A DNA stretch of 64,000 nt from a bacterium. Its GTDB lineage: Bacteria > Patescibacteriota > Doudnabacteria > UBA920. Positions 1 through 64,000 of the stretch are shown in pieces; positions within the stretch are counted from its first letter, which is position 1; the number at the start of each line of letters is the position of its first letter. The notes under the pieces are model-generated. The model saw only the letters and a program-made list of their open reading frames with translations, was not told the origin of the DNA and did no database searches. The DNA lies in assembly GCA_021825655.1 (NCBI GenBank), contig JAKAGU010000003.1, positions 12,014 through 76,013 on the forward strand, given 5' to 3'. Both the position numbers and the translations under genes were made by a program.

Positions 1-2792
1 AAAAAAAACTGGCCAAGCCGGAAGAAATTTTAGCCCTGACGTTTACGGAAAAGGCAGCGGGCGAAATGCAGGAAAGAGCCGATTTGCTTTTGCCATTGGG
101 CCACTACGACATGTGGATTTCAACTTTCCACAGTTTTTGCGAGCGCCTGTTAAAACTCCATGCGCTGGATATCGGCCTGCCCAACGATTTTAAACTGCTG
201 GACGAAACTGCGGCATGGATTCTGGTTTACAGGAATTTCGAGCGCTTTCAGCTGGATTATTACCGCCCTTTAGGCAACCCGGCCAAATTTATCGGGGCTT
301 TGCTGACTCATTTTTCCAAGTGCAAGGATGAAATGATTTCACCGGAAGAGTACCTGGCCCACACTCAGGATTTAAGACTGCAGCAGGACCAGCCAAAACA
401 AACCCAAAAGAAAAAGCAGGAGGAAACAGGCGTCGATGAAACCGAAATTTCCCGCATTGAAGAAATCGCCAACGCCTACCACGCCTACGAACAGCTGCTG
501 CTGGAAAACAACTTCCTGGATTTTGGGGACCTGATTAACTACTGCCTGCAGCTTTTGCAAAAGCGCCCGAAAATTTTGGACTACTACCGCAATAAGTTCA
601 AATTCCTCATGGTGGACGAATTCCAGGACACCAACTATGCCCAATACCAGCTTGTCAGGCTGCTGGCCGGTGGAAAACAAAATTTGGCCGTAGTTGGGGA
701 TGACGACCAGTCCATTTACAAATTTCGCGGAGCCAGCGTTTCCAATATCCTCAAATTTAAAAAAGACTATCCCAAACTTAAACAAATTACCCTGGTTGAA
801 AATTACCGCAGCAGCCAGAACATTCTGGATTTAGCCTACACATTCATCCAAGCCAACAATCCTGACCGTCTGGAGGTCAATTTAGGCATTAACAAGCGCC
901 TCCAGGCCAAAGGCCCGGCAGGCGAGGGCGTTATCCAGGTAGTGGAAGGTGCGGACCTAAGCGGCGAACTGAATGCGGTGGCCAAAAAAATCCTGGAAAG
1001 AAAAATTAGCCGCAACCTGTCGTGGAACGACATTGCGGTGCTCATCCGCTCCAACTCCGCGGCGGATGCCTTGCTGCCTGTTCTGGCCAGCCACGCTATC
1101 CCGTTTACCTTTGTCGCAAACAAAGGCCTATATAAAAAACCTATTGTGCTGGATATTTTGTCCTACCTAAAATTTCTTGACAATGCCAATGATTCAAGCT
1201 CCCTCTACCGGGTTCTTTCTCTGCCCAAGTTCCACTTAAGCCACCCGGAACTTTCTGACTTACTGCTCCGGTCCAAGAAAAAAACCGAAAGCTTTTATGA
1301 AAGCCTGGCGCAGGCTGCGCTTATGCCCGAAATTTCTTCTGAATCCAAAAAACGCATTGGCGAGCTGCTTGACTTGTCCAAAAAGCACCACGCCATGCTT
1401 AAAACCCATTCGGCTGCGGAATTGCTGGTTGATGTCATAAAAGACCTCGGCTTTGAAGAAAAGCTCAGGGAAGACACCCTGGAAAACGCCCAAAGCCGCG
1501 AACTGCTGGAACAATTTTACAAAAAAATAGAAGATTTTCAGGAAAAAGAAAACGACCACTCTTTGCATAACTTCCTTTCCCTGCTTGAACTGGAACAGGA
1601 GGCCGGAGACGAAGGGGTTGTTCCGTTTGATCCCAACCAGGGACCGGAGAGCGTGAAGGTTCTGACAATCCATGCGGCCAAGGGCTTGGAATTTGAAACG
1701 GTCTTTCTTATCAACCTGGTTGACCAGCGCTTCCCCACACGCGAAAAAGGCGACCCCATAGAAATCCCCGGCGCACTGGTTAAGGACATTCTGCCCGAGG
1801 GTGAGTTCCACTTACAGGAAGAACGCCGCTTGTTTTACGTCGGCCTGACCCGGGCCAAGACCGAGCTTTACCTAACTTGGGCCAAAGACTATGGCGGTCA
1901 GCGCGCCAAAAAACCTTCTCAATTTTTGGTGGAAACCGGGCTGGTGCCAAGCGAAAAAGTCAGCAAAGCTACCGGCAAGGTCGTGTTTACGAAAAACGAA
2001 AAACTGCCCGTGGTTTACCGGCGCCTGCCGGAGCAATTCTCCTATTCCCAGCTCAACGATTTTGAAGCCTGCCCGCTGAAATACAAATACCAGCACTACT
2101 TAAAACTCCCGGTACCCGGCAGCCAGTACCTGAGTTTCGGGCAAACAATACACAAAGTTCTGGAAGAGTACCTCAAACTCTATAAGGCTTCGCTGGAAAT
2201 CAAGCAGATGGACTTGTTCGGCAAAGGAAAAGACGGCCCTATCCAACTGCCTGAATTCCCGGTGCTAGAAAAATTTTACGAGAAATTCTGGATTGATGAC
2301 TGGTACGGTAGCAAACAGCAAAAGCAGCGCTATAAGGCTGAAGGGCATAAAATCCTCAAAACTTTTTTCGAAGAAGCCGCTAAGCAGCCATTCTCGCCAA
2401 AATACATCGAACAGTTTTTCAAGCTTAAGCTTGGCAAATACGATTTTGTTGGCAAGATTGACCGTGCTGACCAGGCGGGAGAGGGTGTTTTAATCCTGGA
2501 CTACAAAACAGGCAAGGTTCCCAAGAGCAAAAAAGACCTGGACCAGCTGTATATTTACCAGTGGGCGGCGCAGGAATTTCTGCAAGAAAAAGTGGTAGGG
2601 CTAAAATACTGGTATTTGCAGGAAAATGCTTTTGTGGAAGAAGAGCTCGCCTTGCCAGAGGAAATCGAGGAGCTAAAGGCCCGGTTATTGGCATTGATAG
2701 AAAAAATCGTGTATGTTACGCGCCACGACCTTTTTAAACAGGAACACCAAAAGCTGAGGGACCACAATTGCCAATTTGAATCTTTGGAGTAA
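1..2792 (+). CDS. UvrD/PcrA-family helicase fused to a C-terminal RecB-type PD-(D/E)XK nuclease domain (AddA-like); 5' end lies outside the window
   Basis: Frame 3 translates from nt 3 as KKLAKPEEILALTFTEKAAGEM (UvrD motif Ia region). Later motifs: DEFQDTN, VGDDDQSIYKFRGA, ENYRSS, LTIHAAKGLEF, FYVGLTRAK. The C-terminus has nuclease motifs SYSQLNDFEACPLKY, LILDYKTGK, QLYIYQ. Confidence 0.8.
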   Translation, partial: KKLAKPEEILALTFTEKAAGEMQERADLLLPLGHYDMWISTFHSFCERLLKLHALDIGLPNDFKLLDETAAWILVYRNFERFQLDYYRPLGNPAKFIGALLTHFSKCKDEMISPEEYLAHTQDLRLQQDQPKQTQKKKQEETGVDETEISRIEEIANAYHAYEQLLLENNFLDFGDLINYCLQLLQKRPKILDYYRNKFKFLMVDEFQDTNYAQYQLVRLLAGGKQNLAVVGDDDQSIYKFRGASVSNILKFKKDYPKLKQITLVENYRSSQNILDLAYTFIQANNPDRLEVNLGINKRLQAKGPAGEGVIQVVEGADLSGELNAVAKKILERKISRNLSWNDIAVLIRSNSAADALLPVLASHAIPFTFVANKGLYKKPIVLDILSYLKFLDNANDSSSLYRVLSLPKFHLSHPELSDLLLRSKKKTESFYESLAQAALMPEISSESKKRIGELLDLSKKHHAMLKTHSAAELLVDVIKDLGFEEKLREDTLENAQSRELLEQFYKKIEDFQEKENDHSLHNFLSLLELEQEAGDEGVVPFDPNQGPESVKVLTIHAAKGLEFETVFLINLVDQRFPTREKGDPIEIPGALVKDILPEGEFHLQEERRLFYVGLTRAKTELYLTWAKDYGGQRAKKPSQFLVETGLVPSEKVSKATGKVVFTKNEKLPVVYRRLPEQFSYSQLNDFEACPLKYKYQHYLKLPVPGSQYLSFGQTIHKVLEEYLKLYKASLEIKQMDLFGKGKDGPIQLPEFPVLEKFYEKFWIDDWYGSKQQKQRYKAEGHKILKTFFEEAAKQPFSPKYIEQFFKLKLGKYDFVGKIDRADQAGEGVLILDYKTGKVPKSKKDLDQLYIYQWAAQEFLQEKVVGLKYWYLQENAFVEEELALPEEIEELKARLLALIEKIVYVTRHDLFKQEHQKLRDHNCQFESLE

Positions 2793-2816
2793 TATCAAAA
2801 TTGTGTTATAATTTAA

Positions 2817-3191
2817 ATGTTTCAAAATAACAAACAACAAATTTACGCCATTGCCGGCGCCACTCTGCTTTCCGCTTTTTCGCTGGGCGCAGTGCTAATG
2901 TTTACGGATCCCGGCCAGGCTTCAGCAAGCACTTTTGGCTTTTTTTACCTTAGTGTTTTCCTTTTTGCTTTTGGCACCTTCACTTTGCTGGGCTTAAGCC
3001 TGAGGCGCTGGCTTGCTCCGAAAATGTTTGTCTTAAATTTCTATACCAGCCTGAGGCAGGCGCTGCTGGTCGCCCTCTTGCTGGTTGCAAGCCTCCTGCT
3101 ATTAGGCCAACGGCTGCTCTTCTGGTGGGTTGAATTAAGCCTTGTTCTCCTTTTGCTCTGCATTGAATTTTTCCTTAGCCTCAAATCCTAA
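2817..3191 (+). CDS. small hydrophobic membrane protein (3 predicted TM segments), hypothetical
   Basis: 124 aa ORF, strongly hydrophobic, immediately downstream of the helicase and 26 nt upstream of the next gene. Confidence 0.35.
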   Translation: MFQNNKQQIYAIAGATLLSAFSLGAVLMFTDPGQASASTFGFFYLSVFLFAFGTFTLLGLSLRRWLAPKMFVLNFYTSLRQALLVALLLVASLLLLGQRLLFWWVELSLVLLLLCIEFFLSLKS

Positions 3192-3217
3192 CTTAGCCTA
3201 TCAACAAAAAACAAAAT

Positions 3218-4759
3218 ATGGACCCAGAAAAAAATCCACCCCAAACCCAGGAAGACGTGCTGCGGGCGGCGAGCGCAACCCCCGCTGCCAAAAACCTGCA
3301 CGAAGATGAACCGCAGGTTTATAATGTCATGCCGCGGCTATTACACAAAAACAACGTATCCCAGCCCGTCATGGAAGTGGTGGACAACTCTCCAAACTCC
3401 ATCGACGGCCTGCAGTCGGCCTCGCCGGCCGGGGGCGTAAATTTTATAAAAATCCTGAAAATAGCCATACTAACAGTGGCTGTTCTCGGTCTCGGCTATG
3501 CCGGCTACCGTTTCGGGCCCAAATACTACAAACAATTTTTTCTGGCCAGCAAGACTGCGGCTCCGGCTCCGGCCCAGACTGCCGACCAATCCACCCAAAG
3601 CACTCAGGACCAAGTTCAGGCCACCTCTTCCCCTGACCAAAACGCAAACAATTCTGCCTTGCCCTCGGATTGGCTCAAAAAATATTTTGGGGTGGATGTT
3701 TGCGATAAGCCCACGGAATGCGGGCCCGACGCCGATCCGGACCTGGACGGCCTTACCAATCTTGAAGAATATCAGCAGGGGACCGACCCAAACAACGCAG
3801 ACTCCGATGGCGACGGCCTGTCCGATGGCGACGAAGTCCATGTATTTTTGTCAAATCCTTTAAAAAAATACTCGAACAACGATCCCAAATACACGGATGC
3901 GGACTATTTTAAGGGCGGCTATGATTTAACCACAACCCAACTAATGACACCTGATCGGCTTCTGGAAATTAAAACCCGGATGTCGGACAAAGGCTTGCAT
4001 CCGCCTACAATCGCCACTTTAGGGGACGCTCTGCAAAAAATTTATAACTTCGGCAGCCCCCTGGACACTTCGGGCCAGCAGGCCTCAAGCACCCCCAGTT
4101 CCACCCCTGACCAGGCTTTGGACGGTTTTGAAGTGACACCCGCAGCCCAGCAGGATCGCGACGCCCAGCGCACCACCACCATAAAAAATATCGGCATCGG
4201 TTTGATTAAATACTACGATAACAACAAAAGCTACCCCAACACCACTGACTTTAAGGAAATGTACGACGCAATCCGAGTCTTCATGAAAGTGGCCACCAAT
4301 CCGCAAGACCCGGTTAATAAGGCTCCCTACGTTTACACTTATGCGCCAAGTGCGGCCGGAGACGATTTTACACTGGCCTATTACAGCGAGGTTGTCCGGC
4401 AGACAATAAAAAAACACGCGGCAGACGCACAAAAAGACAAAGCCACCGAAGAGGCTGCTATTTACGACGACCAAAGGATCAACGACTTAAAGCGCCTCCA
4501 AACCGCGCTTTTGCTTTACTCTTCCAAACAGGCAGCCGGCAACCAGGATAATGTTTTTCCTTCGGCGGAAAAATACAAGACCGAACTCTTGGTCAGCGGC
4601 GACATTACCGACATACCCACAGATCCCAAAACACACAACGACTACGAATATAAGGTAAACGACACCTTTAACACTTTCACCTTAAAAGCCGTACTCGACA
4701 ATCCGCCAACGGGCTCCACCGGCTACCTGTGCAACCAGCTCAACTGCGATTATTACTAA
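3218..4759 (+). CDS. membrane-anchored surface protein with thrombospondin-type-3-like Ca-binding repeats and two tandem pseudopilin (GspG/PulG)-like domains
   Basis: Single TM segment (FIKILKIAILTVAVLGLGYAG) after a roughly 70 aa N-terminal region, then an STQ-rich linker. DADPDLDGLTNLEEYQQGTDPNNADSDGDGLSDGDE matches DxDxDG repeats. Two repeats follow: RDAQRTTTIKNIGIGLIKYYDNNKSYP ... DPVNKAPYVYTY ... FTLAYY, and RINDLKRLQTALLLYSS ... TDPKTHNDYEYK ... FTLKAV. The protein ends in a Cys pair, CNQLNC. Confidence 0.5.
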   Translation: MDPEKNPPQTQEDVLRAASATPAAKNLHEDEPQVYNVMPRLLHKNNVSQPVMEVVDNSPNSIDGLQSASPAGGVNFIKILKIAILTVAVLGLGYAGYRFGPKYYKQFFLASKTAAPAPAQTADQSTQSTQDQVQATSSPDQNANNSALPSDWLKKYFGVDVCDKPTECGPDADPDLDGLTNLEEYQQGTDPNNADSDGDGLSDGDEVHVFLSNPLKKYSNNDPKYTDADYFKGGYDLTTTQLMTPDRLLEIKTRMSDKGLHPPTIATLGDALQKIYNFGSPLDTSGQQASSTPSSTPDQALDGFEVTPAAQQDRDAQRTTTIKNIGIGLIKYYDNNKSYPNTTDFKEMYDAIRVFMKVATNPQDPVNKAPYVYTYAPSAAGDDFTLAYYSEVVRQTIKKHAADAQKDKATEEAAIYDDQRINDLKRLQTALLLYSSKQAAGNQDNVFPSAEKYKTELLVSGDITDIPTDPKTHNDYEYKVNDTFNTFTLKAVLDNPPTGSTGYLCNQLNCDYY

Positions 4760-4769
4760 TTCTAAGCAA

Positions 4770-5198
4770 ATGACCTTCAACCTTTCCTGGCTAAGGAGGC
4801 TTTTTAAGCCGTCCGCAGCAGCTCAAACAGATTATTCCAACATTATTTGCGCCCGCGTGGTGCAGGCGGACAAACACCCGAACGCTGATCGGCTGCGCGT
4901 GGTAACCGTCGATATCGGCAGCCAAACTATTGCTCCGGTGGTTTGCGGGGCTTTCAATTTTGGACCCGGCGACTTTGTGGTTCTGGCCTTGCCGGGCGCG
5001 AAAATTGCCCAAAACATCCATTCCCAAACCCACGAGCCGTTTATACTGCAAAAAGCCAAAATTCGCGGCATCGAGAGCCAAGGCATGATTTGCGCCGGTT
5101 TTGAACTCGGTTTATCCCAAACACCCGAACCGGGCATACTTCTACTTGGCAAAAACGTGAAGCCGGGTAGCCAATTTTCACCTGAAATGATAAAATAA
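4770..5198 (+). CDS. stand-alone tRNA-binding OB-fold domain protein corresponding to the N-terminus (B1/B2) of PheT
   Basis: MTFNLSWLRRLF ... VQADKHPNADRLRVVTVDIG ... VVCGAFN ... AKIRGIESQGMICAGFELGL aligns with residues 1-150 of bacterial PheT. The ORF then terminates. Confidence 0.7.
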   Translation: MTFNLSWLRRLFKPSAAAQTDYSNIICARVVQADKHPNADRLRVVTVDIGSQTIAPVVCGAFNFGPGDFVVLALPGAKIAQNIHSQTHEPFILQKAKIRGIESQGMICAGFELGLSQTPEPGILLLGKNVKPGSQFSPEMIK

Positions 5199-5228
5199 CG
5201 CCATTAAAGACTAAATTCGGGCTAACAT

Positions 5229-6368
5229 ATGAGTAATATTGTCATTGATACCACGGAAGAAAAGCGCCTTAAACAGGAGCTGGAAAAAAGGACTGATTTT
5301 GAGGCGCAGAGAATTAGGCGATACCTGAGCATGCCGGATCTTTCAAGAACGCCGGGCAGCCCCATTGCGGAAATTGTCAAAAGAATACTTGCCAGCGCCT
5401 ATTTTAAAGACCTGGACACTATCCAAACACCGGAGATTGTCCCGGCAGACATTAGTTTCGATTTATTTGATTTTCCCGCTGATCATCCGGCAAGGAGCAA
5501 ATCCGATACCTACTACGTGGACGACAGTAATATTTTGCGCACCCACACTACCATTATGTGGTATTACTATCTGAAGGATGAGGGCGTCAAAGCACGGATT
5601 GCGGAAAATAAGCCTGTGGGCTGTTTCAGTTTTGGCAAAGTTTACCGCAAGGACGAAATCGACCGCAAGCACATGAACGTCTTCCACCAAATCGACGGCT
5701 GGTACCTGGCCCCCAAGTCGCAAAAAACCATTACCCAGACCGATCTGGAAGAAGCTTTGGGTAACATTGCCAAAGCCGTATTCGGTGAAAATGCCAAATA
5801 CCGCCTCAACAAAGACACTTTCCCGTACACAGACCCGTCCCTGGAGATGGAAGTCGACATAAACGGCAGCTGGGTTGAAGTCGTGGGCTGCGGCGTAGTC
5901 AAAGGCAGTGTCCTGGACAAACTGGGTATTGATTCCAAAAACTACACCGGCTGGGCCTTTGGCTTCGGCTTGGAACGTTTGGCAATCACCAGCATGGAGC
6001 TGCCCGACATCCGCCTGTTGTGGTCAAATGACGAGCGCGTAAAAAAACAGCTGAACCTTGGGCAAAAATTTGTTGAAGTAAGCAAATACCCGCCCATTAC
6101 CCGCGACATTTCTTTTGTTGTCAGCAGCGATTTTGTCCCCAATAACTACTTTGACCTGATCCGTGAAATTGGCGGTGACCTGGTAGAACAGGTGGAGCTG
6201 CTGGACAAGTATGAAAACAAAGAAAAATTCGGCGAGGGCAGGACCAGCTACACTTATCGCGTAATCTACAGGAGCCCTGACCGAACGCTTAAAACCGAGG
6301 AAGTGGAGCCTCTGCAGGCCCGGCTTTACGAAGAAACCAAAAAGCAATACAACGCGGAGTTAAGATAA
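5229..6368 (+). CDS. pheS: phenylalanine--tRNA ligase alpha-type catalytic subunit fused to a C-terminal FDX-ACB anticodon-binding domain (mitochondrial-type architecture)
   Basis: Class II PheS motifs FDFPADHPARSKSDTYYV, ILRTHTT, GKVYRKDEIDRKHMNVFHQIDGW, GWAFGFGLERLA. The C-terminal 90 aa (KYPPITRDISFVVSSDF ... VELLDKYEN ... SYTYRVIYRSPDRTLKTEEV) is FDX-ACB-like. Confidence 0.85.
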   Translation: MSNIVIDTTEEKRLKQELEKRTDFEAQRIRRYLSMPDLSRTPGSPIAEIVKRILASAYFKDLDTIQTPEIVPADISFDLFDFPADHPARSKSDTYYVDDSNILRTHTTIMWYYYLKDEGVKARIAENKPVGCFSFGKVYRKDEIDRKHMNVFHQIDGWYLAPKSQKTITQTDLEEALGNIAKAVFGENAKYRLNKDTFPYTDPSLEMEVDINGSWVEVVGCGVVKGSVLDKLGIDSKNYTGWAFGFGLERLAITSMELPDIRLLWSNDERVKKQLNLGQKFVEVSKYPPITRDISFVVSSDFVPNNYFDLIREIGGDLVEQVELLDKYENKEKFGEGRTSYTYRVIYRSPDRTLKTEEVEPLQARLYEETKKQYNAELR

Positions 6369-6527
6369 TAAAAACTCTTTTAAATAAGCCTTAAATTTGA
6401 CTTATTTTTAGCGTTACACTCCTGGAATTTTATACTAAATTGTGTTAAAATTAAGGCAGGAATCGGCAAGCGGCCCAGGAGTCTGGATTAAGACAAAAAC
6501 GCCCCGGAATTCCTGTTTTATTTTTAG

Positions 6528-8597
<2,070 letters not shown>

Positions 8598-8632
8598 AAA
8601 ATATCCGGGTTTTTAGACACAAGAGCAGGGCT

Positions 8633-8661
8633 TTGACATAAAGTTTAAAAAAGCGTAGAAT
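8633..8661 (+). promoter_or_regulatory. sigma70-like promoter upstream of greA
   Basis: TTGACA, 17 nt spacer, TAGAAT. Confidence 0.5.
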
Positions 8662-8694
8662 ACAGCCTAAGCCTCATAAAATAACGGCATAAAA

Positions 8695-9156
8695 ATGTCT
8701 AAAAAATATTTACTGACCCCCGAGGGTTTGGAAAAACTTAACCAGGAGTTAAAGACGCTGGTCAATGACAAACGAAAAGAAGTCATTGAGCGCATTCGCG
8801 AAGCCGCGGCGCACGGCGACCTAAGCGAGAACGCCGATTACGCCCAGGCGCGCGAAGAACAGAGCTTTATCGAAGGCCGCATCCAGGAAATCGAAGACAT
8901 AATCAAGAACGCGGAGATTATCAGCACCGGCAGCCACCGCAATAACGTCTCAGTGGGTTCGACTATTGTGGTAAAAATTAACGGCCAGGAGAGAAAGTAC
9001 ACCATTGTGGGCTCCAACGAAGCCAACCCCAAAGAAGGCAAAATCTCCAATGAATCCCTGGTGGGTAAATCCCTGCTTGGTAAAAAAACTGGAGAAAAGT
9101 TCCAGATAAGCGCCCCGGCCGGAGAAATGAACTACGAAATCATCAGCATTGAATAA
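8695..9156 (+). CDS. greA: transcription elongation factor GreA
   Basis: LLTPEGLEKLNQELKTL ... HGDLSENADYAQAREEQSFIEGRIQEIE, with a C-terminal FKBP-like domain. Confidence 0.85.
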   Translation: MSKKYLLTPEGLEKLNQELKTLVNDKRKEVIERIREAAAHGDLSENADYAQAREEQSFIEGRIQEIEDIIKNAEIISTGSHRNNVSVGSTIVVKINGQERKYTIVGSNEANPKEGKISNESLVGKSLLGKKTGEKFQISAPAGEMNYEIISIE

Positions 9157-9164
9157 GTGTTAGG

Positions 9165-9199
9165 AAAAAAACCGCCTTTGTAAAAATAGGCGGTTTTTG
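9165..9199 (+). terminator. intrinsic terminator after greA
   Basis: Hairpin aaccgcct/aggcggtt followed by a T-run. Confidence 0.5.
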
Positions 9200-9242
9200 T
9201 TATAATAAATGAGTATTTCCATGATTTTTAACGTTTCGATTC

Positions 9243-10703
9243 ATGAGCGAAAGACTTGAAGACATCATCAATGCGCGCAAAAATAAGCTCGAGGCCCTAA
9301 AACAGGCGGGCGTTGACCCGTATCCTTCTGCCTGCGAACGCACTCACACCAATCAAGCGGCCCTGGATTCCTTCGAATCTTTGCAAAATCAGGAAATTAC
9401 CCTGGTCGGGCGGCTAAAGAGTTTCCGGGACATGGGCAAACTCATTTTTGCCCACATGGAAGACGGGACTGCCAAAATTCAGGTGTTATTCAAGTCCGAC
9501 AACTTAGGTGCGGAGGCGTTTAAATCGCTTTTAGATTACGCCGATATCGGCGACTTTATCCAGGTTAGCGGCACGCTTTTTTTGACCAAGACCCAGGAAA
9601 AAACTTTGCAGGCAACGGGCTACAAGCTCTTGGCCAAAAGCCTGTTACCCTTGCCTAGCGAGCACTACGGCCTGCAAGACGAGGAAACACGCTTGCGTCA
9701 GCGATATTTGGATATACTACTTAACCCCGAAACCAAGAAACTGTTCGAAAAAAAGAATTTATTTTGGTCAAAGATGCGGGAATTCCTGGTTAAGAAAGGT
9801 TTCCTAGAGTTGGAAATGCCTATCCTGGAGGCAATTCCAGGCGGAGCCGAAGCGGAGCCATTCGTGACTCACCACAACGCCCTGGATCGTGATTTTTATT
9901 TGCGTATCAGCCTGGAATTGCCTTTGAAAAAAATGCTTGTGGCGGGCTATGAAAAAGTTTTCGAGATTGGCCGGATTTTCCGCAACGAAGGCATTGACAC
10001 CGAACACTTACAGGACTATACGCAGATGGAATTTTACTGGGCCTACAGCGATTTTGAAAAACTTATGGACTTCCTCCAGGAAATGTACCAATACGTTATC
10101 CAGGAAACTTTTGGCACGCTGACTATTGCCAGCCGGGGTATCACCTGCGACTGGAGCGGGGAATGGGAAAAAGTCAGCTACATCAAGCTCTTTCAGGAAC
10201 ACACGGGCATTGACCTGAAACTGGCCAATGATGCCGATTTAAAAAAATATTTGGACGAAAAAAATATTAAATACGAGCCTGCCGCGCACCGCGCCAAGTT
10301 GATTGACACCATCTTTAAAACGGTCAGGTCTGCCATCCCGTCGGGTAAGCCTGTGTTCCTGGTCGACCAGCCGGTCGAACTGGAGCCTTTGGCCAAAAAA
10401 GACCCTAGCGACCCCAAGCTGGTACAGCGTTTGCAGATTGTCGCCTATGGCACAGAGCTGGGCAAGGGGTTTGGCGAACTCAATGACCCCACAGACCAGC
10501 GCGCCCGCTTTGAAGAACAGATGCAACGGCGTGAAGCAGGGGACAAGGAAGCCCAATTTATAGACTTCGATTACCTGGAAGCTATGGAATACGGCATGCC
10601 GCCGGCTGCAGGCTTCGGGGTTTCGCAGCGCTTGTTCGCCTTTTTGACTGACCGGCCCATTAGGGAAACCGTGATTTTCCCACCCATGAAAAAGCAAAAA
10701 TAG
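9243..10703 (+). CDS. lysS: lysine--tRNA ligase (class II)
   Basis: RQRYLDILLNPETKKLF, FLELEMPIL, VFEIGRIFRNEGIDTEHLQDYTQMEFYWAY, GFGVSQRL. Confidence 0.9.
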   Translation: MSERLEDIINARKNKLEALKQAGVDPYPSACERTHTNQAALDSFESLQNQEITLVGRLKSFRDMGKLIFAHMEDGTAKIQVLFKSDNLGAEAFKSLLDYADIGDFIQVSGTLFLTKTQEKTLQATGYKLLAKSLLPLPSEHYGLQDEETRLRQRYLDILLNPETKKLFEKKNLFWSKMREFLVKKGFLELEMPILEAIPGGAEAEPFVTHHNALDRDFYLRISLELPLKKMLVAGYEKVFEIGRIFRNEGIDTEHLQDYTQMEFYWAYSDFEKLMDFLQEMYQYVIQETFGTLTIASRGITCDWSGEWEKVSYIKLFQEHTGIDLKLANDADLKKYLDEKNIKYEPAAHRAKLIDTIFKTVRSAIPSGKPVFLVDQPVELEPLAKKDPSDPKLVQRLQIVAYGTELGKGFGELNDPTDQRARFEEQMQRREAGDKEAQFIDFDYLEAMEYGMPPAAGFGVSQRLFAFLTDRPIRETVIFPPMKKQK

Positions 10704-10704
10704 C

Positions 10705-11301
10705 ATGAAGCTGCTGATTGCAACATTCAATCAAGGCAAACTGGAGGACTATCAGTCTTTTTGCAAGGATTGGGGGCTGACGGCTGTTAATTTAAGAGAT
10801 GTCGGCATTACCGAAGAGTTCGAGGAAATACACGACACTTTTGAAGCTAATGCCAAAGCCAAAGCGGAGTTCTACGGCCGGCTTAGCGGCTTGCCCACGC
10901 TGGCGGACGACAGCGGCATCGAAATTCCATTTTATAACATGGAACCGGGCGTAAAGACCAAACGCTGGGCCGGCCCCGGAATACAGGGCAAAGATTATTT
11001 TCGCTTTATCATCGAAAAAATAAAGGGCATACCACCAAAACAGAGACACGGACAAATGCGGGCCGTACTGGCACTCTATATAAACGGCCAGACGCATCTG
11101 GCTGAAGGGAAAATTATTGGCACCTTTACGGACCAGGTATACACGGAATCCTTCACTCCCGATTATCCCTGGGACTCGATATTTATACTGGGCGCCAACG
11201 GAAAATACTACGAGGCGCTCACTCCGGAAGAAAATCTAGAGTACAACCACAGGCGCGTAGCCTTTGAACAATTCAAGCCCCTGCTTATCCATGAAAACTG
11301 A
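10705..11301 (+). CDS. rdgB: non-canonical purine NTP pyrophosphatase (RdgB/Ham1 family)
   Basis: MKLLIATFNQGKLEDYQ ... LADDSGIEIP, about 198 aa as expected for Ham1. Confidence 0.6.
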   Translation: MKLLIATFNQGKLEDYQSFCKDWGLTAVNLRDVGITEEFEEIHDTFEANAKAKAEFYGRLSGLPTLADDSGIEIPFYNMEPGVKTKRWAGPGIQGKDYFRFIIEKIKGIPPKQRHGQMRAVLALYINGQTHLAEGKIIGTFTDQVYTESFTPDYPWDSIFILGANGKYYEALTPEENLEYNHRRVAFEQFKPLLIHEN

Positions 11302-11354
11302 ACTTTCACCGGAAGAAATTATCAATCGTTTCTCCAGCCCAGGGCTGGAATATT

Positions 11355-11795
11355 TTGCTTATTTTTATGAATAAAGGCCCAATCCCCATTGCAGTAGCCG
11401 CAATCCGGGACAAACAAGGCCGGCTGCTTTTAGCCAAAAGGCGGGATAAAAAATTCAAAGAAGCAAACGGCCTTTGGGAACTGCCTGGCGGACATGTGGA
11501 ATTCAAAGAAGATGCAGCCAAGGCAGTGGTGAGGGAATGCCTGGAAGAAACCGGGCTTAAAGTCAAGATTCTCCGTTTGCTGCCCAAGCTTTACAATAAT
11601 TTTTGGCGCGACGCGAAAGGGGATCACTACCACACCATACTTGTTGCTTATGAATGTCTTGCTGTCGGCGGAAAACTTCACGACAGCAAACACGACTACA
11701 AAATCAGCGACCTGCGCTGGGTCTGGCCTGACGAAATCATTAAATATAAACTGTTGCCAAAGACAAAAGAAATTGTGGCTCTACTTAACACTTAA
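11355..11795 (+). CDS. NUDIX hydrolase
   Basis: Nudix box GGHVEFKEDAAKAVVRECLEETGLKV. Confidence 0.7.
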   Translation: MLIFMNKGPIPIAVAAIRDKQGRLLLAKRRDKKFKEANGLWELPGGHVEFKEDAAKAVVRECLEETGLKVKILRLLPKLYNNFWRDAKGDHYHTILVAYECLAVGGKLHDSKHDYKISDLRWVWPDEIIKYKLLPKTKEIVALLNT

Positions 11796-11805
11796 CAAGA
11801 CTTCC

Positions 11806-13149
11806 ATGCTCGATATTAAATTTATTCGCGAAAATGCCGACAAGGTAAAAAAAGCGGTCCAGGATAAAAACATCAACCTCGATGTGGACCAACTGCTTGA
11901 TTTAGACGCACAGCGGCGCGCTTTAACCACGGAAAGCGAAAGCCTGCAGGCAACCAAAAACCAGGTATCAAAAGAAATCCCGAAGCTCTCCGCAGAAGAC
12001 AAAAAAATCAAATTGCTGGAAATGAAAGAGGTGGACCTGAGAGCGAATGAACTCAAGGAGAAACTGCGTGCTGTACTGGTCAAATACGAAGAACTGATGT
12101 ATTTAGTACCGAACATTCCCAGCCCGGAAACCCCAATCGGCAAAGACGACAGCGGCAATGTGCCCTGGAGCTACTGGTCGCCGGCTTTGGGCCATGTCGA
12201 CCCCAAGGAAACGGAGAAAGTAAAGAGTATCCCCACCAAATTTGACTTTGAAGTTAAAGACCATATGACTCTGGCCAAAGCCCTCGACCTTCTGGACACA
12301 GAAGCGGGTGTAAAAACCGCGGGCTTTCGCGGATATTACCTGAAAAACGAGGCTGTGCTCATGCACTACGGCATTCTTTGGCATGCGCTGAAAAAAATGC
12401 AGGAAAAAGGTTTTGCCCTTATGGCTCCACCGGTACTAGGCCGGTCGTTTGCCTTTTACGGCAGCGGGCATTTTCCGTTCGGCCGCGCCGACCAGTACCA
12501 AGTAATGACCGAGGAAGATTTGCAAAAAGGGATTACGGAACCCGTTTACCTTTCCGGCACATCCGAACCCAACCTGCTTGCGTACGTTGCTGACAAAACT
12601 TTCGAAGAATCGGAGCTGCCGGTAAAGATGTGCGGCATTTCCAGCTGCTTTAGGGGAGAAATCGGGAGCTACGGCAAAGACACGAAGGGCATATATCGCG
12701 TGCATGAATTCATGAAAGTTGAGCAGGTAATCGTCTGCAAAGCCGACGTAATTGAAGGCGACAAGTGGCTGGAAGCTTTGCGCGAAATCGCCCAAGAAAT
12801 GCTGATGGACTTAAAATTGCCCCACCGCGTACTCAACATCTGCACGGGCGATATGGGCGCGGGCAAATATAAAATGTACGACATTGAAACCTGGATGCCT
12901 TCCAGGCAAAACTACGGGGAGACCCACTCCGATTCCAACCTGACCGACTGGCAGGCGCGGCGTTTGAACATCAAATACAAGGGCAGTGACGGCAAAACCA
13001 AGTTCGCCTACACCCTCAACAATACGGTTATTGCCAGCCCCCGCATCCTCATTGCCATTCTGGAGAACTACCAGCAAAAAGACGGCAGCATTTTAGTCCC
13101 TGACATTCTGAAACCTTACATAGGCAAGGACGTAATTTTGGCAAAATAG
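11806..13149 (+). CDS. serS: serine--tRNA ligase
   Basis: MLDIKFIRENADKVKKAVQDK, N-terminal coiled coil, class II core FRGEIGSYGKDTKGIYRVHEF, TLNNTVIASPRILIAILENYQ. Start moved to ATG 11806 because the track ORF extension overlaps the NUDIX gene. Confidence 0.9.
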   Translation: MLDIKFIRENADKVKKAVQDKNINLDVDQLLDLDAQRRALTTESESLQATKNQVSKEIPKLSAEDKKIKLLEMKEVDLRANELKEKLRAVLVKYEELMYLVPNIPSPETPIGKDDSGNVPWSYWSPALGHVDPKETEKVKSIPTKFDFEVKDHMTLAKALDLLDTEAGVKTAGFRGYYLKNEAVLMHYGILWHALKKMQEKGFALMAPPVLGRSFAFYGSGHFPFGRADQYQVMTEEDLQKGITEPVYLSGTSEPNLLAYVADKTFEESELPVKMCGISSCFRGEIGSYGKDTKGIYRVHEFMKVEQVIVCKADVIEGDKWLEALREIAQEMLMDLKLPHRVLNICTGDMGAGKYKMYDIETWMPSRQNYGETHSDSNLTDWQARRLNIKYKGSDGKTKFAYTLNNTVIASPRILIAILENYQQKDGSILVPDILKPYIGKDVILAK

Positions 13150-13152
13150 CCG

Positions 13153-14124
13153 ATGTTTGAATCCGGACGAAAAAAAATTAAGTACCGCAACCTGCATTTC
13201 AAACGGGAGCTGGAAAAAGCCCGGCAGTATAAGCGTCCGGCCCGCCAGCTGCCGGAAACCAAGACCGCCGTTTTCTTGGAAAAAATCGGCCTGGGCAGCA
13301 GGCTGTCCAAATTCTTCACGCTGCTGGCTTTTTGCCTGCTCGTTTACCTGGTTTTCATTCCCAACTTTTTATTTATCAAGTCCGTACAGATTACCGGGGA
13401 CAGCCTGGTGCACAAACAGCAGCATGAAGATATTGTGGCTTCGTTCTTAAATTCCAGCAGGGCTTGGCCGCAAAAAAACCTGCTGCTTTTGAGCAGCGGC
13501 AAATTAAAACAGGACCTGGCCAAAGACCCCTGGGTTATTTCCGTAGATTCGGTAGAAAAAGTCTGGCCCAACCGGCTGGCTATCCGGCTAACCGAGCGGC
13601 GCGAATTCGCCTTAGTGGAAACCAAAGATGCCAAGATGGTTTTTTCCAACGACGGGCGCTATTTGAGCACACTTACCGGCAGCACCACGCCGGACAACAC
13701 CCTGGTCGTACTCAAAACTTCGGAAGACCTTAGCCAAGATAAACCGCTGCCCTCGGCCAGCCTGGAGCTAATCAGAACCCTGCAGCAAAAAATCCCCGAA
13801 ATTTGTCATTCCACAGTTTCCGCTTACGATATTTACCCTTCAACCAACCCTGACGTGGAAGCCGAAACTGCGGCAGGCTATAAACTTATTTTTGACACCA
13901 GCAACGACAGCACAGAAGTCCTGGACAACCTCTCGGTCTTAATCGACAAGCTGTCACAGGACGAAAAAAACCGTCTTTTTTACATAGACTTAAGAATTAA
14001 AAACAAAGCTTACGTTTGTTTCAAGGGCACCAGCTGCACCACAGACACGGTGTTTCAAAACCCTTTTGTAACAGGGCAGAACGCAAGCACCAGCGCTTCA
14101 TCAACGCTCCCAACACCTCAATGA
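13153..14124 (+). CDS. ftsQ: cell division protein FtsQ/DivIB-like (TM anchor plus POTRA domain)
   Basis: N-terminal TM segment, then DPWVISVDSVEKVWPNRLAIRLTERREFALVE, matching the FtsQ POTRA signature (PW..S..V.R.WPN.L.I.V.ER.P.A). Confidence 0.6.
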   Translation: MFESGRKKIKYRNLHFKRELEKARQYKRPARQLPETKTAVFLEKIGLGSRLSKFFTLLAFCLLVYLVFIPNFLFIKSVQITGDSLVHKQQHEDIVASFLNSSRAWPQKNLLLLSSGKLKQDLAKDPWVISVDSVEKVWPNRLAIRLTERREFALVETKDAKMVFSNDGRYLSTLTGSTTPDNTLVVLKTSEDLSQDKPLPSASLELIRTLQQKIPEICHSTVSAYDIYPSTNPDVEAETAAGYKLIFDTSNDSTEVLDNLSVLIDKLSQDEKNRLFYIDLRIKNKAYVCFKGTSCTTDTVFQNPFVTGQNASTSASSTLPTPQ

Positions 14125-14801
14125 AAAAACTTTCGGTAATCTCACTTGGCGGTTCGCTCATTTTTCCAGGAAAGATCAACACGGCCTTTCTAAAAAACTT
14201 CAGGCGGCTGATTTTAGAACGGATAAAAAAAGGCGAGCGGTTTATTATCATCACGGGTGGAGGGCAGCTCTGCCGGGAATATAACTCCGCCCTGGAAACA
14301 GTCGGCCGGCCCAGCCCCGCAGACCTGGACTGGATGGGCATAAATGTGACCTGGACCAACGCCAAGCTGATTCAACTAATGTTCGGAAAAAACGCGCATC
14401 CGGAAGTGGCCACAAACCCAGAACAGCCAATAGCATTTAAACGGCCCATTTTAGTGGGCGGCGGCTGGAAGCCGGGCAGAAGCTCCGACGGGGCCACGGT
14501 CAAATATGCCCAAACGTACGGGGCGCAGTCGGTTATTAACCTCAGTAATATAGACTTTGTTTACGAGCAAGATCCGAAAAAATTCCCAGGCGCAAAAAAA
14601 ATTGAAAGCATTTCCTGGAAAAATTTCCGCAAAATAGTCGGGAATAAATGGGATCCGGGCGCAAACCTGCCCTTTGACCCCACGGCTGCCAAATTTGCCG
14701 AAGCACACAGGCTGAAAGTTATCATCACCCGTGGCACGGATATAAAAAATTTGCGTAGCCTGTTGGCCGGCCGGCCGGCCAAAGGCACAACCATTTCCTA
14801 G
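14121..14801 (+). CDS. pyrH: UMP kinase, short archaeal-like type (amino-acid-kinase fold)
   Basis: MKKLSVISLGGSLI, ITGGGQ, SSDGATVKYAQTYGAQSVINLSNIDFVYEQDPKKFPGAKKI. The start overlaps the ftsQ stop (ATGA). The long N-terminal extension in the track is rejected. Confidence 0.6.
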   Translation: MKKLSVISLGGSLIFPGKINTAFLKNFRRLILERIKKGERFIIITGGGQLCREYNSALETVGRPSPADLDWMGINVTWTNAKLIQLMFGKNAHPEVATNPEQPIAFKRPILVGGGWKPGRSSDGATVKYAQTYGAQSVINLSNIDFVYEQDPKKFPGAKKIESISWKNFRKIVGNKWDPGANLPFDPTAAKFAEAHRLKVIITRGTDIKNLRSLLAGRPAKGTTIS

Positions 14802-14804
14802 CTT

Positions 14805-14844
14805 TCAAAAAAAACCGGACTTCGGGCGAAGTCCGGTTTTTTTT
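14805..14844. terminator. bidirectional intrinsic terminator between converging pyrH and the GT-C genes
   Basis: A8 - ccggacttcgggcgaagtccgg - T9. Confidence 0.7.
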
Positions 14845-14851
14845 GTTTTAC

Positions 14852-16450
14852 TTACTGCACCTTGTATTCAGTCACAACAATCCAAGTGCCCACATAGGGC
14901 CTAACCTCGGCAAAACCTTTTTCGTCCAGCTTGACCCAGTTCTTCGGCGTTTCGGGCTTGCTAGAACCGAATCCGTTTGTCCACAGCAGCCAGACCAGGT
15001 CGCCGCGCTTGACCTGGGTATTAAAGTCCGGCAGCAGGTCTTGGTTGGTCAAAATTGCCGTACCGGCAAAGTGCGGCAAGTCACTGACCTCACGGCTGCC
15101 GCCGGTGTAGAGCAGGGGCCTGACCGGCGTTTGGTTGTAATACTTAAAATTGAAAAATTCAAAGCTAGTACCCACATATAGCTTGTCTTCGGGCTGTACG
15201 TTGGCATCCAAAAATTTGGCGGCCGCAGCCATTCCCGGCTTGGTCTGCACGCCCAAATCCTGCCAGTACACGTACACCCCAATAAGATTAAAGGTTACGC
15301 AGGCACCAAAAAGGAGATAGGCGATTTTTTTATACCGTAGCTGGCCAAGCCATGCAGCCAGAGCGATATTCAAAAATGCAGCGGTGAAAATAAAGTATCT
15401 GACCAAATATACGGACGAACTGCTGCCTTTCAGCCGGGCCAAAATGTAAAACAGGAAAGAGCCGCCGAACGGCGCCAAAATTGCCAGAATTACCAGCCAT
15501 TTTTCAAAAACTTGGGTTTTTCTGAGGAACCGGTACAGAAAATATAGGGCAAACACAAAAGTTACCGCCAGTAAAATCTGGGTTTTAAATTTTGCCGGAT
15601 CATGGCCGATGCCGAATAGCAAAGTCCAAAGCGTAGAGGGAATACTCCACCGGTCCACGGGAGGTATCCAGTATCCGGCATCCACCTGCCGGTACTGGAA
15701 CAAAAAAGTCTTGAGCCAGGGCAAAAAAGAAAGGGCGATCAGCAAAAAAGACAGCAACAGCCAGCTATATTTTTTAATGCTGCCCTCATGGTGGAAAAAC
15801 AAATAAACCAACCCGTAAAAGCAGATTGCAGTAGCCGTAAACAGCAGGTAATAGTGGGTATAAATTAGAACGACCGTACTTAAAACAAAACCCAAATAAT
15901 TCCAAAGCATGCTCCGCTTCAAAGCAATTTCCTGGGGCAGGCGGGGCATGGCCAATTTACTGGTTCCGTACAGGTCTTTTTGGCGGTGGAGAGCCTTGGT
16001 CAAAAAGTAAGCCGAGAGTACGGCAAAAAATGCGCCCATGGTATACATCCTGGCCTCTGTAACATATTGGACGGAAAAAGGATTGACAGCTGCCAAAAGC
16101 CCGGCCCACAGGGCCAGCTTTTCGCTCTTAAAGGCTTCCCGAACGAACAGCCATACTGCCCACACCGTAAGGACGCCGAAGAGGACTGACATGCCGCGCA
16201 AAGAAAGCAGCGAATCCCCGAAGACATAATGCCACAGGCGCAAAAAAACGTAATACATAGGCGGATGCACATCCAGGCCGATGCGGTACATCATTTCCTT
16301 CCATGGGTAGCGGATGAGCAGGGCGGAAAAAGCCTCGTCGTGCCAAAGCGAAATGGCCGTTAAATTCCAAAATCTTAATGCGGCGGCCAGCGCCAGAATT
16401 CCGGCAATAGGCCAATACCTTTTTATGTGCATAGAAAACTTATTTTTCAC
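14852..16450 (-). CDS. GT-C membrane glycosyltransferase (ArnT/PMT-like, polyprenyl-phosphate-sugar dependent)
   Basis: Multi-TM protein with a first-loop WHDEAFSALLIRYPW (DE motif), 532 aa. Confidence 0.7.
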   Translation of the reverse strand: MKNKFSMHIKRYWPIAGILALAAALRFWNLTAISLWHDEAFSALLIRYPWKEMMYRIGLDVHPPMYYVFLRLWHYVFGDSLLSLRGMSVLFGVLTVWAVWLFVREAFKSEKLALWAGLLAAVNPFSVQYVTEARMYTMGAFFAVLSAYFLTKALHRQKDLYGTSKLAMPRLPQEIALKRSMLWNYLGFVLSTVVLIYTHYYLLFTATAICFYGLVYLFFHHEGSIKKYSWLLLSFLLIALSFLPWLKTFLFQYRQVDAGYWIPPVDRWSIPSTLWTLLFGIGHDPAKFKTQILLAVTFVFALYFLYRFLRKTQVFEKWLVILAILAPFGGSFLFYILARLKGSSSSVYLVRYFIFTAAFLNIALAAWLGQLRYKKIAYLLFGACVTFNLIGVYVYWQDLGVQTKPGMAAAAKFLDANVQPEDKLYVGTSFEFFNFKYYNQTPVRPLLYTGGSREVSDLPHFAGTAILTNQDLLPDFNTQVKRGDLVWLLWTNGFGSSKPETPKNWVKLDEKGFAEVRPYVGTWIVVTEYKVQ

Positions 16451-16455
16451 TTTAA

Positions 16456-18273
16456 TTATTTAACTTCGTATACGGCCATGGCTGCCTGGCCGAACTGGTT
16501 GCGTACCTCCAGAACAAGTTTGGTTTCCGGATGGTATGCTTTAAATTTTTTAATGTCAAAAATCGAACTCTGGGTAAACACAATCTGGTCGCCGGCTTTC
16601 AGGCCTTTGAGCTCCCAGGAATTTTCAGGATCCACCTGCATATAAGGCACGCTGCATGGGCTGTCAAAGTTACCCTTAGGGTCGCTGGTAATATAATCCG
16701 TGGTCTGTACAGAAAATTTATCCAGTACCAAATAAGTGGAATCTTTTTTGCAGCGCTCCACCAGGTATTTACCCACGGGGCTCAGATCGGAACGGAAGGC
16801 ATAAAAATTTTCCGGGCTGTTTGCGGCATATACAAAATAAGCAAAATAGGCTTGCAAAACCAGAGCGGCAAAAAACAAGGCCACAACCGCCTTAAGCAGC
16901 CTGCTGTTAAACTGATAAAAGCGCTGCTGGCCGGAAACCGGCTTGTTCCAATCCCAGACCGAGCCTGATCCCAATTTTTTTTGCCATAATTTTTCCCTGA
17001 AACTCATAGCGCCTTCAGCAAACCACATCAGGCCCAACGCGGTTAAGATGAACACCGGGGGGATAACGCCAATACCCCTCAAGCCGTGCGGTATGCCTTC
17101 TGCCGTACTGACAACAGGTAGGAGTAAGCCAAAAAACCAGCCAATAAGCAAATAGTATGTCCAGTAACGGCTTCTTTTGGCCGGAGCAAAGAAATACGCT
17201 ATGGCAAAAAACAAAGCTGCCAGCAAAGCCACGGCAAAAAACGGGCTGATGAGGGGGGAAAGGAAGGGGTAGCCGGAAACATTCTGCCGCCAATTCAAGT
17301 CGCCCTGGAAGAAAAAGCCCAGCATCTGGGTTTTAAAAACCTCGCCCATCACGGAACCGACCACGGAAAGGGGAGGCTTGCTGGTCAACTGCACGCCGTT
17401 AACCGTATACAACTCCTGGTTAAAGATGCTCACCTGGCCGGCCCGGCCCAGAAAAGAGCCCGGGTGCTGGTAAAAATACTTGCCAATGGGGTAGAAAAAT
17501 ATCACGAAAGCCACCAGAAATGAAACAGCAGGCCAAAAATATGTTTTTACTTCAGCCTTAAGGATTTTTTGTTTCAGCGCACCCAAAAGCGGCCACAGCA
17601 GCACCATAAACAAAATCGGCGCCATAATCCTGAAAGCGATGTAAGTATAAAAACCTAAAGCAAAACTAGCTCCGGTCAAAAAGCTATACAACAATTTTTT
17701 CTTGTTGATGGCTGCGGTATAGGTACAAAGCAAAAAATAAAAGGTCAAAGAAGCAAACAGGGGGATAAGGATTGCGCGGAAAGCGGTCCGGGAAAGCACA
17801 ATATGCCAGGAATTTACAGCCATCAGGAAAGTGGCCAGCAGGGCAATGTTCACGGCCCGGCGCTTGCCGGATTCGTCTTCCGGATCCAAGGTAAAACTCA
17901 AAAGTTTTTTGGTCACCAAGAAACACATAAGCACGGACAAAAGACCCACCAGCGCCGACACCAAATGGTGTTGCCAAGCGCCCTTGCCAAACAGTTCAAC
18001 GCCGCCCCAAAGCATATAGAAGAAAAGCGCCTCGCGACCATTACCGCGCTCGTAAAAAGGCTGAAGCACGCCTTTTTGCATTAAGTTAACATCCAAACCA
18101 TTGGCGGCTTCATCGGGAAACAAGCCGCCGGGCATACCCGGCTGCAGGTTCTCTACCTTAAAGTCCTTAATTGAGCACTGGCTGCCGCAATCCCAATGAA
18201 AGAGCAGGTAAAACCTAAAAAAAGCAGCCAGGATTAAAATTATAGCCAGCAGATATTTTTGGTTTCGGGTCAT
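16456..18273 (-). CDS. GT-C membrane glycosyltransferase (ArnT/PMT-like), paralogue of the gene downstream
   Basis: LFPDEAANGLDVNLM (DE motif) and many TM segments. Only 5 nt separate it from the next gene. Confidence 0.7.
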   Translation of the reverse strand: MTRNQKYLLAIILILAAFFRFYLLFHWDCGSQCSIKDFKVENLQPGMPGGLFPDEAANGLDVNLMQKGVLQPFYERGNGREALFFYMLWGGVELFGKGAWQHHLVSALVGLLSVLMCFLVTKKLLSFTLDPEDESGKRRAVNIALLATFLMAVNSWHIVLSRTAFRAILIPLFASLTFYFLLCTYTAAINKKKLLYSFLTGASFALGFYTYIAFRIMAPILFMVLLWPLLGALKQKILKAEVKTYFWPAVSFLVAFVIFFYPIGKYFYQHPGSFLGRAGQVSIFNQELYTVNGVQLTSKPPLSVVGSVMGEVFKTQMLGFFFQGDLNWRQNVSGYPFLSPLISPFFAVALLAALFFAIAYFFAPAKRSRYWTYYLLIGWFFGLLLPVVSTAEGIPHGLRGIGVIPPVFILTALGLMWFAEGAMSFREKLWQKKLGSGSVWDWNKPVSGQQRFYQFNSRLLKAVVALFFAALVLQAYFAYFVYAANSPENFYAFRSDLSPVGKYLVERCKKDSTYLVLDKFSVQTTDYITSDPKGNFDSPCSVPYMQVDPENSWELKGLKAGDQIVFTQSSIFDIKKFKAYHPETKLVLEVRNQFGQAAMAVYEVK

Positions 18274-18284
18274 AGTTTTTGTGT

Positions 18285-18313
18285 TTGCTTTATGGCAGCA
18301 ATTTCAGTATAAT
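18285..18313 (+). promoter_or_regulatory. sigma70-like promoter directly abutting the start codon at 18320 (possible leaderless transcript)
   Basis: TTGCTT, 17 nt spacer, TATAAT. The ATG lies 7 nt after the -10 hexamer. Confidence 0.4.
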
Positions 18314-18319
18314 TTATGC

Positions 18320-18667
18320 ATGAAATTGCTTGCCAAAGTTGAAGAAAATAATTATTTTTTGTTTCTTTGGGCCTTGTGCCTGATTTTTAATATTATAACA
18401 TTTTTATTCATTTACTACAAAATCCTGCCTTCCGGCAACACCTTTGCCTTAAAATACAACGTGATTACCGGGGTAGAATGGTATGGCAAGGGCTACAACC
18501 TTTACCAGATTCCGCTGGTCGGTTTGGCCATCCTGGGTTTGAATTATCTGCTTAGCCGCTTGCTCAGACATCGGGCGGACTTTCTGGCAGCCATGGCTAT
18601 TTTCGTCACTCTGGTCGTACAGCTGCTGCTATTGGCCGCAGCCTTGTTTTTAAAAACCGTTAACTAA
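18320..18667 (+). CDS. small membrane protein, hypothetical
   Basis: Starts MKLLAKVEEN; hydrophobic. Its stop overlaps the GT2 start (TAATG). Confidence 0.35.
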   Translation: MKLLAKVEENNYFLFLWALCLIFNIITFLFIYYKILPSGNTFALKYNVITGVEWYGKGYNLYQIPLVGLAILGLNYLLSRLLRHRADFLAAMAIFVTLVVQLLLLAAALFLKTVN

Positions 18668-20334
18668 TGTTCAGAAAACGCACTCTTACTGAAAGGTTTT
18701 GGGAAATCCAGCCAGGGCTCCACTTCTGGACCGTGTTTATTTTGGCGGTTACCCTGTCCTATTTGCAGCCGGTTTGGGCTGCGCTTTTCATTGTATGTTT
18801 TGACCTGTACTGGGTACTGAAGGCTTTGAACGTGGCCAGCCACCTAATGTCCAGTTATTTGAAATTTAAATTTTTTGTCACCATTGACTGGCTGGACTGG
18901 ACCGAACGCCTTCAGGACTTGCCGGGCTTTATCGGGTTTCTCAAAGAACGTCGGACGAGTCCGGTCAGCCAGCGCGAAAAAAAATACTTGGAATGGGAAA
19001 TTACCCGCCTGAACCAGCTGGCCGAAAAAGGCAGGACTGCCTTGGATTACAAAAAATATTACCAGCTCGTGCTCATTCCTTTTGTGGACGAAAGCTTTGA
19101 AGTTTTGGACTCCACGCTGCACGCCATAACGGCCTCCAATTACCCCAAGGATAAAATGCTCCTGCTTTTGGCCAGCGAGGAACGGGCGGGCCAGGAAGCC
19201 AGGGCTGTTGCCAGCCGCATTAAGGAAAAATACCAGGGGGCGTTTTATAAGTTTTTTGTCACCGCTCACCCGGACGGCCTGGCGGGGGAGATAAAAGGCA
19301 AGAGCGCCAACGCCTCTTACGCCGTGCAGGCAATCCTGCCCGACCTGGCGGCTGCGGGCATTGGCGTAGAACAGGTTTTGGTTTCGAATTTTGATTCCGA
19401 CACCATTGTGCATCCCCAGTATTTTTCGCGCGTGGTCTACGAGTTCCTAACCGCGGATAAGCCTTACCAGAGCAGCTACCAGCCGATTGCGGTATACAAC
19501 AACAACATTTGGGACAGCCCCGCGCTCATCCGGGTAATTAGCGTTTCCAATTCTTTCTGGCAGTTCACCGAGAGCAGCCGGCCAGACCGCCTGAGGACTT
19601 TTTCTTCGCACAGCATGCCGCTAAAAACTTTGGTGGAAGTCGGCTTCTGGAAAAAAGACATTGTCAATGAAGACGGTTACATTTACTGGCAATGCTATAT
19701 GCATTTTAAGGGCGATTACCATGTCGTGCCGCTTTTCGTACCCATTAGCCTGGACACCTGCCTAGCGGCCTCAACCTGGGAAACCATCAAAAACCAGTAC
19801 AAGCAAAAACGGCGCTGGGCCTACAACGTGGAATATTACCCGCATTTGGTGCCCAAACTTTTAACCCTGGACGCACCCCTCTGGGACCGGCTCTATAAAC
19901 TTTTCCAGTACGTGGAAGGCAATTTCAACTGGGCTACGGCCAGCATTATGATTTCCATGCTCGGCTGGCTGCCGCTGTTCGTCGGCGGCGACGATTTTTA
20001 TACCACAGTGGTGGCGTTCAACCTGCCCTTCATCACCAAGGTGCTGATGAACACCGCGCTCTTCTTTTTGATTTTCAGCGTATACATAAATATGATTCTT
20101 CTGCCGCCCCGACCGGCTAAATACGGCGCCACACGCAGCGTCATGATGTACCTGCAGTGGTTTTTAGTGCCTATCGCTTCGGTAATTTTTGGCAGCTTGC
20201 CGGCCGTGGAAGCCCAGACCCGCCTCCTGTTCGGAAAATACCTGGAATTCTGGGTCACGCCCAAAGCCCGCCTGGGCGAAAACACCGGCCTGTCCATGAA
20301 AGAAATGCAAGCCGTAAACACCCCCCGCAAATAA
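18667..20334 (+). CDS. processive family-2 glycosyltransferase (cellulose/chitin/PNAG-synthase-like), membrane embedded
   Basis: N- and C-terminal TM segments; DSD (NFDSDTIV), NEDG (TED-like) and a QxxRW-type motif KQKRRW. Confidence 0.55.
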   Translation: MFRKRTLTERFWEIQPGLHFWTVFILAVTLSYLQPVWAALFIVCFDLYWVLKALNVASHLMSSYLKFKFFVTIDWLDWTERLQDLPGFIGFLKERRTSPVSQREKKYLEWEITRLNQLAEKGRTALDYKKYYQLVLIPFVDESFEVLDSTLHAITASNYPKDKMLLLLASEERAGQEARAVASRIKEKYQGAFYKFFVTAHPDGLAGEIKGKSANASYAVQAILPDLAAAGIGVEQVLVSNFDSDTIVHPQYFSRVVYEFLTADKPYQSSYQPIAVYNNNIWDSPALIRVISVSNSFWQFTESSRPDRLRTFSSHSMPLKTLVEVGFWKKDIVNEDGYIYWQCYMHFKGDYHVVPLFVPISLDTCLAASTWETIKNQYKQKRRWAYNVEYYPHLVPKLLTLDAPLWDRLYKLFQYVEGNFNWATASIMISMLGWLPLFVGGDDFYTTVVAFNLPFITKVLMNTALFFLIFSVYINMILLPPRPAKYGATRSVMMYLQWFLVPIASVIFGSLPAVEAQTRLLFGKYLEFWVTPKARLGENTGLSMKEMQAVNTPRK

Positions 20335-20335
20335 C

Positions 20336-21430
20336 ATGCCTTATTTTTTTTATTTTTTAGCCGCCACTCTGCTGTCCGCCCTGTTTACGCCTGTAGTCAA
20401 AAAGGCGGCCTTCCGTTTCCAAATTCTGGACATACCCAACAGCCCGAGAAAAATCCAAAAGCACCCCACGCCGCTTTTGGGCGGGGTGTCGGTCTTCTTG
20501 TCTTTTGTGCTTGTTACGGCTGGCTACCTGCTGTTGTCCCGGCCCGATTTTAATATTGTACCTTTCAAATTCTTCCTGGGCATTTTCAGCGGCGGACTTG
20601 TGCTGCTGGTAGGCGGGATTTTGGACGATAAATACAACCTGCCGCCCAGGGCTTTGTGGCTGTTCCCGGCCCTAGCCTCGCTGTGCGTTGTCGCCTCCGG
20701 CATTGGCGTGGGTATCACCACGCTTTCCAACCCTTTCGGCGGCACGCTCAACATTGGCCAGGTAATTTTTGGCATCAAGCTTTCTGCACTGATTATGTGG
20801 TTATGGATGATGGGCATGATATTCACCACCAAATTTTTGGACGGGCTGGACGGGCTCTGCTCCGGCATTGCGCTCATCGGCGGCCTGACCTTGTTCGCGC
20901 TGTCTTTGACCGAACACATCAACCAGCCCATCACGGCCAGCCTGGCCGTCATCTTTACGGGGGCAATTGCCGGATTTTTGCTCTACAACTTCCACCCGGC
21001 CAGTATTTTTCTGGGCGAATCAGGCAGCACGTTTTTGGGCTTTGGCTTGGGGGTTTTGGCCATCATCCTGGGCGGAAAAATCGCTACCGCGCTGCTGATT
21101 ATGGGCATCCCCATTTTAGACGTGGCTTGGGCTATTATGCGGCGGCTGTGGTACGGGCAAAGCCCATTTAAAGCGGACAAAAGCCACTTGCACCACCGCC
21201 TCCTGGATATTGGCCTGTCCCAGCGCCAAGCCGTGCTGGTGCTGTACGGCATTTCCGCAATTTTCGGGTTTACAGCCGTATTTCTGCAATCCATGGGCAA
21301 ACTGATCGCCCTGGGCGTGCTGTTCTGCGTCATGGTGGTCTTGGCCCTGGCTTTGGTTATGATTTACAAGCGCCAGCACCCCCATATTCCCGACCTGTTT
21401 GATAAGGTTGACGAAAAAGCCCAAAAATGA
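20336..21430 (+). CDS. polyprenyl-phosphate N-acetylhexosamine-1-phosphate transferase (GT4, WecA/MraY family)
   Basis: PRKIQKHPTPLLGGVSVF, ILDDKYNLP, FLDGLDGLCSG, NFHPASIFLGESGSTFLGFGLG, HLHHRLLDIGLSQRQ (WecA-type HIHHRL). Confidence 0.75.
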   Translation: MPYFFYFLAATLLSALFTPVVKKAAFRFQILDIPNSPRKIQKHPTPLLGGVSVFLSFVLVTAGYLLLSRPDFNIVPFKFFLGIFSGGLVLLVGGILDDKYNLPPRALWLFPALASLCVVASGIGVGITTLSNPFGGTLNIGQVIFGIKLSALIMWLWMMGMIFTTKFLDGLDGLCSGIALIGGLTLFALSLTEHINQPITASLAVIFTGAIAGFLLYNFHPASIFLGESGSTFLGFGLGVLAIILGGKIATALLIMGIPILDVAWAIMRRLWYGQSPFKADKSHLHHRLLDIGLSQRQAVLVLYGISAIFGFTAVFLQSMGKLIALGVLFCVMVVLALALVMIYKRQHPHIPDLFDKVDEKAQK

Positions 21431-21477
21431 TAGAATAGCAAAGTAATTTTTGAATCCTTAAACTTTCCCGTTAAACT

Positions 21478-21783
21478 ATGTTCGCAATCATTGAAACCGG
21501 CGGCAAGCAGTATCTGGTCAAAAAAGGCGAGAAGCTGCAAGTGGAGAAACTGGCAGGCGAAGCCGGCCAAACTTTGAAATTTGAAAAAGTGCTCTTTACC
21601 TCAGACGGCAAAACTTTTCAGCTGGGCAAGCCTTATGTCTCCGGCGCCAGCGTGGAAGCCAAGGTCTTAAAACAGGGCAAAGGCAGAAAAGTGGAAGTCC
21701 TGAAATACAAAGCCAAAAGCAAGTACCGCCGCAAGATTGGCCACCGCCAGCACTTTACCGAAATCCAAATCACCAAGATCTAA
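21478..21783 (+). CDS. rplU: 50S ribosomal protein L21
   Basis: MFAIIETGGKQYLVKKGEKLQVEKL. Confidence 0.9.
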   Translation: MFAIIETGGKQYLVKKGEKLQVEKLAGEAGQTLKFEKVLFTSDGKTFQLGKPYVSGASVEAKVLKQGKGRKVEVLKYKAKSKYRRKIGHRQHFTEIQITKI

Positions 21784-21785
21784 AA

Positions 21786-21817
21786 CAAAACCCCCGCTTG
21801 TACAGCGGGGGTTTTTA
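21786..21817 (+). terminator. intrinsic terminator after rplU
   Basis: cccccgc ttgtaca gcggggg, then T5. Confidence 0.65.
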
Positions 21818-21824
21818 GTTGGCT

Positions 21825-22433
21825 TTATATTTCCCGGCGGCCTTCCATGGCCCGAGTCAGGGTAATATCGTCCGCGTATTCCAAATCGCCACCCATAGGC
21901 AGGCCGCGGGCGATTCTGGTAATTACGAGCTGAGGGAATTGCTGCTTGAGGATTTTCTGCAGATGCATGGCCGTGGTTTCGCCTTCCAAAGAAGGATTGG
22001 TGGCAATTATAATTTCCCTGACCGCGTCCGGTCTGCTTACACGGGCCACCAAAGAATCAATTTTCAAATGTTCCGGACCCACGCCCTCCAAAGGGTTTAG
22101 CACGCCGCCCAAGACATGGAACACACCCTTAAAATTTCCGGTCTTATCTATGGCCAAGGCATCCAGCGGTTCTTCCACCACGCAAATCAGGCCCTGGTCG
22201 CGCCGTTCATCCGTGCATACGGAGCAAGGATCCGTTTCCACCATGTTGTGGCAAATGCTGCAAAAAGTCACGTTCTGTTTCAGATTAGCCACGGCGCCAG
22301 ACAGGGATTCCAAATCCAGGCTGTCTTTTTTCAGCAGATAAAACGCCAGGCGCTGGGCGGTCTTGGGGCCGATGCCAGGCAAACGGGAAAACTCGTTGAT
22401 AAGTTTTTGAATGGAGGAGGGGAGGCGGGTCAT
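21825..22433 (-). CDS. recR: recombination protein RecR
   Basis: LPGIGPKTAQRLAFYLL, zinc finger CSICHNMVETDPCSVC, TOPRIM domain. Confidence 0.9.
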   Translation of the reverse strand: MTRLPSSIQKLINEFSRLPGIGPKTAQRLAFYLLKKDSLDLESLSGAVANLKQNVTFCSICHNMVETDPCSVCTDERRDQGLICVVEEPLDALAIDKTGNFKGVFHVLGGVLNPLEGVGPEHLKIDSLVARVSRPDAVREIIIATNPSLEGETTAMHLQKILKQQFPQLVITRIARGLPMGGDLEYADDITLTRAMEGRREI

Positions 22434-22437
22434 GGGC

Positions 22438-23832
22438 TTAAACTTCTTCGGGGTTAAGCTGGTTTAAAGAACTCATTACGGCCTGGGGGCTGATGTCGAA
22501 AGTCTTGTCCAAATTCTTAAAGCTGGTTTTGTCCGCGTCAAAGAACAAATCCACCTCGCCGGTCGGGCCGTTGCGGTGCTTTTTAATATGGATTTCGGCA
22601 ATATTGGGCCGGCGGGAATCCTTGCCTTTATACATGTCTTCGCGGTAAATAAACATCACCACGTCCGCATCCTGTTCAATGGAACCGGACTCGCGCAAGT
22701 CCGCCAATTGTGGCACCTTGTCCGGGCGGTTTTCCACGCCGCGGGAAAGCTGGGACAGGGCAATCACGGGGATGTTCAGCTCGCGGGCCAAAATTTTCAG
22801 GCTCCGGGAAATTTCGGAAACTTCCTGCACGCGGTTGTCCGTATTTTTGCCGGACATCAGCTGTAAATAGTCAATCACCAGCATGCCGACATTGTGCTCC
22901 ATGTGGAGGCGCCGCGCCTTGGTGCGGACTTCCATTACGCTGCTGCCGGCCGCGTCGTCAATAAATATCGGGGCCTCGGACAGCACGCCCATGGCTTCGC
23001 CGATTTTTTCAAAATCCTCGTCGTTCAAATGCCCGGTGCGGATTTTCCACAAATTCACGTCGCTCTGCGCGGACAGCAAGCGGTCGACCAGCTGGTCTTT
23101 GCTCATTTCCAAAGAAAATATTCCCACCGGCACTTTGGAAGTAACACCCACGTGGCGGATAATATCCAGGGCCAAAGAAGTTTTTCCCATAGAAGGCCGC
23201 GCCGCCAGAATAATCAAGTCGGACTTCTGCATGCCGCCCAGCTTCTGGTCCAAATCCACAAAGCCCGTAGCTACGCCCCTAAGCTTGCCCTGGTCGCGGT
23301 GTAACTCGTCAATGCGCTCAAAAGTCGCGGACAAAATGTTGTTAATGGAAACGAAATTCTGCTTCAAGTGCTTTTGGGATACGCCAAAAATCTGGGTTTC
23401 GGCCTTATCCAAAATCTGTTCAATTTCGGCGTCCTCGTCGTACGCCAGATTGTTGATTTCCCCGGCCGTGGAAATCAACCGCCTGAGCGTGCCTTTTTTC
23501 CTGACAATAAAAGCATAGTGGACCACATTGGCGGCCGAAGGCACGGAATTAATAAGTTCCGTGAGGTAGCTGCCCCCGCCGACCTTGTCCAAGGCCTTTC
23601 TTTCTTCCAGGGCATTAGTCACGGTCAAAATATCAATCGAAACGCTTTTGGCAAACAGGGACTGCATAGCCTCGTAAATCAGCCGGTTGCGGTTGTCGTA
23701 AAAATCGTCCGGGGATATTACGTCGGCAATCTTAATAATTGCGTCTTTATCGAGCATGAGCGAGCCCAAAACCGAGACCTCGGCTTCGGGCGACTGGGGC
23801 GGCAAGCGGACTGCAGTTTGGTTGTCTGCCAT
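22438..23832 (-). CDS. dnaB: replicative DNA helicase DnaB
   Basis: PQSPEAEVSVLGSLMLD, Walker A ARPSMGKTSLALDI, VIDYLQLM. Confidence 0.9.
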   Translation of the reverse strand: MADNQTAVRLPPQSPEAEVSVLGSLMLDKDAIIKIADVISPDDFYDNRNRLIYEAMQSLFAKSVSIDILTVTNALEERKALDKVGGGSYLTELINSVPSAANVVHYAFIVRKKGTLRRLISTAGEINNLAYDEDAEIEQILDKAETQIFGVSQKHLKQNFVSINNILSATFERIDELHRDQGKLRGVATGFVDLDQKLGGMQKSDLIILAARPSMGKTSLALDIIRHVGVTSKVPVGIFSLEMSKDQLVDRLLSAQSDVNLWKIRTGHLNDEDFEKIGEAMGVLSEAPIFIDDAAGSSVMEVRTKARRLHMEHNVGMLVIDYLQLMSGKNTDNRVQEVSEISRSLKILARELNIPVIALSQLSRGVENRPDKVPQLADLRESGSIEQDADVVMFIYREDMYKGKDSRRPNIAEIHIKKHRNGPTGEVDLFFDADKTSFKNLDKTFDISPQAVMSSLNQLNPEEV

Positions 23833-23959
23833 ATTGGGAAAATTCTTAGTTTTAAATCAGGTTGCCTACTCATTATAGCCTAATCGCCAAAAACTAAAAA
23901 TAGCGTAAAAGGCCCTGTTTTCAGCCTGTTTGTGGGTATTCGGTAGATTAACGGTGGAC

Positions 23960-23993
23960 AACAAAACAGCCCCTACAAGGGGCTGTTTTAAGC
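23960..23993 (-). terminator. intrinsic terminator after cysS
   Basis: aacagcccctacaaggggctgtt, flanked by an A-run on the plus strand (T-run on the minus strand). Confidence 0.5.
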
Positions 23994-24013
23994 GTTTTAA
24001 GGCACTTTTTGGG

Positions 24014-25435
24014 CTAAAGACTGATTTTCCGCTTGATTTTCTGGCCTTCGGGGGTATCAAGCACCTCATAACCCAGCTCTTCAATCTGCTTCCTTAGCTC
24101 GTCGGACTTGGCAAAATCTTTTTTTTGCCTGGCGTGCTCGCGGGCCTGTTTCAATTTTTCAACATCTTCAGTCAAAACCAAGGTGTCCTTTATGTTTTTT
24201 ACCTCCTCGAGCCTCAAGCCAAAAATTCTATCAAACTGCATCAATAAATCAAATTTTTGCGAACCACTGATTTCTGAACCCAACATCTCCCAAGCGACTG
24301 CCAAAGCCTGTGTGATGTTTAAATCATCGCTAATTGCATTGGCAAACTTTATACCAAACTCGGTAGCTCTGGTTGCGCTTGTATCCAAAGTTACAATTTT
24401 ATTACCAACCAACAGCTCTTTAGCTTTTAATGTCAAATTATATCTGGCATTTTTAGCTGCATGCAAACCCTCCCAAGTAAAATTCAATTGCGTTCGATAA
24501 TGAGCCTGCAGGCACATATAGCGGTAATCGAGAGGGGAAAAGCCTTTTTCTTTCAGAGTATCCAAAGTAATAAAATTACCCTCGCTCTTGCCCATGCGCC
24601 CGCTGTCCACCAGCAAAAATTCGCCGTGCATCCACATATTGGCCAAAGGCAGGCCGAACGCGGCTTCGGACTGGGCGATTTCATTGGTGTGGTGCGTGCC
24701 AATATGGTCCACGCCGCCGCAGTGAATATCGAAAGGCTGGCCTAAAATTTTCCGGGAGATGGCGGAGCATTCAATGTGCCAACCGGGAAAACCTTCGCCC
24801 CAGGGCGACGCCCAGTGCAAAATATGGTTTTCGTATTTGCCTTTCAGAAAAAACCACAAGGCAAAATCCGCGGGATGTTTTTTGTCCGGGTCCAGCACCA
24901 CTTCCTCCCGCGCGCCGCTCTTTTTTTCCGAAAGTTTTTGCCCCGAAAGCTTGCCATAATCCGCCAGCTTAGAGGTATCAAAATAAATAGCCTTCTCGCC
25001 TATGTAGGTAAAACCCTTTTGTTCCAAAGTTTTAATTATTTCCACCTGTTCGGGGATAGCCTGGGTGGCAGGCAGGACAGTATCGGGCCTAAGGATGTTT
25101 AACGCGTCCGTGTCCTGAAAAAACTTTTCCTTATAAAACTTGGCAATGTCCAAAGGGTTTTTGCCTTCGCGTTTGGCGCCCACTTCCAGCTTATCTTCGC
25201 CTTCATCGCCATCGCCAACCAAGTGTCCAACATCCGTAATGTTCATGGCATGCTTAACCTGAAAACCTTCGTAAAGCAAGGCGCGCTTCAGCAAGTCTTC
25301 AAAAATATAGGTTCGCAAATTGCCAATGTGGGCGTAGTTGTAAACCGTGGGCCCGCAGGTATAAAGGTTCACGTGGCCTGGGTTGATGGGTTTAAGCTCT
25401 TCAGTTTTCTTGGTTAAGGTGTTGTATAGTTTCAT
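24014..25435 (-). CDS. cysS: cysteine--tRNA ligase
   Basis: CGPTVYNYAHIGNLRTY (HIGH region), GRMGKSEGN (KMSKS), CGGVDHIGTHHTNEIAQSEA. Confidence 0.9.
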   Translation of the reverse strand: MKLYNTLTKKTEELKPINPGHVNLYTCGPTVYNYAHIGNLRTYIFEDLLKRALLYEGFQVKHAMNITDVGHLVGDGDEGEDKLEVGAKREGKNPLDIAKFYKEKFFQDTDALNILRPDTVLPATQAIPEQVEIIKTLEQKGFTYIGEKAIYFDTSKLADYGKLSGQKLSEKKSGAREEVVLDPDKKHPADFALWFFLKGKYENHILHWASPWGEGFPGWHIECSAISRKILGQPFDIHCGGVDHIGTHHTNEIAQSEAAFGLPLANMWMHGEFLLVDSGRMGKSEGNFITLDTLKEKGFSPLDYRYMCLQAHYRTQLNFTWEGLHAAKNARYNLTLKAKELLVGNKIVTLDTSATRATEFGIKFANAISDDLNITQALAVAWEMLGSEISGSQKFDLLMQFDRIFGLRLEEVKNIKDTLVLTEDVEKLKQAREHARQKKDFAKSDELRKQIEELGYEVLDTPEGQKIKRKISL

Positions 25436-25496
25436 AGGCTAATTCTACCAAAAAACCCGGGAAATAAAAAACCGCCCGGCAAAAAGCCTGGCGGTC

Positions 25497-27204
25497 TTAG
25501 CTCATCATTTTAAGATGGCCTTCGCGCAGGCGCTTAAGCCCGCGGAAAGAATGGTCGTCTTCCAAAATCTTGGCCAGATGCAAGCCGCTCATAAAATGCG
25601 GCGAAATGACGTAGTCGATATTCTGGTTATACAAGTATTTAATTTCTTCCTCATCCTGGGCAATGAAAATAAGTTTGGGACGTCGCTTCTTGCCCGCATT
25701 CAGCTTTTTTACCGCGTCCAACAGGGCAAGGTTGTCGTTTAAATCCGGCACCGTGGAAATAATCAGCTTGGCATCGGACAGGTTTACCTGGTCCTGGATG
25801 TAGGTATCCGTAATGTCGCCGCACACCGCTTTGAGCCCCTCTTCCAAATATTTTTCCACCACCTCGGGGTTAAAATCCACTAGCACAAACGGCTGGCGGG
25901 TTTTGGATAAAGTTGCTATCAGGTGCCGGCCCATGCGGTGCCCGCCCACAATGATAACGTGGTTCTTGAGCACGGTTACATCCATATTTTTTTCCGCGCT
26001 GCCTTTGAAAAAATCCAAGTGCTTTAACATTGGCCTCAGCCAGTCGTACAGTTTGGCCGAATTCATTACCATGTAAGACGAGAGGGCGAAAGTAATGATA
26101 CCGATAAAAGTCACCATGGAAACCTGGGCGCGGCTTAAAATTCCCAACTTGTGGCCCAACGCCACGAGAATCAGGCTAAATTCGGAAATCTGCGCCACGG
26201 TCACGCCGGCAAAGAATCCGGTCCTGGGCTTATAGCCCTGCAGGGCCAAAAGCAGCATGACAATGAGCGGGTTGCCCAAAAGCACAAAGACCGAAACCGC
26301 TATGGCGGGAACCACCATGCTGCCGAAATCGCCAAAACCCAAACCGGAACCCAGGACAATGAAAAAAATAATAATGAAAAAATCCCTGAGAGGCTTGATG
26401 CGAGCGCTGATTTCGTAATGCACCGCGCTGCGCGCCAAAGCCAGGCCCGCCAGAAACCCGCCAATCTCCAAAGAAAAACCCACTACCGGCAGGGAAACGA
26501 AGGCGGCCAGACCCAAAGCCCAGGCCAGGGAAAAAATCAGCAGCAATTCTTCCGATTTGCCAATAATATGCACGGCTTTGGGAAAAACCTTGGCCGACAT
26601 CCAGGCCACAAACAAAATAAGTATCAACGCCCGTACCAGGGTAAACATCACGTTTTGCCAGATTGGCAGGCCGCTATACAGGCTGGCGGTTTCCGAAGAT
26701 ACGCTGGCCAGGGCCAGCAGAATCAGCACTGCAACAAAGTCCTGCATTAAAAAAACGCCAACCACAATTTTGCCGTACAGACTTTGTAATTCCTTCTTTT
26801 CGGTGAGCAGCTTGACAATAATAATGGTGGAGGCAAAAGTCAGGGCAGGCGCCATAAACAGGGAGGAGGCGGGCGAAAAATGCAGAGCGCGCAAAAGCGC
26901 ATAACCCAGCACGCTGGTAAACACAATCTGGCCCGCGCCTGTCAGCAGCGCGGTCTTGCCAATTTTTTTCAGCTGGGTGACATCCAATTCCAAGCCCACC
27001 ATGAACAGCAGCAGGGTAATGCCAATTTGCGAAAGGCTCTGCAAGGTTTCCCCCCATATGCAGGCGGTAATATCCAAAAGACCCCAAAATAACGCCTGTA
27101 AGAATGTAGGCAATAATGCTGGGCTGCTTGAGCAGGCTAATGATAAAAGCCACCAGGCCCGCCAAGATTAAAACGATTGTAAGTTCAAAAAATAAATTTT
27201 CCAC
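25497..27204 (-). CDS. Kef-type monovalent cation:proton antiporter (CPA2) with C-terminal RCK/TrkA-N domain; reading frame interrupted by an apparent +1 frameshift
   Basis: N-terminal 40 aa (ENLFFELTIVLILAGLVAFIISLLKQPSIIAYILTGVILGSFGYYRL) are in one frame. The remainder (ETLQSLSQIGITLLLFMVGLELD ... VIIVGGHRMGRHL Rossmann fold) is in the +1 frame. The junction is at a C6/G6 homopolymer at 27050-27055. Confidence 0.6.
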
Positions 27205-27303
27205 GAACTTTTTTTGTTTCTTAAACTGGGCTGTTTAAATTATTATACCATAATTTGAAGCCAAACCAAATTTCCTGTATAATTATCGTATTAACCCAAA
27301 TTT

Positions 27304-27876
27304 ATGGAACTCAATACGATTTTTTTCATCGGTCCCCAGGGCAGCGGCAAAGGCACCCAGGCCAAAATGCTCGCCTCCAAACTTGGCTTTTTTTACTGGG
27401 AAATGGGCGGCATCCTGAGGCAGGTGGCGCAAGAAGAGACCGAGCTGGGTAAAAAAATCAAAGGCTTGATTGACCAGGGCATTTTGCTTTCCGACGACCA
27501 GATTTACGAGGTCGTTAATTCCCGCTTTACCCAAATACCCAAAGACAAAGGCGTAATTTTTGACGGCATTCCCAGGCGTTTGGGCCAAGCCCAATTTTTG
27601 ATGGATTTTTTGAAAAAACAGGGCAGAAAAAATTTTGTGACGCTTTACATCAACCTGCCCAAGGAAGAAACTTTTAAAAGGCTGAAACTGCGGGCGGAAA
27701 AGGAAGGCCGCGCGGACGATACCCAGGAAGCAATCGAACTCAGGCTCAAGCAATACACTGAAGCCACCTTGCCGGTCCTGGACTATCTGAACCAGGAAAC
27801 CTCTTTTTTTGAAATTGATGGCACGCCAGCCATAGAAAAGGTCAGCGCCAAAATTAATGAAGCCCTGGGTATTTAA
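27304..27876 (+). CDS. adk: adenylate kinase (short form)
   Basis: P-loop IFFIGPQGSGKGTQAK, GILR, DGIPRRLGQAQFL, LID region GRADDTQEAIELRLKQY. Confidence 0.85.
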   Translation: MELNTIFFIGPQGSGKGTQAKMLASKLGFFYWEMGGILRQVAQEETELGKKIKGLIDQGILLSDDQIYEVVNSRFTQIPKDKGVIFDGIPRRLGQAQFLMDFLKKQGRKNFVTLYINLPKEETFKRLKLRAEKEGRADDTQEAIELRLKQYTEATLPVLDYLNQETSFFEIDGTPAIEKVSAKINEALGI

Positions 27877-28491
27877 ATGAAGCAGCCGCCTCTGAACATC
27901 ATACTGCTCGGCGATCCGGCCTCGGGCAAAGCAACGCACGGGGCTTTTATTGCGCAGAAGTACGGCATGTATGATTTGGATATGGGGCGGGAACTCAGGG
28001 CGATTGCCAAAAATCCGGGTCTGCGGAAAAAATATCGGCTGGACGAAACTTTGGAAAAAGGCAAGCTTACACCCACGAAAATTGTCAGGCAGATTCTGCG
28101 CGACCGCATTCACGCGGTGCCGAAAAACCAGGGCCTGCTTTTAAACGGCACGCCCAAAATGATTGGCGAGGCCAAGCTGGTGGCCAAATGGCTTAAGGAA
28201 GAAAACCGTGGCAATCCTTTATTTGTTTATATTTCCATCCCGCTGGCCGAAACCATCCGCCGCATGACCAGCCGCAAGGAATATTTTAAGGGCAAATTCA
28301 GCAAACGGCCGGATGATAACAACCAGGCCCTAAAAAACCGCATTGCCTACTACAAAAAAAATATCACCGAAGTCGTAAAGTTTTTTAAAACCCGATACCA
28401 GTTCAAAAAAATTTCCAGCCTGGGCACGATTGCCGGGGCCCGGAAAAAAATCCTAACTATGCTGGAGCACTATGAAAAAAGGGGCCGTTAA
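27877..28491 (+). CDS. second, divergent adenylate-kinase-family nucleoside monophosphate kinase
   Basis: IILLGDPASGKATHGAFIAQKY (altered P-loop), GKLTPTKIV, LNGTPKM, KRPDDNNQALKNRIAYY. Its start overlaps the adk stop (TAAATG). Confidence 0.6.
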   Translation: MKQPPLNIILLGDPASGKATHGAFIAQKYGMYDLDMGRELRAIAKNPGLRKKYRLDETLEKGKLTPTKIVRQILRDRIHAVPKNQGLLLNGTPKMIGEAKLVAKWLKEENRGNPLFVYISIPLAETIRRMTSRKEYFKGKFSKRPDDNNQALKNRIAYYKKNITEVVKFFKTRYQFKKISSLGTIAGARKKILTMLEHYEKRGR

Positions 28492-29233
28492 AACCCGGGA
28501 AGAAATTAGCCTGATTGCCGAGGGCGGCACAATCCTCCACGACATCCTCTACCGCACGGCGGCGCTTGCCAAGCCGGGCGTTTCCACCTGGGAACTGAAT
28601 GAATTTGCGGAAACCGAAATTGCCAAAGCCGGCGGCAGGCCGAGCTTTAAAGGCTACGGCGGCAAAAAAAACCCCTACCCAGCCGGCCTGTGCACCTCGG
28701 TCAACAGCGAAGTCGTGCACGGCATCCCCTCCAAAAAGACACTTTTAAAAGACGGGGACATTGTGGGCCTTGATATTGGCATGGAATACAAGGAGCTATT
28801 TACTGACACGGCCATCACCGTACCCATTGGCAAAGTTTCTGCACTGGCGGAAAAACTTTTGGAAGCCACTCAAAAATCTTTGAACGCGGCCATCAAGCAG
28901 GCCAAACCCGGCAACCGCATAGGCGATATCAGCTTTGCCATTCAATCCACTGCCGAGGCCGCGGGTTTTTCCGTAGTGCGCGATTTGGTCGGCCATGGCG
29001 TGGGTTACGATGTTCACGAAGACCCGTCCGTGCCGTGCTACGGGAAAAAGGGGACGGGGCAGGTTTTAAAAACCGGCATGGTGCTGGCTATTGAGCCCAT
29101 GCTCTGCGAGCACGAATATTTTGTAGATTTCGATAAGGACGGCTGGACTATCCGCACCAAAGACGGAGGACTTTCCGCCCATTTTGAACACACCATTGCC
29201 ATTACCGAATACGGCGCAAGAATTCTCACTTGA
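28472..29233 (+). CDS. map: methionine aminopeptidase type I
   Basis: VHGIPSKKTLLKDGDIVGLDIGMEY, GHGVGYDVHEDPSVP, IEPML. Confidence 0.9.
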   Translation: MKKGAVKTREEISLIAEGGTILHDILYRTAALAKPGVSTWELNEFAETEIAKAGGRPSFKGYGGKKNPYPAGLCTSVNSEVVHGIPSKKTLLKDGDIVGLDIGMEYKELFTDTAITVPIGKVSALAEKLLEATQKSLNAAIKQAKPGNRIGDISFAIQSTAEAAGFSVVRDLVGHGVGYDVHEDPSVPCYGKKGTGQVLKTGMVLAIEPMLCEHEYFVDFDKDGWTIRTKDGGLSAHFEHTIAITEYGARILT

Positions 29234-29293
29234 AAATCAAATCTTTTTAAAAGAATGCTTAAACTTAAGCATTCTTTTTTTATTATTTACGTC

Positions 29294-29322
29294 TTGACAA
29301 AATATCAATTTTATGCTTAAAT
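29294..29322 (+). promoter_or_regulatory. sigma70-like promoter upstream of the PEP-CTERM gene
   Basis: TTGACA, 17 nt spacer, TTAAAT. The GGAGG Shine-Dalgarno lies 7 nt before the TTG start. Confidence 0.45.
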
Positions 29323-29375
29323 AACAGCACCATTCGGAAGACCGGGTGGATTCCAAGTCCAAGGGAGGACTGTAA

Positions 29376-30023
29376 TTGCATAAACAATGTGTGTTGTTGT
29401 TAGTGGTACTGCTGGCGGCCAGCATGGCAGCGCAAGCGGGCACCATCACTTTCGGTTCCGATCTTACGGACGAGTACAACCTTCACAATCTCGTCTACGG
29501 GTCGAACCAGTTCATCATCCCGGATCCGGCGTGGGCACCGCAGCTGCCGCACGGCAGCTGGATCAGCTACGCCAATACGGGTGACGGCGCGGGCGCGATT
29601 TCGCCGCCCAACACGACCATCCCCGGACCGGCCACCGCAGTCTTTTTCGAAGTTCTGCCGGTCGGCACCTACCTGGCTTCCTTGAACATCTTCGCGGATG
29701 ACACCGCAGGGGTTTTCCTGGAAGACGCGAGCAATCCGTACGGTTTGCTGCTGAAAGCGCCGAACCCAGTACAAGACGGACACTGTGCAGCCGGGCAGAT
29801 TGGCTGCGAAGTGAACGAGAACTGGACAGGCAGCTTTGCGGTAGACCCCAGCGGTTCTTCCCGCTTGCGCATCGAAGCGTATCAGCGCGGGGGCGGGCCC
29901 TTCGGGGTCATGTACCAAGGCACGGCCTCGACCGTGCCGGAACCTGCCAGCTATCTGCTGCTCGGCAGCAGCCTCGTGATTCTCGGCGGCATCCGCAAGT
30001 GGCGGACGCGCAGCCAAAACTAA
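29376..30023 (+). CDS. secreted protein with N-terminal signal peptide and C-terminal PEP-CTERM sorting signal
   Basis: Signal peptide LLLVVLLAASMAAQA|GT. C-terminus VPEPASYLLLGSSLVILGGIRKWRTRSQN (VPEP + hydrophobic helix + basic tail). Coding GC is about 65-70% against a window average near 50%. Confidence 0.65.
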   Translation: MHKQCVLLLVVLLAASMAAQAGTITFGSDLTDEYNLHNLVYGSNQFIIPDPAWAPQLPHGSWISYANTGDGAGAISPPNTTIPGPATAVFFEVLPVGTYLASLNIFADDTAGVFLEDASNPYGLLLKAPNPVQDGHCAAGQIGCEVNENWTGSFAVDPSGSSRLRIEAYQRGGGPFGVMYQGTASTVPEPASYLLLGSSLVILGGIRKWRTRSQN

Positions 30024-30041
30024 CAACACAGCAGTTCAAGA

Positions 30042-30078
30042 CAAAAGCGGGCACCCCAGGAGGAGTGCCCGCTTTTCC
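30042..30078. terminator. bidirectional intrinsic terminator shared by the PEP-CTERM gene and thrS
   Basis: agcgggcac cccaggagga gtgcccgct, with T-runs on both strands. Confidence 0.6.
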
Positions 30079-30086
30079 AATATATA

Positions 30087-31886
30087 TTATTTTTTTTCTA
30101 TAACTTGCTTTTGCAATTTTTCTGCAAAAGCTTCCAGGCTCATTTGCCCCAAGTCTTCGCCTTCGCGGGTACGCACGCTAAGCATTCCGGCATCCGCTTC
30201 CTTTTGGCCTAAAATAATCTGATAGGGAATTTTTTGCATGGTGGCTTCGCGGATTTTTTTTCCAATCGACTCGTCTCGGGCATCCACTTCCATGCGCAAG
30301 CTTGCGTTAACAGCCAGGAGTCTGTCTTTTATTTCTCCGGCAAAAGCTGCCTGGTTTTCCGAAATCGGCAAAATACTGACTTGGACAGGCGAAAGCCATA
30401 ACGGAAAGGCTCCTGCATAGTGTTCAATCAGGATGGCCAAAAACCTTTCAAAAGAACCCAGCAAAGCGCGGTGGATGACAATCGGCGTTTTACGGCTGCT
30501 GTCGGGCGCCACGTATTCCAAACCGAAACGCTGGGGCATCTGGAAATCCAGCTGGATAGTCGCCAGCTGCCATTTCCTGCCCAAGGCATCCCGAATGCGC
30601 ATGTCGATTTTTGGCCCGTAAAATGCGCCGTCTCCGGCGTTAATCTCGTACTGCCAGCCCGCTTTTTTCAAAGCTTCCGCCAGCGCCGCTTCCGCCGTAT
30701 CCCATTCCTCTTTGGTGCCTAAAGATTTTTCAGGTTTGGTGGAAAGGGCCACGTCTTCCACCCGCATGTCAAAGACCGCATAGATTTTCTGAATGCGCGA
30801 CAATAACTCCGCTACCTCGTCCGCTACCTGTTCCGGGGCCAGGAAAATATGGCAGTCATCCTGGGCAAAAGCCCTTACCCGAGTCAGGCCGGACAGGGTG
30901 CCGGAAAGTTCGTTTCGGTAAAGTGTGGACATTTCCGCGTACCGCAAGGGCAAGTCCCGGTAAGAATACAAGCCCTGCTTAAACAGCAGCATATGGCCCG
31001 GACAGTTCATGGGCTTTAGGCCAAAAGTGCGGCCTTCGCTCTCCAGGGTAAACATATCGTCCTTGTAGTGTTCCCAGTGACCGGAAGTTTTGAACAGCTC
31101 CGAATCGAAAAGCTGCGGCAAGCGCACTTCGCTGTAACCCGGGCCATAAGAAACGGAGCGGACAAATTTTTCCAGTTCGTTTCTGACAATGCTGCCTTTG
31201 GGTAAATAGAAGGGAATCCCTGGGGCGTACTCATGGAACATAAACAAGTCAAGCTTGGGCCCCAAACTTCTGTGGTCGCGTTTTTCGGCTTCTTCCACCA
31301 TTTTTAAGTAGGCTTCCAGCTCTTCTTTGCTTTCAAAAGCCAACCCGTATATGCGCTGCATTTGCGGATTTTTCTGGTCGCCGCGCCAATAGGCGCCGGA
31401 GAACCTGTCAAGCTTAAACGCATCGGCCTTAATCTCCGAAGTGCTCTCCACGTGCCCGCCCCGGCATAAATCCACAAACTTGCCGGTTTTATACAAAGAT
31501 ACGCTTTCCACTTTTTTCTCCGCAGCCCCAGGCTTGCCGGCTTGGCCTTCTATTTGGTCCATTTCCGTGGTGCCGAATTTTTCAATATCCTCAATCAGCT
31601 CCACTTTGAAAGTCTGTTTTGCATTCCTAAAAAAATCCTTGGCCTCGCCAGTGGACATTTCCTGGCGCTCAAACGGCAGTTTCTGCCTGACCAGTTCGCG
31701 CATGCGCTTTTCAATCTTTTTCAAATCTTCCGGGGTAATGGGGCGGGGGAGAAGAAAGTCATAGTAAAAACCGTTCTCAATGACCGGACCAACGCCCAAG
31801 TTTGCCTGCGGGAACATTTCCACGACAGCGGAGGCCAGAATGTGGGCCAAAGAATGGCGGATGTGGTGCAGTTTTTCGTTTTCCAT
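30087..31886 (-). CDS. thrS: threonine--tRNA ligase
   Basis: HIRHSLAHILA, class II core, FERFLAILIEHYAGAFPLWLSPVQV, anticodon-binding C-terminus. Confidence 0.9.
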   Translation of the reverse strand: MENEKLHHIRHSLAHILASAVVEMFPQANLGVGPVIENGFYYDFLLPRPITPEDLKKIEKRMRELVRQKLPFERQEMSTGEAKDFFRNAKQTFKVELIEDIEKFGTTEMDQIEGQAGKPGAAEKKVESVSLYKTGKFVDLCRGGHVESTSEIKADAFKLDRFSGAYWRGDQKNPQMQRIYGLAFESKEELEAYLKMVEEAEKRDHRSLGPKLDLFMFHEYAPGIPFYLPKGSIVRNELEKFVRSVSYGPGYSEVRLPQLFDSELFKTSGHWEHYKDDMFTLESEGRTFGLKPMNCPGHMLLFKQGLYSYRDLPLRYAEMSTLYRNELSGTLSGLTRVRAFAQDDCHIFLAPEQVADEVAELLSRIQKIYAVFDMRVEDVALSTKPEKSLGTKEEWDTAEAALAEALKKAGWQYEINAGDGAFYGPKIDMRIRDALGRKWQLATIQLDFQMPQRFGLEYVAPDSSRKTPIVIHRALLGSFERFLAILIEHYAGAFPLWLSPVQVSILPISENQAAFAGEIKDRLLAVNASLRMEVDARDESIGKKIREATMQKIPYQIILGQKEADAGMLSVRTREGEDLGQMSLEAFAEKLQKQVIEKK

Positions 31887-31890
31887 ATGT

Positions 31891-32607
31891 TTATAAGTTT
31901 AATTGTTGCTTTAAATTTTCCAGTTGTATCCTGCGCATGGGCATGCCGTATTCCCGTTCCAATTTTAAGGCATTTTCTTCTGCGCGGGTAAAATATCGTT
32001 CCGACTCTGCTCTGTTATTTAAAATTGTGCTGGCTTCGGCCAAACGGGCCTGAATGCCGGAAAGGATGATTAATTTATGGAACGGCCTGAGCGCGCCGTC
32101 AGCTTCGGCTAAAGACAAAGCTTCAGACAGTTTTTTAAAAGCCTCTGGGTTTTGGCGCCATTTAAGTTCGGAGATAGCATAATGACTTAAAAATTCGGCG
32201 TATGCCCCGGAAACGGTTTTAGGCAGCGCTTCCAGCGCCTGTGCATACAGTGCTGTGGATTCCTGATATTTGCCTTCCATATAAAAAGTGTCAGCGTACC
32301 TGAGCAGCGCCGCGGCTTTGGGCGCGCCGGAGACCTGGAACTTGTCCGCCAGGGCCAGTGCGGAAAAAGCTTCGCTGCGCATCATAACCAGATAAATTTC
32401 CTGTCCCGTTTTTTGATACAGATGCTTAAAAATGTGCAGCTTGTGATTTAAGGCCTCCACCACCAAATCGGAACGCTTGGCTGCGGCCGCATCCACGCTG
32501 GCGCGGTCAATGACAGCCAGGGCCTCGGTCGTTCTGCCCTGCTCGGAAAGATTTTCAAAATCTTCAAACAAGCGACGGATTTCTTTTTCTTTTTCCGATT
32601 CGGCCAT
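31891..32607 (-). CDS. helical-repeat (TPR-like) protein, hypothetical
   Basis: 238 aa, all-alpha repeat-like composition, no catalytic motif recognised. Confidence 0.3.
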   Translation of the reverse strand: MAESEKEKEIRRLFEDFENLSEQGRTTEALAVIDRASVDAAAAKRSDLVVEALNHKLHIFKHLYQKTGQEIYLVMMRSEAFSALALADKFQVSGAPKAAALLRYADTFYMEGKYQESTALYAQALEALPKTVSGAYAEFLSHYAISELKWRQNPEAFKKLSEALSLAEADGALRPFHKLIILSGIQARLAEASTILNNRAESERYFTRAEENALKLEREYGMPMRRIQLENLKQQLNL

Positions 32608-32649
32608 ATTGTGCTAGATGGTTAATGTCTGCTATGCTGTTTAGTCTTT

Positions 32650-32790
32650 GTCAGGAGGAAGTCATGTAAAACCCCGCCCCAAAACCGGTCAGGTGACGCC
32701 CATAAATATAAGGGCTACAAACTGCTAACCTCGCGGCTGGCTACACTGCTTCCTTCTGACAAAGATTTCCAAATCTTTGTCTTTTTTTGC
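32650..32790 (+). ncRNA. candidate structured small RNA closed by a 12 bp helix and ending in an intrinsic terminator (identity unknown)
   Basis: 5' GUCAGGAGGAAG (32650-32661) pairs with CUUCCUUCUGAC (32749-32760), one G-U pair. An immediately following hairpin gacaaagattt/aaatctttgtc plus T7 (32758-32788) is on the plus strand although both flanking genes are on the minus strand. No ORF. Confidence 0.3.
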
Positions 32791-33074
32791 AAATAACAAA
32801 ACCCCAGGGCAGGATTACCTTAAAATAGATAACCCAACCCTGGGGTCTTGGCTTAGGAACCAAAGACGTTTCCGTCCCAGTTCTCTCCCGCTTACGCAGG
32901 AGACTTTTCATCCAGACAGTCTCTAGAACCGGCCTGGATTATTGATTGACTTGTTCCAAACTCACCGGTTGGTTGCCGGATCTTCGTTTGAAGAACTGTA
33001 AAAAGTATAACAAAAGCTATAAATTGGCGCAACACCAGTTGTCCACAAACTACAAAGGCTTATTTATGCGGAAT

Positions 33075-36000
33075 TTATTGTACATCAATCTTACCAATTT
33101 CGGCAACTGCTTTTAACTCTGCCAGTAAATCACCGCCAATTGTCACCTGGGTCTGGGTTTTCATTTTCTTGGCATTGGGCCCGATGCCAATGGACAAATA
33201 AACCTGGGCATTGCCGGGATGTTTTTTTAAGATGCTTTTAATTTCATTTAGCACCTCGGGCGCTGCCAGGCGGGGCATGTGCAGAATTACCTGCTTGTTT
33301 TTTTCTGTTTCCGACAAAGCCATTTGGTAGAGGTCGTCGTTTGGCAATTGGGTCAGCTCATCCGCAATCAGCTTAAATTCCTCATCCTTGTCCGACAGCC
33401 GCCCCCTTACCTGGACAATCTTGTCGTTTTCCAAAAGGCTGAGCGCGTTCTCCATGGCCTTGGGGAACACTAGCACCTCAATGCTGCCGGTGGCGTCTTC
33501 CAGCGTAAAGAAAGCCATGGGATCCTGCTTTTTGGTCAGGGTGCGCTTAAGCCGGGAGACAATGCCGCCCATTACCTGGTTGGTGCCCAGCTCTTCGGGA
33601 GTCAAATCTTTAACGGCTTTCAGGTTAGAAAGCACTTTGCGGTAGCTTTCCAAAGGATGGGCGGACACATACATGCCCAAATGCTCTTTTTCCCAAAGCA
33701 TTTTTTCCTCTTTGGCTGCCGGCGGCACTTCGCGCAGTTTCAAACGGCCCACCTGCATGCTTTTGCCGAACAGCGCGCCCTGGCCCGCAGCTTCCGCCCG
33801 GAAATGCTGGCGCACAAAATCCAAAACTTCTTCCGTATTGGCCAATAATGCCCCGCGTTCGCCGAATGCGTCCAAAGCGCCCGCCTTGCACAAGGCTTCC
33901 CAGGATTTCTTGTTCAAATTTTTGGTGTAGGCGCGGATTAGAAAATCTTCCAGGGAAGTGTATGGGCCGCGGGCTTTCCTTTCTTCGATTGTCCGCTCAA
34001 TCACATCGCTGCCCAGATTCTTTATGGCATTCATGCCGAAACGGATGTTTTTCTCATCCACCACGGTAAAACCGCTGCGCGACTGGTTAATGTCAGGCGG
34101 CAGGACTTTAATCCCCATATTGGCGCATTCCTCCACAGCAGCGTAAATTTTGTCTTCATCGCCGGCTTCGGCGGTCATAAGCGCGGCCATAAATTCCACC
34201 GGATAATTGGCCTTCATGTACGCTGTCTGGTATGACACCATGGAGTAGGAAGCGGAGTGCGACTTGTTAAAACCGTAAGCGGCAAAGGGCTCGATCCAGG
34301 CCCAAATCTCGCTGGCTTTTTCAAAACTCCAGCCAGAAGTTTTCTGGCAACCCTGGATAAACTTGATTTTTTGCTTGGCCATCTCCTCCGGAATCTTTTT
34401 GCCCACGGCCTTGCGGAATTTATCCACCTCTTCCCAGGTGTAGCCGGCCAAATCGTGTGCAATGGTTAAGAGGTCGTCCTGGTAAACCAGCACGCCGTAT
34501 GTCCTCTGCAAAATTTTCTCCAGAGCGGGATCCAGGTAGCTAATCAGTTTGGCATTGTGCTTGCGCGCAATATAATCCGGAATAAATTGCATGGGCCCCG
34601 GGCGGTACAGAGCAATCATGGCCATGACGTCGAAAATGGAACTGGGCTTTAATTCCCGCAAGTACCGCGTCATGCCGCTGCTGCCCATCTGGAAGACGCC
34701 GAAAGTCAGGCCCGCTGAAAGCAGCTCAAAGGTTTTCGGGTCAGGGTGGGGGAGGTTGTAGATGTCAATTTTGGCGTTGTGGCGTTTTTCGGCAATCTTC
34801 ACCGCCGCTTCCAAAATGGACAGGTTGCGGATTCCCAGCAAGTCGAGCTTAACCACGCCAATGGCTTTGCCGTTGGCATTCACGTCCAGCGCGTACATGT
34901 CGTACTGGGTAATAACGCGCTCGCCGTCGGGCTCCTTTTGCAGCGGCATGTAATCGGTCAGTTCGGTCGGGGTTATGACGATGCCCGCGGCGTGCACGGA
35001 GGCATGGCGAGCGCCGCCTTCCAATTTTTTAGCGATATCCAAAACCCGCTTGGTTTCCGGATCGCGGTCGTAAACTTCTTTTAGCTCCGGGCTGATATCC
35101 AGCGCCTTGTCCAAAGTCATGTGAAAACCCTGTTTGCCGATGGGGATCATTTTGGCAATGCGGTCGCACTTGGAATAGGGCACGCCTAAAGCCCGTCCTA
35201 CGTCGCGCACGGCCGCCCGGGCCATCATAGTCCCGAAAGTGATAATCTGCGCCACCTTATCCTTGCCATAGTGCTCGGTAATGTAAGCAATGGCCTCGTC
35301 GCGCCGGTTGTCCGCAATATCCAAATCAATATCCGGCGGCGTAGGCCGGTGCATGGTCAAAAAACGCTCGAAAGGCAGTTCGTAATACAGCGGATCCACG
35401 TTGGTAATGCCTAAAATCCGCCCCACAATACTGCCCGCTGCCGAACCCCTGGTATTGGTAATAGCACCAATCTTATGCGCCCCCTGCACCACATCGGCCA
35501 CCATCAAAAAATAGGTGTCAAAGCCTTTTTTACAAATAATGTTCAACTCATATTCAATGCGCTGCCGGATAGCTTCCGGCACTTCCCCGTTTTCGCCGTA
35601 AAGGGGCACGGCTTTTTCATATACGGTCTGCTTCAGATACTCTTCGGAGCTTATGCCTTCGGGCAGCCGGACTTTGGGGAAATAGCGCTGGTTAATGTCA
35701 ATCTCCAGTACGCAAGCATCCGCAATTTTTTGGGTGTTGTCCACGGCCTCGGGCAAATCGGCGAACAACTCCATCATTTGTTCCGGGCTCTTTATGGACA
35801 AGTCATAACCGCGCATATCCAGCCGCCCCTCGTCGTTGATTGTTTGGGCCGTACCGATGCACACCAGTACGTCCTGTGCCTCGCTGTCCTCCGGGTAAAC
35901 ATAATGACTGTCCGACGTGGCCACAATATCCAGCGCATTTTTTCTGGCCAAAGCAACCAGGCGGCGGTTAAGCTCTTCCTCGCGTTCGTCTTTTTGCCGG

Positions 36001-36533
36001 CTGTTGCGCTGCAGCTCGATAAAAAAATTGCTTGGTCCGAAAATATCCAGGTACTTCTCCAAAACCTTTTGCGCTTCCGCCTCGCTTCTGTTCATAACCG
36101 CGCGGGCCACTTCGCCGCGCTGGCAGCCGGACAGGGCAATCAGCCCTGCTGCGTGCTGCTTTAAAACGTCCAAGTCTATTCGGGGCTTGTAGTAAAAACC
36201 TTCCAAATGGGCAATAGTGGTCAGCTTCATCAGGTTGCTGTAACCGCTGCGGTCCTTGGCCAGAAGGGTCAGGTGGAAATAGTCGCTGTCAACTTTTCCC
36301 TCCTTATCGGAGAGCTTCCTGGGAGCCACATAGGCTTCCAGCCCGATAATCGGCTTAATACCTTCTTCGCGGCAACGGTTATAAAACTCAATGGCGCCGT
36401 ACATGGCGCCATGGTCAGTTACGGCCAGGGAGGTCATCCCCAGCTCTTTTACCCTCGAAATAAGGGGATCCAGCTTGGAAAGTCCGTCGAGCAGGGAAAA
36501 ATGGGTATGGCAGTGCAAATGGGTAAAACGCAT
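33075..36533 (-). CDS. dnaE: DNA polymerase III alpha subunit
   Basis: PHP domain MRFTHLHCHTHFSLLDG, polymerase core, 1152 aa. Confidence 0.9.
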   Translation of the reverse strand: MRFTHLHCHTHFSLLDGLSKLDPLISRVKELGMTSLAVTDHGAMYGAIEFYNRCREEGIKPIIGLEAYVAPRKLSDKEGKVDSDYFHLTLLAKDRSGYSNLMKLTTIAHLEGFYYKPRIDLDVLKQHAAGLIALSGCQRGEVARAVMNRSEAEAQKVLEKYLDIFGPSNFFIELQRNSRQKDEREEELNRRLVALARKNALDIVATSDSHYVYPEDSEAQDVLVCIGTAQTINDEGRLDMRGYDLSIKSPEQMMELFADLPEAVDNTQKIADACVLEIDINQRYFPKVRLPEGISSEEYLKQTVYEKAVPLYGENGEVPEAIRQRIEYELNIICKKGFDTYFLMVADVVQGAHKIGAITNTRGSAAGSIVGRILGITNVDPLYYELPFERFLTMHRPTPPDIDLDIADNRRDEAIAYITEHYGKDKVAQIITFGTMMARAAVRDVGRALGVPYSKCDRIAKMIPIGKQGFHMTLDKALDISPELKEVYDRDPETKRVLDIAKKLEGGARHASVHAAGIVITPTELTDYMPLQKEPDGERVITQYDMYALDVNANGKAIGVVKLDLLGIRNLSILEAAVKIAEKRHNAKIDIYNLPHPDPKTFELLSAGLTFGVFQMGSSGMTRYLRELKPSSIFDVMAMIALYRPGPMQFIPDYIARKHNAKLISYLDPALEKILQRTYGVLVYQDDLLTIAHDLAGYTWEEVDKFRKAVGKKIPEEMAKQKIKFIQGCQKTSGWSFEKASEIWAWIEPFAAYGFNKSHSASYSMVSYQTAYMKANYPVEFMAALMTAEAGDEDKIYAAVEECANMGIKVLPPDINQSRSGFTVVDEKNIRFGMNAIKNLGSDVIERTIEERKARGPYTSLEDFLIRAYTKNLNKKSWEALCKAGALDAFGERGALLANTEEVLDFVRQHFRAEAAGQGALFGKSMQVGRLKLREVPPAAKEEKMLWEKEHLGMYVSAHPLESYRKVLSNLKAVKDLTPEELGTNQVMGGIVSRLKRTLTKKQDPMAFFTLEDATGSIEVLVFPKAMENALSLLENDKIVQVRGRLSDKDEEFKLIADELTQLPNDDLYQMALSETEKNKQVILHMPRLAAPEVLNEIKSILKKHPGNAQVYLSIGIGPNAKKMKTQTQVTIGGDLLAELKAVAEIGKIDVQ

Positions 36534-36542
36534 GCTTATAGA

Positions 36543-36571
36543 TTATCAAAAAGCGGGGGATTTTGCTATAA
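36543..36571 (+). promoter_or_regulatory. extended -10 promoter (TGcTATAAT) for the downstream membrane-protein gene, divergent from dnaE
   Basis: tgcTATAAT at 36563-36571. Confidence 0.4.
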
Positions 36572-36665
36572 TTTTATTAAGCTAAATTTTAAAAACCAAA
36601 CCACTTTTGTGTCACTATTCAAAGAGAAAGTCGAGATTGGCATCCAGGAAGCCGAACTCGGCGTA

Positions 36666-37496
36666 ATGAAAGGCCTGGTCAAATTCCCGCCCGTACTCCG
36701 CTGGGCTTTGATTATCGGCGTTCTGGCCATCATTCCCTCGTATTACATTTCGCGCCAAATAGCATACCAGTTATGGCGGCAGCGCGATTTGCAATATGCT
36801 CTGGTACCCACGCCCAGCTTCAGCTCTTCTCTGCCCATACGGACAAAAAACACCTGGCTGCTCCAGACCGGCCCGAACCAATACACAAGCGTGGCCGAAG
36901 TAATAAACGACAACCTGGACCTTTCTACCAACGTGGCGGCTTATGAATTTAAATTCTACGGCCCAAACCAAAATCTGATTGTTCCGGACAGCGGCCAAGT
37001 CTCCGGCAAAACCTACTTTTTACCCAACCAGTCCAAATACCTGCTTGCCACCAGAATCACCAGCAAACAGCCAATTACCCGGATGGAAGTGGTCTTTGGC
37101 AGCGACATTGTTTGGCGGAAAAAACTCTCTCTGCCCGCAATCCAACTCAATGTGACCGGCGTTAAATTCTCGCAGCAGGCCTCGCCGCCGGCTTTCGCGG
37201 TGGACGGCCTGGTGGAGAACACCAGCAGCTATGAAATCGGCCAAGTCCGCCTGGTCTTCCTGGTATTCGGCTTCAACCGCCAGCTGCTGGCGGCCAGCGA
37301 AAGAAACGAATTCACCCTGGCCAGCGGTGAAAACCGCGCATACAAACAGCTGTGGCCTGACCAGACTTTTCCCAATGCCGTTTCCGTGCAGGTCCTGGCG
37401 GACACCAACACCCTGGACCAGGGCAACCTGAGGCTGAGCACCAGTCCGCCCGGGTCGGGCTCAGACTTAAGCCGCCCGCAGCAAAACCAAAACTAG
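36666..37496 (+). CDS. membrane-anchored periplasmic-domain protein, hypothetical, immediately upstream of the SEDS gene
   Basis: MKGLVKFPPVLRWALIIGVLAII TM segment, then an extracytoplasmic domain of about 250 aa. The track ORF start at 36207 is antisense to dnaE and is rejected. Confidence 0.4.
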   Translation: MKGLVKFPPVLRWALIIGVLAIIPSYYISRQIAYQLWRQRDLQYALVPTPSFSSSLPIRTKNTWLLQTGPNQYTSVAEVINDNLDLSTNVAAYEFKFYGPNQNLIVPDSGQVSGKTYFLPNQSKYLLATRITSKQPITRMEVVFGSDIVWRKKLSLPAIQLNVTGVKFSQQASPPAFAVDGLVENTSSYEIGQVRLVFLVFGFNRQLLAASERNEFTLASGENRAYKQLWPDQTFPNAVSVQVLADTNTLDQGNLRLSTSPPGSGSDLSRPQQNQN

Positions 37497-37511
37497 CCAT
37501 AAACCCAACGG

Positions 37512-38612
37512 ATGTTTAACTTTTTAAAAAAATTCGTTTATTTTGATTTGCCCCTGAAGGTTGCGGTCATCCTCCTCTGCCTGGCAGGCATGACGGTTTT
37601 ATACAGCACCTCGCTATCTAACGACAGCCTGACGGCTTTCTGGCGGCAGCTGCTGTTTTTGGGCGTAGGTTTCGTACTCTATCTGTTCTTTAGTTACTTT
37701 GACTACCACTCTCTGGCCAAGGCCAACCGGATTACCTATGTCATATTTTTTATCCTGCTGATTTATTTGCTTTTTTTCGGCCAGAACATCCGCGGCGGAC
37801 GGCGCTGGCTGCACTTAGGGTTTTTCAGTTTGCAAGTGGCGGAGTTCGTCAAAATTGTAATCATCTTGGGTTTGGCGCAGCTGCTTTACATCAAACGGGG
37901 CGAGATTAATTCCTGGAAAATTCTCGGCTGGTCTTTAGCATACGCGGCCCTGCCAGCGGCGCTGGTTATTCTGGAGCCGGACCTGGGGTCCGCCCTGGTC
38001 ATCTTGGCTTTATGGCTGGGGATAATTATGGTCAGCCCAATAAAAAAGAAATACTTACTGGCGATTTTTCTGGCTTTAGTTTTGGTTTCAGGGGTTACCT
38101 GGAAATTTTTTCTCAAAGACTTTCAGCGCGACAGGATTCTGGTTTTCGTTGACCCGCAGCTGGACCCCAAGGGCAAGGGATATAACGTGAGGCAGGCAAC
38201 CATTGCGGTGGGCAGCGGCCAGATTTGGGGCAGGGGGTTGGCCAAGGGCCTGCAGACCCAAAACCGTTTTTTGCCCGAAAGGCAAACCGATTTTATTTTT
38301 GCGGCCACGGGCGAGGAGTTCGGTTTTTTGGGCACCGGCGTTATCTTGCTGCTTTTCTTCCTGATTTTTGTCCGCCTGCTTAATACCATGAAAAGCGCCA
38401 AAGACGATTTGGGTATGTACATAGCCGCAGGCGTATTTTTTTTACTGCTTCTTCACGTCACCGTAAACATCGGCATGAATATAGGCATTCTTCCCGTGAC
38501 CGGCATCCCGCTGCCCTTTTTCAGCTCGGGCGGCAGCTCTTTGATTGCCACCCTGGCAGCCCTGGGTATTATCCAGAACATCAATTTGCAGTCAAAAATG
38601 TTGAGGTTTTAA
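37512..38612 (+). CDS. ftsW: SEDS-family peptidoglycan glycosyltransferase (FtsW/RodA)
   Basis: 10 TM segments, FIFAATGEEFGFLGTGVILLLF, IPLPFFSSGGSSL. Confidence 0.8.
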   Translation: MFNFLKKFVYFDLPLKVAVILLCLAGMTVLYSTSLSNDSLTAFWRQLLFLGVGFVLYLFFSYFDYHSLAKANRITYVIFFILLIYLLFFGQNIRGGRRWLHLGFFSLQVAEFVKIVIILGLAQLLYIKRGEINSWKILGWSLAYAALPAALVILEPDLGSALVILALWLGIIMVSPIKKKYLLAIFLALVLVSGVTWKFFLKDFQRDRILVFVDPQLDPKGKGYNVRQATIAVGSGQIWGRGLAKGLQTQNRFLPERQTDFIFAATGEEFGFLGTGVILLLFFLIFVRLLNTMKSAKDDLGMYIAAGVFFLLLLHVTVNIGMNIGILPVTGIPLPFFSSGGSSLIATLAALGIIQNINLQSKMLRF

Positions 38613-38637
38613 TCCAAAACTGGTAAACTACAGCTAT

Positions 38638-39003
38638 ATGCAACCGTTTGATTTCAAAAAAGTAATTGAGTGGCTGGGCCAGTTCCTTAAATGCCCGGTC
38701 TGCGGCCAAAAATACAATCTGGACCAGACCAGGATTATAGACAGCCGCCAGAGCGAGGCCTTCGGGGAAGCCACTATCCTTATCCATTCCGACTGCAATA
38801 AATGCAAGAGTTCGGTCATGTTTAATATTGAAGTCAAAGGTCCTGAAGTGTTCAGCGTAGGCATGGTCACGGACCTGACCAGGCACGACAGCTCCCGCTT
38901 TAAAAACCAGGGACCGATTAGCGTCGACGAAGTCATAGAAATCCACAAAAATATCAAGGGCTTTAAAGGCGATTTAATTAAAGCTCTGGGACAAAAACAA
39001 TAG
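38638..39003 (+). CDS. zinc-ribbon (CPVC...CNKC) protein, hypothetical
   Basis: Four Cys in two CxxC pairs; 121 aa. Confidence 0.35.
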   Translation: MQPFDFKKVIEWLGQFLKCPVCGQKYNLDQTRIIDSRQSEAFGEATILIHSDCNKCKSSVMFNIEVKGPEVFSVGMVTDLTRHDSSRFKNQGPISVDEVIEIHKNIKGFKGDLIKALGQKQ

Positions 39004-39017
39004 CATTGCCTCAACTT

Positions 39018-39050
39018 TAAACGGAAACCTCTCAGGCTTCCGTTTTTTTG
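39018..39050 (+). terminator. intrinsic terminator
   Basis: aaacggaaacc ... ggcttccgttt plus T7. Confidence 0.5.
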
Positions 39051-39055
39051 CGCCC

Positions 39056-39084
39056 TTGAAACTTTTGTTTAAAGCGTGTAAGAT
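39056..39084 (+). promoter_or_regulatory. sigma70-like promoter upstream of the GC-rich small membrane protein gene
   Basis: TTGAAA, 17 nt spacer, TAAGAT. The GGGGAGG Shine-Dalgarno lies 5 nt before the ATG. Confidence 0.45.
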
Positions 39085-39128
39085 GAAAAGTCGCTTCGGC
39101 GATAATCCATGTCCGTAAAGGGGAGGAA

Positions 39129-39608
39129 ATGAATCAGAAAAGAGAAAAACTCTGGTGGTTTTACTGGCTGCCAAACATGCTGAAGTACATAGTCTGGCCC
39201 AGCATTGAGTTCGTCTGGCACGGGTTCGTCTATGTGCGCTATGCTGTTTATTTCATCACCGGCTTCCTGAGCGCTCCGGCTATCCGGCTCGTTTGGAACT
39301 GGGCATGCCCCAGCAGCCCCATCGGCGCACCACAAGCTATGGCCGCGGTATTCGCCGCCTTGGGGCTGGCCATCTTCCTGACCAAAACCCAGCCGGGCAA
39401 TGACCTGCTGGGCGCGCTTGCGGCCCTGGCCATCATCGCTGGCTGTTTCTGCTGGCTGCTGCTCGCAGCCCTGCCCGCACTCGTGCTTTACGCCTACGGC
39501 CGCCTGCGCCAAGCAGGCAGCCCCGGCAAAACCGCATACGCATTCTATCTCGGTCCGATTGAATGGGCTGACAGGAGGTTTTTTCTCTCACACCGGACGG
39601 GGAACTGA
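39129..39608 (+). CDS. small polytopic membrane protein, hypothetical, compositionally GC-rich
   Basis: 159 aa, about 4 TM segments, Trp/Ala/Leu-rich. GC is about 65-70% in its central part. Followed by the hairpin acggggaact gagc agttccccgt. Confidence 0.4.
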   Translation: MNQKREKLWWFYWLPNMLKYIVWPSIEFVWHGFVYVRYAVYFITGFLSAPAIRLVWNWACPSSPIGAPQAMAAVFAALGLAIFLTKTQPGNDLLGALAALAIIAGCFCWLLLAALPALVLYAYGRLRQAGSPGKTAYAFYLGPIEWADRRFFLSHRTGN

Positions 39609-39645
39609 GCAGTTCCCCGTTTCGCATTTAGGCTTATGGCAAGGC

Positions 39646-39674
39646 TTGATTTATTTACAAACTTCTGGTATAAT
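39646..39674 (+). promoter_or_regulatory. sigma70 consensus-like promoter upstream of rplY
   Basis: TTGATT, 17 nt spacer, TATAAT. An 85 nt structured leader follows. Confidence 0.55.
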
Positions 39675-39760
39675 TTTTTAGTCAATTTTAACCCGTTTTC
39701 CAATGGCTGCCGGCTGGAAACCCAGCAGGGCGGAAGTAGGGGAAGGGAATAAGGAATTTT

Positions 39761-40435
39761 ATGGAAAAGTTGGAGCTTAAAGCCCAAGCCCGGACAGAAA
39801 CCGGCAAACAGATCAGCAAGCTGAGAAACCAGGGTCTTATACCCGCGGTCCTCTACGGCAAGAAAATCCAGAACGTCAATTTGGCAGTGAATGCCGGCGA
39901 TTTTGAAAAACTGCTGAAAAAGGCCGGGGAAAGCACGATTGTGGAACTGGTAACCGATGATAACAAAAAACATTCGGTCATTATCCACGATGTGCAATAC
40001 CACTTTTTAAAGTCGCATCCCATTCATGTAGATTTCTTCGAGGTGAGCATGACTGAAAAACTTAAGGCCTCCATTGTGCTTGAGTACAAAGGCGAATCCA
40101 AAGCCGTTAAAACTTTGGGCGGCGTACTGATGAAGCTCTTGAACAATGTGGAAGTCGAGTGTCTGCCCAGTGACTTGCCCCACAGCATTGAAGTGGATAT
40201 TTCCCACCTCGATACTTTTGAGAATTCCGTTCACATCAAAGACCTCAAAGTTTCCCCCAAAGTAAAGATCCTCAATCCCGCGGAAGAGACCGTGGCCAAG
40301 GTCCAGCCCCCGCGCAGCGTGGAAGCTGAATTGACCAGCACTGTTTCCGAAGCCGACAAGGTGGCGGAAGTGATTGCCGCTTCAACCCAGAAGAAAGAAG
40401 AAACCGAAGACGGCGCAGGAGAGGCCAAAAAATAG
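39761..40435 (+). CDS. rplY: 50S ribosomal protein L25 / general stress protein Ctc form
   Basis: MEKLELKAQARTETGKQISKLRNQGLIPAVLYGK. Confidence 0.85.
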   Translation: MEKLELKAQARTETGKQISKLRNQGLIPAVLYGKKIQNVNLAVNAGDFEKLLKKAGESTIVELVTDDNKKHSVIIHDVQYHFLKSHPIHVDFFEVSMTEKLKASIVLEYKGESKAVKTLGGVLMKLLNNVEVECLPSDLPHSIEVDISHLDTFENSVHIKDLKVSPKVKILNPAEETVAKVQPPRSVEAELTSTVSEADKVAEVIAASTQKKEETEDGAGEAKK

Positions 40436-40443
40436 TTTTTTTG

Positions 40444-40476
40444 TAAACCCCTCCTTTAAAAGAGGGGTTTTAAAAT
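40444..40476 (+). terminator. intrinsic terminator after rplY
   Basis: aacccctc ctttaaaa gaggggtt plus T-run. Confidence 0.6.
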
Positions 40477-40477
40477 A

Positions 40478-41401
40478 ATGAAACAAAAACTTTTAAAACC
40501 GGTCATCACCAACGAGAAACTGATCGCAGCGCTGGCTGTAATTTTCGCGGTCGTTATTTTCGCTTTTTTCAGAATTTTCTTCTACCAGGGCGCGTATGGC
40601 AACCCGCGGCAGGCCTTGCTGCAAATGCCGGAGGCGGATAATGCGGCGCAAACATCCGGACAAGCGCCGGAGGAGGTCGGTTCTAGGAAAAACGCGGGAG
40701 TGCGGATACCCATACTGCTTTACCGCCACATCGGGCCGGTGGCGAAAGACGCGGATCCCCTGCAAAAGGACCGGACAGTCAGTCCGGAAAATTTTGAGCT
40801 CCAGGTGGCCTGGCTGAGAGGCCAGGGCTACGAAAGCGTAAACCTCAGCGATTTACTGGAACATTTCAACAACCAAAAACCTCTGCCCCAAAAAGCAGTG
40901 GTGTTCACATTTAACAACGGCTACCAGGACACGCTGGCCTATGCCCCGGCCACCTTAAAAAAATACGGCTTTACGGGTGATTTCGGGGTCGTTACCCAGT
41001 TTCCCGGCATTGCCGTGGGCGAGAGCGCTTACGCTTCCTGGCAAGACTTACGCCAAGCCAAAAGCCAAGGCATGGAAATTGTGTCCCAAACCCAGGATAA
41101 TTTTGACGGCACGGACAAAAAATACGATAATGGCTTTATTCTCAGAAACCTGTCCGACTCCCAAAAAGACCTAAAAGCCAGCCTGAACCTTAACCTTCCC
41201 ATCCTCATTTACCCATTTGGACACTATGATGCCCGCTATCTGGGCCTGGCCCGGCAAGCCGGATTTTCAATGGGCCTTACGGAAAAAAGCGGCACACTCA
41301 TCCAAGCCGACAGCCTGATGGAAATCCCCAGGCTCGAGGTACACGGCAATGACAGCCTGGAGACTTTCAAAAAATTAATCCAAACCTCCGATGCCAAATA
41401 A
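40478..41401 (+). CDS. membrane-anchored CE4 polysaccharide deacetylase homologue with degenerate catalytic motifs
   Basis: NodB-fold paralogue of the next gene, but the TFDDG motif reads TFNNG and the H-x-x-x-H motif reads SQTQDN. Confidence 0.6.
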   Translation: MKQKLLKPVITNEKLIAALAVIFAVVIFAFFRIFFYQGAYGNPRQALLQMPEADNAAQTSGQAPEEVGSRKNAGVRIPILLYRHIGPVAKDADPLQKDRTVSPENFELQVAWLRGQGYESVNLSDLLEHFNNQKPLPQKAVVFTFNNGYQDTLAYAPATLKKYGFTGDFGVVTQFPGIAVGESAYASWQDLRQAKSQGMEIVSQTQDNFDGTDKKYDNGFILRNLSDSQKDLKASLNLNLPILIYPFGHYDARYLGLARQAGFSMGLTEKSGTLIQADSLMEIPRLEVHGNDSLETFKKLIQTSDAK

Positions 41402-42287
41402 AAAAATGCTCATACTGGGTTCCGCGGCGGTAATTGTAGCCTTGGCCGCGGCTGGTTTGTGGTATACAAAAAAGCACGCGGTTGCGGGAAACCCGCAGGT
41501 TAAATCGCAACCCGCACAGGAAGAAAATCTTACATACGAAGCCAAATACCAGACCGAGGAAGTTAAACCCTTGCCTGTGCCCCCGCCGCACCGCAGCCTC
41601 AAGCTGCCGATTCTCATGTACCACCACATTGGCGAACCGCCGCCCAATCCGGGCAAAATCCGCGAAGACCTGACTGTCAGTCCGGAAAATTTCCAGCAGC
41701 AGGTTCAGTGGCTGAAAGACCACGGCTACCAAAGCATAAAATTTTCCGAACTCTACCAGTATTCGCTGGGACAAATCAGCTTGCCCAAAAAGCCCGTTAT
41801 TATTTCCTTTGACGACGGCTACCAGGATGTGTTTGACAATGCGATACCCGTCCTGCGCCAGGCTGGCATGACCGGCAGCTTTGCCATTATCACCCAATAT
41901 CCGGCCACCCACAGCGGCACCAATTTTTACGCAAACTGGGACGAAATAAAAGCCGCCCAGGACTTGGGCATGGAAATTGTCTCCCACACCCAGGACCACT
42001 TTGACGGCAAAAACCCCAAATACAGCGCAGCTTTTATTGCCAATAACCTGGCGGGTTCAGTGTCAGACATTAAAGACCACCTGGGCTTTACAACCCACAC
42101 GCTTATTTACCCCTACGGCCGCTACACGCCGCAGTACCTTGAGCTGGCCAAAAAAGCCGGCTTTACGCTGGGCATTACCGTCCATGCCGGCAACACGGTA
42201 GATTTGGATAACCTTATGGAAATCCCGCGCGTCCGGGTGCACCACACCACCACCCTTAAACAGTTTGCCGAAGCCGTGGAAAGGTAA
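41391..42287 (+). CDS. membrane-anchored CE4 polysaccharide deacetylase (NodB homology domain)
   Basis: ILMYHHIG, ISFDDGYQD, SHTQDH, LIYPYGRY, LMEIPRVRV. Confidence 0.7.
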   Translation: MPNKKMLILGSAAVIVALAAAGLWYTKKHAVAGNPQVKSQPAQEENLTYEAKYQTEEVKPLPVPPPHRSLKLPILMYHHIGEPPPNPGKIREDLTVSPENFQQQVQWLKDHGYQSIKFSELYQYSLGQISLPKKPVIISFDDGYQDVFDNAIPVLRQAGMTGSFAIITQYPATHSGTNFYANWDEIKAAQDLGMEIVSHTQDHFDGKNPKYSAAFIANNLAGSVSDIKDHLGFTTHTLIYPYGRYTPQYLELAKKAGFTLGITVHAGNTVDLDNLMEIPRVRVHHTTTLKQFAEAVER

Positions 42288-42290
42288 ATG

Positions 42291-43127
42291 CTAGCCGATT
42301 TTTATTTCTGCGTAACGCCAATGCTTGGCCAAGTCGCGGTAAAATTTTAACCTTGCCTGCGGCAGGGTTTTTTTTATGAGGCTGGATATCCCGTTTTTTT
42401 GCCTTGGGTCAAATTCAATATACGCCCAAAGAGGGCGGGACGGCCTGGCCGCGAGCTCTTCCAGCAGGCGGCGGATTTCCCTGAGGCCCTGCTCCCCGGT
42501 AAATAGCGCTTTTCGCGGCTCAAAGCGCAAGCCCGCGGTTTCCGCCGCTGTATTGTTACGCCAGGCTTTCCAGCCATAAGGCAGGTTGGCAATGAGCACG
42601 TCAAAAGATCCGCGCACGGCCTTAAGCAGGTTACTGCGACAGAAAACAATTTTTACTTTGTGGGTTCGGGCATTACGGCGGGCCACTTGCAGGGCGGCGG
42701 CGGAAACATCGCTGGCTAAATACTTAAAATCTGTGCTGCCCAATTGTTTGGCCAGACTGACAATAATAGCTCCGCTGCCCGTGCCCACGTCCAAAACCCT
42801 GACCTGGCGGTGCGGGTTTTGCGCCTTTAAATTTTTAAGTTTTTCAGCGGCTTTTTCCACGACCCATTCCGTTTCGGGGCGGGGGACCAGCACGCGCTTA
42901 TCCACGCAAAACCTCAGGCCGCAAAAATCCTTGTACCCCAGCAAGTAGGCCGCCGGCTCACCCCGCTGCCTGCGCTTAACAAGTCCTGCCAGGCTGGATA
43001 CTTGGGCAGCCGTCATTTTTTTCCCCGGATGCATAAACAAAAACTCCTTGGGCCGCTGCAGGGCATGGGCCAGAAGGAGTTCAATCTCCAGCTTGGAATT
43101 TTTTTTAAGCGCCTCTCTGATAGTCAT
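42291..43127 (-). CDS. prmC: release factor glutamine N5-methyltransferase PrmC/HemK
   Basis: VLDVGTGSGAIIVSLA, IANLPYG (NPPY-type motif). Overlaps the prfA stop. Confidence 0.8.
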   Translation of the reverse strand: MTIREALKKNSKLEIELLLAHALQRPKEFLFMHPGKKMTAAQVSSLAGLVKRRQRGEPAAYLLGYKDFCGLRFCVDKRVLVPRPETEWVVEKAAEKLKNLKAQNPHRQVRVLDVGTGSGAIIVSLAKQLGSTDFKYLASDVSAAALQVARRNARTHKVKIVFCRSNLLKAVRGSFDVLIANLPYGWKAWRNNTAAETAGLRFEPRKALFTGEQGLREIRRLLEELAARPSRPLWAYIEFDPRQKNGISSLIKKTLPQARLKFYRDLAKHWRYAEIKIG

Positions 43128-44187
43128 TTTTCAGGGCTTCTTTTTTGGCTTCAATGTCGGCCTTTTGCAGGGCAATAATCAGCGGCGAAAGCTCGCCTTC
43201 CATAATCAGGTTAATCTGGTTGAAGTTCTGGTTGATGCGGTGGTCGGTTACGCGGTCCTGGGGAAAATTGTAAGTACGGATTTTTTCCGACCGGTCGCCC
43301 GTACCAATCTGGCTCTTGGTCAGGCTGCGAATTTTTTTGTCCTCAATTTCCTGGTAGTGCGCGGCCACCCGGGCGCGGATGACGGCCAGGGCTTTTTCCT
43401 TGTTCTGTGCCTGGCTGCGTTCATCCTGGCACTGGGCGGTAATGCCGGTGGGGATATGCACGATGCGGATGGCGCTGTAGGTCGTATTAACCGACTGGCC
43501 GCCGTGGCCCGAAGAGGTAGTGGCCTCAATTTTCAGATCCTTGGGGTCAATGGCATAGTCTTTTTCTTCCAGTTCCGGCAGCACCGCCACGGTAATGGTG
43601 GAAGTGTGGACGCGCCCGCTTTTTTCCGTTTCCGGAACGCGCTGTACCCGGTGCACGCCGGATTCATACTTAAATTTGCTATAGGGACCCTCGCCCTGGC
43701 CGCGGCCTTTAATTTCAAAAATTACTTCCTTAAACCCGCCCGCGTCCGAACGGGAAGACGAAACCATAAACGGCTTCCAGCGGTTTTCTTCCGCAAACTT
43801 GCCGTAGGCGCGGAACATTTCCGCGGCAAAAAGAGTGGACTCGTCGCCGCCCGCGCCCGCGCGGATTTCCACAATGCAATTCTTGTCGTCGTTGGGGTCT
43901 TGGGGCAGCAGAGCTTCCTCGATCTCGGCTTCAAGCCGGGCAATCTCGGACTTTAAGCTTTCCGCTTCCTGGCCGGCCAGCTGGGCCATTTCCCGGTCGT
44001 CGGCAACGGCCAATTCCTGGGCGCTCGCTAAATCCGCTTCCGCTTTTTTCAAACGGCTAATTTTGTCCACTACGGGCTGCAGTTCGGCCTGGCGTTTGCC
44101 TAAACGGGCAATATCAACGCCGCCGCCGGCCAGCTGGGCGGTTATGCCGTCATACTCTTCCAAAATTTTGAGAAAAGAAGCTTCCAT
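43105..44187 (-). CDS. prfA: peptide chain release factor 1
   Basis: GGQ motif SSGHGGQSVNTTYSAIRIVHIPTG. The P-x-T tripeptide is RVPETEK. Confidence 0.9.
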   Translation of the reverse strand: MEASFLKILEEYDGITAQLAGGGVDIARLGKRQAELQPVVDKISRLKKAEADLASAQELAVADDREMAQLAGQEAESLKSEIARLEAEIEEALLPQDPNDDKNCIVEIRAGAGGDESTLFAAEMFRAYGKFAEENRWKPFMVSSSRSDAGGFKEVIFEIKGRGQGEGPYSKFKYESGVHRVQRVPETEKSGRVHTSTITVAVLPELEEKDYAIDPKDLKIEATTSSGHGGQSVNTTYSAIRIVHIPTGITAQCQDERSQAQNKEKALAVIRARVAAHYQEIEDKKIRSLTKSQIGTGDRSEKIRTYNFPQDRVTDHRINQNFNQINLIMEGELSPLIIALQKADIEAKKEALKNDYQRGA

Positions 44188-44248
44188 ATTGACTCATAAA
44201 TCTTAACATAAAAATACCCTCCATTACAGAGGGTATTTAAGAACGGAG

Positions 44249-44509
44249 TTATTTCTTGGCTCTCGGCTTCCGGGTTTTCTTGGGCTTGGCTTCAGCCTTG
44301 GCCTTGGCAGCCATGGCAGCGCGCTTCTTGAATTTGTCCACGGTTCCGGTGGCATCAAGTAATTTTTGCTTGCCGGTATAAAACGGATGGCACTGGCTGC
44401 AGACTTCGGTTTGCAGGGTTTCCTGGGTGGAGCCTGTGGTAAAGGTATTGCCGCAAGCGCAAGTAACCTTGGCAGCCGCGAAATATTTGGGGTGAATTCC
44501 TTGCTTCAT
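44249..44509 (-). CDS. rpmE: 50S ribosomal protein L31 with a Lys-rich C-terminal extension
   Basis: [10 protein letters not shown] ... CACGNTF ... [13 protein letters not shown]. Confidence 0.85.
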
Positions 44510-44549
44510 AGTTGATTGAAATTTAAGTGCTCACTTATTCTACCACCAC

Positions 44550-44578
44550 TTGCAATTTTGGTCAAGGGATGATATAAT
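44550..44578 (+). promoter_or_regulatory. sigma70-like promoter of the rpsB-tsf operon, followed by a 130 nt structured leader
   Basis: TTGCAA, 17 nt spacer, TATAAT. Confidence 0.5.
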
Positions 44579-44708
44579 TTAAACCACTTTGCTTTTCGGC
44601 CTTAAACAAGCCGAAAATCCGCAAAACTCATTAACCATCACATCCCGAGATTATCCTGACCCGCTATTTATAGCGCGGTTTACGCGGGATGGACGAGAAA
44701 GGATAAGC

Positions 44709-45431
44709 ATGAAAGAGATTACTCTTTTAGACTTGCTTAAAACCGGCGCGCATTTCGGCCACACCACCTCCCGGTGGAACCCGAAAATGAAGCCATACAT
44801 CTATACCGTCAGGAGCGGTATACATATTTTGGATTTGGAAAAAACCAAGCTGGCTTTGACCAAGGCCCTGGATTTTGCCAAAGACACCGCCTCTAAAGGC
44901 GGCACTATCCTGTTCGTGGGGACCAAGAAACAGACCCGCGACATTATTAAACAGGCGGCAACGGACTGCGGCATGCCTTACGTCAATGTGCGCTGGCTGG
45001 GCGGCACCTTCACCAACTTCCGCACTATCCAGAAGACCATCCGCAAGCTGGAAAAACTGGAAAACATGAAAGCCAGCGGCGAACTGGAAAGCAATTACAC
45101 CAAGAAAGAACGTCTGATGGTAGAGCGCGAAATTGAAAAGCTGAAAAAGCTGTTCGAGGGCATCCAGAACTTAAAACGCCTGCCCGAAGCCATTTTCGTC
45201 ACTGACGTGAAGCACGAAGATATCGCCGTAACCGAAGCCAGAAAAAGCAAGGTGAAGGTCGTCGGGCTGGTGGACACCAACTGCAACCCGGACAACGTGG
45301 ATTACGCCATTCCCTGCAACGACGACGCCACCAAAGCGGTGGAACTCATCTGCAGCGCCATGTCGGAAACCATCAGGACCAGCCGGCAGGCTCAGGCGGT
45401 TATGGCTGCCAAGACCGAAGAAACCAAATAA
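44709..45431 (+). CDS. rpsB: 30S ribosomal protein S2
   Basis: [32 protein letters not shown]. The track ORF N-terminal extension is rejected. Confidence 0.9.
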
Positions 45432-45448
45432 TTAAATTTCAAATTACA

Positions 45449-46030
45449 ATGTCAAACGATCTCATCAAAGAACTGCGGGATCTGACCGGCGCCGGCATTT
45501 TGGAAATTAAGCAGGCCCTTGAAGAAGCGGGCAGCAACAAAGACAAGGCTGTGGAAATCCTGCGCAAAAAAGGCTCCTTGAAACTGGGCAAAAAGGCGGA
45601 CCGCGTAACCAAAGAAGGCATCGTGGAAGCCTATATCCATCCCGGTTCCAAAGTAGGCGTACTCTTGGAGCTTAACTGCGAGACCGATTTTGTGGCCCGG
45701 ACCGAGGACTTTAAAAACCTGGCCAAAGATTTGGCCCTGCACGTTGCCGCTGCCGCCCCTCAGTATGTTTCTTCCGCCGATGTGCCGCAGGAAATCCAGG
45801 ACAAGGAAAAAGAAATCTACAAAGAACAGGTGAAAGGCAAGCCCGAAGACGTGGTGGGTAAAATTTTGGAAGGCAAATTAGCCAAGTATTTCGAAGAAGT
45901 TTGCCTGTTGGAACAGCCGTTCGTTAAAAATCCGGACAAAAAAGTCAAAGACCTGATCGCCGAAGCCGTTTCCAAGATTGGCGAAAACATCCAGGTGCGC
46001 AGATTTTCGCGTTTTGTTTTGGGCAATTAA
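45449..46030 (+). CDS. tsf: elongation factor Ts (short form)
   Basis: [38 protein letters not shown]. Confidence 0.9.
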
Positions 46031-46086
46031 AGATTTTTTGGTAGAATACAACAGGGCGCTATTGCCCTTTTGAAAGCCTTTGCCAA

Positions 46087-46887
46087 ATGTCTTACCACGT
46101 TCTCCCCAACATTGCTTTAATCCTGGCCCTTTTAGGCATCATCGCCATGATTTTAAGGCGCCTGCCCGAAGCGGTGGACGCCAAACAGCAGGAAATTCAG
46201 GAAGAAACCGTGCACGATAAGCTGAGTAAAAAAGGCTTGCCTGTCATGGCTTTTTCCCGGGCCAAAAGCTGGGGCAGATTCTGGGGTCAAAAAATTTGGC
46301 ACTTTGTCCTGGAAGCCAAAGACCTAAAGCCTGCGGCGGCCACTGGCTACAAAATCCGCAAAATGTTCAATTACGGCGGAACGCAAAAAATGCCTTTACA
46401 GAACGCAGCGCTTCCACAAGCGCAGGCACCCGCAACAACCCTGCCGGCCAGTTTACCCAAAGAACCCCCTCGGGCCACTGAACAAGAAATCCTGGACGCT
46501 ATCAAGAAGGAGCCCAAGAACCACAGGCATTACGACGATTTAGGCAAACTCTACCTGGACCAGAAAAACTTCAGCGACGCAAAGGATATTTACCTCTACT
46601 TGGTTAATCACGAATCCGGACACAGCGAGTATCATGCCAAACTGGCTTACAGCTGCTATCAGCTGCGGGAATTTTCCACCGCCGTAGAGCACTATAAAAA
46701 AGCCACGGCTCTTGATTCCACCCACCCAAACCGCTATTATAATCTGGCTCTGTGCCTCTCCGTTTTGGGCCGCCAGGCTGAAGCTGTCGAGAATTTCGAG
46801 AAAGCAGCGGGCATGGAGCCCAGCAACGTCAAGTACCGCCAGGCTTTGGAAAAGGCGAAAGCCACTCTCAACAAACCAGCAGCTTAA
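46087..46887 (+). CDS. membrane-anchored TPR-repeat protein
   Basis: N-terminal TM segment; C-terminal TPR-like repeats (YHAKLAYSCYQLREFSTAVEHYKKA, YYNLALCLSVLGRQAEAVENFEKA). Confidence 0.5.
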   Translation: MSYHVLPNIALILALLGIIAMILRRLPEAVDAKQQEIQEETVHDKLSKKGLPVMAFSRAKSWGRFWGQKIWHFVLEAKDLKPAAATGYKIRKMFNYGGTQKMPLQNAALPQAQAPATTLPASLPKEPPRATEQEILDAIKKEPKNHRHYDDLGKLYLDQKNFSDAKDIYLYLVNHESGHSEYHAKLAYSCYQLREFSTAVEHYKKATALDSTHPNRYYNLALCLSVLGRQAEAVENFEKAAGMEPSNVKYRQALEKAKATLNKPAA

Positions 46888-46889
46888 AA

Positions 46890-46909
46890 AATTATCCCGC
46901 TCTTTTCTG
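46890..46909. repeat. left arm of a perfect 20 bp inverted repeat enclosing tRNA-Thr(GGT)
   Basis: aattatcccgctcttttctg; its reverse complement is at 46988-47007. Confidence 0.8.
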
Positions 46910-46913
46910 ACCT

Positions 46914-46989
46914 GCCGTTGTAGCTCAGTTGGTAGAGCAACTCCATGGTAAGGAGTAGGTCCGCGGTTCAAATCCGCGCAACGGCTCCA
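46914..46989 (+). tRNA. tRNA-Thr (anticodon GGT), CCA encoded
   Basis: Cloverleaf: acceptor gccgttg/caacggc, D arm gctc-agttggtag-agc, anticodon stem actcc/ggagt with loop atGGTaa, T arm cgcgg-ttcaaat-ccgcg. Confidence 0.85.
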
Positions 46990-47007
46990 GAAAAGAGCGG
47001 GATAATT
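46988..47007. repeat. right arm of the 20 bp inverted repeat (overlaps the CA of the tRNA CCA end)
   Basis: cagaaaagagcgggataatt. Confidence 0.8.
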
Positions 47008-47030
47008 TGTTCTTTTACACAACCACATAC

Positions 47031-47116
47031 GGGCAGATGGTAGAGCGGTCAATTACACCTGACTGTAAATCAGGCGCCTTTCGGCTACGCAGGTTCGAAT
47101 CCTGCTCTGCCCACCA
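47031..47116 (+). tRNA. tRNA-Tyr (anticodon GTA), long variable arm, CCA encoded
   Basis: Acceptor gggcaga/tctgccc, anticodon stem cctga/tcagg with loop ctGTAaa, T arm gcagg-ttcgaat-cctgc. Confidence 0.8.
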
Positions 47117-47148
47117 TAAAAAAATCCCGGATAACCGGGATTTTTTTA
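47117..47148. terminator. bidirectional intrinsic terminator between the tRNA pair and ahcY
   Basis: A7 - atcccgg ataa ccgggat - T7. Confidence 0.7.
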
Positions 47149-47157
47149 TGTGTTGAT

Positions 47158-48414
47158 TTAAGTGCCTTCCTGCCAGCTGGCCAGGTATTTTTTTTGCACG
47201 GGGGTGAGCGCGTCGATTTTCACGCCCAGCGCCTCCAGCTTCAGCCTGGAAACGCGTTCGTCGATTTCTTTGGGTACGTCGTAAACCATAGGCCGCAAGG
47301 TTTTATAATTTTTGGCCAGCCAAGCGGAAGTCAGGGCCTGGTCCGCAAAAGACATATCCATAACCGCGGACGGATGGCCTTCGGCCGCGGCCAAATTCAT
47401 AAGCCGGCCTTCGGCAATCAAGAATAATTTTTTGCCGCTGGGCAGAGTATATTCTTCCACCTGGTCCCTCACGGCCCGGTGGGACTTGGCCAATTTTTGC
47501 AAATCGCCCAAGTTGATTTCCACATTAAAATGACCGCTGTTGCCCAAAATCGCCCCGTCTTTCATTAGCTTCATGTGTGTTGCGGTAATTACGTCCTTAT
47601 CGCCTGTGGCGGTCAAAAATACGTCGCCGATTTTGGCTGCTTCCGCCATTTTCATTACCTCAAAACCGTCCATGGCCGCTTTCAGCGCTGGCAGGGGATC
47701 CACTTCCGTAACCACCACCCTGGCACCCAAGCCTTTTGCCCTGAGAGCCATGCCGCTGCCGCAATAGCCGTAACCGGCCACCACCACAATTTTGCCTGAG
47801 AGCAAAACATTGGTGGCGCGGAGTAGGCCGTCCATGGTGCTTTGGCCCGTACCGTAATAATTATCGAACATATGTTTGGTCGGGGTGTCGTTAACGGCCA
47901 CAATCGGATACTTCAGCGCCCCGTCCTTAGCCATGGCTTTCAGGCGGATAACTCCGGTAGTGGTCTCTTCCTGCCCGGCCACCACGCTCTTTAAGAGCTC
48001 CTTGCGCTCGCTGTGGATTAAGGAAATCAAGTCCGCGCCGTCATCAATAGTGATTTGCGGTTTAAAATCCAAAGTCTGGTTCAAACACTGATAATAATCT
48101 TTATTGGAAATGCCTTTCCAGGCAAACACGTTAATCCCGTCTTCCACCAGAGCCGCAGCCACGTCATCCTGGGTGGAAAGGGGATTACTGCAGCATAAAA
48201 CCACCTCAGCGCCGCCCGCGGCAATGGCCTTGGCCAGCACAGCGGTTTCCTTGGTTACATGCAAACAGGCTGCAATAGTCAAGTTTTTAAACGGCTGGTT
48301 CTTTTTAAACTCCTGGGCAATCTTCCGCATAACGGGCATCTCGCGCTCAGCCAAGGCAATGTTAATGTGGCCCTGCTTAGCCAGCTTCATGTCTTTAACT
48401 TTGTATTTGGGCAT
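47158..48414 (-). CDS. ahcY: adenosylhomocysteinase (S-adenosyl-L-homocysteine hydrolase)
   Basis: NAD-binding GKIVVVAGYGYCGSG, HFNVEI, 418 aa short type. Confidence 0.9.
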   Translation of the reverse strand: MPKYKVKDMKLAKQGHINIALAEREMPVMRKIAQEFKKNQPFKNLTIAACLHVTKETAVLAKAIAAGGAEVVLCCSNPLSTQDDVAAALVEDGINVFAWKGISNKDYYQCLNQTLDFKPQITIDDGADLISLIHSERKELLKSVVAGQEETTTGVIRLKAMAKDGALKYPIVAVNDTPTKHMFDNYYGTGQSTMDGLLRATNVLLSGKIVVVAGYGYCGSGMALRAKGLGARVVVTEVDPLPALKAAMDGFEVMKMAEAAKIGDVFLTATGDKDVITATHMKLMKDGAILGNSGHFNVEINLGDLQKLAKSHRAVRDQVEEYTLPSGKKLFLIAEGRLMNLAAAEGHPSAVMDMSFADQALTSAWLAKNYKTLRPMVYDVPKEIDERVSRLKLEALGVKIDALTPVQKKYLASWQEGT

Positions 48415-48536
48415 TTTTCTCTCTGGGATGAATTATTTACCCCAGAAGTATACCAGAAAAATCCTCTTTTTTGTAGAGTTTTAAGCACTGGATTTTTCCG
48501 GGCAATTATGTTAAAATAAAAAACGCTACCAGCCAC

Positions 48537-48612
48537 GCCGGCTTAGCTCATCTGGTAGAGCAACGGTTTTGTAAACCGTAGGTGGTCGGTTCAAGTCCGA
48601 CAGCCGGCTCCA
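48537..48612 (+). tRNA. tRNA-Thr (anticodon TGT), CCA encoded
   Basis: Acceptor gccggct/agccggc, anticodon stem acggt/accgt with loop ttTGTaa, T arm gtcgg-ttcaagt-ccgac. Confidence 0.85.
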
Positions 48613-48704
48613 TAGCCCACTTTTTATTGGATCATAAAAAGTGCAAAGATTTTCCGACGCCCGGTTAATCTTTAACCAATAAATTTTTAACCTTAAATAA
48701 TCCC

Positions 48705-48860
48705 ATGTCCCAAGACCACTTGATTAACCTGGAGTGCACGGTTTGCCACAACCTCAACTACCAGACCAAGAAGAACAAGAAGAACACCCAGAAGCGTTTG
48801 GAATTGCAGAAGTACTGCAAATTCTGCAAAAAGAAAACCCTGCACAAGGAAACCAAATAG
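48705..48860 (+). CDS. rpmG: 50S ribosomal protein L33 (missed by the ORF track, 51 aa)
   Basis: [51 protein letters not shown]: two CxxC pairs and the KNKKN...RLEL...K.C..C motif of bL33. Confidence 0.8.
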
Positions 48861-48867
48861 TCTTCCT

Positions 48868-48891
48868 GTCCGGCCTTTAGGGGCCGGTTTT
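48868..48891 (+). terminator. hairpin plus T-run after rpmG
   Basis: ccggcc tttagg ggccgg tttt. Confidence 0.45.
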
Positions 48892-48965
48892 GGGGGCGTC
48901 GTATAATGGTAGTACAGCGGTCTCCAAAACCGCTTGCGTGGGTTCGATTCCTACCGCCCCTGCCA
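48892..48965 (+). tRNA. tRNA-Trp (anticodon CCA), CCA encoded
   Basis: Acceptor gggggcg/cgcccct (one G-U pair), anticodon stem gcggt/accgc with loop ctCCAaa, T arm gtggg-ttcgatt-cctac. Confidence 0.8.
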
Positions 48966-49061
48966 AAGAAACTTCTCTTTATTTTGAGGAGTTTTTTTGT
49001 AGGGCAATTTACTATTGAACAAAAAGAACTTATACTTGAAGAGAGGTGAACGATAAAATTT

Positions 49062-49460
49062 ATGAAGCAAGAACAAAAAGATAGCTGGCTAAGAAGAATG
49101 GGAAAGAAATATCAAATTCCCGCACAAACCCTAAACAAAATGCTAAAAAGAGACAGGCTTTGTGTGTATTGTCATAAAATAATGGTTTTGCCTAAAAAAG
49201 GAGCAAAACAACGAGACTGGATTACAATTGAACACATGGCTGATAGAGCATCTGGGAATAACGATAAAACGATTGCTCTCTGTTGTGGGAGGTGCAATTC
49301 AAGTCGCAGGATGAGTTTTGAAAAATGGTTTAAGACTCCGTACTGTATCAATAGGGGAATAAATAAAAAAAGTGTTGCCGAACCAGTTAAAGCCTACCTC
49401 AAAATGATTGCGCGTCTGAATCCGAAAGATCTCAAAAAATACATCATCAAAAACTACTAA
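49062..49460 (+). CDS. HNH endonuclease (free-standing), in an AT-rich islet next to tRNA-Trp
   Basis: CVYCHK ... IEHM ... NND ... CCGRCNSS (CxxC-H-N-CxxC HNH signature). Gene GC is about 33-37%. Confidence 0.6.
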   Translation: MKQEQKDSWLRRMGKKYQIPAQTLNKMLKRDRLCVYCHKIMVLPKKGAKQRDWITIEHMADRASGNNDKTIALCCGRCNSSRRMSFEKWFKTPYCINRGINKKSVAEPVKAYLKMIARLNPKDLKKYIIKNY

Positions 49461-49472
49461 ATTCTTTCAACG

Positions 49473-49733
49473 ATGGACGACAAAAAAAGTATAAAGTGGA
49501 CATTCGCCAAAACTTATGCCGAAACAGCTCCGCATGAGTACATCCTCGAGGAGAACTACCCTGACTTTTTTGCTGAAATGAAAGAAAAAATTGACAAGAA
49601 AGGCAAGGGGGAGCCTTTTACCCTGTTTGGTCGGACTACGATTTACCGTTATTTTTATACAGATACACATAGATACTGGGTAATTGAAGATGTGTTAAAC
49701 AGGGATAACAGATATAACCTAAAAAAGGTTTAA
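49473..49733 (+). CDS. hypothetical small protein downstream of the HNH gene
   Basis: 86 aa, no recognisable motif. Confidence 0.3.
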   Translation: MDDKKSIKWTFAKTYAETAPHEYILEENYPDFFAEMKEKIDKKGKGEPFTLFGRTTIYRYFYTDTHRYWVIEDVLNRDNRYNLKKV

Positions 49734-49817
49734 AAATCAAAGCCAACCATATTACCAAATTACCAATTTTAGCGATTTCGGTTCTAACATCGTTCCATAG
49801 GGACTACCACGACTTTT

Positions 49818-49845
49818 TAACCACCCGCAAGGGTGGTTTTTTATT
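49818..49845 (+). terminator. intrinsic terminator closing the HNH islet
   Basis: ccaccc gcaa gggtgg plus T6. Confidence 0.6.
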
Positions 49846-49855
49846 TCTGAATGTA

Positions 49856-50116
49856 GTGCTATACTCAAACCGTATGAAAATCCAAGTCTTGGGCTCCGGC
49901 TGTCCCACCTGTAAAAAACTTTTTGAAATTACCAAACAGGCGGCTAAAGAATTAAATATTCCGGAAGAGGTTGAATACATTACCGACATTCAGCAAATTT
50001 TGGATATGGGCCTAATGTCCAGCCCTGTTCTGGCAGTTAACGGCAAACCGGCCTTAGTCGGTTTCATACCGAAGGTGGAAGAAATAAAAAAAGCTATTCA
50101 AAAAAACATTTCCTAA
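49856..50116 (+). CDS. small thioredoxin-fold redox-active disulfide protein (CPTC motif; Thioredoxin_3/TM0983-like)
   Basis: MKIQVLGSGCPTCKKL ... VLAVNGK, 86 aa. Confidence 0.6.
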   Translation: MLYSNRMKIQVLGSGCPTCKKLFEITKQAAKELNIPEEVEYITDIQQILDMGLMSSPVLAVNGKPALVGFIPKVEEIKKAIQKNIS

Positions 50117-50118
50117 CC

Positions 50119-51087
50119 ATGAACCTGTTTTATCCGATCCAACTATTTGCCAACTGGATAGCCTTCGGAATTTTTAAATTAGCGCCCAAAAGCCTGGCAG
50201 GGGAGTCTGTAAGTTTTTTCATTTATGATGTTGCAAAAATCTTTATACTTTTAGCTGTAATTATTTTTATTGTTTCAATTATCCGCTCCTACCTGCCGCC
50301 GGAAAAAATCCGCCACATACTCGCCCGCAAAAACAGATTCGTCGGAAATATTTTAGCAAGCCTGCTGGGTATAATTACCCCGTTCTGTTCCTGCTCGGCC
50401 ATCCCTTTGTTCTTAGGTTTTGTCCAAGCTGGAGTGCCGCTTGGCACAACTTTTTCTTTTCTTGTCGCCTCACCCATGATTAACGAGGTGGCTCTGGTTT
50501 TACTTCTGGGTTTATTCGGCTGGAAAATTGCACTGCTTTACATTTTCAGCGGACTTATAATCTCCGTTCTTTCCGGCATTGTTATTGCCAAACTAAAAGT
50601 AGAGAGTCTTGTTGAGCCTTTTGTCTACCAAAGCCTGGCGAATGGCAGCGTGGAGCTGCCAAAAATGACCAAAAAAGAAAGGTTAACATATGCCAAAGAT
50701 TATACTTTGGATATCCTAAAAAAAGTCTGGCGGTATATTCTGGTTGGCATTGGCATTGGCGCCTGGATCCACGGCTATATACCCACGGACTTTTTGGTTA
50801 AATACGCGGGCAGCGGGAAATGGTACGGTGTCCCCTTGGCTGTGCTAATCGGCATTCCGCTCTATTCCAACGCTGCGGGCGTTATTCCGCTGGTTTCCGC
50901 TTTAACAGAGAAAGGCGTAAGCATGGGCACGACTTTAGCTTTTATGATGTCAATCACCGCCCTGTCCCTGCCGGAGTTTATGATTTTAAAAAAAGTTATG
51001 AAGACCAAGCTAATACTAATTTTTGCGGGCATTGTGGGTTCGGGCATAATACTTACCGGGTATATTTTTAACCTGCTTTTGGGTTAG
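50119..51087 (+). CDS. ArsP/DUF318-type permease with a membrane CxC motif
   Basis: 8 predicted TM segments, TPFCSCSAIPLFLGF motif, internal two-fold repeat. Confidence 0.6.
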   Translation: MNLFYPIQLFANWIAFGIFKLAPKSLAGESVSFFIYDVAKIFILLAVIIFIVSIIRSYLPPEKIRHILARKNRFVGNILASLLGIITPFCSCSAIPLFLGFVQAGVPLGTTFSFLVASPMINEVALVLLLGLFGWKIALLYIFSGLIISVLSGIVIAKLKVESLVEPFVYQSLANGSVELPKMTKKERLTYAKDYTLDILKKVWRYILVGIGIGAWIHGYIPTDFLVKYAGSGKWYGVPLAVLIGIPLYSNAAGVIPLVSALTEKGVSMGTTLAFMMSITALSLPEFMILKKVMKTKLILIFAGIVGSGIILTGYIFNLLLG

Positions 51088-51133
51088 GTTTGCCTGTGGT
51101 ATAATGGGATAGCTTATAAAATTAACAAAAAAT

Positions 51134-51463
51134 ATGGAAGATAACAAACATTGCGAAGAATGCTGCGGCCACTGCTGCGCCATGGGCCACATGCACGGCA
51201 TGGGCGGCAAATACCACATCTTAAGGTGGCTTTTGGGTCTTGCCATTATAATTATCGTGTTTTGGATGGGTTTTAAGCTCGGCGAGTTTAAAGGCTACTT
51301 TGCCAACTCCGACGGCTACTACGGCCGGGGCTTTGGCCACGGCATGATGTATTTCGGCACGGACAATACGGACTACTTTCCTGCCAGGCAATACCGAAAC
51401 CAGAACCTGGAATACCCGTCAATGATGTGGCAGCTGCCTTCCACCACTACCCCCGCAAAATAA
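51134..51463 (+). CDS. Cys/His/Met-rich putative metal-binding membrane protein
   Basis: N-terminus CEECCGHCCAMGHMHGMGG, one TM segment, Gly/Tyr-rich tail. Confidence 0.4.
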   Translation: MEDNKHCEECCGHCCAMGHMHGMGGKYHILRWLLGLAIIIIVFWMGFKLGEFKGYFANSDGYYGRGFGHGMMYFGTDNTDYFPARQYRNQNLEYPSMMWQLPSTTTPAK

Positions 51464-51561
51464 GCCTGCCCGATTAAAACCGCTGCCTTAATAAGGCGGC
51501 GGTTTTTTATAAACAACCCAAGAAGCTTTTATTTTAAGCCTGAATTTGATAAAATAAACTA

Positions 51562-53319
51562 ATGAGATCTCCCACGGCCCAGACCGTTACAATTTATTGG
51601 CAGCACACAAAAAAACATCCGTTGCTGATGTTTTTTACGCTTTTGGGCATTGCCTTGGCCAGCGGCCTGGAAATTCTTAAGCCCCTGCTCTATAAACAAT
51701 TTTTTGACTTGTTGCCCGGCGGAGCGCTGCAGGCTTCGGCTCTGGTTTGGGTGCTGATAAAAATACTTGCGCTTAGCCTGGCCTACTGGGCCCTGTGGCG
51801 GATTGGCACGTTCGGCGCGGCCGCTTTTCAGGCCAAAGTCATGCGCGACCTGCTCAACACCTGCTTTAATTATCTGCAGCGCCATTCCTACAATTTTTTC
51901 ACCAACAACTTCGCGGGCAGCCTGGTGCGCAAAGTCAACAAATACTCCCGGTCCTTTGAAATAATTACCGACCAGTTCTTTTGGGCCATTATCCCGACCT
52001 TTATCCGCATCACGGCCATTTGCACGATTATTATGTTCCGCTCCCGGCTCCTGGGCTTTGGCTTGATTATCTGGTCCGTGGGTTACATTGCCTTCAATTA
52101 CTGGTTTTCGCTTTACAAGCTGCATTACGATGTAAAACGGACGGAGATGGACACAGTAGCAACCGGCGTGCTGGCCGATGCCATATCCAACAACACCAAC
52201 ATTAAAATGTTCGCGGGCTACGAGTACGAAAACCGCAAATTCCGCGACACCGCCGCCAAGTGGTATAAAGCCACGCGCGTTTCCTGGGATTTGCACAATG
52301 TCAACGAGGCTCTGCAGAGTTTGCTTATGGTCGGCCTGGAATTTTTTGTTTTTTACTTTGCCGTCCAGCTTTGGAAAAAAGGCCTGCTGACCATTGGCGA
52401 CTTTGCCATGCTCCAGGCCTACCTGCTACAGCTGTTCAACCGGCTGTGGGATTTGGGCCGCAACATCCGGCGCATTTACGAAGGCTTTGCCGATGCCCAG
52501 GAGATGACCGAGATTCTTAATTCGCCGCACGAAATCCAGGACGCGCCAAACGCAAAAACCCTGGCGGTCAAACACGGCGAAATTGCTTTCCAGGGCATCA
52601 ATTTCGCTTACGGCAAAAACCAGGCGGATATTTTCCAAAACCTTGATTTAAAAATCAAGCCCGGAGAAAAAGTCGCCCTGGTCGGCCCGTCCGGCGGAGG
52701 CAAATCTACAATTGTAAAACTGCTGTCTCGGTTCCATGACCTGAGTTCGGGAAAAATACTGATTGACGGCCAGGATATTGCCGCCTGCACACAGGACTCG
52801 CTCCGGGATAACCTTTCCCTGGTGCCCCAGGAGCCCATCCTTTTCCACCGCACGCTGATGGAAAACATCCGTTACGGCAACCGCGCCGCCAGCGACGAAG
52901 CGGTTATCGCCGCGGCCAAGCTGGCCCACTGCCACGAATTTATTTCGCGCTTGCCGAAAACTTACGATACCTTTGTAGGCGAAAGGGGGATTAAGCTGTC
53001 CGGAGGCGAAAGGCAGCGCGTGGCCATCGCCCGCGCCATCCTGAAAAACGCACCTATCTTAATTCTAGACGAGGCGACTTCTTCTTTGGACAGCGAAAGC
53101 GAAATGCTCATCCAGGACGCGCTAAAAACCCTGATGCACAACCGGACCGCCATTGTGATTGCCCACCGCCTAAGCACCATCATGCAAATGGACCGGATTC
53201 TGGTCCTGGAAAACGGCAAAATTACGGAAGAGGGCCGGCACGAGGAATTACTAAAGATGAACGAGGGCACTTACCAAAAACTTTGGGAAATCCAGGCCGG
53301 CGGCTTTGCGGCCAGTTAA
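51562..53319 (+). CDS. ABC exporter, fused transmembrane and ATP-binding domains (MsbA-like)
   Basis: 6 TM segments, Walker A GPSGGGKST, signature LSGGERQRVAIARA, Walker B ILILDEATSSLD. Confidence 0.85.
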   Translation: MRSPTAQTVTIYWQHTKKHPLLMFFTLLGIALASGLEILKPLLYKQFFDLLPGGALQASALVWVLIKILALSLAYWALWRIGTFGAAAFQAKVMRDLLNTCFNYLQRHSYNFFTNNFAGSLVRKVNKYSRSFEIITDQFFWAIIPTFIRITAICTIIMFRSRLLGFGLIIWSVGYIAFNYWFSLYKLHYDVKRTEMDTVATGVLADAISNNTNIKMFAGYEYENRKFRDTAAKWYKATRVSWDLHNVNEALQSLLMVGLEFFVFYFAVQLWKKGLLTIGDFAMLQAYLLQLFNRLWDLGRNIRRIYEGFADAQEMTEILNSPHEIQDAPNAKTLAVKHGEIAFQGINFAYGKNQADIFQNLDLKIKPGEKVALVGPSGGGKSTIVKLLSRFHDLSSGKILIDGQDIAACTQDSLRDNLSLVPQEPILFHRTLMENIRYGNRAASDEAVIAAAKLAHCHEFISRLPKTYDTFVGERGIKLSGGERQRVAIARAILKNAPILILDEATSSLDSESEMLIQDALKTLMHNRTAIVIAHRLSTIMQMDRILVLENGKITEEGRHEELLKMNEGTYQKLWEIQAGGFAAS

Positions 53320-53364
53320 GGCAAAAACCTTTGTCCGGCACTCATGGCATAAAAAATAAGATTT

Positions 53365-53838
53365 ATGAAAAAAATCCTTTCCCTGCAAATTTTAGTTATT
53401 GCCGCGGGTACGGCCTTTGCCTGGAGCGCTGTCTTCGGGGATTTTTCCAGATTTTTCTCCGCAGGCGGGCAACTCACGCAATTTTCCGGCTGCCGCTTTC
53501 CTAATCCCTTGGCCACGCCCTGTTTTTACGGGGCCGCGGCCTTTGTCCTGGCCTTGGCGGGGGCAGTGCTTCTCTGGCAGAGGCAAAAGCGCTCTTGGCA
53601 AAAAAACCTTGTCTGGCTGCTTTTTTGCGGCAGCCTGTTTGCCTGGGGCGTGAACGCCTGGGAATTTTATAAATTCTTCCAGCCCCATACCGGGGCCTAT
53701 ATTGGCTGCAGCGGCTTGCCGGCCAAAAGCCCGTTCTACACGCCCTGCTTTACGGGGGCCTGTTTTTATTTAGCGGCTTTTCTTTTTTCGCTGTGGCTGC
53801 TAAAAAAATGGCCTGTTAACAGTAAACCTGCCCAATAA
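53365..53838 (+). CDS. 4-TM membrane protein with an internally duplicated Cys motif, hypothetical thiol-active protein
   Basis: Two repeats of G-C-x(9-12)-TPCF-x-GA (GCRFPNPLATPCFYGAA and GCSGLPAKSPFYTPCFTGAC), each followed by a TM helix. Confidence 0.35.
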   Translation: MKKILSLQILVIAAGTAFAWSAVFGDFSRFFSAGGQLTQFSGCRFPNPLATPCFYGAAAFVLALAGAVLLWQRQKRSWQKNLVWLLFCGSLFAWGVNAWEFYKFFQPHTGAYIGCSGLPAKSPFYTPCFTGACFYLAAFLFSLWLLKKWPVNSKPAQ

Positions 53839-53844
53839 CCCGAT

Positions 53845-54549
53845 ATGTCCGTAACAAAACCCGTAGCCGAACTTAGGCTCATGGCCAACCCGGCAAAAGC
53901 TAAAATCCTGCAAGGCTTTTTCAAAACCGGTAAAGGGGAATATGGGGCAGGCGATATCTTTTGGGGCATTCCCGTACCTAAAGAGAGGCAGCTGGTAAAA
54001 AAATATTGGCAAAAACTTTCGCTGAACGATTTAGACAAGCTACTCAGCTCAAAGGTACACGAACAGCGCCTCCTCGCCCTGCTGATCCAAGTTACGCAAT
54101 ACGAAAAAGGGGATACTGCCGCAAAAAATCGAATTTATAAACATTACCTGGCCCGTACGGCTTACATAAACAACTGGGATCTGGTGGATTTGAGCGCACC
54201 CAAGATTGTAGGCGAACATCTGCAAAATAAAAACCGGAAAATTTTATACACCCTGGCGCGTTCCAAAAACCTCTGGAAAAAAAGAATTGCCGTAATTTCG
54301 ACCTTCGCTTTTATTAAACAAGGCCAAGCCCGGGATACGCTGGCAATCGTCAAACTGCTTTTAACGGACAAACACGACTTAATCCACAAGGCCTGCGGCT
54401 GGATGCTCCGGGAAGTAGGCAAAAGGTGCAGTGAAATAACCCTACTGAAATTTTTGGACCAAAACCGTGGGCGCATGCCCCGGACCATGCTCAGATATGC
54501 CATAGAAAGATTGCCCAGACAAAAACAGCTTTCATATTTAAAACACTAA
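53845..54549 (+). CDS. DNA alkylation repair protein (AlkD/AlkC-like HEAT-repeat glycosylase family)
   Basis: AKILQGFFKTGKGEYGAGDIFWGIPVPKER ... IQVTQYE ... ISTFAFIKQG ... ACGWMLREVGK. Confidence 0.6.
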   Translation: MSVTKPVAELRLMANPAKAKILQGFFKTGKGEYGAGDIFWGIPVPKERQLVKKYWQKLSLNDLDKLLSSKVHEQRLLALLIQVTQYEKGDTAAKNRIYKHYLARTAYINNWDLVDLSAPKIVGEHLQNKNRKILYTLARSKNLWKKRIAVISTFAFIKQGQARDTLAIVKLLLTDKHDLIHKACGWMLREVGKRCSEITLLKFLDQNRGRMPRTMLRYAIERLPRQKQLSYLKH

Positions 54550-54552
54550 TAT

Positions 54553-55506
54553 ATGTTGCCAGAAGTTCCAAAACCCGGATTTGAACAGGAAATTAAAAAA
54601 CTGCTGCCTTCGGACGGGGATGTACCAAAAAACCTCGTGGTCAGCGACGTAAACAAGGATACCCATCGCTTGTTCTGGTCCAAATACAGCAGCAAAACCA
54701 AGCTTGCCTACCTGGTTATCAGTTTGGCGTGGGCCGGATTTTTTATGTACCTATTCTTTACCAGCCCAGCCCTGAACAACCCCAAGAATGATTCGGAGCA
54801 AATTTACATATTTTTGGCTTTGGTTCCTGCCTTTTTGGTTGCGGGCTTATACGCATCGTTTTACGCCAAAATAGAAAAGTTGTTTATGCAGCAATTTGCG
54901 GCAACCCACGGCCTTACCTACGTTGGCAAAGGTTCAGATGCGGACTTCACCGGTGGGCTTTTCGCAATTGGCCACGGCCATATTGTCAGCCACCTGATGA
55001 CCGGCACATTTCAGGAGCATCCCATCAGTTTATTTTTTTACCAGCACACCGTGGGCTCAGGCAAATCGTCCAAAACGTACCATACGACTGTTTTGAATAT
55101 TGCCCATGAACATACGCTGCCGCCCATCCTGCTGCTGGTGGATAACCAATACTTCGGCGGCTTTGACCCCAAGCTCTCTTTCAGCCAGCCGGTAAAGCTT
55201 AAGCCCGAATTGGAACTGGACAGCCAGTTCGACCTGTACTGCAAGGAACAGTATGAAATAGAAACCCTGCAAATTTTTAACCCGGATTTTATCGGCAAAA
55301 TGATGTCGAACTGGAAAAATTTCAACCTGGATTTTTCGGGCAATAATCTGGTGGTATTTAAATCGGGAAAAATCCTAAATGTGGAGGAGCTGGAAAACTT
55401 TTTCAGCTTGGCCAAGTACATGATGACAGGCATGGAAACCGTACTTAAGAATATCTCCGGCAGCGTTAAAGCCTTAAACGAACTTAACCCAAACAACATT
55501 AAATAG
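54553..55506 (+). CDS. hypothetical membrane protein (2 N-terminal TM segments plus soluble domain)
   Basis: No recognisable catalytic motif. Confidence 0.3.
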   Translation: MLPEVPKPGFEQEIKKLLPSDGDVPKNLVVSDVNKDTHRLFWSKYSSKTKLAYLVISLAWAGFFMYLFFTSPALNNPKNDSEQIYIFLALVPAFLVAGLYASFYAKIEKLFMQQFAATHGLTYVGKGSDADFTGGLFAIGHGHIVSHLMTGTFQEHPISLFFYQHTVGSGKSSKTYHTTVLNIAHEHTLPPILLLVDNQYFGGFDPKLSFSQPVKLKPELELDSQFDLYCKEQYEIETLQIFNPDFIGKMMSNWKNFNLDFSGNNLVVFKSGKILNVEELENFFSLAKYMMTGMETVLKNISGSVKALNELNPNNIK

Positions 55507-55513
55507 GAACTTT

Positions 55514-55834
55514 ATGAACAAAAAACTTGTTTGGCATGGCTTAGGCTATGCCGCTCTGGTGGCGCTATATGTTAGCCTGATAGGCTGGGCTCTGCCCCGG
55601 GTGGGCAAACGGCTAGTACCTGTAGAAAACTCCTTGGGGCCAGTCCTGTTTTTAATGCTCTTTTGCCTGTCCGCGGCAATTGTCGGTACGCTACTTTTTG
55701 GCCGTCCGGCTTATTTGGCCCTGTCGGGCAGGAAGTCGGAAGCTTTGTGGCAAACTGTTTTCAACATCGGCTGGCTGCTGGCACTGACTTTACTGGCTCT
55801 TGTCTCACTTGTCACTTTCATGCCCCGCCAATGA
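55514..55834 (+). CDS. small membrane protein (3 TM segments), hypothetical
   Basis: 106 aa, hydrophobic. Its stop overlaps the next start (ATGA). Confidence 0.3.
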   Translation: MNKKLVWHGLGYAALVALYVSLIGWALPRVGKRLVPVENSLGPVLFLMLFCLSAAIVGTLLFGRPAYLALSGRKSEALWQTVFNIGWLLALTLLALVSLVTFMPRQ

Positions 55835-56235
55835 TTCGCACCGCTTTTGCATTAATCACTAACGAACAAGGTGAGATCCTGCTAATCCAGGAAGGCTTCA
55901 AACCAGCTTATGGTACCTGGTGTCTGCCCGGCGGGCACGTGGATGCAGGAGAAAGCCAGGAAAACGCAACCAAAAGAGAGGTCAGGGAAGAGACCGGTGG
56001 ATTGGAAACAGAAATCCAACACTTGATTTTTACAAAAACAGTCAGCAACCAAGAGTACCAGGGCAGGCCTGAGGAGGACGGTCAAAAAATTGAAATTAAC
56101 ATTTTCCAGGCAAAAGCCGTGGCGGGCAACATTGACCCGGGCAAGCTGACCGAGGAGCTAGATGTTCGGTGGTTCCAGCCCAAGGCCGCTTCGGCCCTAC
56201 CTTTGCGCTGGGCCTGGCTGAAAGACCTGTTTTGA
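55831..56235 (+). CDS. NUDIX hydrolase
   Basis: Nudix box GGHVDAGESQENATKREVREETGGLE. The track N-terminal extension is rejected. Confidence 0.7.
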   Translation: MIRTAFALITNEQGEILLIQEGFKPAYGTWCLPGGHVDAGESQENATKREVREETGGLETEIQHLIFTKTVSNQEYQGRPEEDGQKIEINIFQAKAVAGNIDPGKLTEELDVRWFQPKAASALPLRWAWLKDLF

Positions 56236-56266
56236 CATTCAGTGAACAAACGTTTACCATAGAATT

Positions 56267-57400
56267 ATGGAGCCGTTAGCCAATAAAATCCGGCCGCAAT
56301 CCTTGCAGGACTTTGCGGGGCAAGAGCATCTGGCAGGGGAAGGCAAGCCTTTGCGCGTTGCCATCGAACAGAAGCATCTGTTCAGCTTTATTCTGTGGGG
56401 GCCACCGGGCGTGGGCAAAACCACGCTAGCGCGCATTTACGCGCACGCCGTCAACGCCGAATTTTTCGAGCTTTCCGCCGTATCCGCAGGCAAAGACGAC
56501 ATCCGCAAAATTGTAGACATCCCGCCGCTCTTGGGAAGGCCTAAAATTCTTTTTTTGGACGAAATCCACCGCTTTAACAAGGCTCAGCAGGATTTCCTGC
56601 TGCCTTACGTGGAAACCGGCAAGCTTTACCTGATTGGCGCCACCACGGAAAACCCCTCATTCGAGGTCATCCCGGCCCTGCTTTCGCGCTGCCGGGTTTT
56701 CACCTTAAGCGAACTGGGCGAACAGGAAATGCTAAAAATAATTGCCCAGACCAAAATAAAAATGGATAAGAAAGCCAAAGACTGGCTGGTCAAAATGGCG
56801 AACGGCGACGCGCGCCAGGCTATAACTATGCTGGAAAACACGCTCAAGCTCTACGACAGAATTACCCTCCAGAGCCTGAAGGACACCCTGCAATCCAGCA
56901 CCTTGCGGTACGACAAAGCAGGAGAAGAACACTACAATACCATTTCAGCTTTCATCAAATCCATGCGGGCCGGACAGGCCAATGCCGCCATCTACTATTT
57001 GGCGCGCATGGTCGAGGCAGGGGAGGATCCCAAGTTCATTGCCCGGCGCATGGTGATTTTCGCCAGCGAAGACATCGGCCTGGCCCAGCCTACGGCCCTG
57101 GTCGTGGCCAACGAGGTCTTCCGCGCCTGCGAAACCATTGGCTACCCGGAATGCTCCATTAACCTGGCGCACGGCGTAGCCTACTTGGCCGGTTCCAAAA
57201 AAAACCGCGCAGCCTACGACGCGCTGTATGCCGCCCTGGATGACGTAAAAAAATACGGCAACTTGCCCATCCCCTTGAAAATCCGCAACGCACCGACTAA
57301 ACTGATGAAAGATTTGGATTACGGCAAAGGTTACGAAAAATACGATACCCAGAGCTATTTGCCGGAAAAACTTAAAAATAAGAAATACTTAAAAATTTAA
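56267..57400 (+). CDS. rarA: replication-associated recombination protein A (AAA+ ATPase RarA/MgsA), short form
   Basis: Walker A LWGPPGVGKTTLA, ILFLDEIHRFNKAQQD, IGATTENPSFEV. Confidence 0.85.
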   Translation: MEPLANKIRPQSLQDFAGQEHLAGEGKPLRVAIEQKHLFSFILWGPPGVGKTTLARIYAHAVNAEFFELSAVSAGKDDIRKIVDIPPLLGRPKILFLDEIHRFNKAQQDFLLPYVETGKLYLIGATTENPSFEVIPALLSRCRVFTLSELGEQEMLKIIAQTKIKMDKKAKDWLVKMANGDARQAITMLENTLKLYDRITLQSLKDTLQSSTLRYDKAGEEHYNTISAFIKSMRAGQANAAIYYLARMVEAGEDPKFIARRMVIFASEDIGLAQPTALVVANEVFRACETIGYPECSINLAHGVAYLAGSKKNRAAYDALYAALDDVKKYGNLPIPLKIRNAPTKLMKDLDYGKGYEKYDTQSYLPEKLKNKKYLKI

Positions 57401-57417
57401 ATGCCTGCTGTCCAGCT

Positions 57418-58341
57418 ATGAATCTCTTTTCACTTCTCCTGATTATTTTAGGTCTTTGCCTGTTTGAAACCATTTCCTCTATCGACAATGCCATTATCAA
57501 CGCCGAGGTTTTGTCTACTATGGGCAAAAAATCCCGGCGCTGGTTTTTGGTTTGGGGCATGTTTTTTGCGGTGTTTGTGGTGCGCGGGCTCCTGCCTTGG
57601 CTGATTGTCTGGCTGGCCACGCCGAACTTGGGGCCCTGGCAGGCCGTCACCGCGGCTTTTTCTTCGGACCCCAGGGTGCTGGCGGCCGTACACGCTTCCG
57701 CTCCGCTGCTCTTAATGGCAGGCGGCGTCTTTTTGGTCTTCCTTTTTTTCCATTGGCTGTTTTTGGAGCCAAAAAATTACGGCCTGAAAGGCGAAAAGTT
57801 TTTCCATTCGCAGGGAGTGTGGTTTTACGCCGTAGTCTCCGTCCTGCTGTCCCTGATTGTCTGGCAGGCGTTAAAAATTAATCCTTACTTGGGCTTTGCG
57901 GCAGTTATCGGCTCCACGGCATTTTTTATTACCCATGGCTTTAAAGAAAACGCAGCCAAAAAAGAAGAAGATTTGCTGAAAGGCGGCAACCTTTCGGATA
58001 TCAGTAAAATTCTCTACCTGGAAGTTATTGATATGACCTTTTCTATCGACGGGGTTTTAGGCGCTTTTGCCTTTACCCTGTCCGTACCGTTAATTTTAAT
58101 CGGCAACTCGCTGGGCGCATTGGTGGTGAGGGAATTTACCGTCCACAACATTGAACGCATCAAAAAATACATTTTCATAAAAAACGGCGCCATGTATTCC
58201 ATTCTCTTTTTGGGTGTAATTATGCTTACAGACGCTTTTGGCCACGAAATTCCGTCCTGGGTTTCACCCCTCACAACTTTTGCAGTCGTAGGCTTCTTTT
58301 ACTGGAAATCCTTAAGGCACAACCAACCGGATGCGGCCTGA
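57418..58341 (+). CDS. TerC/YkoY-like integral membrane protein
   Basis: Duplicated ETISSIDNAIINA and EVIDMTFSIDGVLGAF motifs in TM helices. Confidence 0.45.
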   Translation: MNLFSLLLIILGLCLFETISSIDNAIINAEVLSTMGKKSRRWFLVWGMFFAVFVVRGLLPWLIVWLATPNLGPWQAVTAAFSSDPRVLAAVHASAPLLLMAGGVFLVFLFFHWLFLEPKNYGLKGEKFFHSQGVWFYAVVSVLLSLIVWQALKINPYLGFAAVIGSTAFFITHGFKENAAKKEEDLLKGGNLSDISKILYLEVIDMTFSIDGVLGAFAFTLSVPLILIGNSLGALVVREFTVHNIERIKKYIFIKNGAMYSILFLGVIMLTDAFGHEIPSWVSPLTTFAVVGFFYWKSLRHNQPDAA

Positions 58342-59368
58342 AGCTGAACTGCAAGCTTACGACTACCAGCTTCCGCCTGAGCTGATCGCCCAAAAACCGG
58401 CCTCACCCCGGGAAACGGCGCGCCTTTTGGTATACCAGAAAGGCCAAACAGGCCTGGGCTTTGACACCTTTGCCCATTTAGGCAAGTATTTGCCGAAAAA
58501 TGCCGTCCTGGTTTTAAACCAAACCCGGGTTATTCCGGCCCGCTTGGCCCTGGCCAAACCGACGGGCGGCAAGGTTCAAATGCTTTACGTCAGCCATGGC
58601 CAAGGCTTGATTAAGGCCCTGGCCAACAAAAAACTGGACCTGGGCTTGGAACTTAAAATTCCGGGCACCCGCCACGGCCTAACGGTAGTAAAAAAACAAG
58701 ACCAATTTTACTATTTTAAACCAAATTTTCCTGTCGGGAAAATAACAACCGTGTTGGGAAAGCATGGACAGATGCCTTTACCCCCGTATATTAAGCATTC
58801 ACCCCTGACCGAAAAACAAAAGCGCACCGCTTACCAGTCAGTTTTTGCAAAAAACGGGGCATCCGTAGCTGCTCCCACGGCTTCCCTGCACTTCCCCAAA
58901 AAACTGCTGCAGCAGCTGAAAAAACAGGGGATAAGCATAAAATTTATCACTCTCAACGTAAGCCTGGGAACTTTTGCGCCACTCACCGGCAAACAGTTGG
59001 AAACCGGCAAGCTGCATATGGAAACTTACCACATCCCCGCCGGCACCTTGCGTTTCCTTAACCAGGCTAAAAAACAGGGCAGACCGATTATTGCCGTGGG
59101 AACAACCGTAGTTCGGACCCTGGAATCCGCCAGCCGGAAACACCAGCTCGCCCGCCTCTCGGGCCAAACCGATTTATTTATACGGCCGGGGTATAAATTC
59201 CAATTCATAAACGGCCTGGTTACGAATTTTCACGTACCCAAGTCGAGTTTAATGATGCTGGTGGCAGCTTTAACGGGGAAAACCAAGCTGCTCCGCATCT
59301 ATAAAACCGCTGTAAAATTGCATTTCCGATTTTTTTCTTTCGGTGACGGCATGCTAGTTTTGCCTTAA
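58331..59368 (+). CDS. queA: S-adenosylmethionine:tRNA ribosyltransferase-isomerase
   Basis: YDYQLPPELIAQKPASPRETARLLVY, NQTRVIPARL, VGTTVVRTLES. Confidence 0.85.
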   Translation: MRPEAELQAYDYQLPPELIAQKPASPRETARLLVYQKGQTGLGFDTFAHLGKYLPKNAVLVLNQTRVIPARLALAKPTGGKVQMLYVSHGQGLIKALANKKLDLGLELKIPGTRHGLTVVKKQDQFYYFKPNFPVGKITTVLGKHGQMPLPPYIKHSPLTEKQKRTAYQSVFAKNGASVAAPTASLHFPKKLLQQLKKQGISIKFITLNVSLGTFAPLTGKQLETGKLHMETYHIPAGTLRFLNQAKKQGRPIIAVGTTVVRTLESASRKHQLARLSGQTDLFIRPGYKFQFINGLVTNFHVPKSSLMMLVAALTGKTKLLRIYKTAVKLHFRFFSFGDGMLVLP

Positions 59369-59551
59369 ATAAGCGATATTTATTATAATTTTCTGGTTTT
59401 ACCCTTAAAATCTGCCGTCCTATTGACATAAATTTAAAAATCCTTGATTTTATTGGGGTTTTTGCTATTATTATCTTATAAAGCTAATAATTAAAAAGCT
59501 TTTAATACTTTCCTTAATTCGCTCCGAATTAGGAAAACAAGGGAAACACAT

Positions 59552-59824
59552 ATGACAAAATCAGAGCTCATGCAGGCCTTGGCTGACAAACTTGGCAAAT
59601 CCAAGAAGGAAGTCGGCGAATTTATGCAAGCCATGGTTGACATGGCCTACTCCGTAACCAAGAAAGAAGGCGAGTTTGTTATTCCGGGTTTGGGAAAATT
59701 GCAGAAAAAGCAGCGCGCTGCCAGAATGGGCCGCAATCCTGCCACTGGTGAGCAGATTTCAATCCCGGCCAAGACGGTTGTAAAATTCCGTATTGCCAAG
59801 CAAGCTAAAGACGCTATTCTCTAA
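59552..59824 (+). CDS. hup: DNA-binding protein HU
   Basis: MTKSELMQALADKLG ... GFGKF-like arm RAARMGRNPATGEQISIPAKTVVKFR. Confidence 0.9.
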   Translation: MTKSELMQALADKLGKSKKEVGEFMQAMVDMAYSVTKKEGEFVIPGLGKLQKKQRAARMGRNPATGEQISIPAKTVVKFRIAKQAKDAIL

Positions 59825-59835
59825 ATCCGCGTTTT

Positions 59836-59870
59836 AACCCCTGCGCCTTAAAAGGCGCAGGGGTTTTTTT
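59836..59870 (+). terminator. intrinsic terminator after hup
   Basis: cccctgcgcc ttaaaa ggcgcagggg plus T7. Confidence 0.7.
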
Positions 59871-59929
59871 ATGAGCGCGGGCGTGTTATACTATAGGCAG
59901 CTATTCCGCATGCTTTAAACAAAAAACTT

Positions 59930-60370
59930 ATGAAATACGTTTTTAAAACGCTGGAACTGACCAGCAAACGCCAATTTGAACTGATAGATATCACGCAAGC
60001 GGTAAAAGACGCTGTAAAAGAAAGTGCTGTTAAAAATGGCACCGTCACCGTGTTTTGCCCCCACACAACCGCCGCCATCCGCCTGAACCACAATGAGCCG
60101 CTACTGATCCAGGACATAATGAAAACGCTTTACCACCTGGTTCCTCTGGATGTCAGCTACAGCCATGATTTGTTTGAAATGCGGCAGAATATTGCCCCTA
60201 ACGAGCGGTCCAACGGACATGCGCATGTAAAAGCTTTTCTCTTGGGCAGCTCCGAAAGCCTGATCGTAAAAGAGCAGGGCTTGGTACTGGGCAAGATGCA
60301 GAGCATTTTATTTATTGAACTCGACGGGGGCAGGGCCCGCCAGGTGCATGTTCAAATTCAGGGAGAGTAA
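59930..60370 (+). CDS. YjbQ/UPF0047-family protein (secondary thiamine-phosphate synthase-like)
   Basis: GTVTVFCPHTTAAIRLNHNEP ... NGHAHVKAFLLGSS. Confidence 0.65.
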   Translation: MKYVFKTLELTSKRQFELIDITQAVKDAVKESAVKNGTVTVFCPHTTAAIRLNHNEPLLIQDIMKTLYHLVPLDVSYSHDLFEMRQNIAPNERSNGHAHVKAFLLGSSESLIVKEQGLVLGKMQSILFIELDGGRARQVHVQIQGE

Positions 60371-60378
60371 CTTTCCAG

Positions 60379-61239
60379 ATGGCAAAAAAAACTCTTTTAC
60401 TCAGTATTTTATTCGTCTTTGCCTTGAGCCTTTTTGGGGCCAAGGCATTTTTATCCAGCCTGAACAGGCAACCCCGGTCCGCGACGCAAGCCAAGGCCGA
60501 GGAAGTCAGCGTCACTATAATTGAAGGCTGGAGTCTTAATGACCTGGGCAATTATCTTGAAAATAAAGGCCTGCTTCAAGCGGAAACTTTCCGCCAAGTG
60601 GCAACAAGTTTTAACGCGAGCGGTTATAGCCTGCTGGCGGACAAACCCGCAAAAGCTTCCCTGGAGGGCTATGTTTTCCCCGATACTTACCGGCTATTTA
60701 AACCAAAAAACAGTTCCGACGAAGCTTTCGCCGCGGAGCTTATTAAAAAAGCCCTAAACAACTTTACGGAAAAATTCACGCCGGATATGCAAGCCCAGGC
60801 CAAAAAGGACAATATGTCCGTGTTCCAAATCCTCACCCTGGCCTCGATAATTGAAAAAGAAACCGGCAGGAACGCTATTACTCCGCAGCAAAAACAAGCC
60901 TTGGACACGGAGCGTAAAAACGTGGCCAGCGTGTTTTACAACCGCCTGCAGGCCGGCATGCCTTTGGAGAGTGATGCCACTATCAACTATATCACCAAAA
61001 AAAATAACCCAACGCCTACCGACGCCGATTTGGCCGCGCTCTCGCCGTATAACACTTACCTCAACAAGGGCCTGCCTCCGGGCCCCATCTGCAACCCTTC
61101 GCTGTCTTCCATTTTGGCTGCCCTTTACCCCGCCCAGACCGACTTTTTCTTCTTTCTGCACAAGCAGCCTTCCGGAGAACCGGTTTTTTCGAAAACCTTC
61201 CAGGAACACATTGACAATAAAAACAAATACCTCAAATAG
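60379..61239 (+). CDS. mltG: endolytic murein transglycosylase MltG (YceG family)
   Basis: N-terminal TM segment, LESDATINYI, LSPYNTYLNKGLPPGPICNPS. Confidence 0.8.
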   Translation: MAKKTLLLSILFVFALSLFGAKAFLSSLNRQPRSATQAKAEEVSVTIIEGWSLNDLGNYLENKGLLQAETFRQVATSFNASGYSLLADKPAKASLEGYVFPDTYRLFKPKNSSDEAFAAELIKKALNNFTEKFTPDMQAQAKKDNMSVFQILTLASIIEKETGRNAITPQQKQALDTERKNVASVFYNRLQAGMPLESDATINYITKKNNPTPTDADLAALSPYNTYLNKGLPPGPICNPSLSSILAALYPAQTDFFFFLHKQPSGEPVFSKTFQEHIDNKNKYLK

Positions 61240-61244
61240 TCCTT

Positions 61245-61826
61245 ATGCCGACTTTGGAAAGAAAACGCCGTATAGCAGAAGTGGCCAGCCAAAGGCAAAC
61301 GGGGATAGTGGTGCTGGAAGACGTTTATGACCCGCATAATGCGGCCGCGGTCTTAAGGAGTTGCGAGGCTTTCGGCTTTCAAAAAATATTTTTTGTTTTC
61401 GACAAGCAAAAAAAATTTAATCCCAAAAAAATCGGCACCACCACATCTTCTTCCGCCAATAAATGGCTGGACTTCGAAGTCTTTACCTCCATTCAGGCCT
61501 GCTTAAAACGTTTAAAGCACGGCGGCTACACCACTTACGCCACAGTGCTCGACAACCAGTCAACCGCCCTGTTTAAAACCAAATTTACGCAAAAAAAGGT
61601 TGCCCTGCTGTTCGGCAACGAACATTCCGGACTATCGGTCAGCGCCATTAAGCTGGCTGACTACAGGCTTTACATACCCATGCGCGGCTTTGTCCAAAGC
61701 CTAAACCTATCGGTTACAGCGGCTATCTGCCTGTTTGAACTGACGCGCCAGAGGCAAAACCGCGCCAAAAGTTTCTTGCTGCCCGCGGCTGCAAAAAACA
61801 GCCTGCAAAAAAAATGGTTGAAATAA
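61245..61826 (+). CDS. SpoU/TrmH-family RNA 2'-O-methyltransferase
   Basis: GIVVLEDVYDPHNAAAVLRSCEAFG, LLFGNEHSGLS, SLNLSVTAAICLFE. Confidence 0.75.
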   Translation: MPTLERKRRIAEVASQRQTGIVVLEDVYDPHNAAAVLRSCEAFGFQKIFFVFDKQKKFNPKKIGTTTSSSANKWLDFEVFTSIQACLKRLKHGGYTTYATVLDNQSTALFKTKFTQKKVALLFGNEHSGLSVSAIKLADYRLYIPMRGFVQSLNLSVTAAICLFELTRQRQNRAKSFLLPAAAKNSLQKKWLK

Positions 61827-61852
61827 AACCCCGTGCTCCCACGGGGTTTTAA
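61825..61852. terminator. bidirectional terminator between the methyltransferase gene and fmt
   Basis: aaaa ccccgtg ctcc cacgggg tttt. Confidence 0.65.
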
Positions 61853-61875
61853 AATTGTAAAACAATGGGGCAAGC

Positions 61876-62796
61876 TCAGCCCAGCGTGCTGCCGATAAAC
61901 TTTGGGTAGCCGTTCAAAAAAGCCGCCATTCCCACCTGGGATTTGCCTTCCAATTGGACAAGCTTCAGCCTTAAAACTGAATTCCCTCCGCAGCCTACCC
62001 AGCCATCCGTCCCCGCCACTCCCAAAGGCAGCCCCGGCTCGGCTTTCTTTGCTTCGCAATCAAGAATTTTCATTTTCTTGCCGTTCCATAACGTCCAAAC
62101 CCCGGGCCAGGGGTAAAAAGCCCGGAACTGGTTATAAATTTCAAAGGCGGACTTTTGCCAGTCCACCTGGCCATCGGCTTTGTTGATTATTTTAGTGTAT
62201 GAAGACAAAGCTTCGTCCTGCGGCACAGGAACAGCTTCCCCGGACACATATTTTGGCAGAATATCCAAAAGCAGCTGCGCCGAAAGGTAGGCTAGGCGCT
62301 GTGAGAGGGTAACAAAATTATCATCGGCTTCCACCGCTACGGCCTTTTGTGCCACAATCGGGCCGGTGTCCATTTTTTCATCCAGCACAAAAATACTGGT
62401 GCCGGTTTGGCTCTCTCCATTAAGCAGCGCGTACTGGATAGGGGACGCGCCGCGATATTTGGGCAAAAGCGAAAAATGCACGTTTAGGGTTTTATGCGGC
62501 GGCAAATTTATGACTTCCAAAGGCAAGATTTTGCCGTAAGACACTACCACAAAAATATCGGCCCGAAGCCGCTGCAGCTGAGCCAAAAAATCCGCATTAC
62601 CCTTTACCTTTTCCGGTTTTAAAAGCTCAATATCCATTTCCTTGGCCAAAACCGAAACAGGCGACTCCACCAAAGTCTGTTTTCTGCCCGAGGCGGCATC
62701 CGGGGAAGTTATTACAGCGGCCACATCATGGTGGCGATAAAGGGTTTCCAAGACCGGCAAAGCCACATTGGACGTGCCAAAAAAAACAATTTTCAT
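61876..62796 (-). CDS. fmt: methionyl-tRNA formyltransferase
   Basis: MKIVFFGTS, LNVHFSLLPKYRGASPIQYALLNGE. Confidence 0.9.
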   Translation of the reverse strand: MKIVFFGTSNVALPVLETLYRHHDVAAVITSPDAASGRKQTLVESPVSVLAKEMDIELLKPEKVKGNADFLAQLQRLRADIFVVVSYGKILPLEVINLPPHKTLNVHFSLLPKYRGASPIQYALLNGESQTGTSIFVLDEKMDTGPIVAQKAVAVEADDNFVTLSQRLAYLSAQLLLDILPKYVSGEAVPVPQDEALSSYTKIINKADGQVDWQKSAFEIYNQFRAFYPWPGVWTLWNGKKMKILDCEAKKAEPGLPLGVAGTDGWVGCGGNSVLRLKLVQLEGKSQVGMAAFLNGYPKFIGSTLG

Positions 62797-62798
62797 AG

Positions 62799-63362
62799 CT
62801 AACCCCGCTTAATTACCTGCCTTAACACCTCAGCCTCGGCCCGGCAGTCAAAGAGCGCGTCATGGTGGCTGCCGGGCAGCTTAATACCATACCGCTTTAT
62901 CAGGTCCTCAAGGCAGAACCCCGCGAATTCCTTACGGTTTCTCAACTGGCCGCGACGGGCCAGCGCCCCGTAAGCCAGAGACCACACATCCAAGTAATGG
63001 TAATCGAACCGCCAAGAAATTTTTGCCTTTTCAAAAGCCTTGAGCAAAAACCGCTTGTCCACCCAGCCCACATAGGCAGCCAGCAAAACTTTCCGGCCGT
63101 CGAATTTTTTTGCAAAAGCCCGGATAACGGAAGTCAAAGCGGGCGCATTCTTCAGGCTCTCCAGTTTCAGACCATTCACCTTCATGGCTTCGGGGTCGCG
63201 CGATTGCCATTTTTGCGGACGAACGTAGCTGTTAAAAAACGCTTTCTCTTTCAGGCTTTTCCTGTCCAGCAAAACCGCAGCCAACTGGATTATTTCGTGC
63301 CTGTCCGCGTCCAGGCCCGTCAGTTCGGTATCAACGAGCAAAATATCTTTTTTGAAATCCAT
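62799..63362 (-). CDS. DEDDh-family 3'-5' exonuclease (DnaQ/RNase T-like)
   Basis: Motif I LLVDTELTGL, motif III GSHHDALFDCRAEAEVL. Start taken at MDFKKD to avoid overlap with the upstream paralogue. Confidence 0.6.
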   Translation of the reverse strand: MDFKKDILLVDTELTGLDADRHEIIQLAAVLLDRKSLKEKAFFNSYVRPQKWQSRDPEAMKVNGLKLESLKNAPALTSVIRAFAKKFDGRKVLLAAYVGWVDKRFLLKAFEKAKISWRFDYHYLDVWSLAYGALARRGQLRNRKEFAGFCLEDLIKRYGIKLPGSHHDALFDCRAEAEVLRQVIKRG

Positions 63363-63369
63363 AAGAACC

Positions 63370-63906
63370 TCAAGCCTCGATAACAATTTTTTTAAATACT
63401 TCCATCTCCAACCTGGCCCGTTCCAGCGCATCGCCGGGATTCTTCAGGCGCAGCTTAAAATACTCCAAGAAGGTGTTCAGGGTCGGCATTTTTTTAAGCC
63501 CGTAATTCAAAGAGTAAATATAACCTAAAGTCCAGAGCTCAACCACATGCGGATCGTAATCAAAAGAGAGGCTGGCTTTTTTGAAAGCCGACTTCAAAAA
63601 CATAACGTTGCTCAAATTGTGGGTGGCCAGCAGCGCGCCATTGCCGAAACGCGCACGAAACTGTTTGACCGCGTCATAAATTTTGGGGCTTTTACGCAGG
63701 TCTTCGGGGCCGATGCCCAACAGCTTAGCGTGCTCAAAAATTACGCTGTCGAGATAACTTACCCTGACATAAACGTTAAAATAATCTTTTTCCAAAAGAT
63801 TATGCTTATCAATCAGAATCGCCGACAGCTGAACAATATTGTCTTTGTCTGTGTCCGGCCCAGTTGTGTTGATGTCAAAAAAAAGCAGGTCTTTAATAAA
63901 TTTCAT
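63370..63906 (-). CDS. DEDD-exonuclease-fold paralogue with substituted catalytic residues (probable pseudo-exonuclease)
   Basis: Same fold and length as the downstream gene, but motif I reads FFDINTTG (Glu replaced by Asn) and motif III reads NPGDALERARLEM (His replaced by Gly). Confidence 0.5.
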   Translation of the reverse strand: MKFIKDLLFFDINTTGPDTDKDNIVQLSAILIDKHNLLEKDYFNVYVRVSYLDSVIFEHAKLLGIGPEDLRKSPKIYDAVKQFRARFGNGALLATHNLSNVMFLKSAFKKASLSFDYDPHVVELWTLGYIYSLNYGLKKMPTLNTFLEYFKLRLKNPGDALERARLEMEVFKKIVIEA

Positions 63907-63912
63907 CCGACT

Positions 63913-64000
63913 TTACAATAATTTCTGTTTTTTCCAAGCCTTTACCACATCTCCGCCCTGGGTATATTTACGGACCAGGTCGATAATCAAAGTGCCGTTA
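63913..64000 (-). CDS. 3' end of an unidentified gene running off the window
   Basis: In-frame C-terminal peptide ...NGTLIIDLVRKYTQGGDVVKAWKKQKLL ending at TAA 63913-63915. Confidence 0.3.
   Translation of the reverse strand, partial: NGTLIIDLVRKYTQGGDVVKAWKKQKLL

Follow-up and report, generated by a model that had tools for sequence, protein, structure and literature searches.

The pilin-head display protein, encoded by a 513-aa open reading frame within a 64,000-nucleotide stretch of DNA (the window), carries two type IV pilin heads and lacks the parts with which pilins assemble. With moderate confidence, we interpret it as a type II membrane protein in which the two pilin-derived heads sit on a long stalk and form a fixed, non-polymerizing binding tip. 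We infer its function as a binding protein in its entirety, as the most likely role. Type IV pilins are normally regarded solely as polymerizing subunits; here, separated from the polymerization helix, the heads have been put to new use as fixed modules tethered to the membrane. This fixed display of pilin modules is an undescribed use and not that of a pilus subunit.

The gene limits are exactly those first proposed (Table 1). Hundreds of full-length homologs argue against a chance reading frame, and the start codon is taken as correct because 48 homologs align from Met1. The family comprises ~62 cluster representatives (50% identity clusters; E<1e-30). Its hosts are ultra-small Patescibacteria, labeled mostly as Doudnabacteria, and each genome holds a single locus. 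A phmmer search with the full 513-aa protein found nothing. From the N-terminus, the domain order is a disordered tail, a TM helix, an S/T/Q linker, a TSP3 module, a helical subdomain, a second linker and the two heads. The heads and TSP3 module have a mean identity of 55-62%, the tail and linkers one of 17-24%. The full-length AlphaFold2 model has a pTM of 0.46, such that the inter-domain geometry is uncertain.

Table 1. Features of the pilin-head display gene and its upstream partner (window coordinates)
Feature	Residues	Position	Strand	Basis
Pilin-head display protein, whole ORF	513 aa	3218..4759	+	>300 homologs, 40-96% identity, full-length
Cytoplasmic N-terminal tail, predicted disordered	1-73	3218..3436	+	pLDDT <50
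Short linear motif [FY][FY]-N-[VI]-M-P-[KR], here VYNVMPR	34-40	3317..3337	+	Conservation across homologs
Single TM helix / signal-anchor	~74-98	3437..3511	+	Hydropathy; AlphaFold2 helix 76-107, pLDDT ~90
S/T/Q/P/A-rich low-complexity linker 1	108-148	3539..3661	+	pLDDT <50
Predicted Cys-stapled, calcium-binding module	149-212	3662..3853	+	W152, C162, C168 and two TSP3 repeats
Helical subdomain (DPKYxDxDYxKGGYD ... GLHxPT..TLG)	213-282	3854..4063	+	pLDDT 93-95
S/T-rich linker 2	283-305	4064..4132	+	65% STQPAN; pLDDT <50 at 283-297
Pilin head 1	306-400	4133..4417	+	α1-C-like helix from QDRDAQR, second helix, 3-stranded sheet ending FTLAYYSEV
Pilin head 2	401-513	4418..4756	+	Long helix with YDDQR, sheet (DYEYK, FTLKAV), predicted C-terminal disulfide loop
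Invariant terminal Cys pair (CNQLNC)	C505...C510	4730..4747	+	48/48 sequences
Partner gene, polytopic membrane protein	124 aa	2817..3191	+	4 hydrophobic segments, predicted N-in/C-in

The preliminary description had proposed two pilin-like domains on the strength of sequence motifs, and fold prediction returns a pilin fold of helix plus sheet for both units (pLDDT >90). Head 1 modeled alone reaches a pLDDT of 94.2 and a pTM of 0.84, and head 2 lies at pLDDT 90-97 in the full-length AlphaFold2 model. In these models, both heads adopt the α/β-roll, an antiparallel β-sheet against which an α1-C helix packs. Type IV pilins are the sole Foldseek matches of the heads with a probability above 0.5. 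For head 1, these are C. difficile PilA1 (probability 0.98, TMq 0.58, rmsd 2.7 Å), a Shewanella pilin (probability 0.97) and the TTHA1221 pilin. A head-1 profile found nothing among PDB sequences, and head 2 aligns end to end, if weakly, with the GspG structure 3fu1 (E=0.085).

Exhaustive profile searching ties each head to genuine class-III prepilins, which carry the G↓FTLIE processing site. Among the best non-family matches, this site is present in 33 of the 43 short proteins. The matches begin right after the prepilin α1-N, at prepilin residue ~31-45, and the heads themselves begin at a polar (Q)DRDAQR or YDDQR that corresponds to the ARDxKR just after α1-N of real prepilins. When head 2 is aligned by hhalign with a genuine prepilin from a family-bearing genome, the match likewise runs from ARDVKR (E=4.6e-5). 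More broadly, the heads and CPR prepilins share the pattern ARDxxR...D...L..Y, ...P.DP...Y.Y..., FTL. The Pfam family for T2SS G pseudopilins gives a divided answer to the proposal that the domains belong to T2SSG/pilin families: PF08334 has no match to the window protein at E<=1 and matches 19 of 48 homologs. The best of these is head 1 of P0064, at 25.1 bits against a gathering threshold of 21; of the eight members scanned individually, the other seven fall below this threshold, and the match in P0102 lies on head 2.

The two heads are not recent copies of one domain, as a tandem arrangement had implied. Compared directly, they give a BLASTP E of 0.85, and their relation appears only with profiles (E=5.4e-5). 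The free prepilin nearest to head 1 (P0180) scores 65.5 bits with the profile of that head and 11.5 with the head-2 HMM; those nearest to head 2 are P0182 (58.3 bits) and P0232. Judged by these sequence relationships, heads 1 and 2 stem from different prepilin lineages. P0232 lies between pilC and pilD, in the major-pilin slot of the order pilC-pilin-pilD. This prepilin ends ...GFECTQAGCNYY, which has the same C-x4-C-x-Y-Y form as the CNQLNC end of the window protein, and to judge by this resemblance head 2 owes its terminal Cys pair to the head-2-like prepilin lineage. The pair had been compared with the pilin D-region. It is invariant and confined to head 2, but as C505-x4-C510 it spans four residues, much shorter than classical D-regions, and for this reason, together with its probable inheritance, "D-region-like" is a loose label.

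The polymerization parts of a pilin are missing. As had been noted, the protein has no prepilin peptidase site: a regular-expression search in six frames found the class-III leader motif nowhere in it. The motif (G/A↓F/M-T-L-x-E) is also absent upstream of the gene, and no ORF in the window begins with it. A class-III signal peptide at an alternative start, named beforehand as an observation that would count against the proposal, occurs at neither this nor other starts. Hydropathy bears out a single TM helix after an N-terminal segment of ~70 aa, with only one hydrophobic stretch at residues ~71-98. This helix lacks both a +5 Glu and a G↓F cleavage motif, and its sequence differs from α1-N. 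It lies ~200 residues N-terminal of the heads, so that no α1-N with Glu5 runs continuously into a head helix. Because prepilin leader, Glu5 and α1-N are all absent, canonical polymerization is not expected, and because the heads lack α1-N, a role at the pilus tip is unlikely. Taken together, the pilin folds, the missing class-III signal and the prepilin profile matches support the earlier suggestion of a membrane-anchored, non-polymerizing protein with borrowed pilin modules.

Between membrane and heads lies a stalk of several parts. The expected S/T/Q-rich linker is present, with 80% S/T/Q/P/A/N across its length and a mean identity of 17%. The TSP3 calcium repeats that follow, DADPDLDGLTNLEE and TDPNNADSDGDGLSDGDE, are recognized by PF18884 in two stretches (E=2.7e-7, 30.7 bits against a cut-off of 25), which also matches 43 of 48 homologs. 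This is the most conserved region of the protein (62.5% mean identity). D, G, N, E and C residues of the module, among them the acidic and Gly positions of the repeats, are invariant across homologs, and Ca2+ binding is predicted. C162 and C168 form a second invariant Cys pair, absent from the preliminary description. The one TM helix, the putative disulfide pairs and the Ca2+ repeats together predict a type II topology, N-in/C-out. The TSP3 profile matches the calcium-binding segment of Bap (7c7u, E=4e-4), to which Foldseek aligns the module with 47% identity and an rmsd of 0.9 Å. The next element is a helical subdomain, with helices at 227-232, 245-258, 262-268 and 270-276 in the AlphaFold2 model and a mean identity of 44%. 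It has no family or PDB relative, and a protein search with its alignment for other distal modules gave no matches.

One ortholog (L025) keeps the motif, TM helix, TSP3 module and helical stalk; the heads are absent, and the distal domain is instead a different, faintly PsbP-like one. The tip could thus be modular; alternatively, this one ortholog could reflect lineage-specific degeneration. Leaderless pilin heads also end other large CPR surface proteins, with the class-III motif present in only 2 of 38 long matches. One of these surface proteins (P0184) is a lipoprotein in which TSP3 repeats come after two pilin heads. In Patescibacteria, a PF08334 match or a pilin-like fold does not, on its own, signify a pilus subunit.

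Directly upstream lies the small membrane protein gene reported previously, with four hydrophobic segments rather than three. Its 124-aa product has invariant P32, S78, R80, Q81, W103, W104 and a membrane-embedded E117, and no Pfam, NCBIfam or PDB relative. This gene precedes the pilin-head gene in 25 of 25 related loci, usually abutting it. The two form a conserved pair, a partnership based on gene adjacency. The operon is likewise deduced from same-strand spacing of 10-30 nt only, because a scan of positions 1..7000 for promoters and terminators gave no more of them than shuffled sequence did. In all loci, the gene sits in a conserved housekeeping block of helicase, PheRS (pheS/pheT), gyrB, greA, lysS and serS.

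The cytoplasmic tail has a single conserved element, the [FY][FY]NVMP[KR] motif. Outside it, mean pairwise identity is 18-22%; the motif forms a 53%-identity island within this ~20% tail. It is found in 45 of 48 members, always ~40-45 residues ahead of the TM helix. P39 is invariant and N36 and M38 are at least 90% conserved in the homolog alignment; in L025, P0097 and P0106, S, T or D takes the place of the Asn. No PDB sequence matched the motif peptide. One possibility would be that the protein is a type IV pilus accessory, whose tail motif docks PilM in the manner of the PilN ΦNLLP motif while on the outer side of the membrane the heads engage the pilus or its pilins. It could then act in alignment, anchoring, priming or guidance, following the logic of the archaeal FlaF/FlaG stators. 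Pilin heads touch one another in fibers, and head-to-head contact of this kind would suit the proposal, as would the homology of the heads to real pilins, one of them major-pilin-like. The ΦNLLP motif of PilN binds a groove in PilM, with its Asn critical for binding (bioRxiv 10.1101/2022.09.21.508927), and the sole conserved element of the tail fits the Φ-N-x-x-P form of that motif. In addition, type IV pili with PilM/N/O are near-universal among CPR (PMC6744442).

The resemblance to PilN is a lead at the level of the motif. Both proteins place Φ-N-Φ-Φ-P in a cytoplasmic tail ahead of one TM helix, in a pilus-related protein. However, the motif here is internal, ~35 residues from the N-terminus and ~40 ahead of the helix, whereas that of PilN is at the extreme N-terminus. 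It reads NVMP rather than NLLP, and its Asn is not strictly invariant. The protein also lacks the PilN periplasmic domain (PF05137): the PilN domain matches neither the window protein nor its homologs, and a scan of the related loci contained no PilN-like ORFs. The gene lies outside the pilus operon, with no PilB/C/M/N/O/D gene within ±10 kb in 25 loci or in the 64-kb window, and the ortholog with a different distal domain has no heads with which to dock a pilus. A role as a pilus accessory is unlikely, if still deserving of weight. An extended form, which we regard as speculative and rather doubtful, would make the protein and its 4-TM partner a new class of CPR type IV pilus accessory. It would act outside the cell as a docking station, tethered to PilM by the PilN-like ΦNΦΦP, in which the fused minor- and major-type heads mimic a pilin pair and could prime, guide or anchor the fiber through the wall of a secretin-less cell. 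If true, leaderless pilin heads would be a general CPR module for recognizing pili.

A second proposal, to which we give little credence, is an envelope organizer of the FtsN or MapZ type. In this view, the partner of the motif would be a cytoskeletal or division protein and that of the ectodomain the wall or S-layer; the pilin heads would be merely wall-binding modules, and the protein would mark or space the envelope. The layout of a cytoplasmic motif, TM helix, Q/S/T linker and C-terminal binding domain presumably resembles that of FtsN and MapZ, which would favor such a role. Consistent with it, the gene is single-copy, strongly conserved and set in the housekeeping block at every locus, and an FtsQ-type POTRA protein is encoded in the same same-strand block (13153..14124). 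This synteny may, however, be historical rather than functional. Neither sequence nor fold searches with the 513-aa protein linked it to FtsN, MapZ, SPOR or LysM domains, and nothing connects the motif with FtsA or FtsZ.

The homology of the heads to pilins and the existence of modular pilins in Gram-positives and Saccharibacteria (for example PilX1/PilX2, PMC11623550) could also suggest a cryptic prepilin of unusual length, a minor pilin that carries a giant leader and, once processed, enters the pilus, for instance at its tip; this is rejected on sequence grounds as highly improbable, since the protein has no G/A-[FM]-T-L-x-E, its TM helix lacks the conserved Glu5 and is unlike α1-N, ~200 residues including two disordered linkers separate that helix from the heads, and real modular pilins have an N-terminal pilin module directly after α1-N. 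The "novel pilus system in CPR" (PamA/B, 2026 preprint) is unrelated, as its pili are built from Ig-folds by donor-strand exchange.

In the preferred reading, that of an anchored protein with a fixed binding tip, Sec insertion would be followed by extension of the ectodomain, with the linkers allowing it to span the envelope. Binding of Ca2+ and the two disulfides would stiffen the stalk, and the heads would bind a conserved ligand. On the cytoplasmic side, [FY][FY]NVMP[KR] may tie the protein to an intracellular partner, and the 4-TM protein may associate with the TM helix. Attachment to other cells is the way of life of CPR bacteria, with pili central to it, which makes the protein a candidate for envelope-pilus or cell-cell contact. 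The heads are far better conserved than the usual CPR pilins, and the gene is single-copy with housekeeping neighbors. On this basis, a conserved structure, such as the envelope or pilus of the same cell or a widespread glycan, is a more probable ligand than a rapidly evolving receptor on a host. Patescibacterial pilins, by comparison, are reported to be poorly conserved (PMC11623550). The same strong conservation and housekeeping context are atypical for adhesins and count against a binding tip; an anchored binding protein and a machinery-associated anchor are both possible.

The combination can be set against several known systems. Type IV pilins and T2SS G pseudopilins (PF08334 and PF07963; 6T8S, 4D40, 3FU1) have the same head fold. 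Unlike them, the 513-aa protein has no class-III leader, peptidase site, N-methylatable Phe1, Glu5 or α1-N. It fuses two heads of apparently different lineages in one chain, is anchored by an unrelated signal-anchor far upstream, and is not encoded with pilus machinery. In its stalk, the DxDxDGxxDxxE repeats resemble those of the Bap B domain (7C7U/7C7R; 45-47% identity, rmsd 0.9-1.8 Å). The PF18884 proteins Bap, CglD and Amuc_1099 share the repeat unit only, and the flanking Cys pair and helical subdomain are specific to the present family. The NCBIfam models for CglD and Amuc_1099 (NF033765 and NF042425) give 24.4 bits against 400 and 25.1 against 50, respectively, with matches that cover the TSP3 repeats only.

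The archaellum stators FlaF/FlaG (ArlF/ArlG) are membrane-anchored, non-polymerizing proteins with a soluble domain similar to the filament subunit, and they stay in the envelope. By analogy, the present protein may likewise retain a filament-like domain in the envelope; the parallel is one of concept and implies no homology. FlaF/FlaG have a β-sandwich, archaellin-like fold, are archaeal, and are encoded inside the archaellum operon. The modular pilins, such as PilB/PilC of S. sanguinis and PilX1/PilX2 of Saccharibacteria (PMC11623550), likewise combine a pilin module with extra domains for surface interactions. In their case, the additional module is grafted on a complete, polymerizable pilin; the arrangement here is the inverse, with bare pilin heads placed on a non-pilin stalk.

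The window protein is a genuine carrier of thrombospondin type 3 (TSP3) repeats and pilin-type head domains. Searching 5.8 billion proteins by indexed words gives 311 matches. The best 120 are near full-length, with 40-96% identity, and their sources are Patescibacteria MAGs that mostly bear the label Candidatus Doudnabacteria. A chance ORF is rejected on the strength of these relatives. In 1.84 billion cluster representatives, searched exhaustively with an HMM, ~62 clusters belong to the family (E<1e-30); their lengths are 450-570 aa, and each is matched at its C-terminus. The gene occurs once per genome in each of 20 species-level genomes, and source names for its products read only "hypothetical" or "thrombospondin type 3 repeat-containing protein". 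When 48 family sequences are aligned, Met1 is the alignment start in every member; C162/C168, C505/C510, and the acidic, Gly and Asn positions of both TSP3 loops are invariant; and the helix starts RD.QR and DDQR are conserved. The preliminary description had given this ORF with a terminal Cys pair, and both points are borne out.

Hydropathy places a single TM stretch at residues ~71-98, and the AlphaFold2 model built with this alignment has a helix at 76-107, in agreement with the single TM helix first read from the sequence. In the model, residues 1-73, 109-144 and 283-297 are predicted to be disordered, and two confident folded blocks span 145-282 and 300-513 (each pLDDT >90). The calcium repeats are real: Pfam matches TSP3_bac in two stretches at 30.7 bits (cut-off 25). 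In the biofilm protein Bap, the family profile matches the segment that binds calcium (E=4e-4), and Foldseek superposes this segment on the TSP3 module with an rmsd of 0.9 Å at 47% identity. Two units, each a helix plus three strands, make up the C-terminal block (H308-336/E374-400 and H401-438/E477-512). Mean pairwise identity is 62% for the TSP3 module, 56% for head 1 and 61% for head 2; it is 17-24% for the tail and linkers, except for a 53% island at residues 31-42.

Three independent lines of evidence, namely fold, curated family and prepilin homology, agree that both C-terminal units are pilin heads, as first proposed. With respect to fold, the top Foldseek PDB matches to the whole model are the type IV pilins 4D40 (prob 1.00, TM 0.57 on target), C. 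difficile PilA1, TTHA1221 and PilX. For head 1 modelled alone (pLDDT 94.2, pTM 0.84), the matches of meaningful probability are again pilins only: 4D40 (prob 0.97) and PilA1 (prob 0.98, TMq 0.58, rmsd 2.7 Å); the rest fall below 0.2. The expected correspondence with T2SS protein G (PF08334) holds for 19 of the 48 family members, but the Pfam scan gives no such match for the window protein. The match lies in head 1 of the homologs P0064 (25.1 bits, above the 21-bit cut-off), P0020, P0044 and P0093, and in head 2 of P0102. Finally, a profile of residues 303-513 matched 597 proteins at E<=1e-3, including the ~62 family clusters and hundreds of proteins weaker than the family. Among the best non-family matches, 33 of the 43 proteins of <=200 aa carry the G|FTLIE class-III leader, and the match on these short prepilins starts at residue ~31-45, directly after the hydrophobic α1-N. 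A prepilin from L005, a family-bearing genome, matches head 2 at E=4.6e-5 from its ARDVKR and head 1 more weakly (E=0.007).

The two heads are related, yet not recent copies. BLASTP between them gives E=0.85; hhalign aligns them in register over 73 columns (E=5.4e-5), and either head's HMM cross-matches the other head in register in nearly all members scanned. Among free prepilins, forms resembling head 1 and forms resembling head 2 separate cleanly, so the protein joins heads from two extant pilin lineages. Prepilin P0180 scores 65.5 bits with the head-1 HMM versus 11.5 with the head-2 HMM, shares the ending ...YTLTYYSEV with head 1, and is encoded within a run of prepilin genes. Prepilin P0182 scores 19.6 versus 58.3 bits. 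Prepilin P0232 shares its terminal GFECTQAGCNYY with head 2; its gene has a pilC fragment on one side and the prepilin peptidase gene on the other, with minor pilins and a PilX_N protein coming next, which is the classical major-pilin slot.

Leaderless heads are not confined to this family. Two or three of them, usually C-terminal, are present in many further large proteins of CPR bacteria; in P0178, P0179, P0184, P0185, P0188, P0192, P0194 and P0211 each repeat starts SRDA[KR]R. Only 2 of 38 long matches contain a class-III motif. The leaderless pilin head is therefore an extracellular module that recurs, and in the window protein it makes up the distal portion of a stalk that is conserved. 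P0184 is a lipoprotein in which two heads precede C-terminal TSP3 repeats, the opposite order to that of the window protein. L025, the syntenic ortholog in Doudnabacteria RIFCSPHIGHO2_02_FULL_42_25, retains the partner gene, tail motif (FSVMP), TM helix, Cys/TSP3 module and helical subdomain; in place of both heads it has another domain, ~120 aa long, that gives a faint PsbP-like match (PF18933, E=0.0056, below threshold). Literature searches turned up no account of this family, nor of CPR proteins with leaderless pilin heads.

In the window, the family gene resides among housekeeping genes, which include those for an AddA-like helicase-nuclease, PheRS, GyrB, GreA, LysRS, SerRS, an FtsQ-like protein, DnaE, RodA/FtsW and YceG. 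Neither PilB/C/D/M/N/O nor another pilin-like ORF is present in the 64-kb window. The same gene order recurs in 25 related loci: helicase, 124-aa membrane protein, (pheS), family gene, pheT or tRNA_bind, gyrB, greA, lysS and serS. Within ±10 kb of the family gene, these loci contain only two stray prepilins. In two related genomes, L005 and L015, a genuine class-III prepilin gene (G|FTLIE) stands alone with RmuC and NYN/PIN genes as its neighbours; it precedes the family gene by a few kb and is not near any pilus machinery.

In 25/25 loci the 124-aa partner gene precedes the family gene, as a rule abutting or overlapping it. A small upstream membrane-protein gene had been noted, with three TM helices; the gene stands, but its product has four hydrophobic segments. 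Together with a K/R-rich central loop, these indicate an N-in/C-in topology. P32, S78, R80, Q81, W103, W104 and the membrane-embedded E117 are invariant, and database searches found no known relatives of this protein. From adjacency alone, we infer that the two genes form a functional pair.

Coordinates of features in the window and in related loci
Feature	Sequence	Coordinates	Strand	Match
Partner gene, 124 aa	window	2817..3191	+	
Family gene, 513 aa	window	3218..4759	+	
Stand-alone tRNA_bind protein, 142 aa	window	4770..5198		
PheS catalytic core fused to FDX-ACB domain, 379 aa	window	5229..6368		
FtsQ-type POTRA protein	window	13153..14124	+	PF08478, E=7e-9
PMT_2-family membrane glycosyltransferase (protein O-mannosyltransferase/ArnT-like)	window	14852..16450	-	PMT_2, E=4.5e-15
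Neighbouring membrane protein, 605 aa	window	16456..18273	-	no Pfam match
Secreted protein, 215 aa, C-terminal PEP-CTERM-like motif (VPEPASY...)	window	29376..30023	+	PF07589, E=0.003, below threshold
GC dip (0.41 vs ~0.49-0.50 elsewhere)	window	48001..50000		
Small ORFs in GC dip	window	49062..49460, 49473..49733		no Pfam match
Solitary prepilin	L005	2492..2968		
Solitary prepilin	L015	4074..4571		
Compared PheRS region	L002	8963..13969		
Compared PheRS region	L005	8895..14396		
Family ortholog	L025	6412..7479		

Several other features of the window were noted. The FtsQ-type gene closes the same-strand housekeeping block that holds the family gene. The window's PheRS block contains no B3_4/B5 β-subunit, and its PheS-FDX-ACB fusion shares its layout with monomeric mitochondrial PheRS. 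It looks rearranged relative to the loci L002, L003 and L005, which keep canonical pheS and ~800-aa pheT on either side of the family gene; the "monomeric" form is found in most other related loci. As pure speculation, the PMT_2 glycosyltransferase could glycosylate S/T-rich linkers like those of the family protein. In a genome of the Patescibacteria type, where neither an outer membrane nor an exosortase is in view, the PEP-CTERM-like motif is unexpected. The GC-dip ORFs adjoin a thioredoxin-like gene and an ArsP-type permease, and the region may be foreign DNA.

On balance, the window protein is probably a stalked, non-polymerising binding or display protein. The single TM helix, two invariant Cys pairs and Ca2+ repeats suggest an N-in/C-out topology, in which the stalk, stiffened by predicted Ca2+ binding, would span the envelope and the heads would serve as a binding tip. 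Patescibacterial pilins are reported as poorly conserved (PMC11623550); the conservation of the heads, by comparison, points to a conserved ligand.

The cytoplasmic tail raises another possibility. Its only conserved element, [FY][FY]-N-[VI]-M-P-[KR], lies ~40-45 residues ahead of the TM helix in 45/48 members. PilN proteins have a conserved N-terminal ΦNLLP that binds PilM, with a critical Asn (10.1101/2022.09.21.508927). The shared Φ-N-Φ-Φ-P pattern, in a pilin-related protein, is a suggestive lead to PilM, and a PilM-tethered pilus accessory would raise the value of the finding. Counting against it, the motif is placed differently from that of PilN, and its Asn is replaced by S, T or D in three members. 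The pilus-accessory reading is less likely than that of a binding or display protein. An envelope organiser resembling FtsN or MapZ seems more doubtful still.

A class-III motif is absent from the window protein, as first noted, and from the start of every ORF in the window; the TM helix lacks a conserved Glu and is unlike α1-N; and the heads lie ~200 residues from the membrane anchor. By these sequence features, canonical extraction and polymerisation by a pilus motor is excluded, which upholds the original non-polymerising interpretation and leaves a cryptic polymerising pilin scarcely credible. Pilins are defined by the leader, α1-N and Glu5, all absent here, and PilN by the PilN domain and pilMNO context, likewise absent. 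The working mode of the window protein is like that of neither a pilin nor PilN.

What the first reader, a model, noticed from the sequence alone, without database searches (positions are those of the whole stretch)
4770..6368. Minimal, split phenylalanyl-tRNA synthetase: free PheT N-terminal tRNA-binding domain followed by a PheS-FDX-ACB fusion
The 142 aa ORF at 4770..5198 aligns over its full length with the N-terminal OB-fold tRNA-binding domain of bacterial PheT (HPNADRLRVVTVDIG, VVCGAFN, AKIRGIESQGMICAGFELGL) and then stops. The following gene is a PheS catalytic core (FPADHPAR, LRTHTT, GFGLERL) without the usual N-terminal coiled coil. Its C-terminus carries a clear FDX-ACB domain (KYPPITRDISFVV...VELLDKYEN...YRVIYRSPDRTLKTEEV), which in bacteria is normally the last domain of PheT. 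None of the other PheT domains (B3/B4 editing, B5, B6/7) is encoded here. The gene order is also inverted relative to the canonical pheS-pheT operon. Catalytic core plus FDX-ACB is the architecture of the monomeric mitochondrial PheRS. Pairing it with a trans-acting PheT-derived tRNA-binding module would be an unusual bacterial solution and implies loss of tRNA-Phe editing.
Basis: partly seen in the sequence, partly recalled or inferred. Interest (0 to 1): 0.7.

Follow-up and report, generated by a model that had tools for sequence, protein, structure and literature searches.

The report
Mitochondria-style single-chain PheRS in CPR bacteria
This ultra-small (Patescibacteria/CPR) bacterium charges tRNA-Phe with a compact one-chain enzyme of the type known from mitochondria instead of the usual four-subunit bacterial enzyme. 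In this lineage the enzyme is partnered with, and occasionally fused to, a small tRNA-binding protein.

Summary
ORF 4770..5198 (142 aa) is a tRNA_bind OB-fold of the PheT-B2/YtpR type. ORF 5229..6368 (379 aa) is a PheRS class II core fused to an FDX-ACB anticodon-binding domain. No other PheT domain lies in about 79 kb of this contig.

The enzyme is not a decayed pheST operon. It belongs to a monophyletic family found in at least 219 GTDB species (Doudnabacteria, Nomura-, Yanofsky-, Kaiser-, Zambryskibacteria). It is as well or better conserved than the adjacent GyrB. All PheRS active-site motifs are intact, unlike in the SrmL "mystery ligase". Its closest match in sequence and predicted fold is human mitochondrial PheRS.

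Published single-copy-gene tables give exactly one PheS-type gene in six near-complete genomes that carry it, so it is probably the only PheRS. This is indirect evidence.

The tRNA-binding gene is lineage-specific. It sits immediately upstream in 22 of 80 species loci, all with Doudnabacteria-type synteny, and is fused in frame in at least three lineages. I read it as an accessory tRNA-affinity module.

No paper describing this was found. NCBI calls the protein "hypothetical". It is a new bacterial variant of a known enzyme kind.

The parts
4770..5198 (+). Gene for a free-standing 142-aa OB-fold tRNA-binding protein ('TB') of the PheT-B2/YtpR type
   Evidence: Pfam tRNA_bind E 8e-18. NCBIfam pheT_bact residues 42-151 at 104 bits, YtpR at 86 bits, both below cutoff. 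PDB best matches are 3BU2 (YtpR-like) and PheT B2 domains. The database search returned 710 proteins; the 120 listed are all free-standing, 128-173 aa. It lies upstream of the PheRS gene in 22 of 80 GTDB loci.
4770..4829 (+). N-terminal ~20-residue amphipathic extension of TB (pattern like LNFLKKLF). Possible docking helix; this is inference.
   Evidence: The extension is semi-conserved among free-standing orthologues. It is missing in the three fused proteins and in L070.
4845..5171 (+). tRNA_bind OB-fold domain proper (residues 26-134), with a family-specific 8-residue His-rich insert (QNIHSQTHEPF)
   Evidence: Pfam coordinates. The insert shows as a gap in the alignment to 3BU2 and is conserved across orthologues.
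5199..5228 (+). 30-nt spacer between TB and the PheRS gene. The two genes are probably co-transcribed.
   Evidence: Sequence. No promoter or terminator signal above chance. The gap is -8 to 221 nt in the other species, with one case of 664 nt. The spacer is replaced by an in-frame linker in the fusions.
5229..6368 (+). Gene for a 379-aa single-chain PheRS (class II core plus FDX-ACB), mitochondrial-type architecture
5229..5357 (+). Short N-terminal helical region (residues 1-43). It replaces the long coiled coil of canonical PheS.
   Evidence: No PF02912 hit. AlphaFold predicts helices at residues 9-19 and 24-34. The motif RxDxEAxRxxRxLxxPDLxR is conserved across the family, including members without TB.
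5358..6050 (+). PheRS catalytic core (residues 44-274) with motifs 1, 2 and 3
   Evidence: Pfam PF01409 E 1e-55. The motifs HPAR, LRTHTT, VYRKDEIDRKHMNVFHQIDG, FPYTDPSLE and GWAFGFGLERLA are almost entirely invariant or nearly invariant among 43 family members. They match E. coli PheS and mitochondrial PheRS but not SrmL.
6081..6365 (+). C-terminal FDX-ACB anticodon-binding domain (residues 285-379). In canonical enzymes this is domain B8 of PheT.
   Evidence: Pfam PF03147 E 3.5e-24. It aligns to pheT_bact model positions 691-798 and to human mtPheRS through the junction.

Best explanation
The 379-aa gene encodes the housekeeping phenylalanyl-tRNA synthetase of this Doudnabacteria-like CPR bacterium, and probably its only one.

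**Proposed mechanism (inferred).** The enzyme works as a single chain, like mitochondrial PheRS.
- The class II core activates Phe with ATP and transfers it to tRNA-Phe.
- The fused FDX-ACB domain reads the GAA anticodon.
- By analogy with human mtPheRS (closed 3CMQ, open tRNA-bound 3TUP), the anticodon-binding domain swings away from the core when tRNA binds.
- There is no B3/B4 editing domain. Discrimination against Tyr would therefore rest on the active site, or on an unidentified trans factor.

**The partner protein.** The upstream 142-aa OB-fold protein is a lineage-specific accessory. It binds tRNA non-specifically and raises the enzyme's affinity for tRNA. It acts in trans in this genome and in cis in the natural fusions. 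This is functionally analogous to Arc1p, to Trbp111, or to the C-terminal domain of MetRS.

**Shown here:** domain composition, motif conservation, family distribution, synteny, the fusions, and the single-copy evidence.

**Inferred:** catalytic activity, monomeric state, hinge motion, the role of TB, and its docking through the N-terminal helix.
For: - **Domains:**
- **Nearest relatives:** human mtPheRS is the best sequence match at 204 bits, against about 125 bits for bacterial PheS. The AlphaFold model (pLDDT 87.9) superposes on closed mtPheRS over its full length, TM 0.74-0.76.
- **Active site:** the active-site and motif residues are almost all invariant or nearly invariant in the family. 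They are identical in kind to those of E. coli PheS and mtPheRS, whereas SrmL differs at motif 1, at the FPxTxPS segment and at motif 3.
- **Distribution:** the family is present in at least 219 GTDB species and is monophyletic at 99.5% bootstrap.
- **Conservation and context:** identity is at least as high as for neighbouring GyrB in most loci (65-77% against 54-60% in Paceibacteria). The gene sits in a conserved housekeeping context next to gyrB.
- **Copy number:** there is exactly one 'Phenylalanyl tRNA synthetase alpha' gene in six 91-98% complete genomes shown to carry this gene, and in 3 of 3 Doudnabacteria rows seen (PMC5079060 Supplementary Data 4).
- **No canonical genes nearby:** none in about 79 kb of this contig, nor in the flanks of 80 related loci.
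- **TB link:** TB lies immediately upstream on the same strand in 22 species loci. In-frame TB-PheRS fusions P0038, P0073 and P0086 exist. P0038 and P0073 were checked and lie in the same synteny, and P0038 is identical in two independent assemblies.
Against: - No whole genome could be scanned. Absence of canonical pheS/pheT rests on an annotation-based count in a published table, which has no PheRS-beta column.
- The protein scores below the curated cutoff of every NCBIfam PheRS model: pheS_mito 238 against 258, pheS 165 against 237.
- Its top NCBIfam hit is the function-unknown SrmL model (250 against a cutoff of 300).
- TB is absent within 6 kb of the gene in 58 of 80 species loci, including close relatives with 77-80% identical PheRS. 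It is therefore not required by the enzyme as such.
- The B2 domain of canonical PheT is dispensable for aminoacylation (Roy and Ibba 2006, as cited in PMC5370408).
- The AlphaFold model of a fusion gave no confident placement of TB.
- No tRNA-Phe gene was seen in the window or in the 60 related loci scanned for tRNAs.
Confidence: 0.75

Rival explanations
1. The PheRS works alone. TB is a general-purpose tRNA-binding or chaperone protein of the Trbp111/YtpR/CsaA type that merely shares an operon with it in one lineage.
For: TB scores almost as well against YtpR as against PheT. Most species with the enzyme have no TB gene nearby. Mitochondrial PheRS needs no such partner. Free or otherwise-fused B2-like domains occur with TyrRS and LysRS in other CPR bacteria (PMC5370408; the TapR model).
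Against: TB always lies immediately upstream of this one gene in 22 species loci, even where the PheRS subtype differs. At least three independent in-frame fusions to this enzyme exist. All 120 listed TB homologues are free-standing, and none is fused to another protein.
Confidence: 0.25
2. The gene is an accessory paralogue with a non-canonical role, like the SrmL 'PheS-related mystery ligase'. A canonical (alpha-beta)2 PheRS encoded elsewhere does the housekeeping.
For: SrmL is the top NCBIfam hit (250 bits). NCBI annotates family members as hypothetical proteins. The whole genome could not be inspected.
Against: The score is below the SrmL cutoff of 300. True SrmL proteins form a separate clade with 100% bootstrap. 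They differ at diagnostic active-site positions where this family keeps the PheRS residues. Only one PheS-type gene is counted per genome in six carriers. Conservation exceeds that of GyrB in most loci.
Confidence: 0.1
3. The locus is a decayed or rearranged remnant of a pheS-pheT operon and is non-functional or on its way out.
For: It contains only pieces of PheT (B2-like and B8), in inverted order.
Against: Both ORFs are intact and conserved across hundreds of species under strong constraint. The fused core plus FDX-ACB architecture is shared with the mitochondrial, viral and SrmL lineages, so it is ancient.
Confidence: 0.02

Closest known systems
Mitochondrial (and plastid) monomeric PheRS: human FARS2, yeast MSF1, TIGR00469, 'PheRS-M' of AARS Online, PDB 3CMQ and 3TUP
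   Same: Same two-domain architecture, with a PheS-type core directly fused to an FDX-ACB domain. No editing domain and no long N-terminal coiled coil. It is the best match in sequence (about 47% identity over residues 168-369, including the junction PDIRLxWSxDER) and in predicted fold.
   Different: This is a separate, bacterial, monophyletic lineage. The mitochondrial-type plus viral clade is separated from it at 91.5% bootstrap. It lacks the roughly 35-residue insertion of the human enzyme, which shows as two alignment stretches. It has a distinct conserved N-terminal helical segment. It scores just below the TIGR00469 cutoff, 238 against 258. In this lineage it is paired or fused with an OB-fold protein, which mitochondrial enzymes lack.
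Canonical bacterial (alpha-beta)2 PheRS: PheS TIGR00468 plus PheT TIGR00472, PDB 1PYS and 3PCO
   Same: Same catalytic motifs and Phe-pocket residues. The FDX-ACB domain corresponds to B8 of PheT, and TB resembles B2 of PheT.
   Different: About 520 residues in total, against about 1,120 per alpha-beta pair. There are no B1, B3/B4 (editing), B5 or B6/7 domains and no alpha coiled coil. The anticodon-binding domain sits on the catalytic chain. Both curated cutoffs are missed by a wide margin (165 against 237; 104 against 403).
SrmL, 'PheS-related mystery ligase' (NCBIfam NF051887)
   Same: A bacterial protein of about 350-415 aa. The model aligns across both the core and the FDX-ACB region of this protein, and it is the highest-scoring NCBIfam model for it.
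   Different: SrmL forms a distinct clade. It has altered motif 1 (NPGR or NEGR instead of HPAR), HPYTxxG instead of FPYTDPS, and GLALGMG instead of GWAFGFG. The window protein is below its cutoff, 250 against 300.
Stand-alone or appended tRNA_bind OB-fold proteins: Trbp111, CsaA, YtpR (PDB 3BU2), Arc1p/EMAPII, the MetRS C-terminal domain, TapR (NF045867), and B2-TyrRS fusions in CPR bacteria (PMC5370408)
   Same: TB has the same OB-fold with the HPNADxL and GxxSxGM motifs. It is a small free-standing protein genetically attached to one synthetase, as TapR is to TyrS and Arc1p is to MetRS and GluRS.
   Different: TB is partnered with a monomeric PheRS. It carries a family-specific N-terminal amphipathic segment and an 8-residue His-rich insert. 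It is below the cutoffs of YtpR (86 against 100) and TapR (41 against 120).

Membership tests
Mitochondrial-type monomeric PheRS (TIGR00469 / PheRS-M) | PheS-type class II core with PheRS motifs 1-3 and Phe-pocket residues | tested here: met
   Pfam PF01409 E 1e-55. The motifs are almost entirely invariant or nearly invariant and match mtPheRS and E. coli PheS.
Mitochondrial-type monomeric PheRS (TIGR00469 / PheRS-M) | FDX-ACB anticodon-binding domain fused to the C-terminus of the catalytic chain | tested here: met
   Pfam PF03147 E 3.5e-24, residues 285-379. The predicted fold superposes on 3CMQ over its full length.
Mitochondrial-type monomeric PheRS (TIGR00469 / PheRS-M) | Score at or above the curated equivalog cutoff (258.35 bits) | tested here: not met
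   238 bits. The more distant family member P0121 passes with 264 bits.
Mitochondrial-type monomeric PheRS (TIGR00469 / PheRS-M) | Placement inside the mitochondrial clade in a phylogeny | tested here: not met
   In a bootstrapped neighbour-joining tree the CPR family is its own clade (99.5%), and the mitochondrial-type plus viral clade is separate (91.5%). The tree is rough, with a single canonical outgroup.
Mitochondrial-type monomeric PheRS (TIGR00469 / PheRS-M) | Active as a monomer, charges tRNA-Phe, no beta subunit or editing | not testable with these tools
   Only indirect evidence is available: one PheS-type gene per genome in six carriers, and no B3_4 or B5 domains in any sequence examined.
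Canonical bacterial PheS (TIGR00468) | Curated cutoff of 237.45 bits and an N-terminal coiled-coil domain (PF02912) | tested here: not met
   165.5 bits. No PF02912 hit.
Canonical bacterial PheT (TIGR00472), for the 142-aa ORF | Full-length beta subunit with B1-B8 domains; cutoff 402.65 bits | tested here: not met
   104 bits, covering only model positions 42-151.
SrmL, PheS-related mystery ligase (NF051887) | Curated cutoff of 300 bits and SrmL-type active-site residues | tested here: not met
   250 bits. It lies in a separate clade and has different motif residues.
tRNA_bind OB-fold (PF01588), for the 142-aa ORF | Pfam gathering score of 27 bits | tested here: met
   64.7 bits, near full-length match.
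YtpR (NF045760) and TapR (NF045867), for the 142-aa ORF | Curated cutoffs of 100 and 120 bits | tested here: not met
   86 and 41 bits. Only the C-terminal OB-fold part of those models is matched.

The most novel reading that the evidence does not exclude
Single-chain PheRS is not an invention of eukaryotic organelles. It is an old prokaryotic and viral lineage: the sole PheRS of a large part of the CPR radiation, present in some other bacteria, and carried by huge phages and giant viruses. On this reading the mitochondrial enzyme was acquired from that pool rather than assembled from the alpha-proteobacterial alpha and beta subunits. In Doudnabacteria the enzyme has in addition recruited an OB-fold subunit, giving a previously undescribed two-component (sometimes fused three-domain) PheRS.
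Probability: 0.3. Interest if true: 0.8.

Novelty: new variant of a known kind. Interest (0 to 1): 0.66.

Why it matters
Textbooks state that PheRS is an (alpha-beta)2 heterotetramer everywhere except in organelles. A large bacterial clade that uses a 380-residue single chain, apparently as its only PheRS, breaks that rule.

- **Genome minimisation.** It shows another way CPR bacteria shrink their genomes, saving about 2 kb and dropping Phe/Tyr editing.
- **Annotation and completeness.** pheT and pheS are commonly used phylogenomic marker genes (the bac120 set, from my own knowledge, not checked here). NCBI labels the enzyme "hypothetical", while IMG labels the OB-fold protein "beta chain".
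- **Origin of the mitochondrial enzyme.** It provides bacterial and viral relatives against which that origin can now be tested.
- **Practical use.** It offers a small, possibly orthogonal PheRS scaffold, with a natural trans or cis tRNA-binding module whose contribution can be measured directly.

Tried and rejected
- **Literature.** All ten full-text searches and a check of the Parcubacteria genome paper found no description of a bacterial or CPR monomeric PheRS.
- **Whole-genome test for pheT.** This was not possible. I could only extend the view of the contig to about 62.6-141.3 kb and screen about 0.9 Mb of flanks of related loci with E. coli PheT and PheS. Nothing was found. I could not obtain a CPR PheT sequence to use as a query, so the third large protein search was left unused.
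- **AlphaFold of a natural fusion (P0038).** The TB domain came out at pLDDT below 50, because only three sequences cover it. It gives no information on domain placement.
- **IMG/VR scans with exact peptides** from the window protein or from P0277 found nothing. Only the alignment-based scan worked.
- **Regulatory signals.** The promoter and terminator scan was at chance level. Rfam found only the four tRNAs, with no T-box or leader.
- **tRNA-Phe gene near the locus.** None in the window or in the 60 related loci scanned.
- **infC-rpmI-rplT next to thrS** as a landmark for a lost pheST operon: not present in the window.
- **Degenerate TB remnants** in loci that lack the gene: none by tblastn at E below 10.
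- **Decayed-duplicate reading.** Rejected on conservation and phylogeny.
Full report
**What is in the sequence**

The window is part of contig DAIENE010000001.1 (181 kb) of assembly GCA_027341245.1, a Patescibacteria (CPR) metagenome-assembled genome with Doudnabacteria-like relatives.

ORF 4770..5198 (+) encodes 142 aa. ORF 5229..6368 (+) encodes 379 aa.

- Pfam places the small protein in tRNA_bind (PF01588, E 8e-18).
- Pfam places the large one in tRNA-synt_2d (E 1e-55, residues 44-274) plus FDX-ACB (E 3.5e-24, residues 285-379). There is no PheS N-terminal coiled-coil domain.
- NCBIfam aligns the small protein to positions 42-151 of the PheT model, the B2 domain, at 104 bits. YtpR scores almost as well at 86 bits.
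- The large protein scores 250 bits against SrmL ('PheS-related mystery ligase'), 238 against pheS_mito and 165 against pheS. All are below the curated cutoffs.

No B3/B4, B5 or B6/7 domain occurs anywhere I could look:
- the ten largest remaining window ORFs scanned with Pfam;
- a phmmer screen with E. coli PheT and PheS of all six-frame ORFs of the window;
- about 5 kb upstream and 10 kb downstream of the window.

The four genes hyp124, hyp513, TB and PheRS are packed with gaps of 10-30 nt. There is no promoter, terminator, T-box or leader signal above chance.

**The enzyme belongs to a large, constrained family**

A search of 5.8 billion proteins gave more than 6,500 hits. The top 120 are all 78-100% identical, and nearly all are about 380 aa (345-506 aa, including the three fusions). 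All carry the PheS core plus FDX-ACB, the three fusions with tRNA_bind in addition. They come from Patescibacteria. NCBI names them 'hypothetical protein', IMG 'PheRS alpha chain' and UniProt 'phenylalanine--tRNA ligase'.

A scan of one genome per GTDB species found 219 loci. The best 80 include Doudna-, Nomura-, Yanofsky-, Zambryski- and Kaiserbacteria and Paceibacteria. A partial Gracilibacteria relative (203 aa, about 50% identical) also exists.

Across these loci the protein is 64-98% identical to the window copy. In the Paceibacteria it is 65-77% identical, while the adjacent GyrB is only 54-60% identical. In most loci it is therefore at least as constrained as a core replication protein. 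The gene is next to gyrB in most loci.

The catalytic motifs are almost entirely invariant or nearly invariant among 43 members. They are HPAR, LRTHTT, VYRKDEIDRKHMNVFHQIDG, FPYTDPSLE and GWAFGFGLERLA. They match E. coli PheS and mitochondrial PheRS position for position. True SrmL proteins differ at motif 1, at the FPxTxPS segment and at motif 3.

This rules out a decayed pheST remnant and argues against an SrmL-like paralogue.

**Relationship to known enzymes**

- In the PDB the best sequence match is human mitochondrial PheRS at 204 bits. Identity is about 47% over residues 168-369, running through the core/FDX-ACB junction. Bacterial PheS scores about 125 bits.
- The AlphaFold model (pLDDT 87.9, pTM 0.77) superposes over its full length on closed-state human mtPheRS (3CMQ, 8P8X; TM 0.74-0.76). 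It fits the open tRNA-bound state 3TUP less well (TM 0.57). Bacterial PheS matches only the core.
- At 50% clustering the family collapses to a few representatives. Its nearest neighbours are other bacterial single-chain forms (an Oligoflexia protein and unnamed metagenome proteins), SrmL and the mitochondrial-type clade.
- In a bootstrapped neighbour-joining tree the CPR family is monophyletic (99.5%). The mitochondrial-type plus viral clade is separate (91.5%). CPR groups with the other bacterial forms (73.5%).

This tree is rough. It uses one canonical outgroup and a distance method. It shows that the CPR enzyme is neither a recent import from eukaryotes nor a member of the mitochondrial clade.

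**Is it the only PheRS?**

I could not scan a whole genome. The best available test uses the single-copy-gene table of Anantharaman et al. 2016 (PMC5079060, Supplementary Data 4).

The column 'Phenylalanyl tRNA synthetase alpha' reads 1, not 2, for all six genomes of that study in which the GTDB scan found this gene:
- Yanofskybacteria RIFCSPHIGHO2_02_FULL_43_17
- Yanofskybacteria RIFCSPHIGHO2_01_FULL_43_32
- Yanofskybacteria RIFCSPHIGHO2_01_FULL_44_22
- Yanofskybacteria RIFCSPLOWO2_01_FULL_49_17
- Yanofskybacteria RIFOXYD1_FULL_42_10
- Nomurabacteria RIFCSPHIGHO2_01_FULL_41_71

These genomes are 90.7-97.7% complete. The column also reads 1 in the three Doudnabacteria rows I saw.

Other annotation pipelines label this protein a PheRS alpha chain. 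The single count is therefore most simply this gene, which leaves no canonical PheS and hence no canonical enzyme.

There are caveats. The count is annotation-based, and the table has no beta-subunit column. I put the probability that this is the sole PheRS at about 0.8.

**The tRNA-binding partner**

The small protein (TB) has the OB-fold signature HPNADRL...VCGAFNF...IRGIESQGMIC. Its closest solved relatives are a YtpR-like protein (3BU2) and PheT B2 domains, at nearly equal scores.

It has 710 database relatives. The 120 listed are all free-standing, 128-173 aa. IMG calls them 'PheRS beta chain'.

Among the 80 GTDB loci it lies immediately upstream of the PheRS gene, on the same strand, in 22. 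The gap ranges from -8 to 221 nt, with one case of 664 nt. All 22 have the Doudnabacteria-type synteny UvrD, hyp124, hyp513, TB, PheRS, GyrB, GreA, class IIb aaRS. It is absent within 6 kb in the other 58, with no degenerate remnant.

Three proteins (P0038, P0073, P0086; about 505 aa) are in-frame TB-PheRS fusions. P0038 and P0073 were checked and lie in the same synteny. P0038 is identical in two independent assemblies, so the fusion is not a sequencing artefact.

Free-standing TBs carry a semi-conserved N-terminal amphipathic segment of about 20 residues, which the fusions lack. All carry a His-rich 8-residue insert not found in PheT-B2 or YtpR.

Mukai et al. 2017 noted that B2 is missing from many CPR PheRS-beta proteins and is fused to some CPR TyrRS and LysRS proteins (PMC5370408). 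B2-like modules are evidently mobile accessories in this radiation.

**Mechanism proposed**

Inferred by homology:
- The core makes Phe-AMP and transfers Phe to tRNA-Phe.
- The fused FDX-ACB domain recognises the GAA anticodon.
- The enzyme opens by a hinge motion on tRNA binding, as in mtPheRS.
- There is no editing.

Inferred from gene order and fusion:
- TB binds tRNA and raises the affinity of the minimal enzyme, in trans here and in cis in the fusions.
- The N-terminal helix of TB may dock it to the enzyme. This is speculation.

Most family members lack a nearby TB gene, so the enzyme is probably competent alone.

**Novelty**

No paper in the searchable library describes a bacterial or CPR single-chain PheRS. 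All ten full-text searches gave nothing relevant, and a check of the Parcubacteria genome paper found nothing. Databases disagree on the name.

Monomeric PheRS itself is well known from mitochondria. I therefore file this as a new bacterial variant of a known kind, with an added OB-fold partner that is new for PheRS.

**Side finding**

A cluster of short (about 348 aa) PheRS proteins whose representative passes the TIGR00469 cutoff includes P0277. That protein sits on a 340-kb phage-like contig. Related PheRS genes occur on 44 IMG/VR contigs, many of 200-540 kb, some labelled giant-virus MAGs.

This widens the pool from which the mitochondrial enzyme might derive and motivates the 'novel case'.

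Noticed in passing
L091 (ERZ19027398 scaffold_19, 340,874 bp) 8001-9047; L093-L136 (IMG/VR): A short (about 348 aa) single-chain PheRS, whose cluster representative passes the TIGR00469 cutoff, lies on a 340-kb contig with phage-like gene content (SNF2 helicase, PhageMetallopep, PcfJ, many small unknown ORFs). An alignment-based scan then found 44 viral contigs that encode related PheRS genes (38-50% identical). Many are 200-540 kb, one is 1.47 Mb, and several are GVMAG giant-virus bins.
   Followed up: partly
L063, L069, L070, L077, L082 (GTDB loci): These genomes have the same Doudnabacteria-type synteny and a GyrB 78-89% identical to the window's. Their PheRS is only 64-67% identical, and in the first tree one of them (L077) branches at the base of the main CPR cluster. 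This points to a second, divergent PheRS subtype, or a replacement, within close relatives. The TB gene is still upstream.
   Followed up: partly
window 4770-4829 and 5000-5035 (TB residues 1-20 and about 78-89): Free-standing TB proteins share an N-terminal amphipathic segment (pattern like LNFLKKLF) that is absent from the fusions. They also share a conserved His-rich insert (QNIHSxTHEPF) not present in PheT-B2 or YtpR. The function of both is unknown.
   Followed up: partly
window 2817-3191 and 3218-4759 (+): Two conserved genes of unknown function, a 124-aa hydrophobic protein and a 513-aa protein with a faint TSP3_bac hit, sit directly upstream of TB with gaps of 10-26 nt. They keep this position in all Doudnabacteria-type loci, at 40-56% identity in most of them (96-97% in L006).
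   Followed up: no
window 9243-10703, 11641-13149, 24014-25435, 30087-31886; L090 6279-7796: The neighbourhood is unusually rich in aminoacyl-tRNA synthetase genes: a class IIb (Lys/Asp/Asn-type) enzyme, SerRS, CysRS and ThrRS in the window, and a GluRS-type gene just downstream of it.
   Followed up: no
L022, L031, L044, L045, L057, L061, L062, L066, L073, L081, L083: In many Paceibacteria loci the PheRS gene lies downstream of a divergent pair of tRNA-Met genes, often with a tRNA-Asp gene nearby, instead of TB. No tRNA-Phe gene was found in the window or in any of the 60 loci scanned for tRNAs.
   Followed up: no
PMC5079060 Supplementary Data 4, Doudnabacteria rows: All three Doudnabacteria genomes seen in the single-copy-gene table have two histidyl-tRNA synthetase genes and one of most other markers.
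   Followed up: no
P0124 (MBX7144632.1, Oligoflexia bacterium); P0123, P0130, P0404, P0405: Single-chain PheRS-like proteins of 400-456 aa also occur outside CPR, for example in an Oligoflexia MAG. They are below both the SrmL and pheS_mito cutoffs and group with the CPR family in the tree. Whether they coexist with a canonical PheRS is unknown.
   Followed up: no

Follow-up and report, generated by a model that had tools for sequence, protein, structure and literature searches.

GT-C enzymes of the ArnT/PMT type require polyprenyl-phosphate-monosaccharide donors, WecA and TagO initiate wall polymers, and WecA also primes synthase-dependent O-antigen, the Salmonella O:54 antigen made by WbbE/WbbF reportedly being one such WecA-primed, synthase-dependent polymer. 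In PgaC/PgaD of E. coli and IcaA/IcaD of Staphylococcus, a compact synthase works with a small membrane partner, as appears to be the case in the locus described here. In bacterial β-glucan synthases, the D,D,D,QxxRW set and the motifs KAG, QxPH/Q and FxVTxK are fully conserved, with FxVTxK located in the gating loop (PMC6821405). We analysed a five-gene glycosyltransferase locus in a 64,000-nucleotide stretch of DNA (the window), for which the nearest genome is the Patescibacteria bin FK_Sedi_B_Bin.374 (97% GT2 identity), followed by 79 Doudnabacteria-type genomes. These relatives identify the host as a Doudnabacteria-type Patescibacterium, one of the CPR bacteria with tiny genomes, in keeping with its initial annotation as a minimal organism.

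Organization of the locus

An ORF check of the window recovered all five ORFs (Table 1), and the five-gene claim held, as every ORF is real and the classes and motifs assigned are right. The GT-C2-GT-C1 unit ends at the hairpin between GT-C1 and a convergent pyrH-like gene. The second hairpin follows rplU (L21; 21478-21783), which is next after PNPT in most related loci; since this is the first strong terminator 3' of the small-GT2-PNPT genes, L21 may be co-transcribed with them. Both features underlying the proposed translational coupling of the three plus-strand genes are present, namely, a TAATG overlap of the small gene's stop with the GT2 start, and a GT2-PNPT gap of 1 nt (median 8.5 nt over 72 loci). 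The 5-nt spacing given for the GT-C genes applies with the GTG start at 16450, but widens to 23 nt with the ATG at residue 7 (16432), where orthologs of GT-C1 begin and which is its likely true start. The frame of the small protein opens at GTG 18281 (128 aa), and orthologs point to ATG 18320 as its likely start, which would leave a divergent gap of only 46 nt. The overlapping promoters suggested there were not confirmed, as a promoter scan returned 10 sites, not above the 6.3 ± 3.0 expected by chance.

Table 1. Features of the locus (window positions; hairpins from the terminator scan)
Feature	Position	Strand	Description
GT-C1	14852..16450	-	532 aa, PMT_2-type GT-C glycosyltransferase
GT-C2	16456..18273	-	605 aa, GT-C fold, distant paralog of GT-C1
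Small 3-TM membrane protein	18320..18667	+	115 aa from ATG; proposed synthase accessory subunit
GT2	18667..20334	+	555 aa, membrane-embedded, processive synthase type
PNPT	20336..21430	+	364 aa, WecA/TagO-like polyprenyl-phosphate HexNAc-1-phosphate transferase, ~10 TM segments
Bidirectional intrinsic-terminator-like hairpin	14806..14845	.	18-bp stem, A and T runs either side
Bidirectional terminator-like hairpin	21787..21815	.	3' of rplU

Motifs and folds of the five proteins

GT2 matches PF13632 in Pfam (E 2.3e-8), and consists of two N-terminal helices, a GT-A domain, a QxxRW helix and C-terminal TM helices, with a terminal FWVTPK. Its signature reads E142; E171-E172; K212xxN215; D243xD245; Q272P273; N279N280xW282; E335D336; Q380xxR383W384; F528xVTxK533. 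The DSD (D243, D245), NEDG (E335, D336) and QKRRW (Q380, R383, W384) residues do not vary among 38 close homologs and are kept in 56-60 of the 60 members of a family alignment at 25-67% identity, where the residues aligned to BcsA motifs are kept in 55-60 members, and F528, V530, T531 and K533 in 49, 43, 46 and 57, respectively. Of the catalytic D,D,D,QxxRW set, DxD, ED and QxxRW are thus present, but the first D is replaced by glutamate, as GT2 carries EE (E171-E172) where synthases have DD. Its gating-type motif is placed at the very C-terminal end and is followed by no helix, in contrast to that of BcsA.

The AF2 model of GT2 is moderately confident (pLDDT 70, pTM 0.74), and its best Foldseek matches are BcsA (5e-9) and the Chlorella virus and Xenopus hyaluronan synthases (HAS), with TM-scores of 0.35-0.45 against BcsA/HAS. 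By hhalign, the family profile matches E. coli BcsA (96.8%, E 2.6e-10, score 85.9) and PgaC (96.5%, E 1e-9, score 77.3), but shows no resemblance to ArnC (4.9%); the sequence profile reaches BcsA in the PDB at E ~0.3 only. The BcsA alignment pairs PTYNED with PFVDES, DD with E171 E172, KAGN with KSAN, DCD with DSD, FFCGS with FSSHS, TED with NED, and QRIRW with QKRRW. The only NCBIfam match is PgaC_IcaA (E 6e-5, 22 bits, the cut-off being 422), with nothing for the cellulose synthase families at E <= 0.1. The Foldseek and hhalign results agree with the assignment of GT2 to the processive-synthase type, and GT2 forms a distinct subfamily of presumably processive membrane-embedded synthases, to which BcsA and PgaC are about equally near.

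The first plus-strand gene encodes, as annotated, a small membrane protein, with three hydrophobic helices, a conserved aromatic TM1-TM2 loop (ALxYNVxxGVxWYGxGxNLYxIP) and a basic TM2-TM3 loop; searches of Pfam and NCBIfam found no family for it. It lies within ~140 nt upstream of GT2 in 68 of 68 related loci, and its profile recovers ORFs directly 5' of GT2 in Saccharibacteria-like loci outside the model (E 9e-10 for L087, ~5e-6 for L093 and L094). We propose that it is an accessory subunit of the synthase.

PNPT matches PF00953 in Pfam (E 3.7e-27), scores 113.7 bits for WecA and 45.8 for MraY in NCBIfam, and aligns by BLASTP with E. coli WecA (E 8e-20 over 298 aa) and MraY (E 6e-10 over 138 aa). 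With its DGLDGL and HLHHRL motifs present, the WecA-like type holds; its label GT4 was a naming slip, as Glycos_transf_4 of Pfam is the PNPT superfamily and not CAZy GT4.

GT-C1 matches PMT_2 (PF13231, E 4.5e-15, passing the curated cut-off) and has nine predicted hydrophobic segments, with WHDEAFS placed in the first extracytoplasmic loop, whereas GT-C2 reaches PMT_2 at E 0.002 only, under the cut-off, though its orthologs match PF13231/PF02366 and bear the NCBI name 'GT family 39'. The GT-C2 model (pLDDT 81, pTM 0.84) has AglB (1.7e-6) and ArnT (1.9e-6) as best Foldseek matches, then STT3, Pmt1/2/4, ALG3 and EmbA/B, and includes a C-terminal soluble α/β domain (residues ~490 to 605). The first-loop DE motifs reported earlier are present and conserved: W36, H37, D38, E39, A40 and F41 of WHDEAF are invariant in 37 GT-C1 orthologs, and in FPDEAANG of GT-C2 (motif GGLFPDEAANGLD) P53, D54, A56, A57, N58 and G59 are invariant in the orthologs and E55 is at least 90% conserved. 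The two GT-Cs had been called paralogous; remote kinship is borne out by hhalign of the two profiles (97.3%, E 1.8e-11, 288 columns), but close paralogy is not (BLASTP 26% identity over 150 aa, E 0.008). Neither GT-C profile has a sequence match among PDB chains. The "complete route" seen in this locus was an overstatement, as a donor-making GtrB/ArnC/DPM1-type enzyme and a recognisable flippase are absent from the locus and from the window ORFs scanned, and GT2 is unlike ArnC.

Conservation and apparent essentiality of the synthase pair

The block of GT-C1, GT-C2 / small protein, GT2 and PNPT is present in ~80 related Doudnabacteria-type species; however, SerRS, FtsQ, PyrH, L21, RecR and DnaB are conserved around it in the same ~80 genomes, and therefore position alone is no proof of one pathway. 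Median identity of GT2 to its Doudnabacteria orthologs (68%) is comparable to that of SerRS (69%), L21 (67%) and RecR (70%). GT-C2 is absent from four related loci, and 13 of 59 loci have insertions between GT-C2 and GT-C1, as do 10 of 72 between GT2 and PNPT. Among the six Saccharibacteria-like loci examined, the small protein and GT2 occur together in all six and PNPT is directly 3' of GT2 in three, but the GT-C pair adjoins them in none. The search for the block in relatives thus found all five genes in Doudnabacteria-type genomes, but only the small protein and GT2, with or without PNPT, in Saccharibacteria-like ones. The idea of one five-gene system was not upheld, and the adjacency reflects general collinearity; the tie of the GT-Cs to the synthase is one of neighbourhood, in one class only. 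The GT2 homolog of two Omnitrophota genomes has a PEGA-domain membrane protein on one side and, on the other, a secreted glycoside hydrolase of clan GH-A, the latter pointing to a polymer as the product.

The CE4 deacetylase pair at 40478-42287 does comprise one intact (41391-42287) and one degenerate copy, as claimed, the intact one having the PgaB deacetylase domain (3e-33) and IcaB (2e-18) as its nearest matches, with E 2e-16 against E. coli PgaB. However, its suggested action on the same polymer is not supported, as the pair lies 19 kb from the GT2 locus, past replication and translation genes, and a CE4 gene was found within 8 kb of GT2 in none of the related loci.

In the Tn-seq tables for Southlakia epibionticum, SEML1_0124 (105 aa) overlaps SEML1_0125 (564 aa, PF13632 at 242-481, with a domain assigned to 4p02, which is BcsA); both are scored GD/ES/ES and listed as essential, with 63 insertions in the input falling to 1, 0 and 0, and the pair is not discussed in the text of the paper (PMC10633639). 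We consider these genes positionally equivalent to the small protein and GT2, judging orthology by length, domain position, gene overlap and upstream PH/SurA-like genes rather than by alignment. Within this uncultured group, the core pair recurs in further members and, in the only cultured relative tested, appears essential.

Proposed function and alternative explanations

As the best explanation of the whole, which we hold to be somewhat favoured over its negation, the locus has as its functional core a synthase-dependent glycan machine or exporter of two subunits. GT2 would take a UDP-sugar at the cytoplasmic face and extend the chain processively at its non-reducing end, holding it against the QxxRW tryptophan and extruding it via its own transmembrane channel, with the active site gated by the C-terminal FxVTxK loop. 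The translationally coupled 3-TM protein would be a dedicated partner, whose aromatic loop is probably on the outer side, close to where the channel exits, as judged solely by the positive-inside rule. The product would most likely be a component of the Patescibacterial envelope, namely, a β-linked homopolymer of hexose or HexNAc. The co-transcribed PNPT would make polyprenyl-PP-HexNAc, and its tight coupling to GT2 suggests that this lipid serves as chain primer or anchor, although it may instead feed a parallel wall polymer; in this genome, the synthase is probably primed or accompanied by it. Such a primer is not obligatory, since PNPT is not beside GT2 in three Saccharibacteria-like loci and MraY is the sole PF00953 match in the S. 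epibionticum table. The GT-Cs are best read as separate extracytoplasmic glycosylators, which would be fed by polyprenyl-P-sugars from elsewhere in the genome and whose targets would be the polymer, the wall or surface proteins. Their link to the synthase could be collinearity alone.

An unlikely but substantial alternative is that the GT-C pair, the synthase pair and PNPT serve different envelope pathways (for example, protein or pilin O-glycosylation for the GT-Cs and wall-polymer initiation for PNPT), and are adjacent via class-wide collinearity only. This reading is consistent with the unrelated housekeeping genes that keep their order around the block in the genomes sharing it, the missing GT-C2 and the insertions, the Saccharibacteria-like loci free of adjoining GT-Cs, and the transcription of each strand as a unit of its own, ended by its own terminator. 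Against it, the very short GT2-PNPT gaps seen in two CPR classes speak for a coupling of at least these two genes, and each of the five products acts on glycans that are polyprenyl-linked or extruded through the membrane. Alternatively, in an idea raised by the initial annotation, GT2 and the small protein might act as the equivalents of PgaC/PgaD or IcaA/IcaD and make a poly-GlcNAc partly deacetylated by the intact CE4, which we judge improbable. PgaC_IcaA as the only NCBIfam match, the hhalign score with PgaC, the small partner typical of PgaC and IcaA, the C-terminal gating-type motif, the PgaB/IcaB-like CE4, and the UDP-GlcNAc that must exist for peptidoglycan synthesis are consistent with it; however, the family score is far below its cut-off, BcsA is slightly ahead of PgaC (85.9 vs 77.3), the small protein has no similarity to PgaD, the CE4 pair is remote, and the Omnitrophota homologs adjoin a clan GH-A hydrolase, not a CE4 enzyme.

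Less probable again is a processive glycolipid synthase that glycosylates diacylglycerol, ceramide or polyprenol to give a glycolipid or lipoglycan anchor. Lipid glycosyltransferases occur among the PF13632-type GT2s that have TM helices on either side, outer secretion partners are absent, PNPT is dispensable in some lineages, and the essentiality of the pair in S. epibionticum would be explained because these bacteria scavenge lipids and do not make them. Against this stand the top structural matches, which are channel-forming polymer synthases, the gating-loop motif, called invariant (43-57 of 60 per residue), and the secreted hydrolase beside the Omnitrophota homologs. Finally, it is very improbable that GT2 makes a polyprenyl-P monosaccharide that the small protein flips and the GT-Cs transfer to an extracytoplasmic acceptor, as in Gtr/Arn-type systems. 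The gene composition fits, in a divergent arrangement, and the GT-Cs need such donors, for which the window ORFs scanned offer no maker, but GT2 lacks hhalign similarity to ArnC and has QxxRW and FxVTxK, marks of chain-elongating synthases, the small protein, with its three TM helices, matches neither GtrA (PF04138) nor any other family, the pair stands without adjoining GT-Cs in Saccharibacteria-like loci, and S. epibionticum has canonical sets of GtrA, PF00535 GT2 and GT-C, as well as a DPMS-GT-C fusion, at other loci.

Comparison with known systems

The GT-Cs resemble the ArnT/PMT/AglB enzymes (CAZy GT83/GT39-like) in the PMT_2 match of GT-C1, the GT-C fold of GT-C2 (TM-score 0.50/0.55 for ArnT, with AglB among the best matches) and the invariant first-loop acidic DE pair; however, neither has sequence similarity to E. 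coli ArnT detectable by hhalign, and ArnC/ArnE/ArnF-type partners are missing from the locus. GtrA/GtrB/GtrC systems have the same composition of GT2, small membrane protein and GT-C, but here GT2 is synthase-type, unlike ArnC/GtrB, and the small protein is not GtrA. The tight coupling of a WecA-like PNPT to a processive-type GT2 recalls WecA-primed O-antigen and WecA/TagO-initiated wall polymers, but an adaptor transferase, a ligase and an LCP enzyme are all missing from this locus, and PNPT does not adjoin GT2 in several Saccharibacteria-like loci. As in PgaC, where it reads RWVSPDRG, the gating-type motif (FWVTPKAR) is at the C-terminal end, but the small protein is dissimilar to PgaD, having three TM helices and lying upstream of the synthase, and the CE4 enzyme similar to PgaB/IcaB lies outside the locus. 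GT2 differs from BcsA in having EE for DD and QP for QxPH, no PilZ domain and an end 22 residues past FxVTxK, and its 115-aa 3-TM partner differs from the large, periplasmic BcsB. On the other hand, its GT-A domain lies between N- and C-terminal TM helices as in BcsA (with BcsB), CrdS and BgsA, the series PxYxE, KxxN, DxD, F(S/C)(S/G), ED and QxxRW aligns with that of BcsA, FxVTxK occurs in both, a translationally coupled membrane partner is likewise present, and the glycoside hydrolase beside the Omnitrophota GT2 homologs can be likened to BcsZ.

Gene content and layout of the locus

All five genes proposed in the initial annotation of this locus are well supported, namely, two GT-C glycosyltransferases (GT-C1 and GT-C2), a small membrane protein, a membrane-embedded family-2 synthase (GT2) and a WecA/TagO-like polyprenyl-phosphate HexNAc-1-phosphate transferase (PNPT), and so are the TAATG overlap of the small gene with the GT2 gene and the 1-nt gap between the GT2 and PNPT genes. 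The label GT4 given to the PNPT was a Pfam name mistaken for a CAZy family, and the overlapping promoters suggested for the divergent region are not borne out, the result of our promoter scan not being beyond chance. A terminator scan located two strong bidirectional terminator-like hairpins with A and T runs on their flanks, each between convergent genes, which delimit two units: GT-C2-GT-C1 on the minus strand, and small protein-GT2-PNPT, possibly together with rplU, on the plus strand.

We asked whether the amino acid kinase gene convergent with GT-C1 might encode an isopentenyl phosphate kinase that serves polyprenol supply, and rejected this candidate since the gene encodes an archaeal-type UMP kinase (TIGR02076, 166 bits, cut-off 158) and not one of the bacterial PyrH type (37 bits); it is thus an archaeal-type housekeeping enzyme inside a bacterium. 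Elsewhere in the window lies a possible surface or adhesin protein of 513 aa, which carries a bacterial TSP3 repeat and weakly matches the gliding-motility protein CglD and a pilus-like system family. Immediately upstream of an FtsW/RodA gene is an ORF of 429 aa that overlaps dnaE at the latter's 5' end; for its part beyond dnaE we found no family match. Within a tRNA-rich stretch that runs from an AdoHcy hydrolase gene to an ArsP-type permease gene, the G+C content falls to 0.41, versus ~0.49 elsewhere.

Features of the window and of GT2-containing loci in related genomes (L labels)
Feature	Position	Strand	Remarks
513-aa protein	3218-4759
Archaeal-type UMP kinase	14118-14801
Hairpin	14806-14845		18-bp stem
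Five-gene locus	14852-21430
GT-C1	14852-16450	-	532 aa, Pfam PMT_2
GT-C2	16456-18273	-	605 aa; GT-C by orthologs, profile match and AF2 model
Small membrane protein	likely start ATG 18320	+	115 aa, three hydrophobic helices
GT2		+	555 aa, PF13632
PNPT		+	364 aa, PF00953
Hairpin	21787-21815		12-bp stem
429-aa ORF	36207-37496
FtsW/RodA gene	37512-38612
CE4 deacetylase pair	40478-42287		tandem, 11-nt overlap
Low-G+C stretch	48001-50000
L001, PemK-family toxin gene	7085-7471		between the two GT-C genes
L002, extra gene	1751-4048		between GT2 and PNPT
L084, Omnitrophota three-gene locus	6535-10708		hydrolase GH42/GH5/GH10-like
L095, Omnitrophota three-gene locus	4538-8700		hydrolase GH42/GH5/GH10-like

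The two GT-C proteins

GT-C1 matches Pfam PMT_2 clearly (E-value 4.5e-15, 56.7 bits, cut-off 26.1), and is predicted by homology to have the GT-C fold, while GT-C2 by itself scores under the same cut-off (E-value 0.002, 18.8 bits). GT-C2 is nevertheless secured as a GT-C enzyme by three results together: many of its orthologs carry PF13231 or PF02366 and are named glycosyltransferase family 39 by NCBI; its profile matches that of GT-C1 with 97.3% probability over 288 N-terminal columns (E-value 1.8e-11); and its AF2 model (pLDDT 81, pTM 0.84) has AglB, ArnT, STT3, Pmt1/2, Pmt4, ALG3 and EmbA/B as best Foldseek matches. The acidic motifs reported in the first loops of the two proteins are invariant among orthologs (D38-E39 in GT-C1 and D54 in GT-C2), with E55 of GT-C2 kept in at least 90%. 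They had been called paralogous; they are indeed related, but only distantly (BLASTP 26% identity over 150 aa, E-value 0.008). Since hhalign gave no signal between either profile and E. coli ArnT, the description ArnT-like rests on fold and Pfam only. No gene for synthesizing polyprenyl-phosphate sugar donors was found among the window ORFs scanned.

Catalytic features of the GT2

The GT2 matches PF13632 (E-value 2.3e-8, 34.6 bits, cut-off 27), as do 40 of 60 members of its family. As searches of PDB chains with single sequences and with family profiles of the GT2, GT-C1 and GT-C2 returned nothing significant, we relied on fold and profile-profile comparison. The AF2 model of the GT2 is of moderate quality (pLDDT 70, pTM 0.74) and contains long helices at residues 7-70 and 422-521; its best Foldseek matches, over the whole chain, are BcsA and hyaluronan synthases, with E-values of 5e-9 to 1e-6 though at low TM-scores (0.35-0.45). 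By hhalign, the GT2 family matches E. coli BcsA with 96.8% probability (E-value 2.6e-10) and PgaC with 96.5% (E-value 1e-9), versus 4.9% for ArnC (E-value 0.0081).

The alignment pairs PTYNED, DD, KAGN, DCD, FFCGS, TED and QRIRW of BcsA with PFVDES, E171-E172, K212-S-A-N215, D243-S-D245, FSSHS, N334-E335-D336 and Q380-K-R-R383-W384 of the GT2, respectively, the last two also standing opposite TED and QRLRW of PgaC. These positions are kept in 55-60 of the 60 family members (25-67% identity). In particular, the metal/diphosphate motif DxD (D243 in 59/60, D245 in 56/60), the catalytic-base motif on the finger helix (D336, 59/60) and the acceptor-binding QxxRW (Q380 in 60/60, R383 in 57/60, W384 in 59/60) are all in place. 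At the first acidic motif of the set, the UDP-binding DD that ends beta-2, the GT2 has EE; E171, present in 59/60, is acidic, but a glutamate where BcsA has aspartate. The GT2 thus probably belongs to the processive, channel-forming GT2 synthases. It can be assigned to neither the cellulose nor the PNAG synthases, because it fails the NCBIfam model for PgaC/IcaA (TIGR03937, 22.2 bits, cut-off 422.3) and has no match to an NCBIfam cellulose synthase at E <= 0.1.

The small membrane protein and the PNPT

Neither Pfam nor NCBIfam has a family that matches the small protein. The protein has a basic loop between its second and third helices, RLLRHR, and a conserved aromatic loop, YNV..GV.WYG.G.NLY.IP. 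By the positive-inside rule the RLLRHR loop is predicted to be cytoplasmic, and hence the aromatic loop would face outward. The PNPT matches PF00953 with 95.7 bits (cut-off 27) and is nearer to WecA than to MraY, both by NCBIfam (113.7 versus 45.8 bits) and by BLASTP (E-value 8e-20 versus 6e-10). However, it is below the NCBIfam equivalog cut-off for WecA (326 bits), so that it need not share the sugar-nucleotide specificity of E. coli WecA.

Conservation of the locus in Doudnabacteria-type genomes

Homologs of the GT2 number in the thousands, and a scan with one genome per species detected a relative in 387 genomes, the best 80 of which are Doudnabacteria-type Patescibacteria, the nearest being 97% identical. 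Wherever the contig extends far enough, the order GT-C1, GT-C2 / small protein, GT2, PNPT is nearly always kept. However, the flanking genes for SerRS, an FtsQ-like protein, UMP kinase, L21, RecR and DnaB are retained equally well in the same loci, hence conservation of the block tells little about a functional link.

Between the small gene and the GT2 gene (68 loci, median gap 8 nt) there is no insertion, and the gap never exceeds ~140 nt; between the GT2 and PNPT genes (72 loci, median 8.5 nt) 10 loci carry insertions of 0.35-2.6 kb; and between GT-C2 and GT-C1 (59 loci, median 8 nt) the gap is larger than 200 nt in 13 loci, reaching 1.8 kb, while GT-C2 is wholly absent from four loci. When each relative's protein is compared with that of the window, the median identity is 75.5% for DnaB, 70% for RecR, 69% for SerRS, 68% for the GT2, 67% for L21, 61% for the PNPT, 55% for GT-C1, 54% for GT-C2 and 46% for the small protein. 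The pair of the small protein and the GT2 is conserved on a par with housekeeping genes in these genomes.

The insertion between GT2 and PNPT is an extra gene in about ten loci, among them L002, L001, L015, L023, L024 and L070, and, in shorter form, L011, L019 and L078. The sequenced examples encode a 765-aa polytopic membrane protein, split by a frameshift in L001. Its N-terminal motif made us suspect a GT-C of the YfhO-like kind, but neither Pfam nor NCBIfam gave a match, and hhalign matched it to neither of the GT-C profiles. In one relative (L001), a PemK-family toxin gene separates the two GT-C genes.

Homologous loci in other lineages

Starting from distant homologs of the GT2 (25-43% identity), we inspected the contigs that carry them. 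In three Saccharibacteria-like loci, the genes for the small protein, the GT2 and the PNPT overlap or nearly do so, with no GT-C gene nearby. In three more loci the GT2 is present and the PNPT absent; our small-protein profile, from which these loci had been left out, matches the ORF that immediately precedes the GT2 gene in all three. Two Omnitrophota genomes encode a GT2 homolog, ~30% identical to other family members, whose gene lies between those of a PEGA-domain membrane protein (488 aa) and a secreted glycoside hydrolase of clan GH-A, an arrangement that looks like the classic operon layout of synthase-dependent exopolysaccharides. This persistence across loci identifies the small protein and the GT2 as the robust unit. 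The PNPT often joins it as a third component, and the GT-C pair is a neighbor of the synthase in a single class only, which corrects the earlier proposal that the five genes form one complete pathway.

Presumed counterpart in Southlakia epibionticum

Wang et al. 2023 list in their supplementary tables (PMC10633639) a hypothetical protein of 105 aa, SEML1_0124, whose gene overlaps the next by 4 nt, and SEML1_0125, a 'glycosyltransferase family 2 protein' of 564 aa in which PF13632 spans residues 242-481 and whose domain is assigned to PDB 4p02, i.e., BcsA. Upstream of them are genes for a PH-domain protein and a SurA-like protein, as in two of our loci (L086 and L087). Judging by position, length, domain layout and gene overlap, SEML1_0124 and SEML1_0125 are presumably orthologous to the small protein and the GT2. 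Both are classed GD/ES/ES, and insertions in SEML1_0125 fell from 63 in the input library to 1, 0 and 0 in three samples (PMC10633639). The positional match to our pair was thus scored essential in the only published Tn-seq screen of a Patescibacterium. Since the sole PF00953 match in the table is MraY (PMC10633639), a WecA-like PNPT is not required for the synthase pair to work, nor for it to be essential.

The text of that paper leaves the pair undiscussed and does not contain the word 'glycosyltransferase'; the EPS genes named in it are SEML1_0081-0083 (PMC10633639), which we rejected as the GT2 system because they form a Wzx/Wzy-type locus. GtrA-like proteins, PF00535 GT2s, several GT-C proteins and a DPMS-GT-C fusion (SEML1_0793, a DPMS-like GT2 fused to a PMT_2 GT-C) are found at other loci of the genome (PMC10633639), indicating that at least this cultured Saccharibacterium has conventional GT-C donors apart from the synthase. 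At SEML1_0400/0401, a GT39/PMT_2 gene adjoins dnaB (PMC10633639 tables), and the GT-C pair likewise lies near dnaB in our window.

Proposed function and alternative explanations

We propose that the GT2 and the small protein would form a synthase by which a glycan is elongated and exported, the outward loop of the small protein possibly meeting the emerging chain. The PNPT may provide polyprenyl-PP-HexNAc to prime or anchor this glycan, or else for a parallel polymer, and the GT-Cs may attach sugars outside the membrane, using donors encoded elsewhere in the genome. We lean slightly towards the synthase core of this mechanism, and regard it as rather doubtful that all five genes act on one product. 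That unrelated pathways simply lie side by side is possible though not probable; as regards the GT-Cs, this explanation overlaps with the one we prefer. A three-component glycosylation system of the Gtr type would account for a GT2, a small membrane protein and GT-Cs together, but is very improbable given that the GT2 is not ArnC-like by hhalign, that the small protein is not GtrA-like, with no match to PF04138, and that the pair persists without GT-Cs.

The GT2 might instead make a glycolipid processively, which we consider quite unlikely. A PNAG-like system in which it would work with the distant CE4 deacetylases, for which the initial annotation had suggested action on the same polymer, has some support, though we regard it as unlikely, too. 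Both deacetylases resemble E. coli PgaB in its N-terminal deacetylase domain (E-values of about 1e-16 to 1e-17), and, as described, one is intact (the second, with FDDG and HTQDH) and one degenerate (the first, with FNNG and QTQDN). The intact copy is closest to the deacetylase domains of PgaB and IcaB, whose NCBIfam models outrank those of the PdaB type. However, the pair lies 19 kb away and is never within 8 kb of the GT2 in related loci, a PgaD-like small partner is ruled out at the sequence level (hhalign 0.4%), and the neighbors of the Omnitrophota GT2 are glycoside hydrolases.

A broader version of the synthase reading, which we put forward only tentatively and with considerable doubt, is that the three-helix protein and the GT2 constitute an essential envelope-polymer synthase that is widespread in the Patescibacteria, making a new wall or surface glycan, primed or anchored by polyprenyl-PP-HexNAc where the PNPT is present, and filling the structural place of the teichoic acids or lipoglycans of other monoderms. 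If so, the pair would stand as a separate branch, with two subunits, among the processive GT2 synthases, and as a candidate for a vulnerability specific to the lineage.

Significance and comparison with characterized GT2 synthases

All enzyme classes at the locus are already known, and annotation pipelines label them generically. We found no description in the searchable literature of a Patescibacterial synthase of this kind, of this GT2 subfamily or its obligate small partner, or of the subfamily's essentiality or its spread over the genomes of Doudnabacteria and Saccharibacteria type that we examined. Patescibacteria account for a large part of bacterial diversity, and very little is known about the chemistry of their envelopes; with a specific, compact gene pair present in the genomes of both types examined, the vague question of what these cells are coated with becomes testable.

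FxVTxK is a conserved gating-loop motif of GT2 beta-glucan synthases, along with KAG and QxPH/Q (PMC6821405). The GT2 has an exact FxVTxK in E-F528-W-V-T-P-K533, invariant in close homologs, with K533 kept in 57/60 across the family, while its counterpart of QxPH reads Y-Q-P-I in a region where hhalign gives no column-for-column alignment. The motif is located at the C-terminal end of the GT2, whereas it lies between TM helices in BcsA; in this respect the GT2 is like PgaC, whose related RWVSPDRG is also C-terminal. Unlike BcsA, the GT2 has no PilZ match and ends at residue 555, and no BcsB-like gene was found at the locus. With EE replacing DD, a gating motif at its terminus, a three-helix partner and no PilZ domain, the GT2 forms a subfamily of its own.
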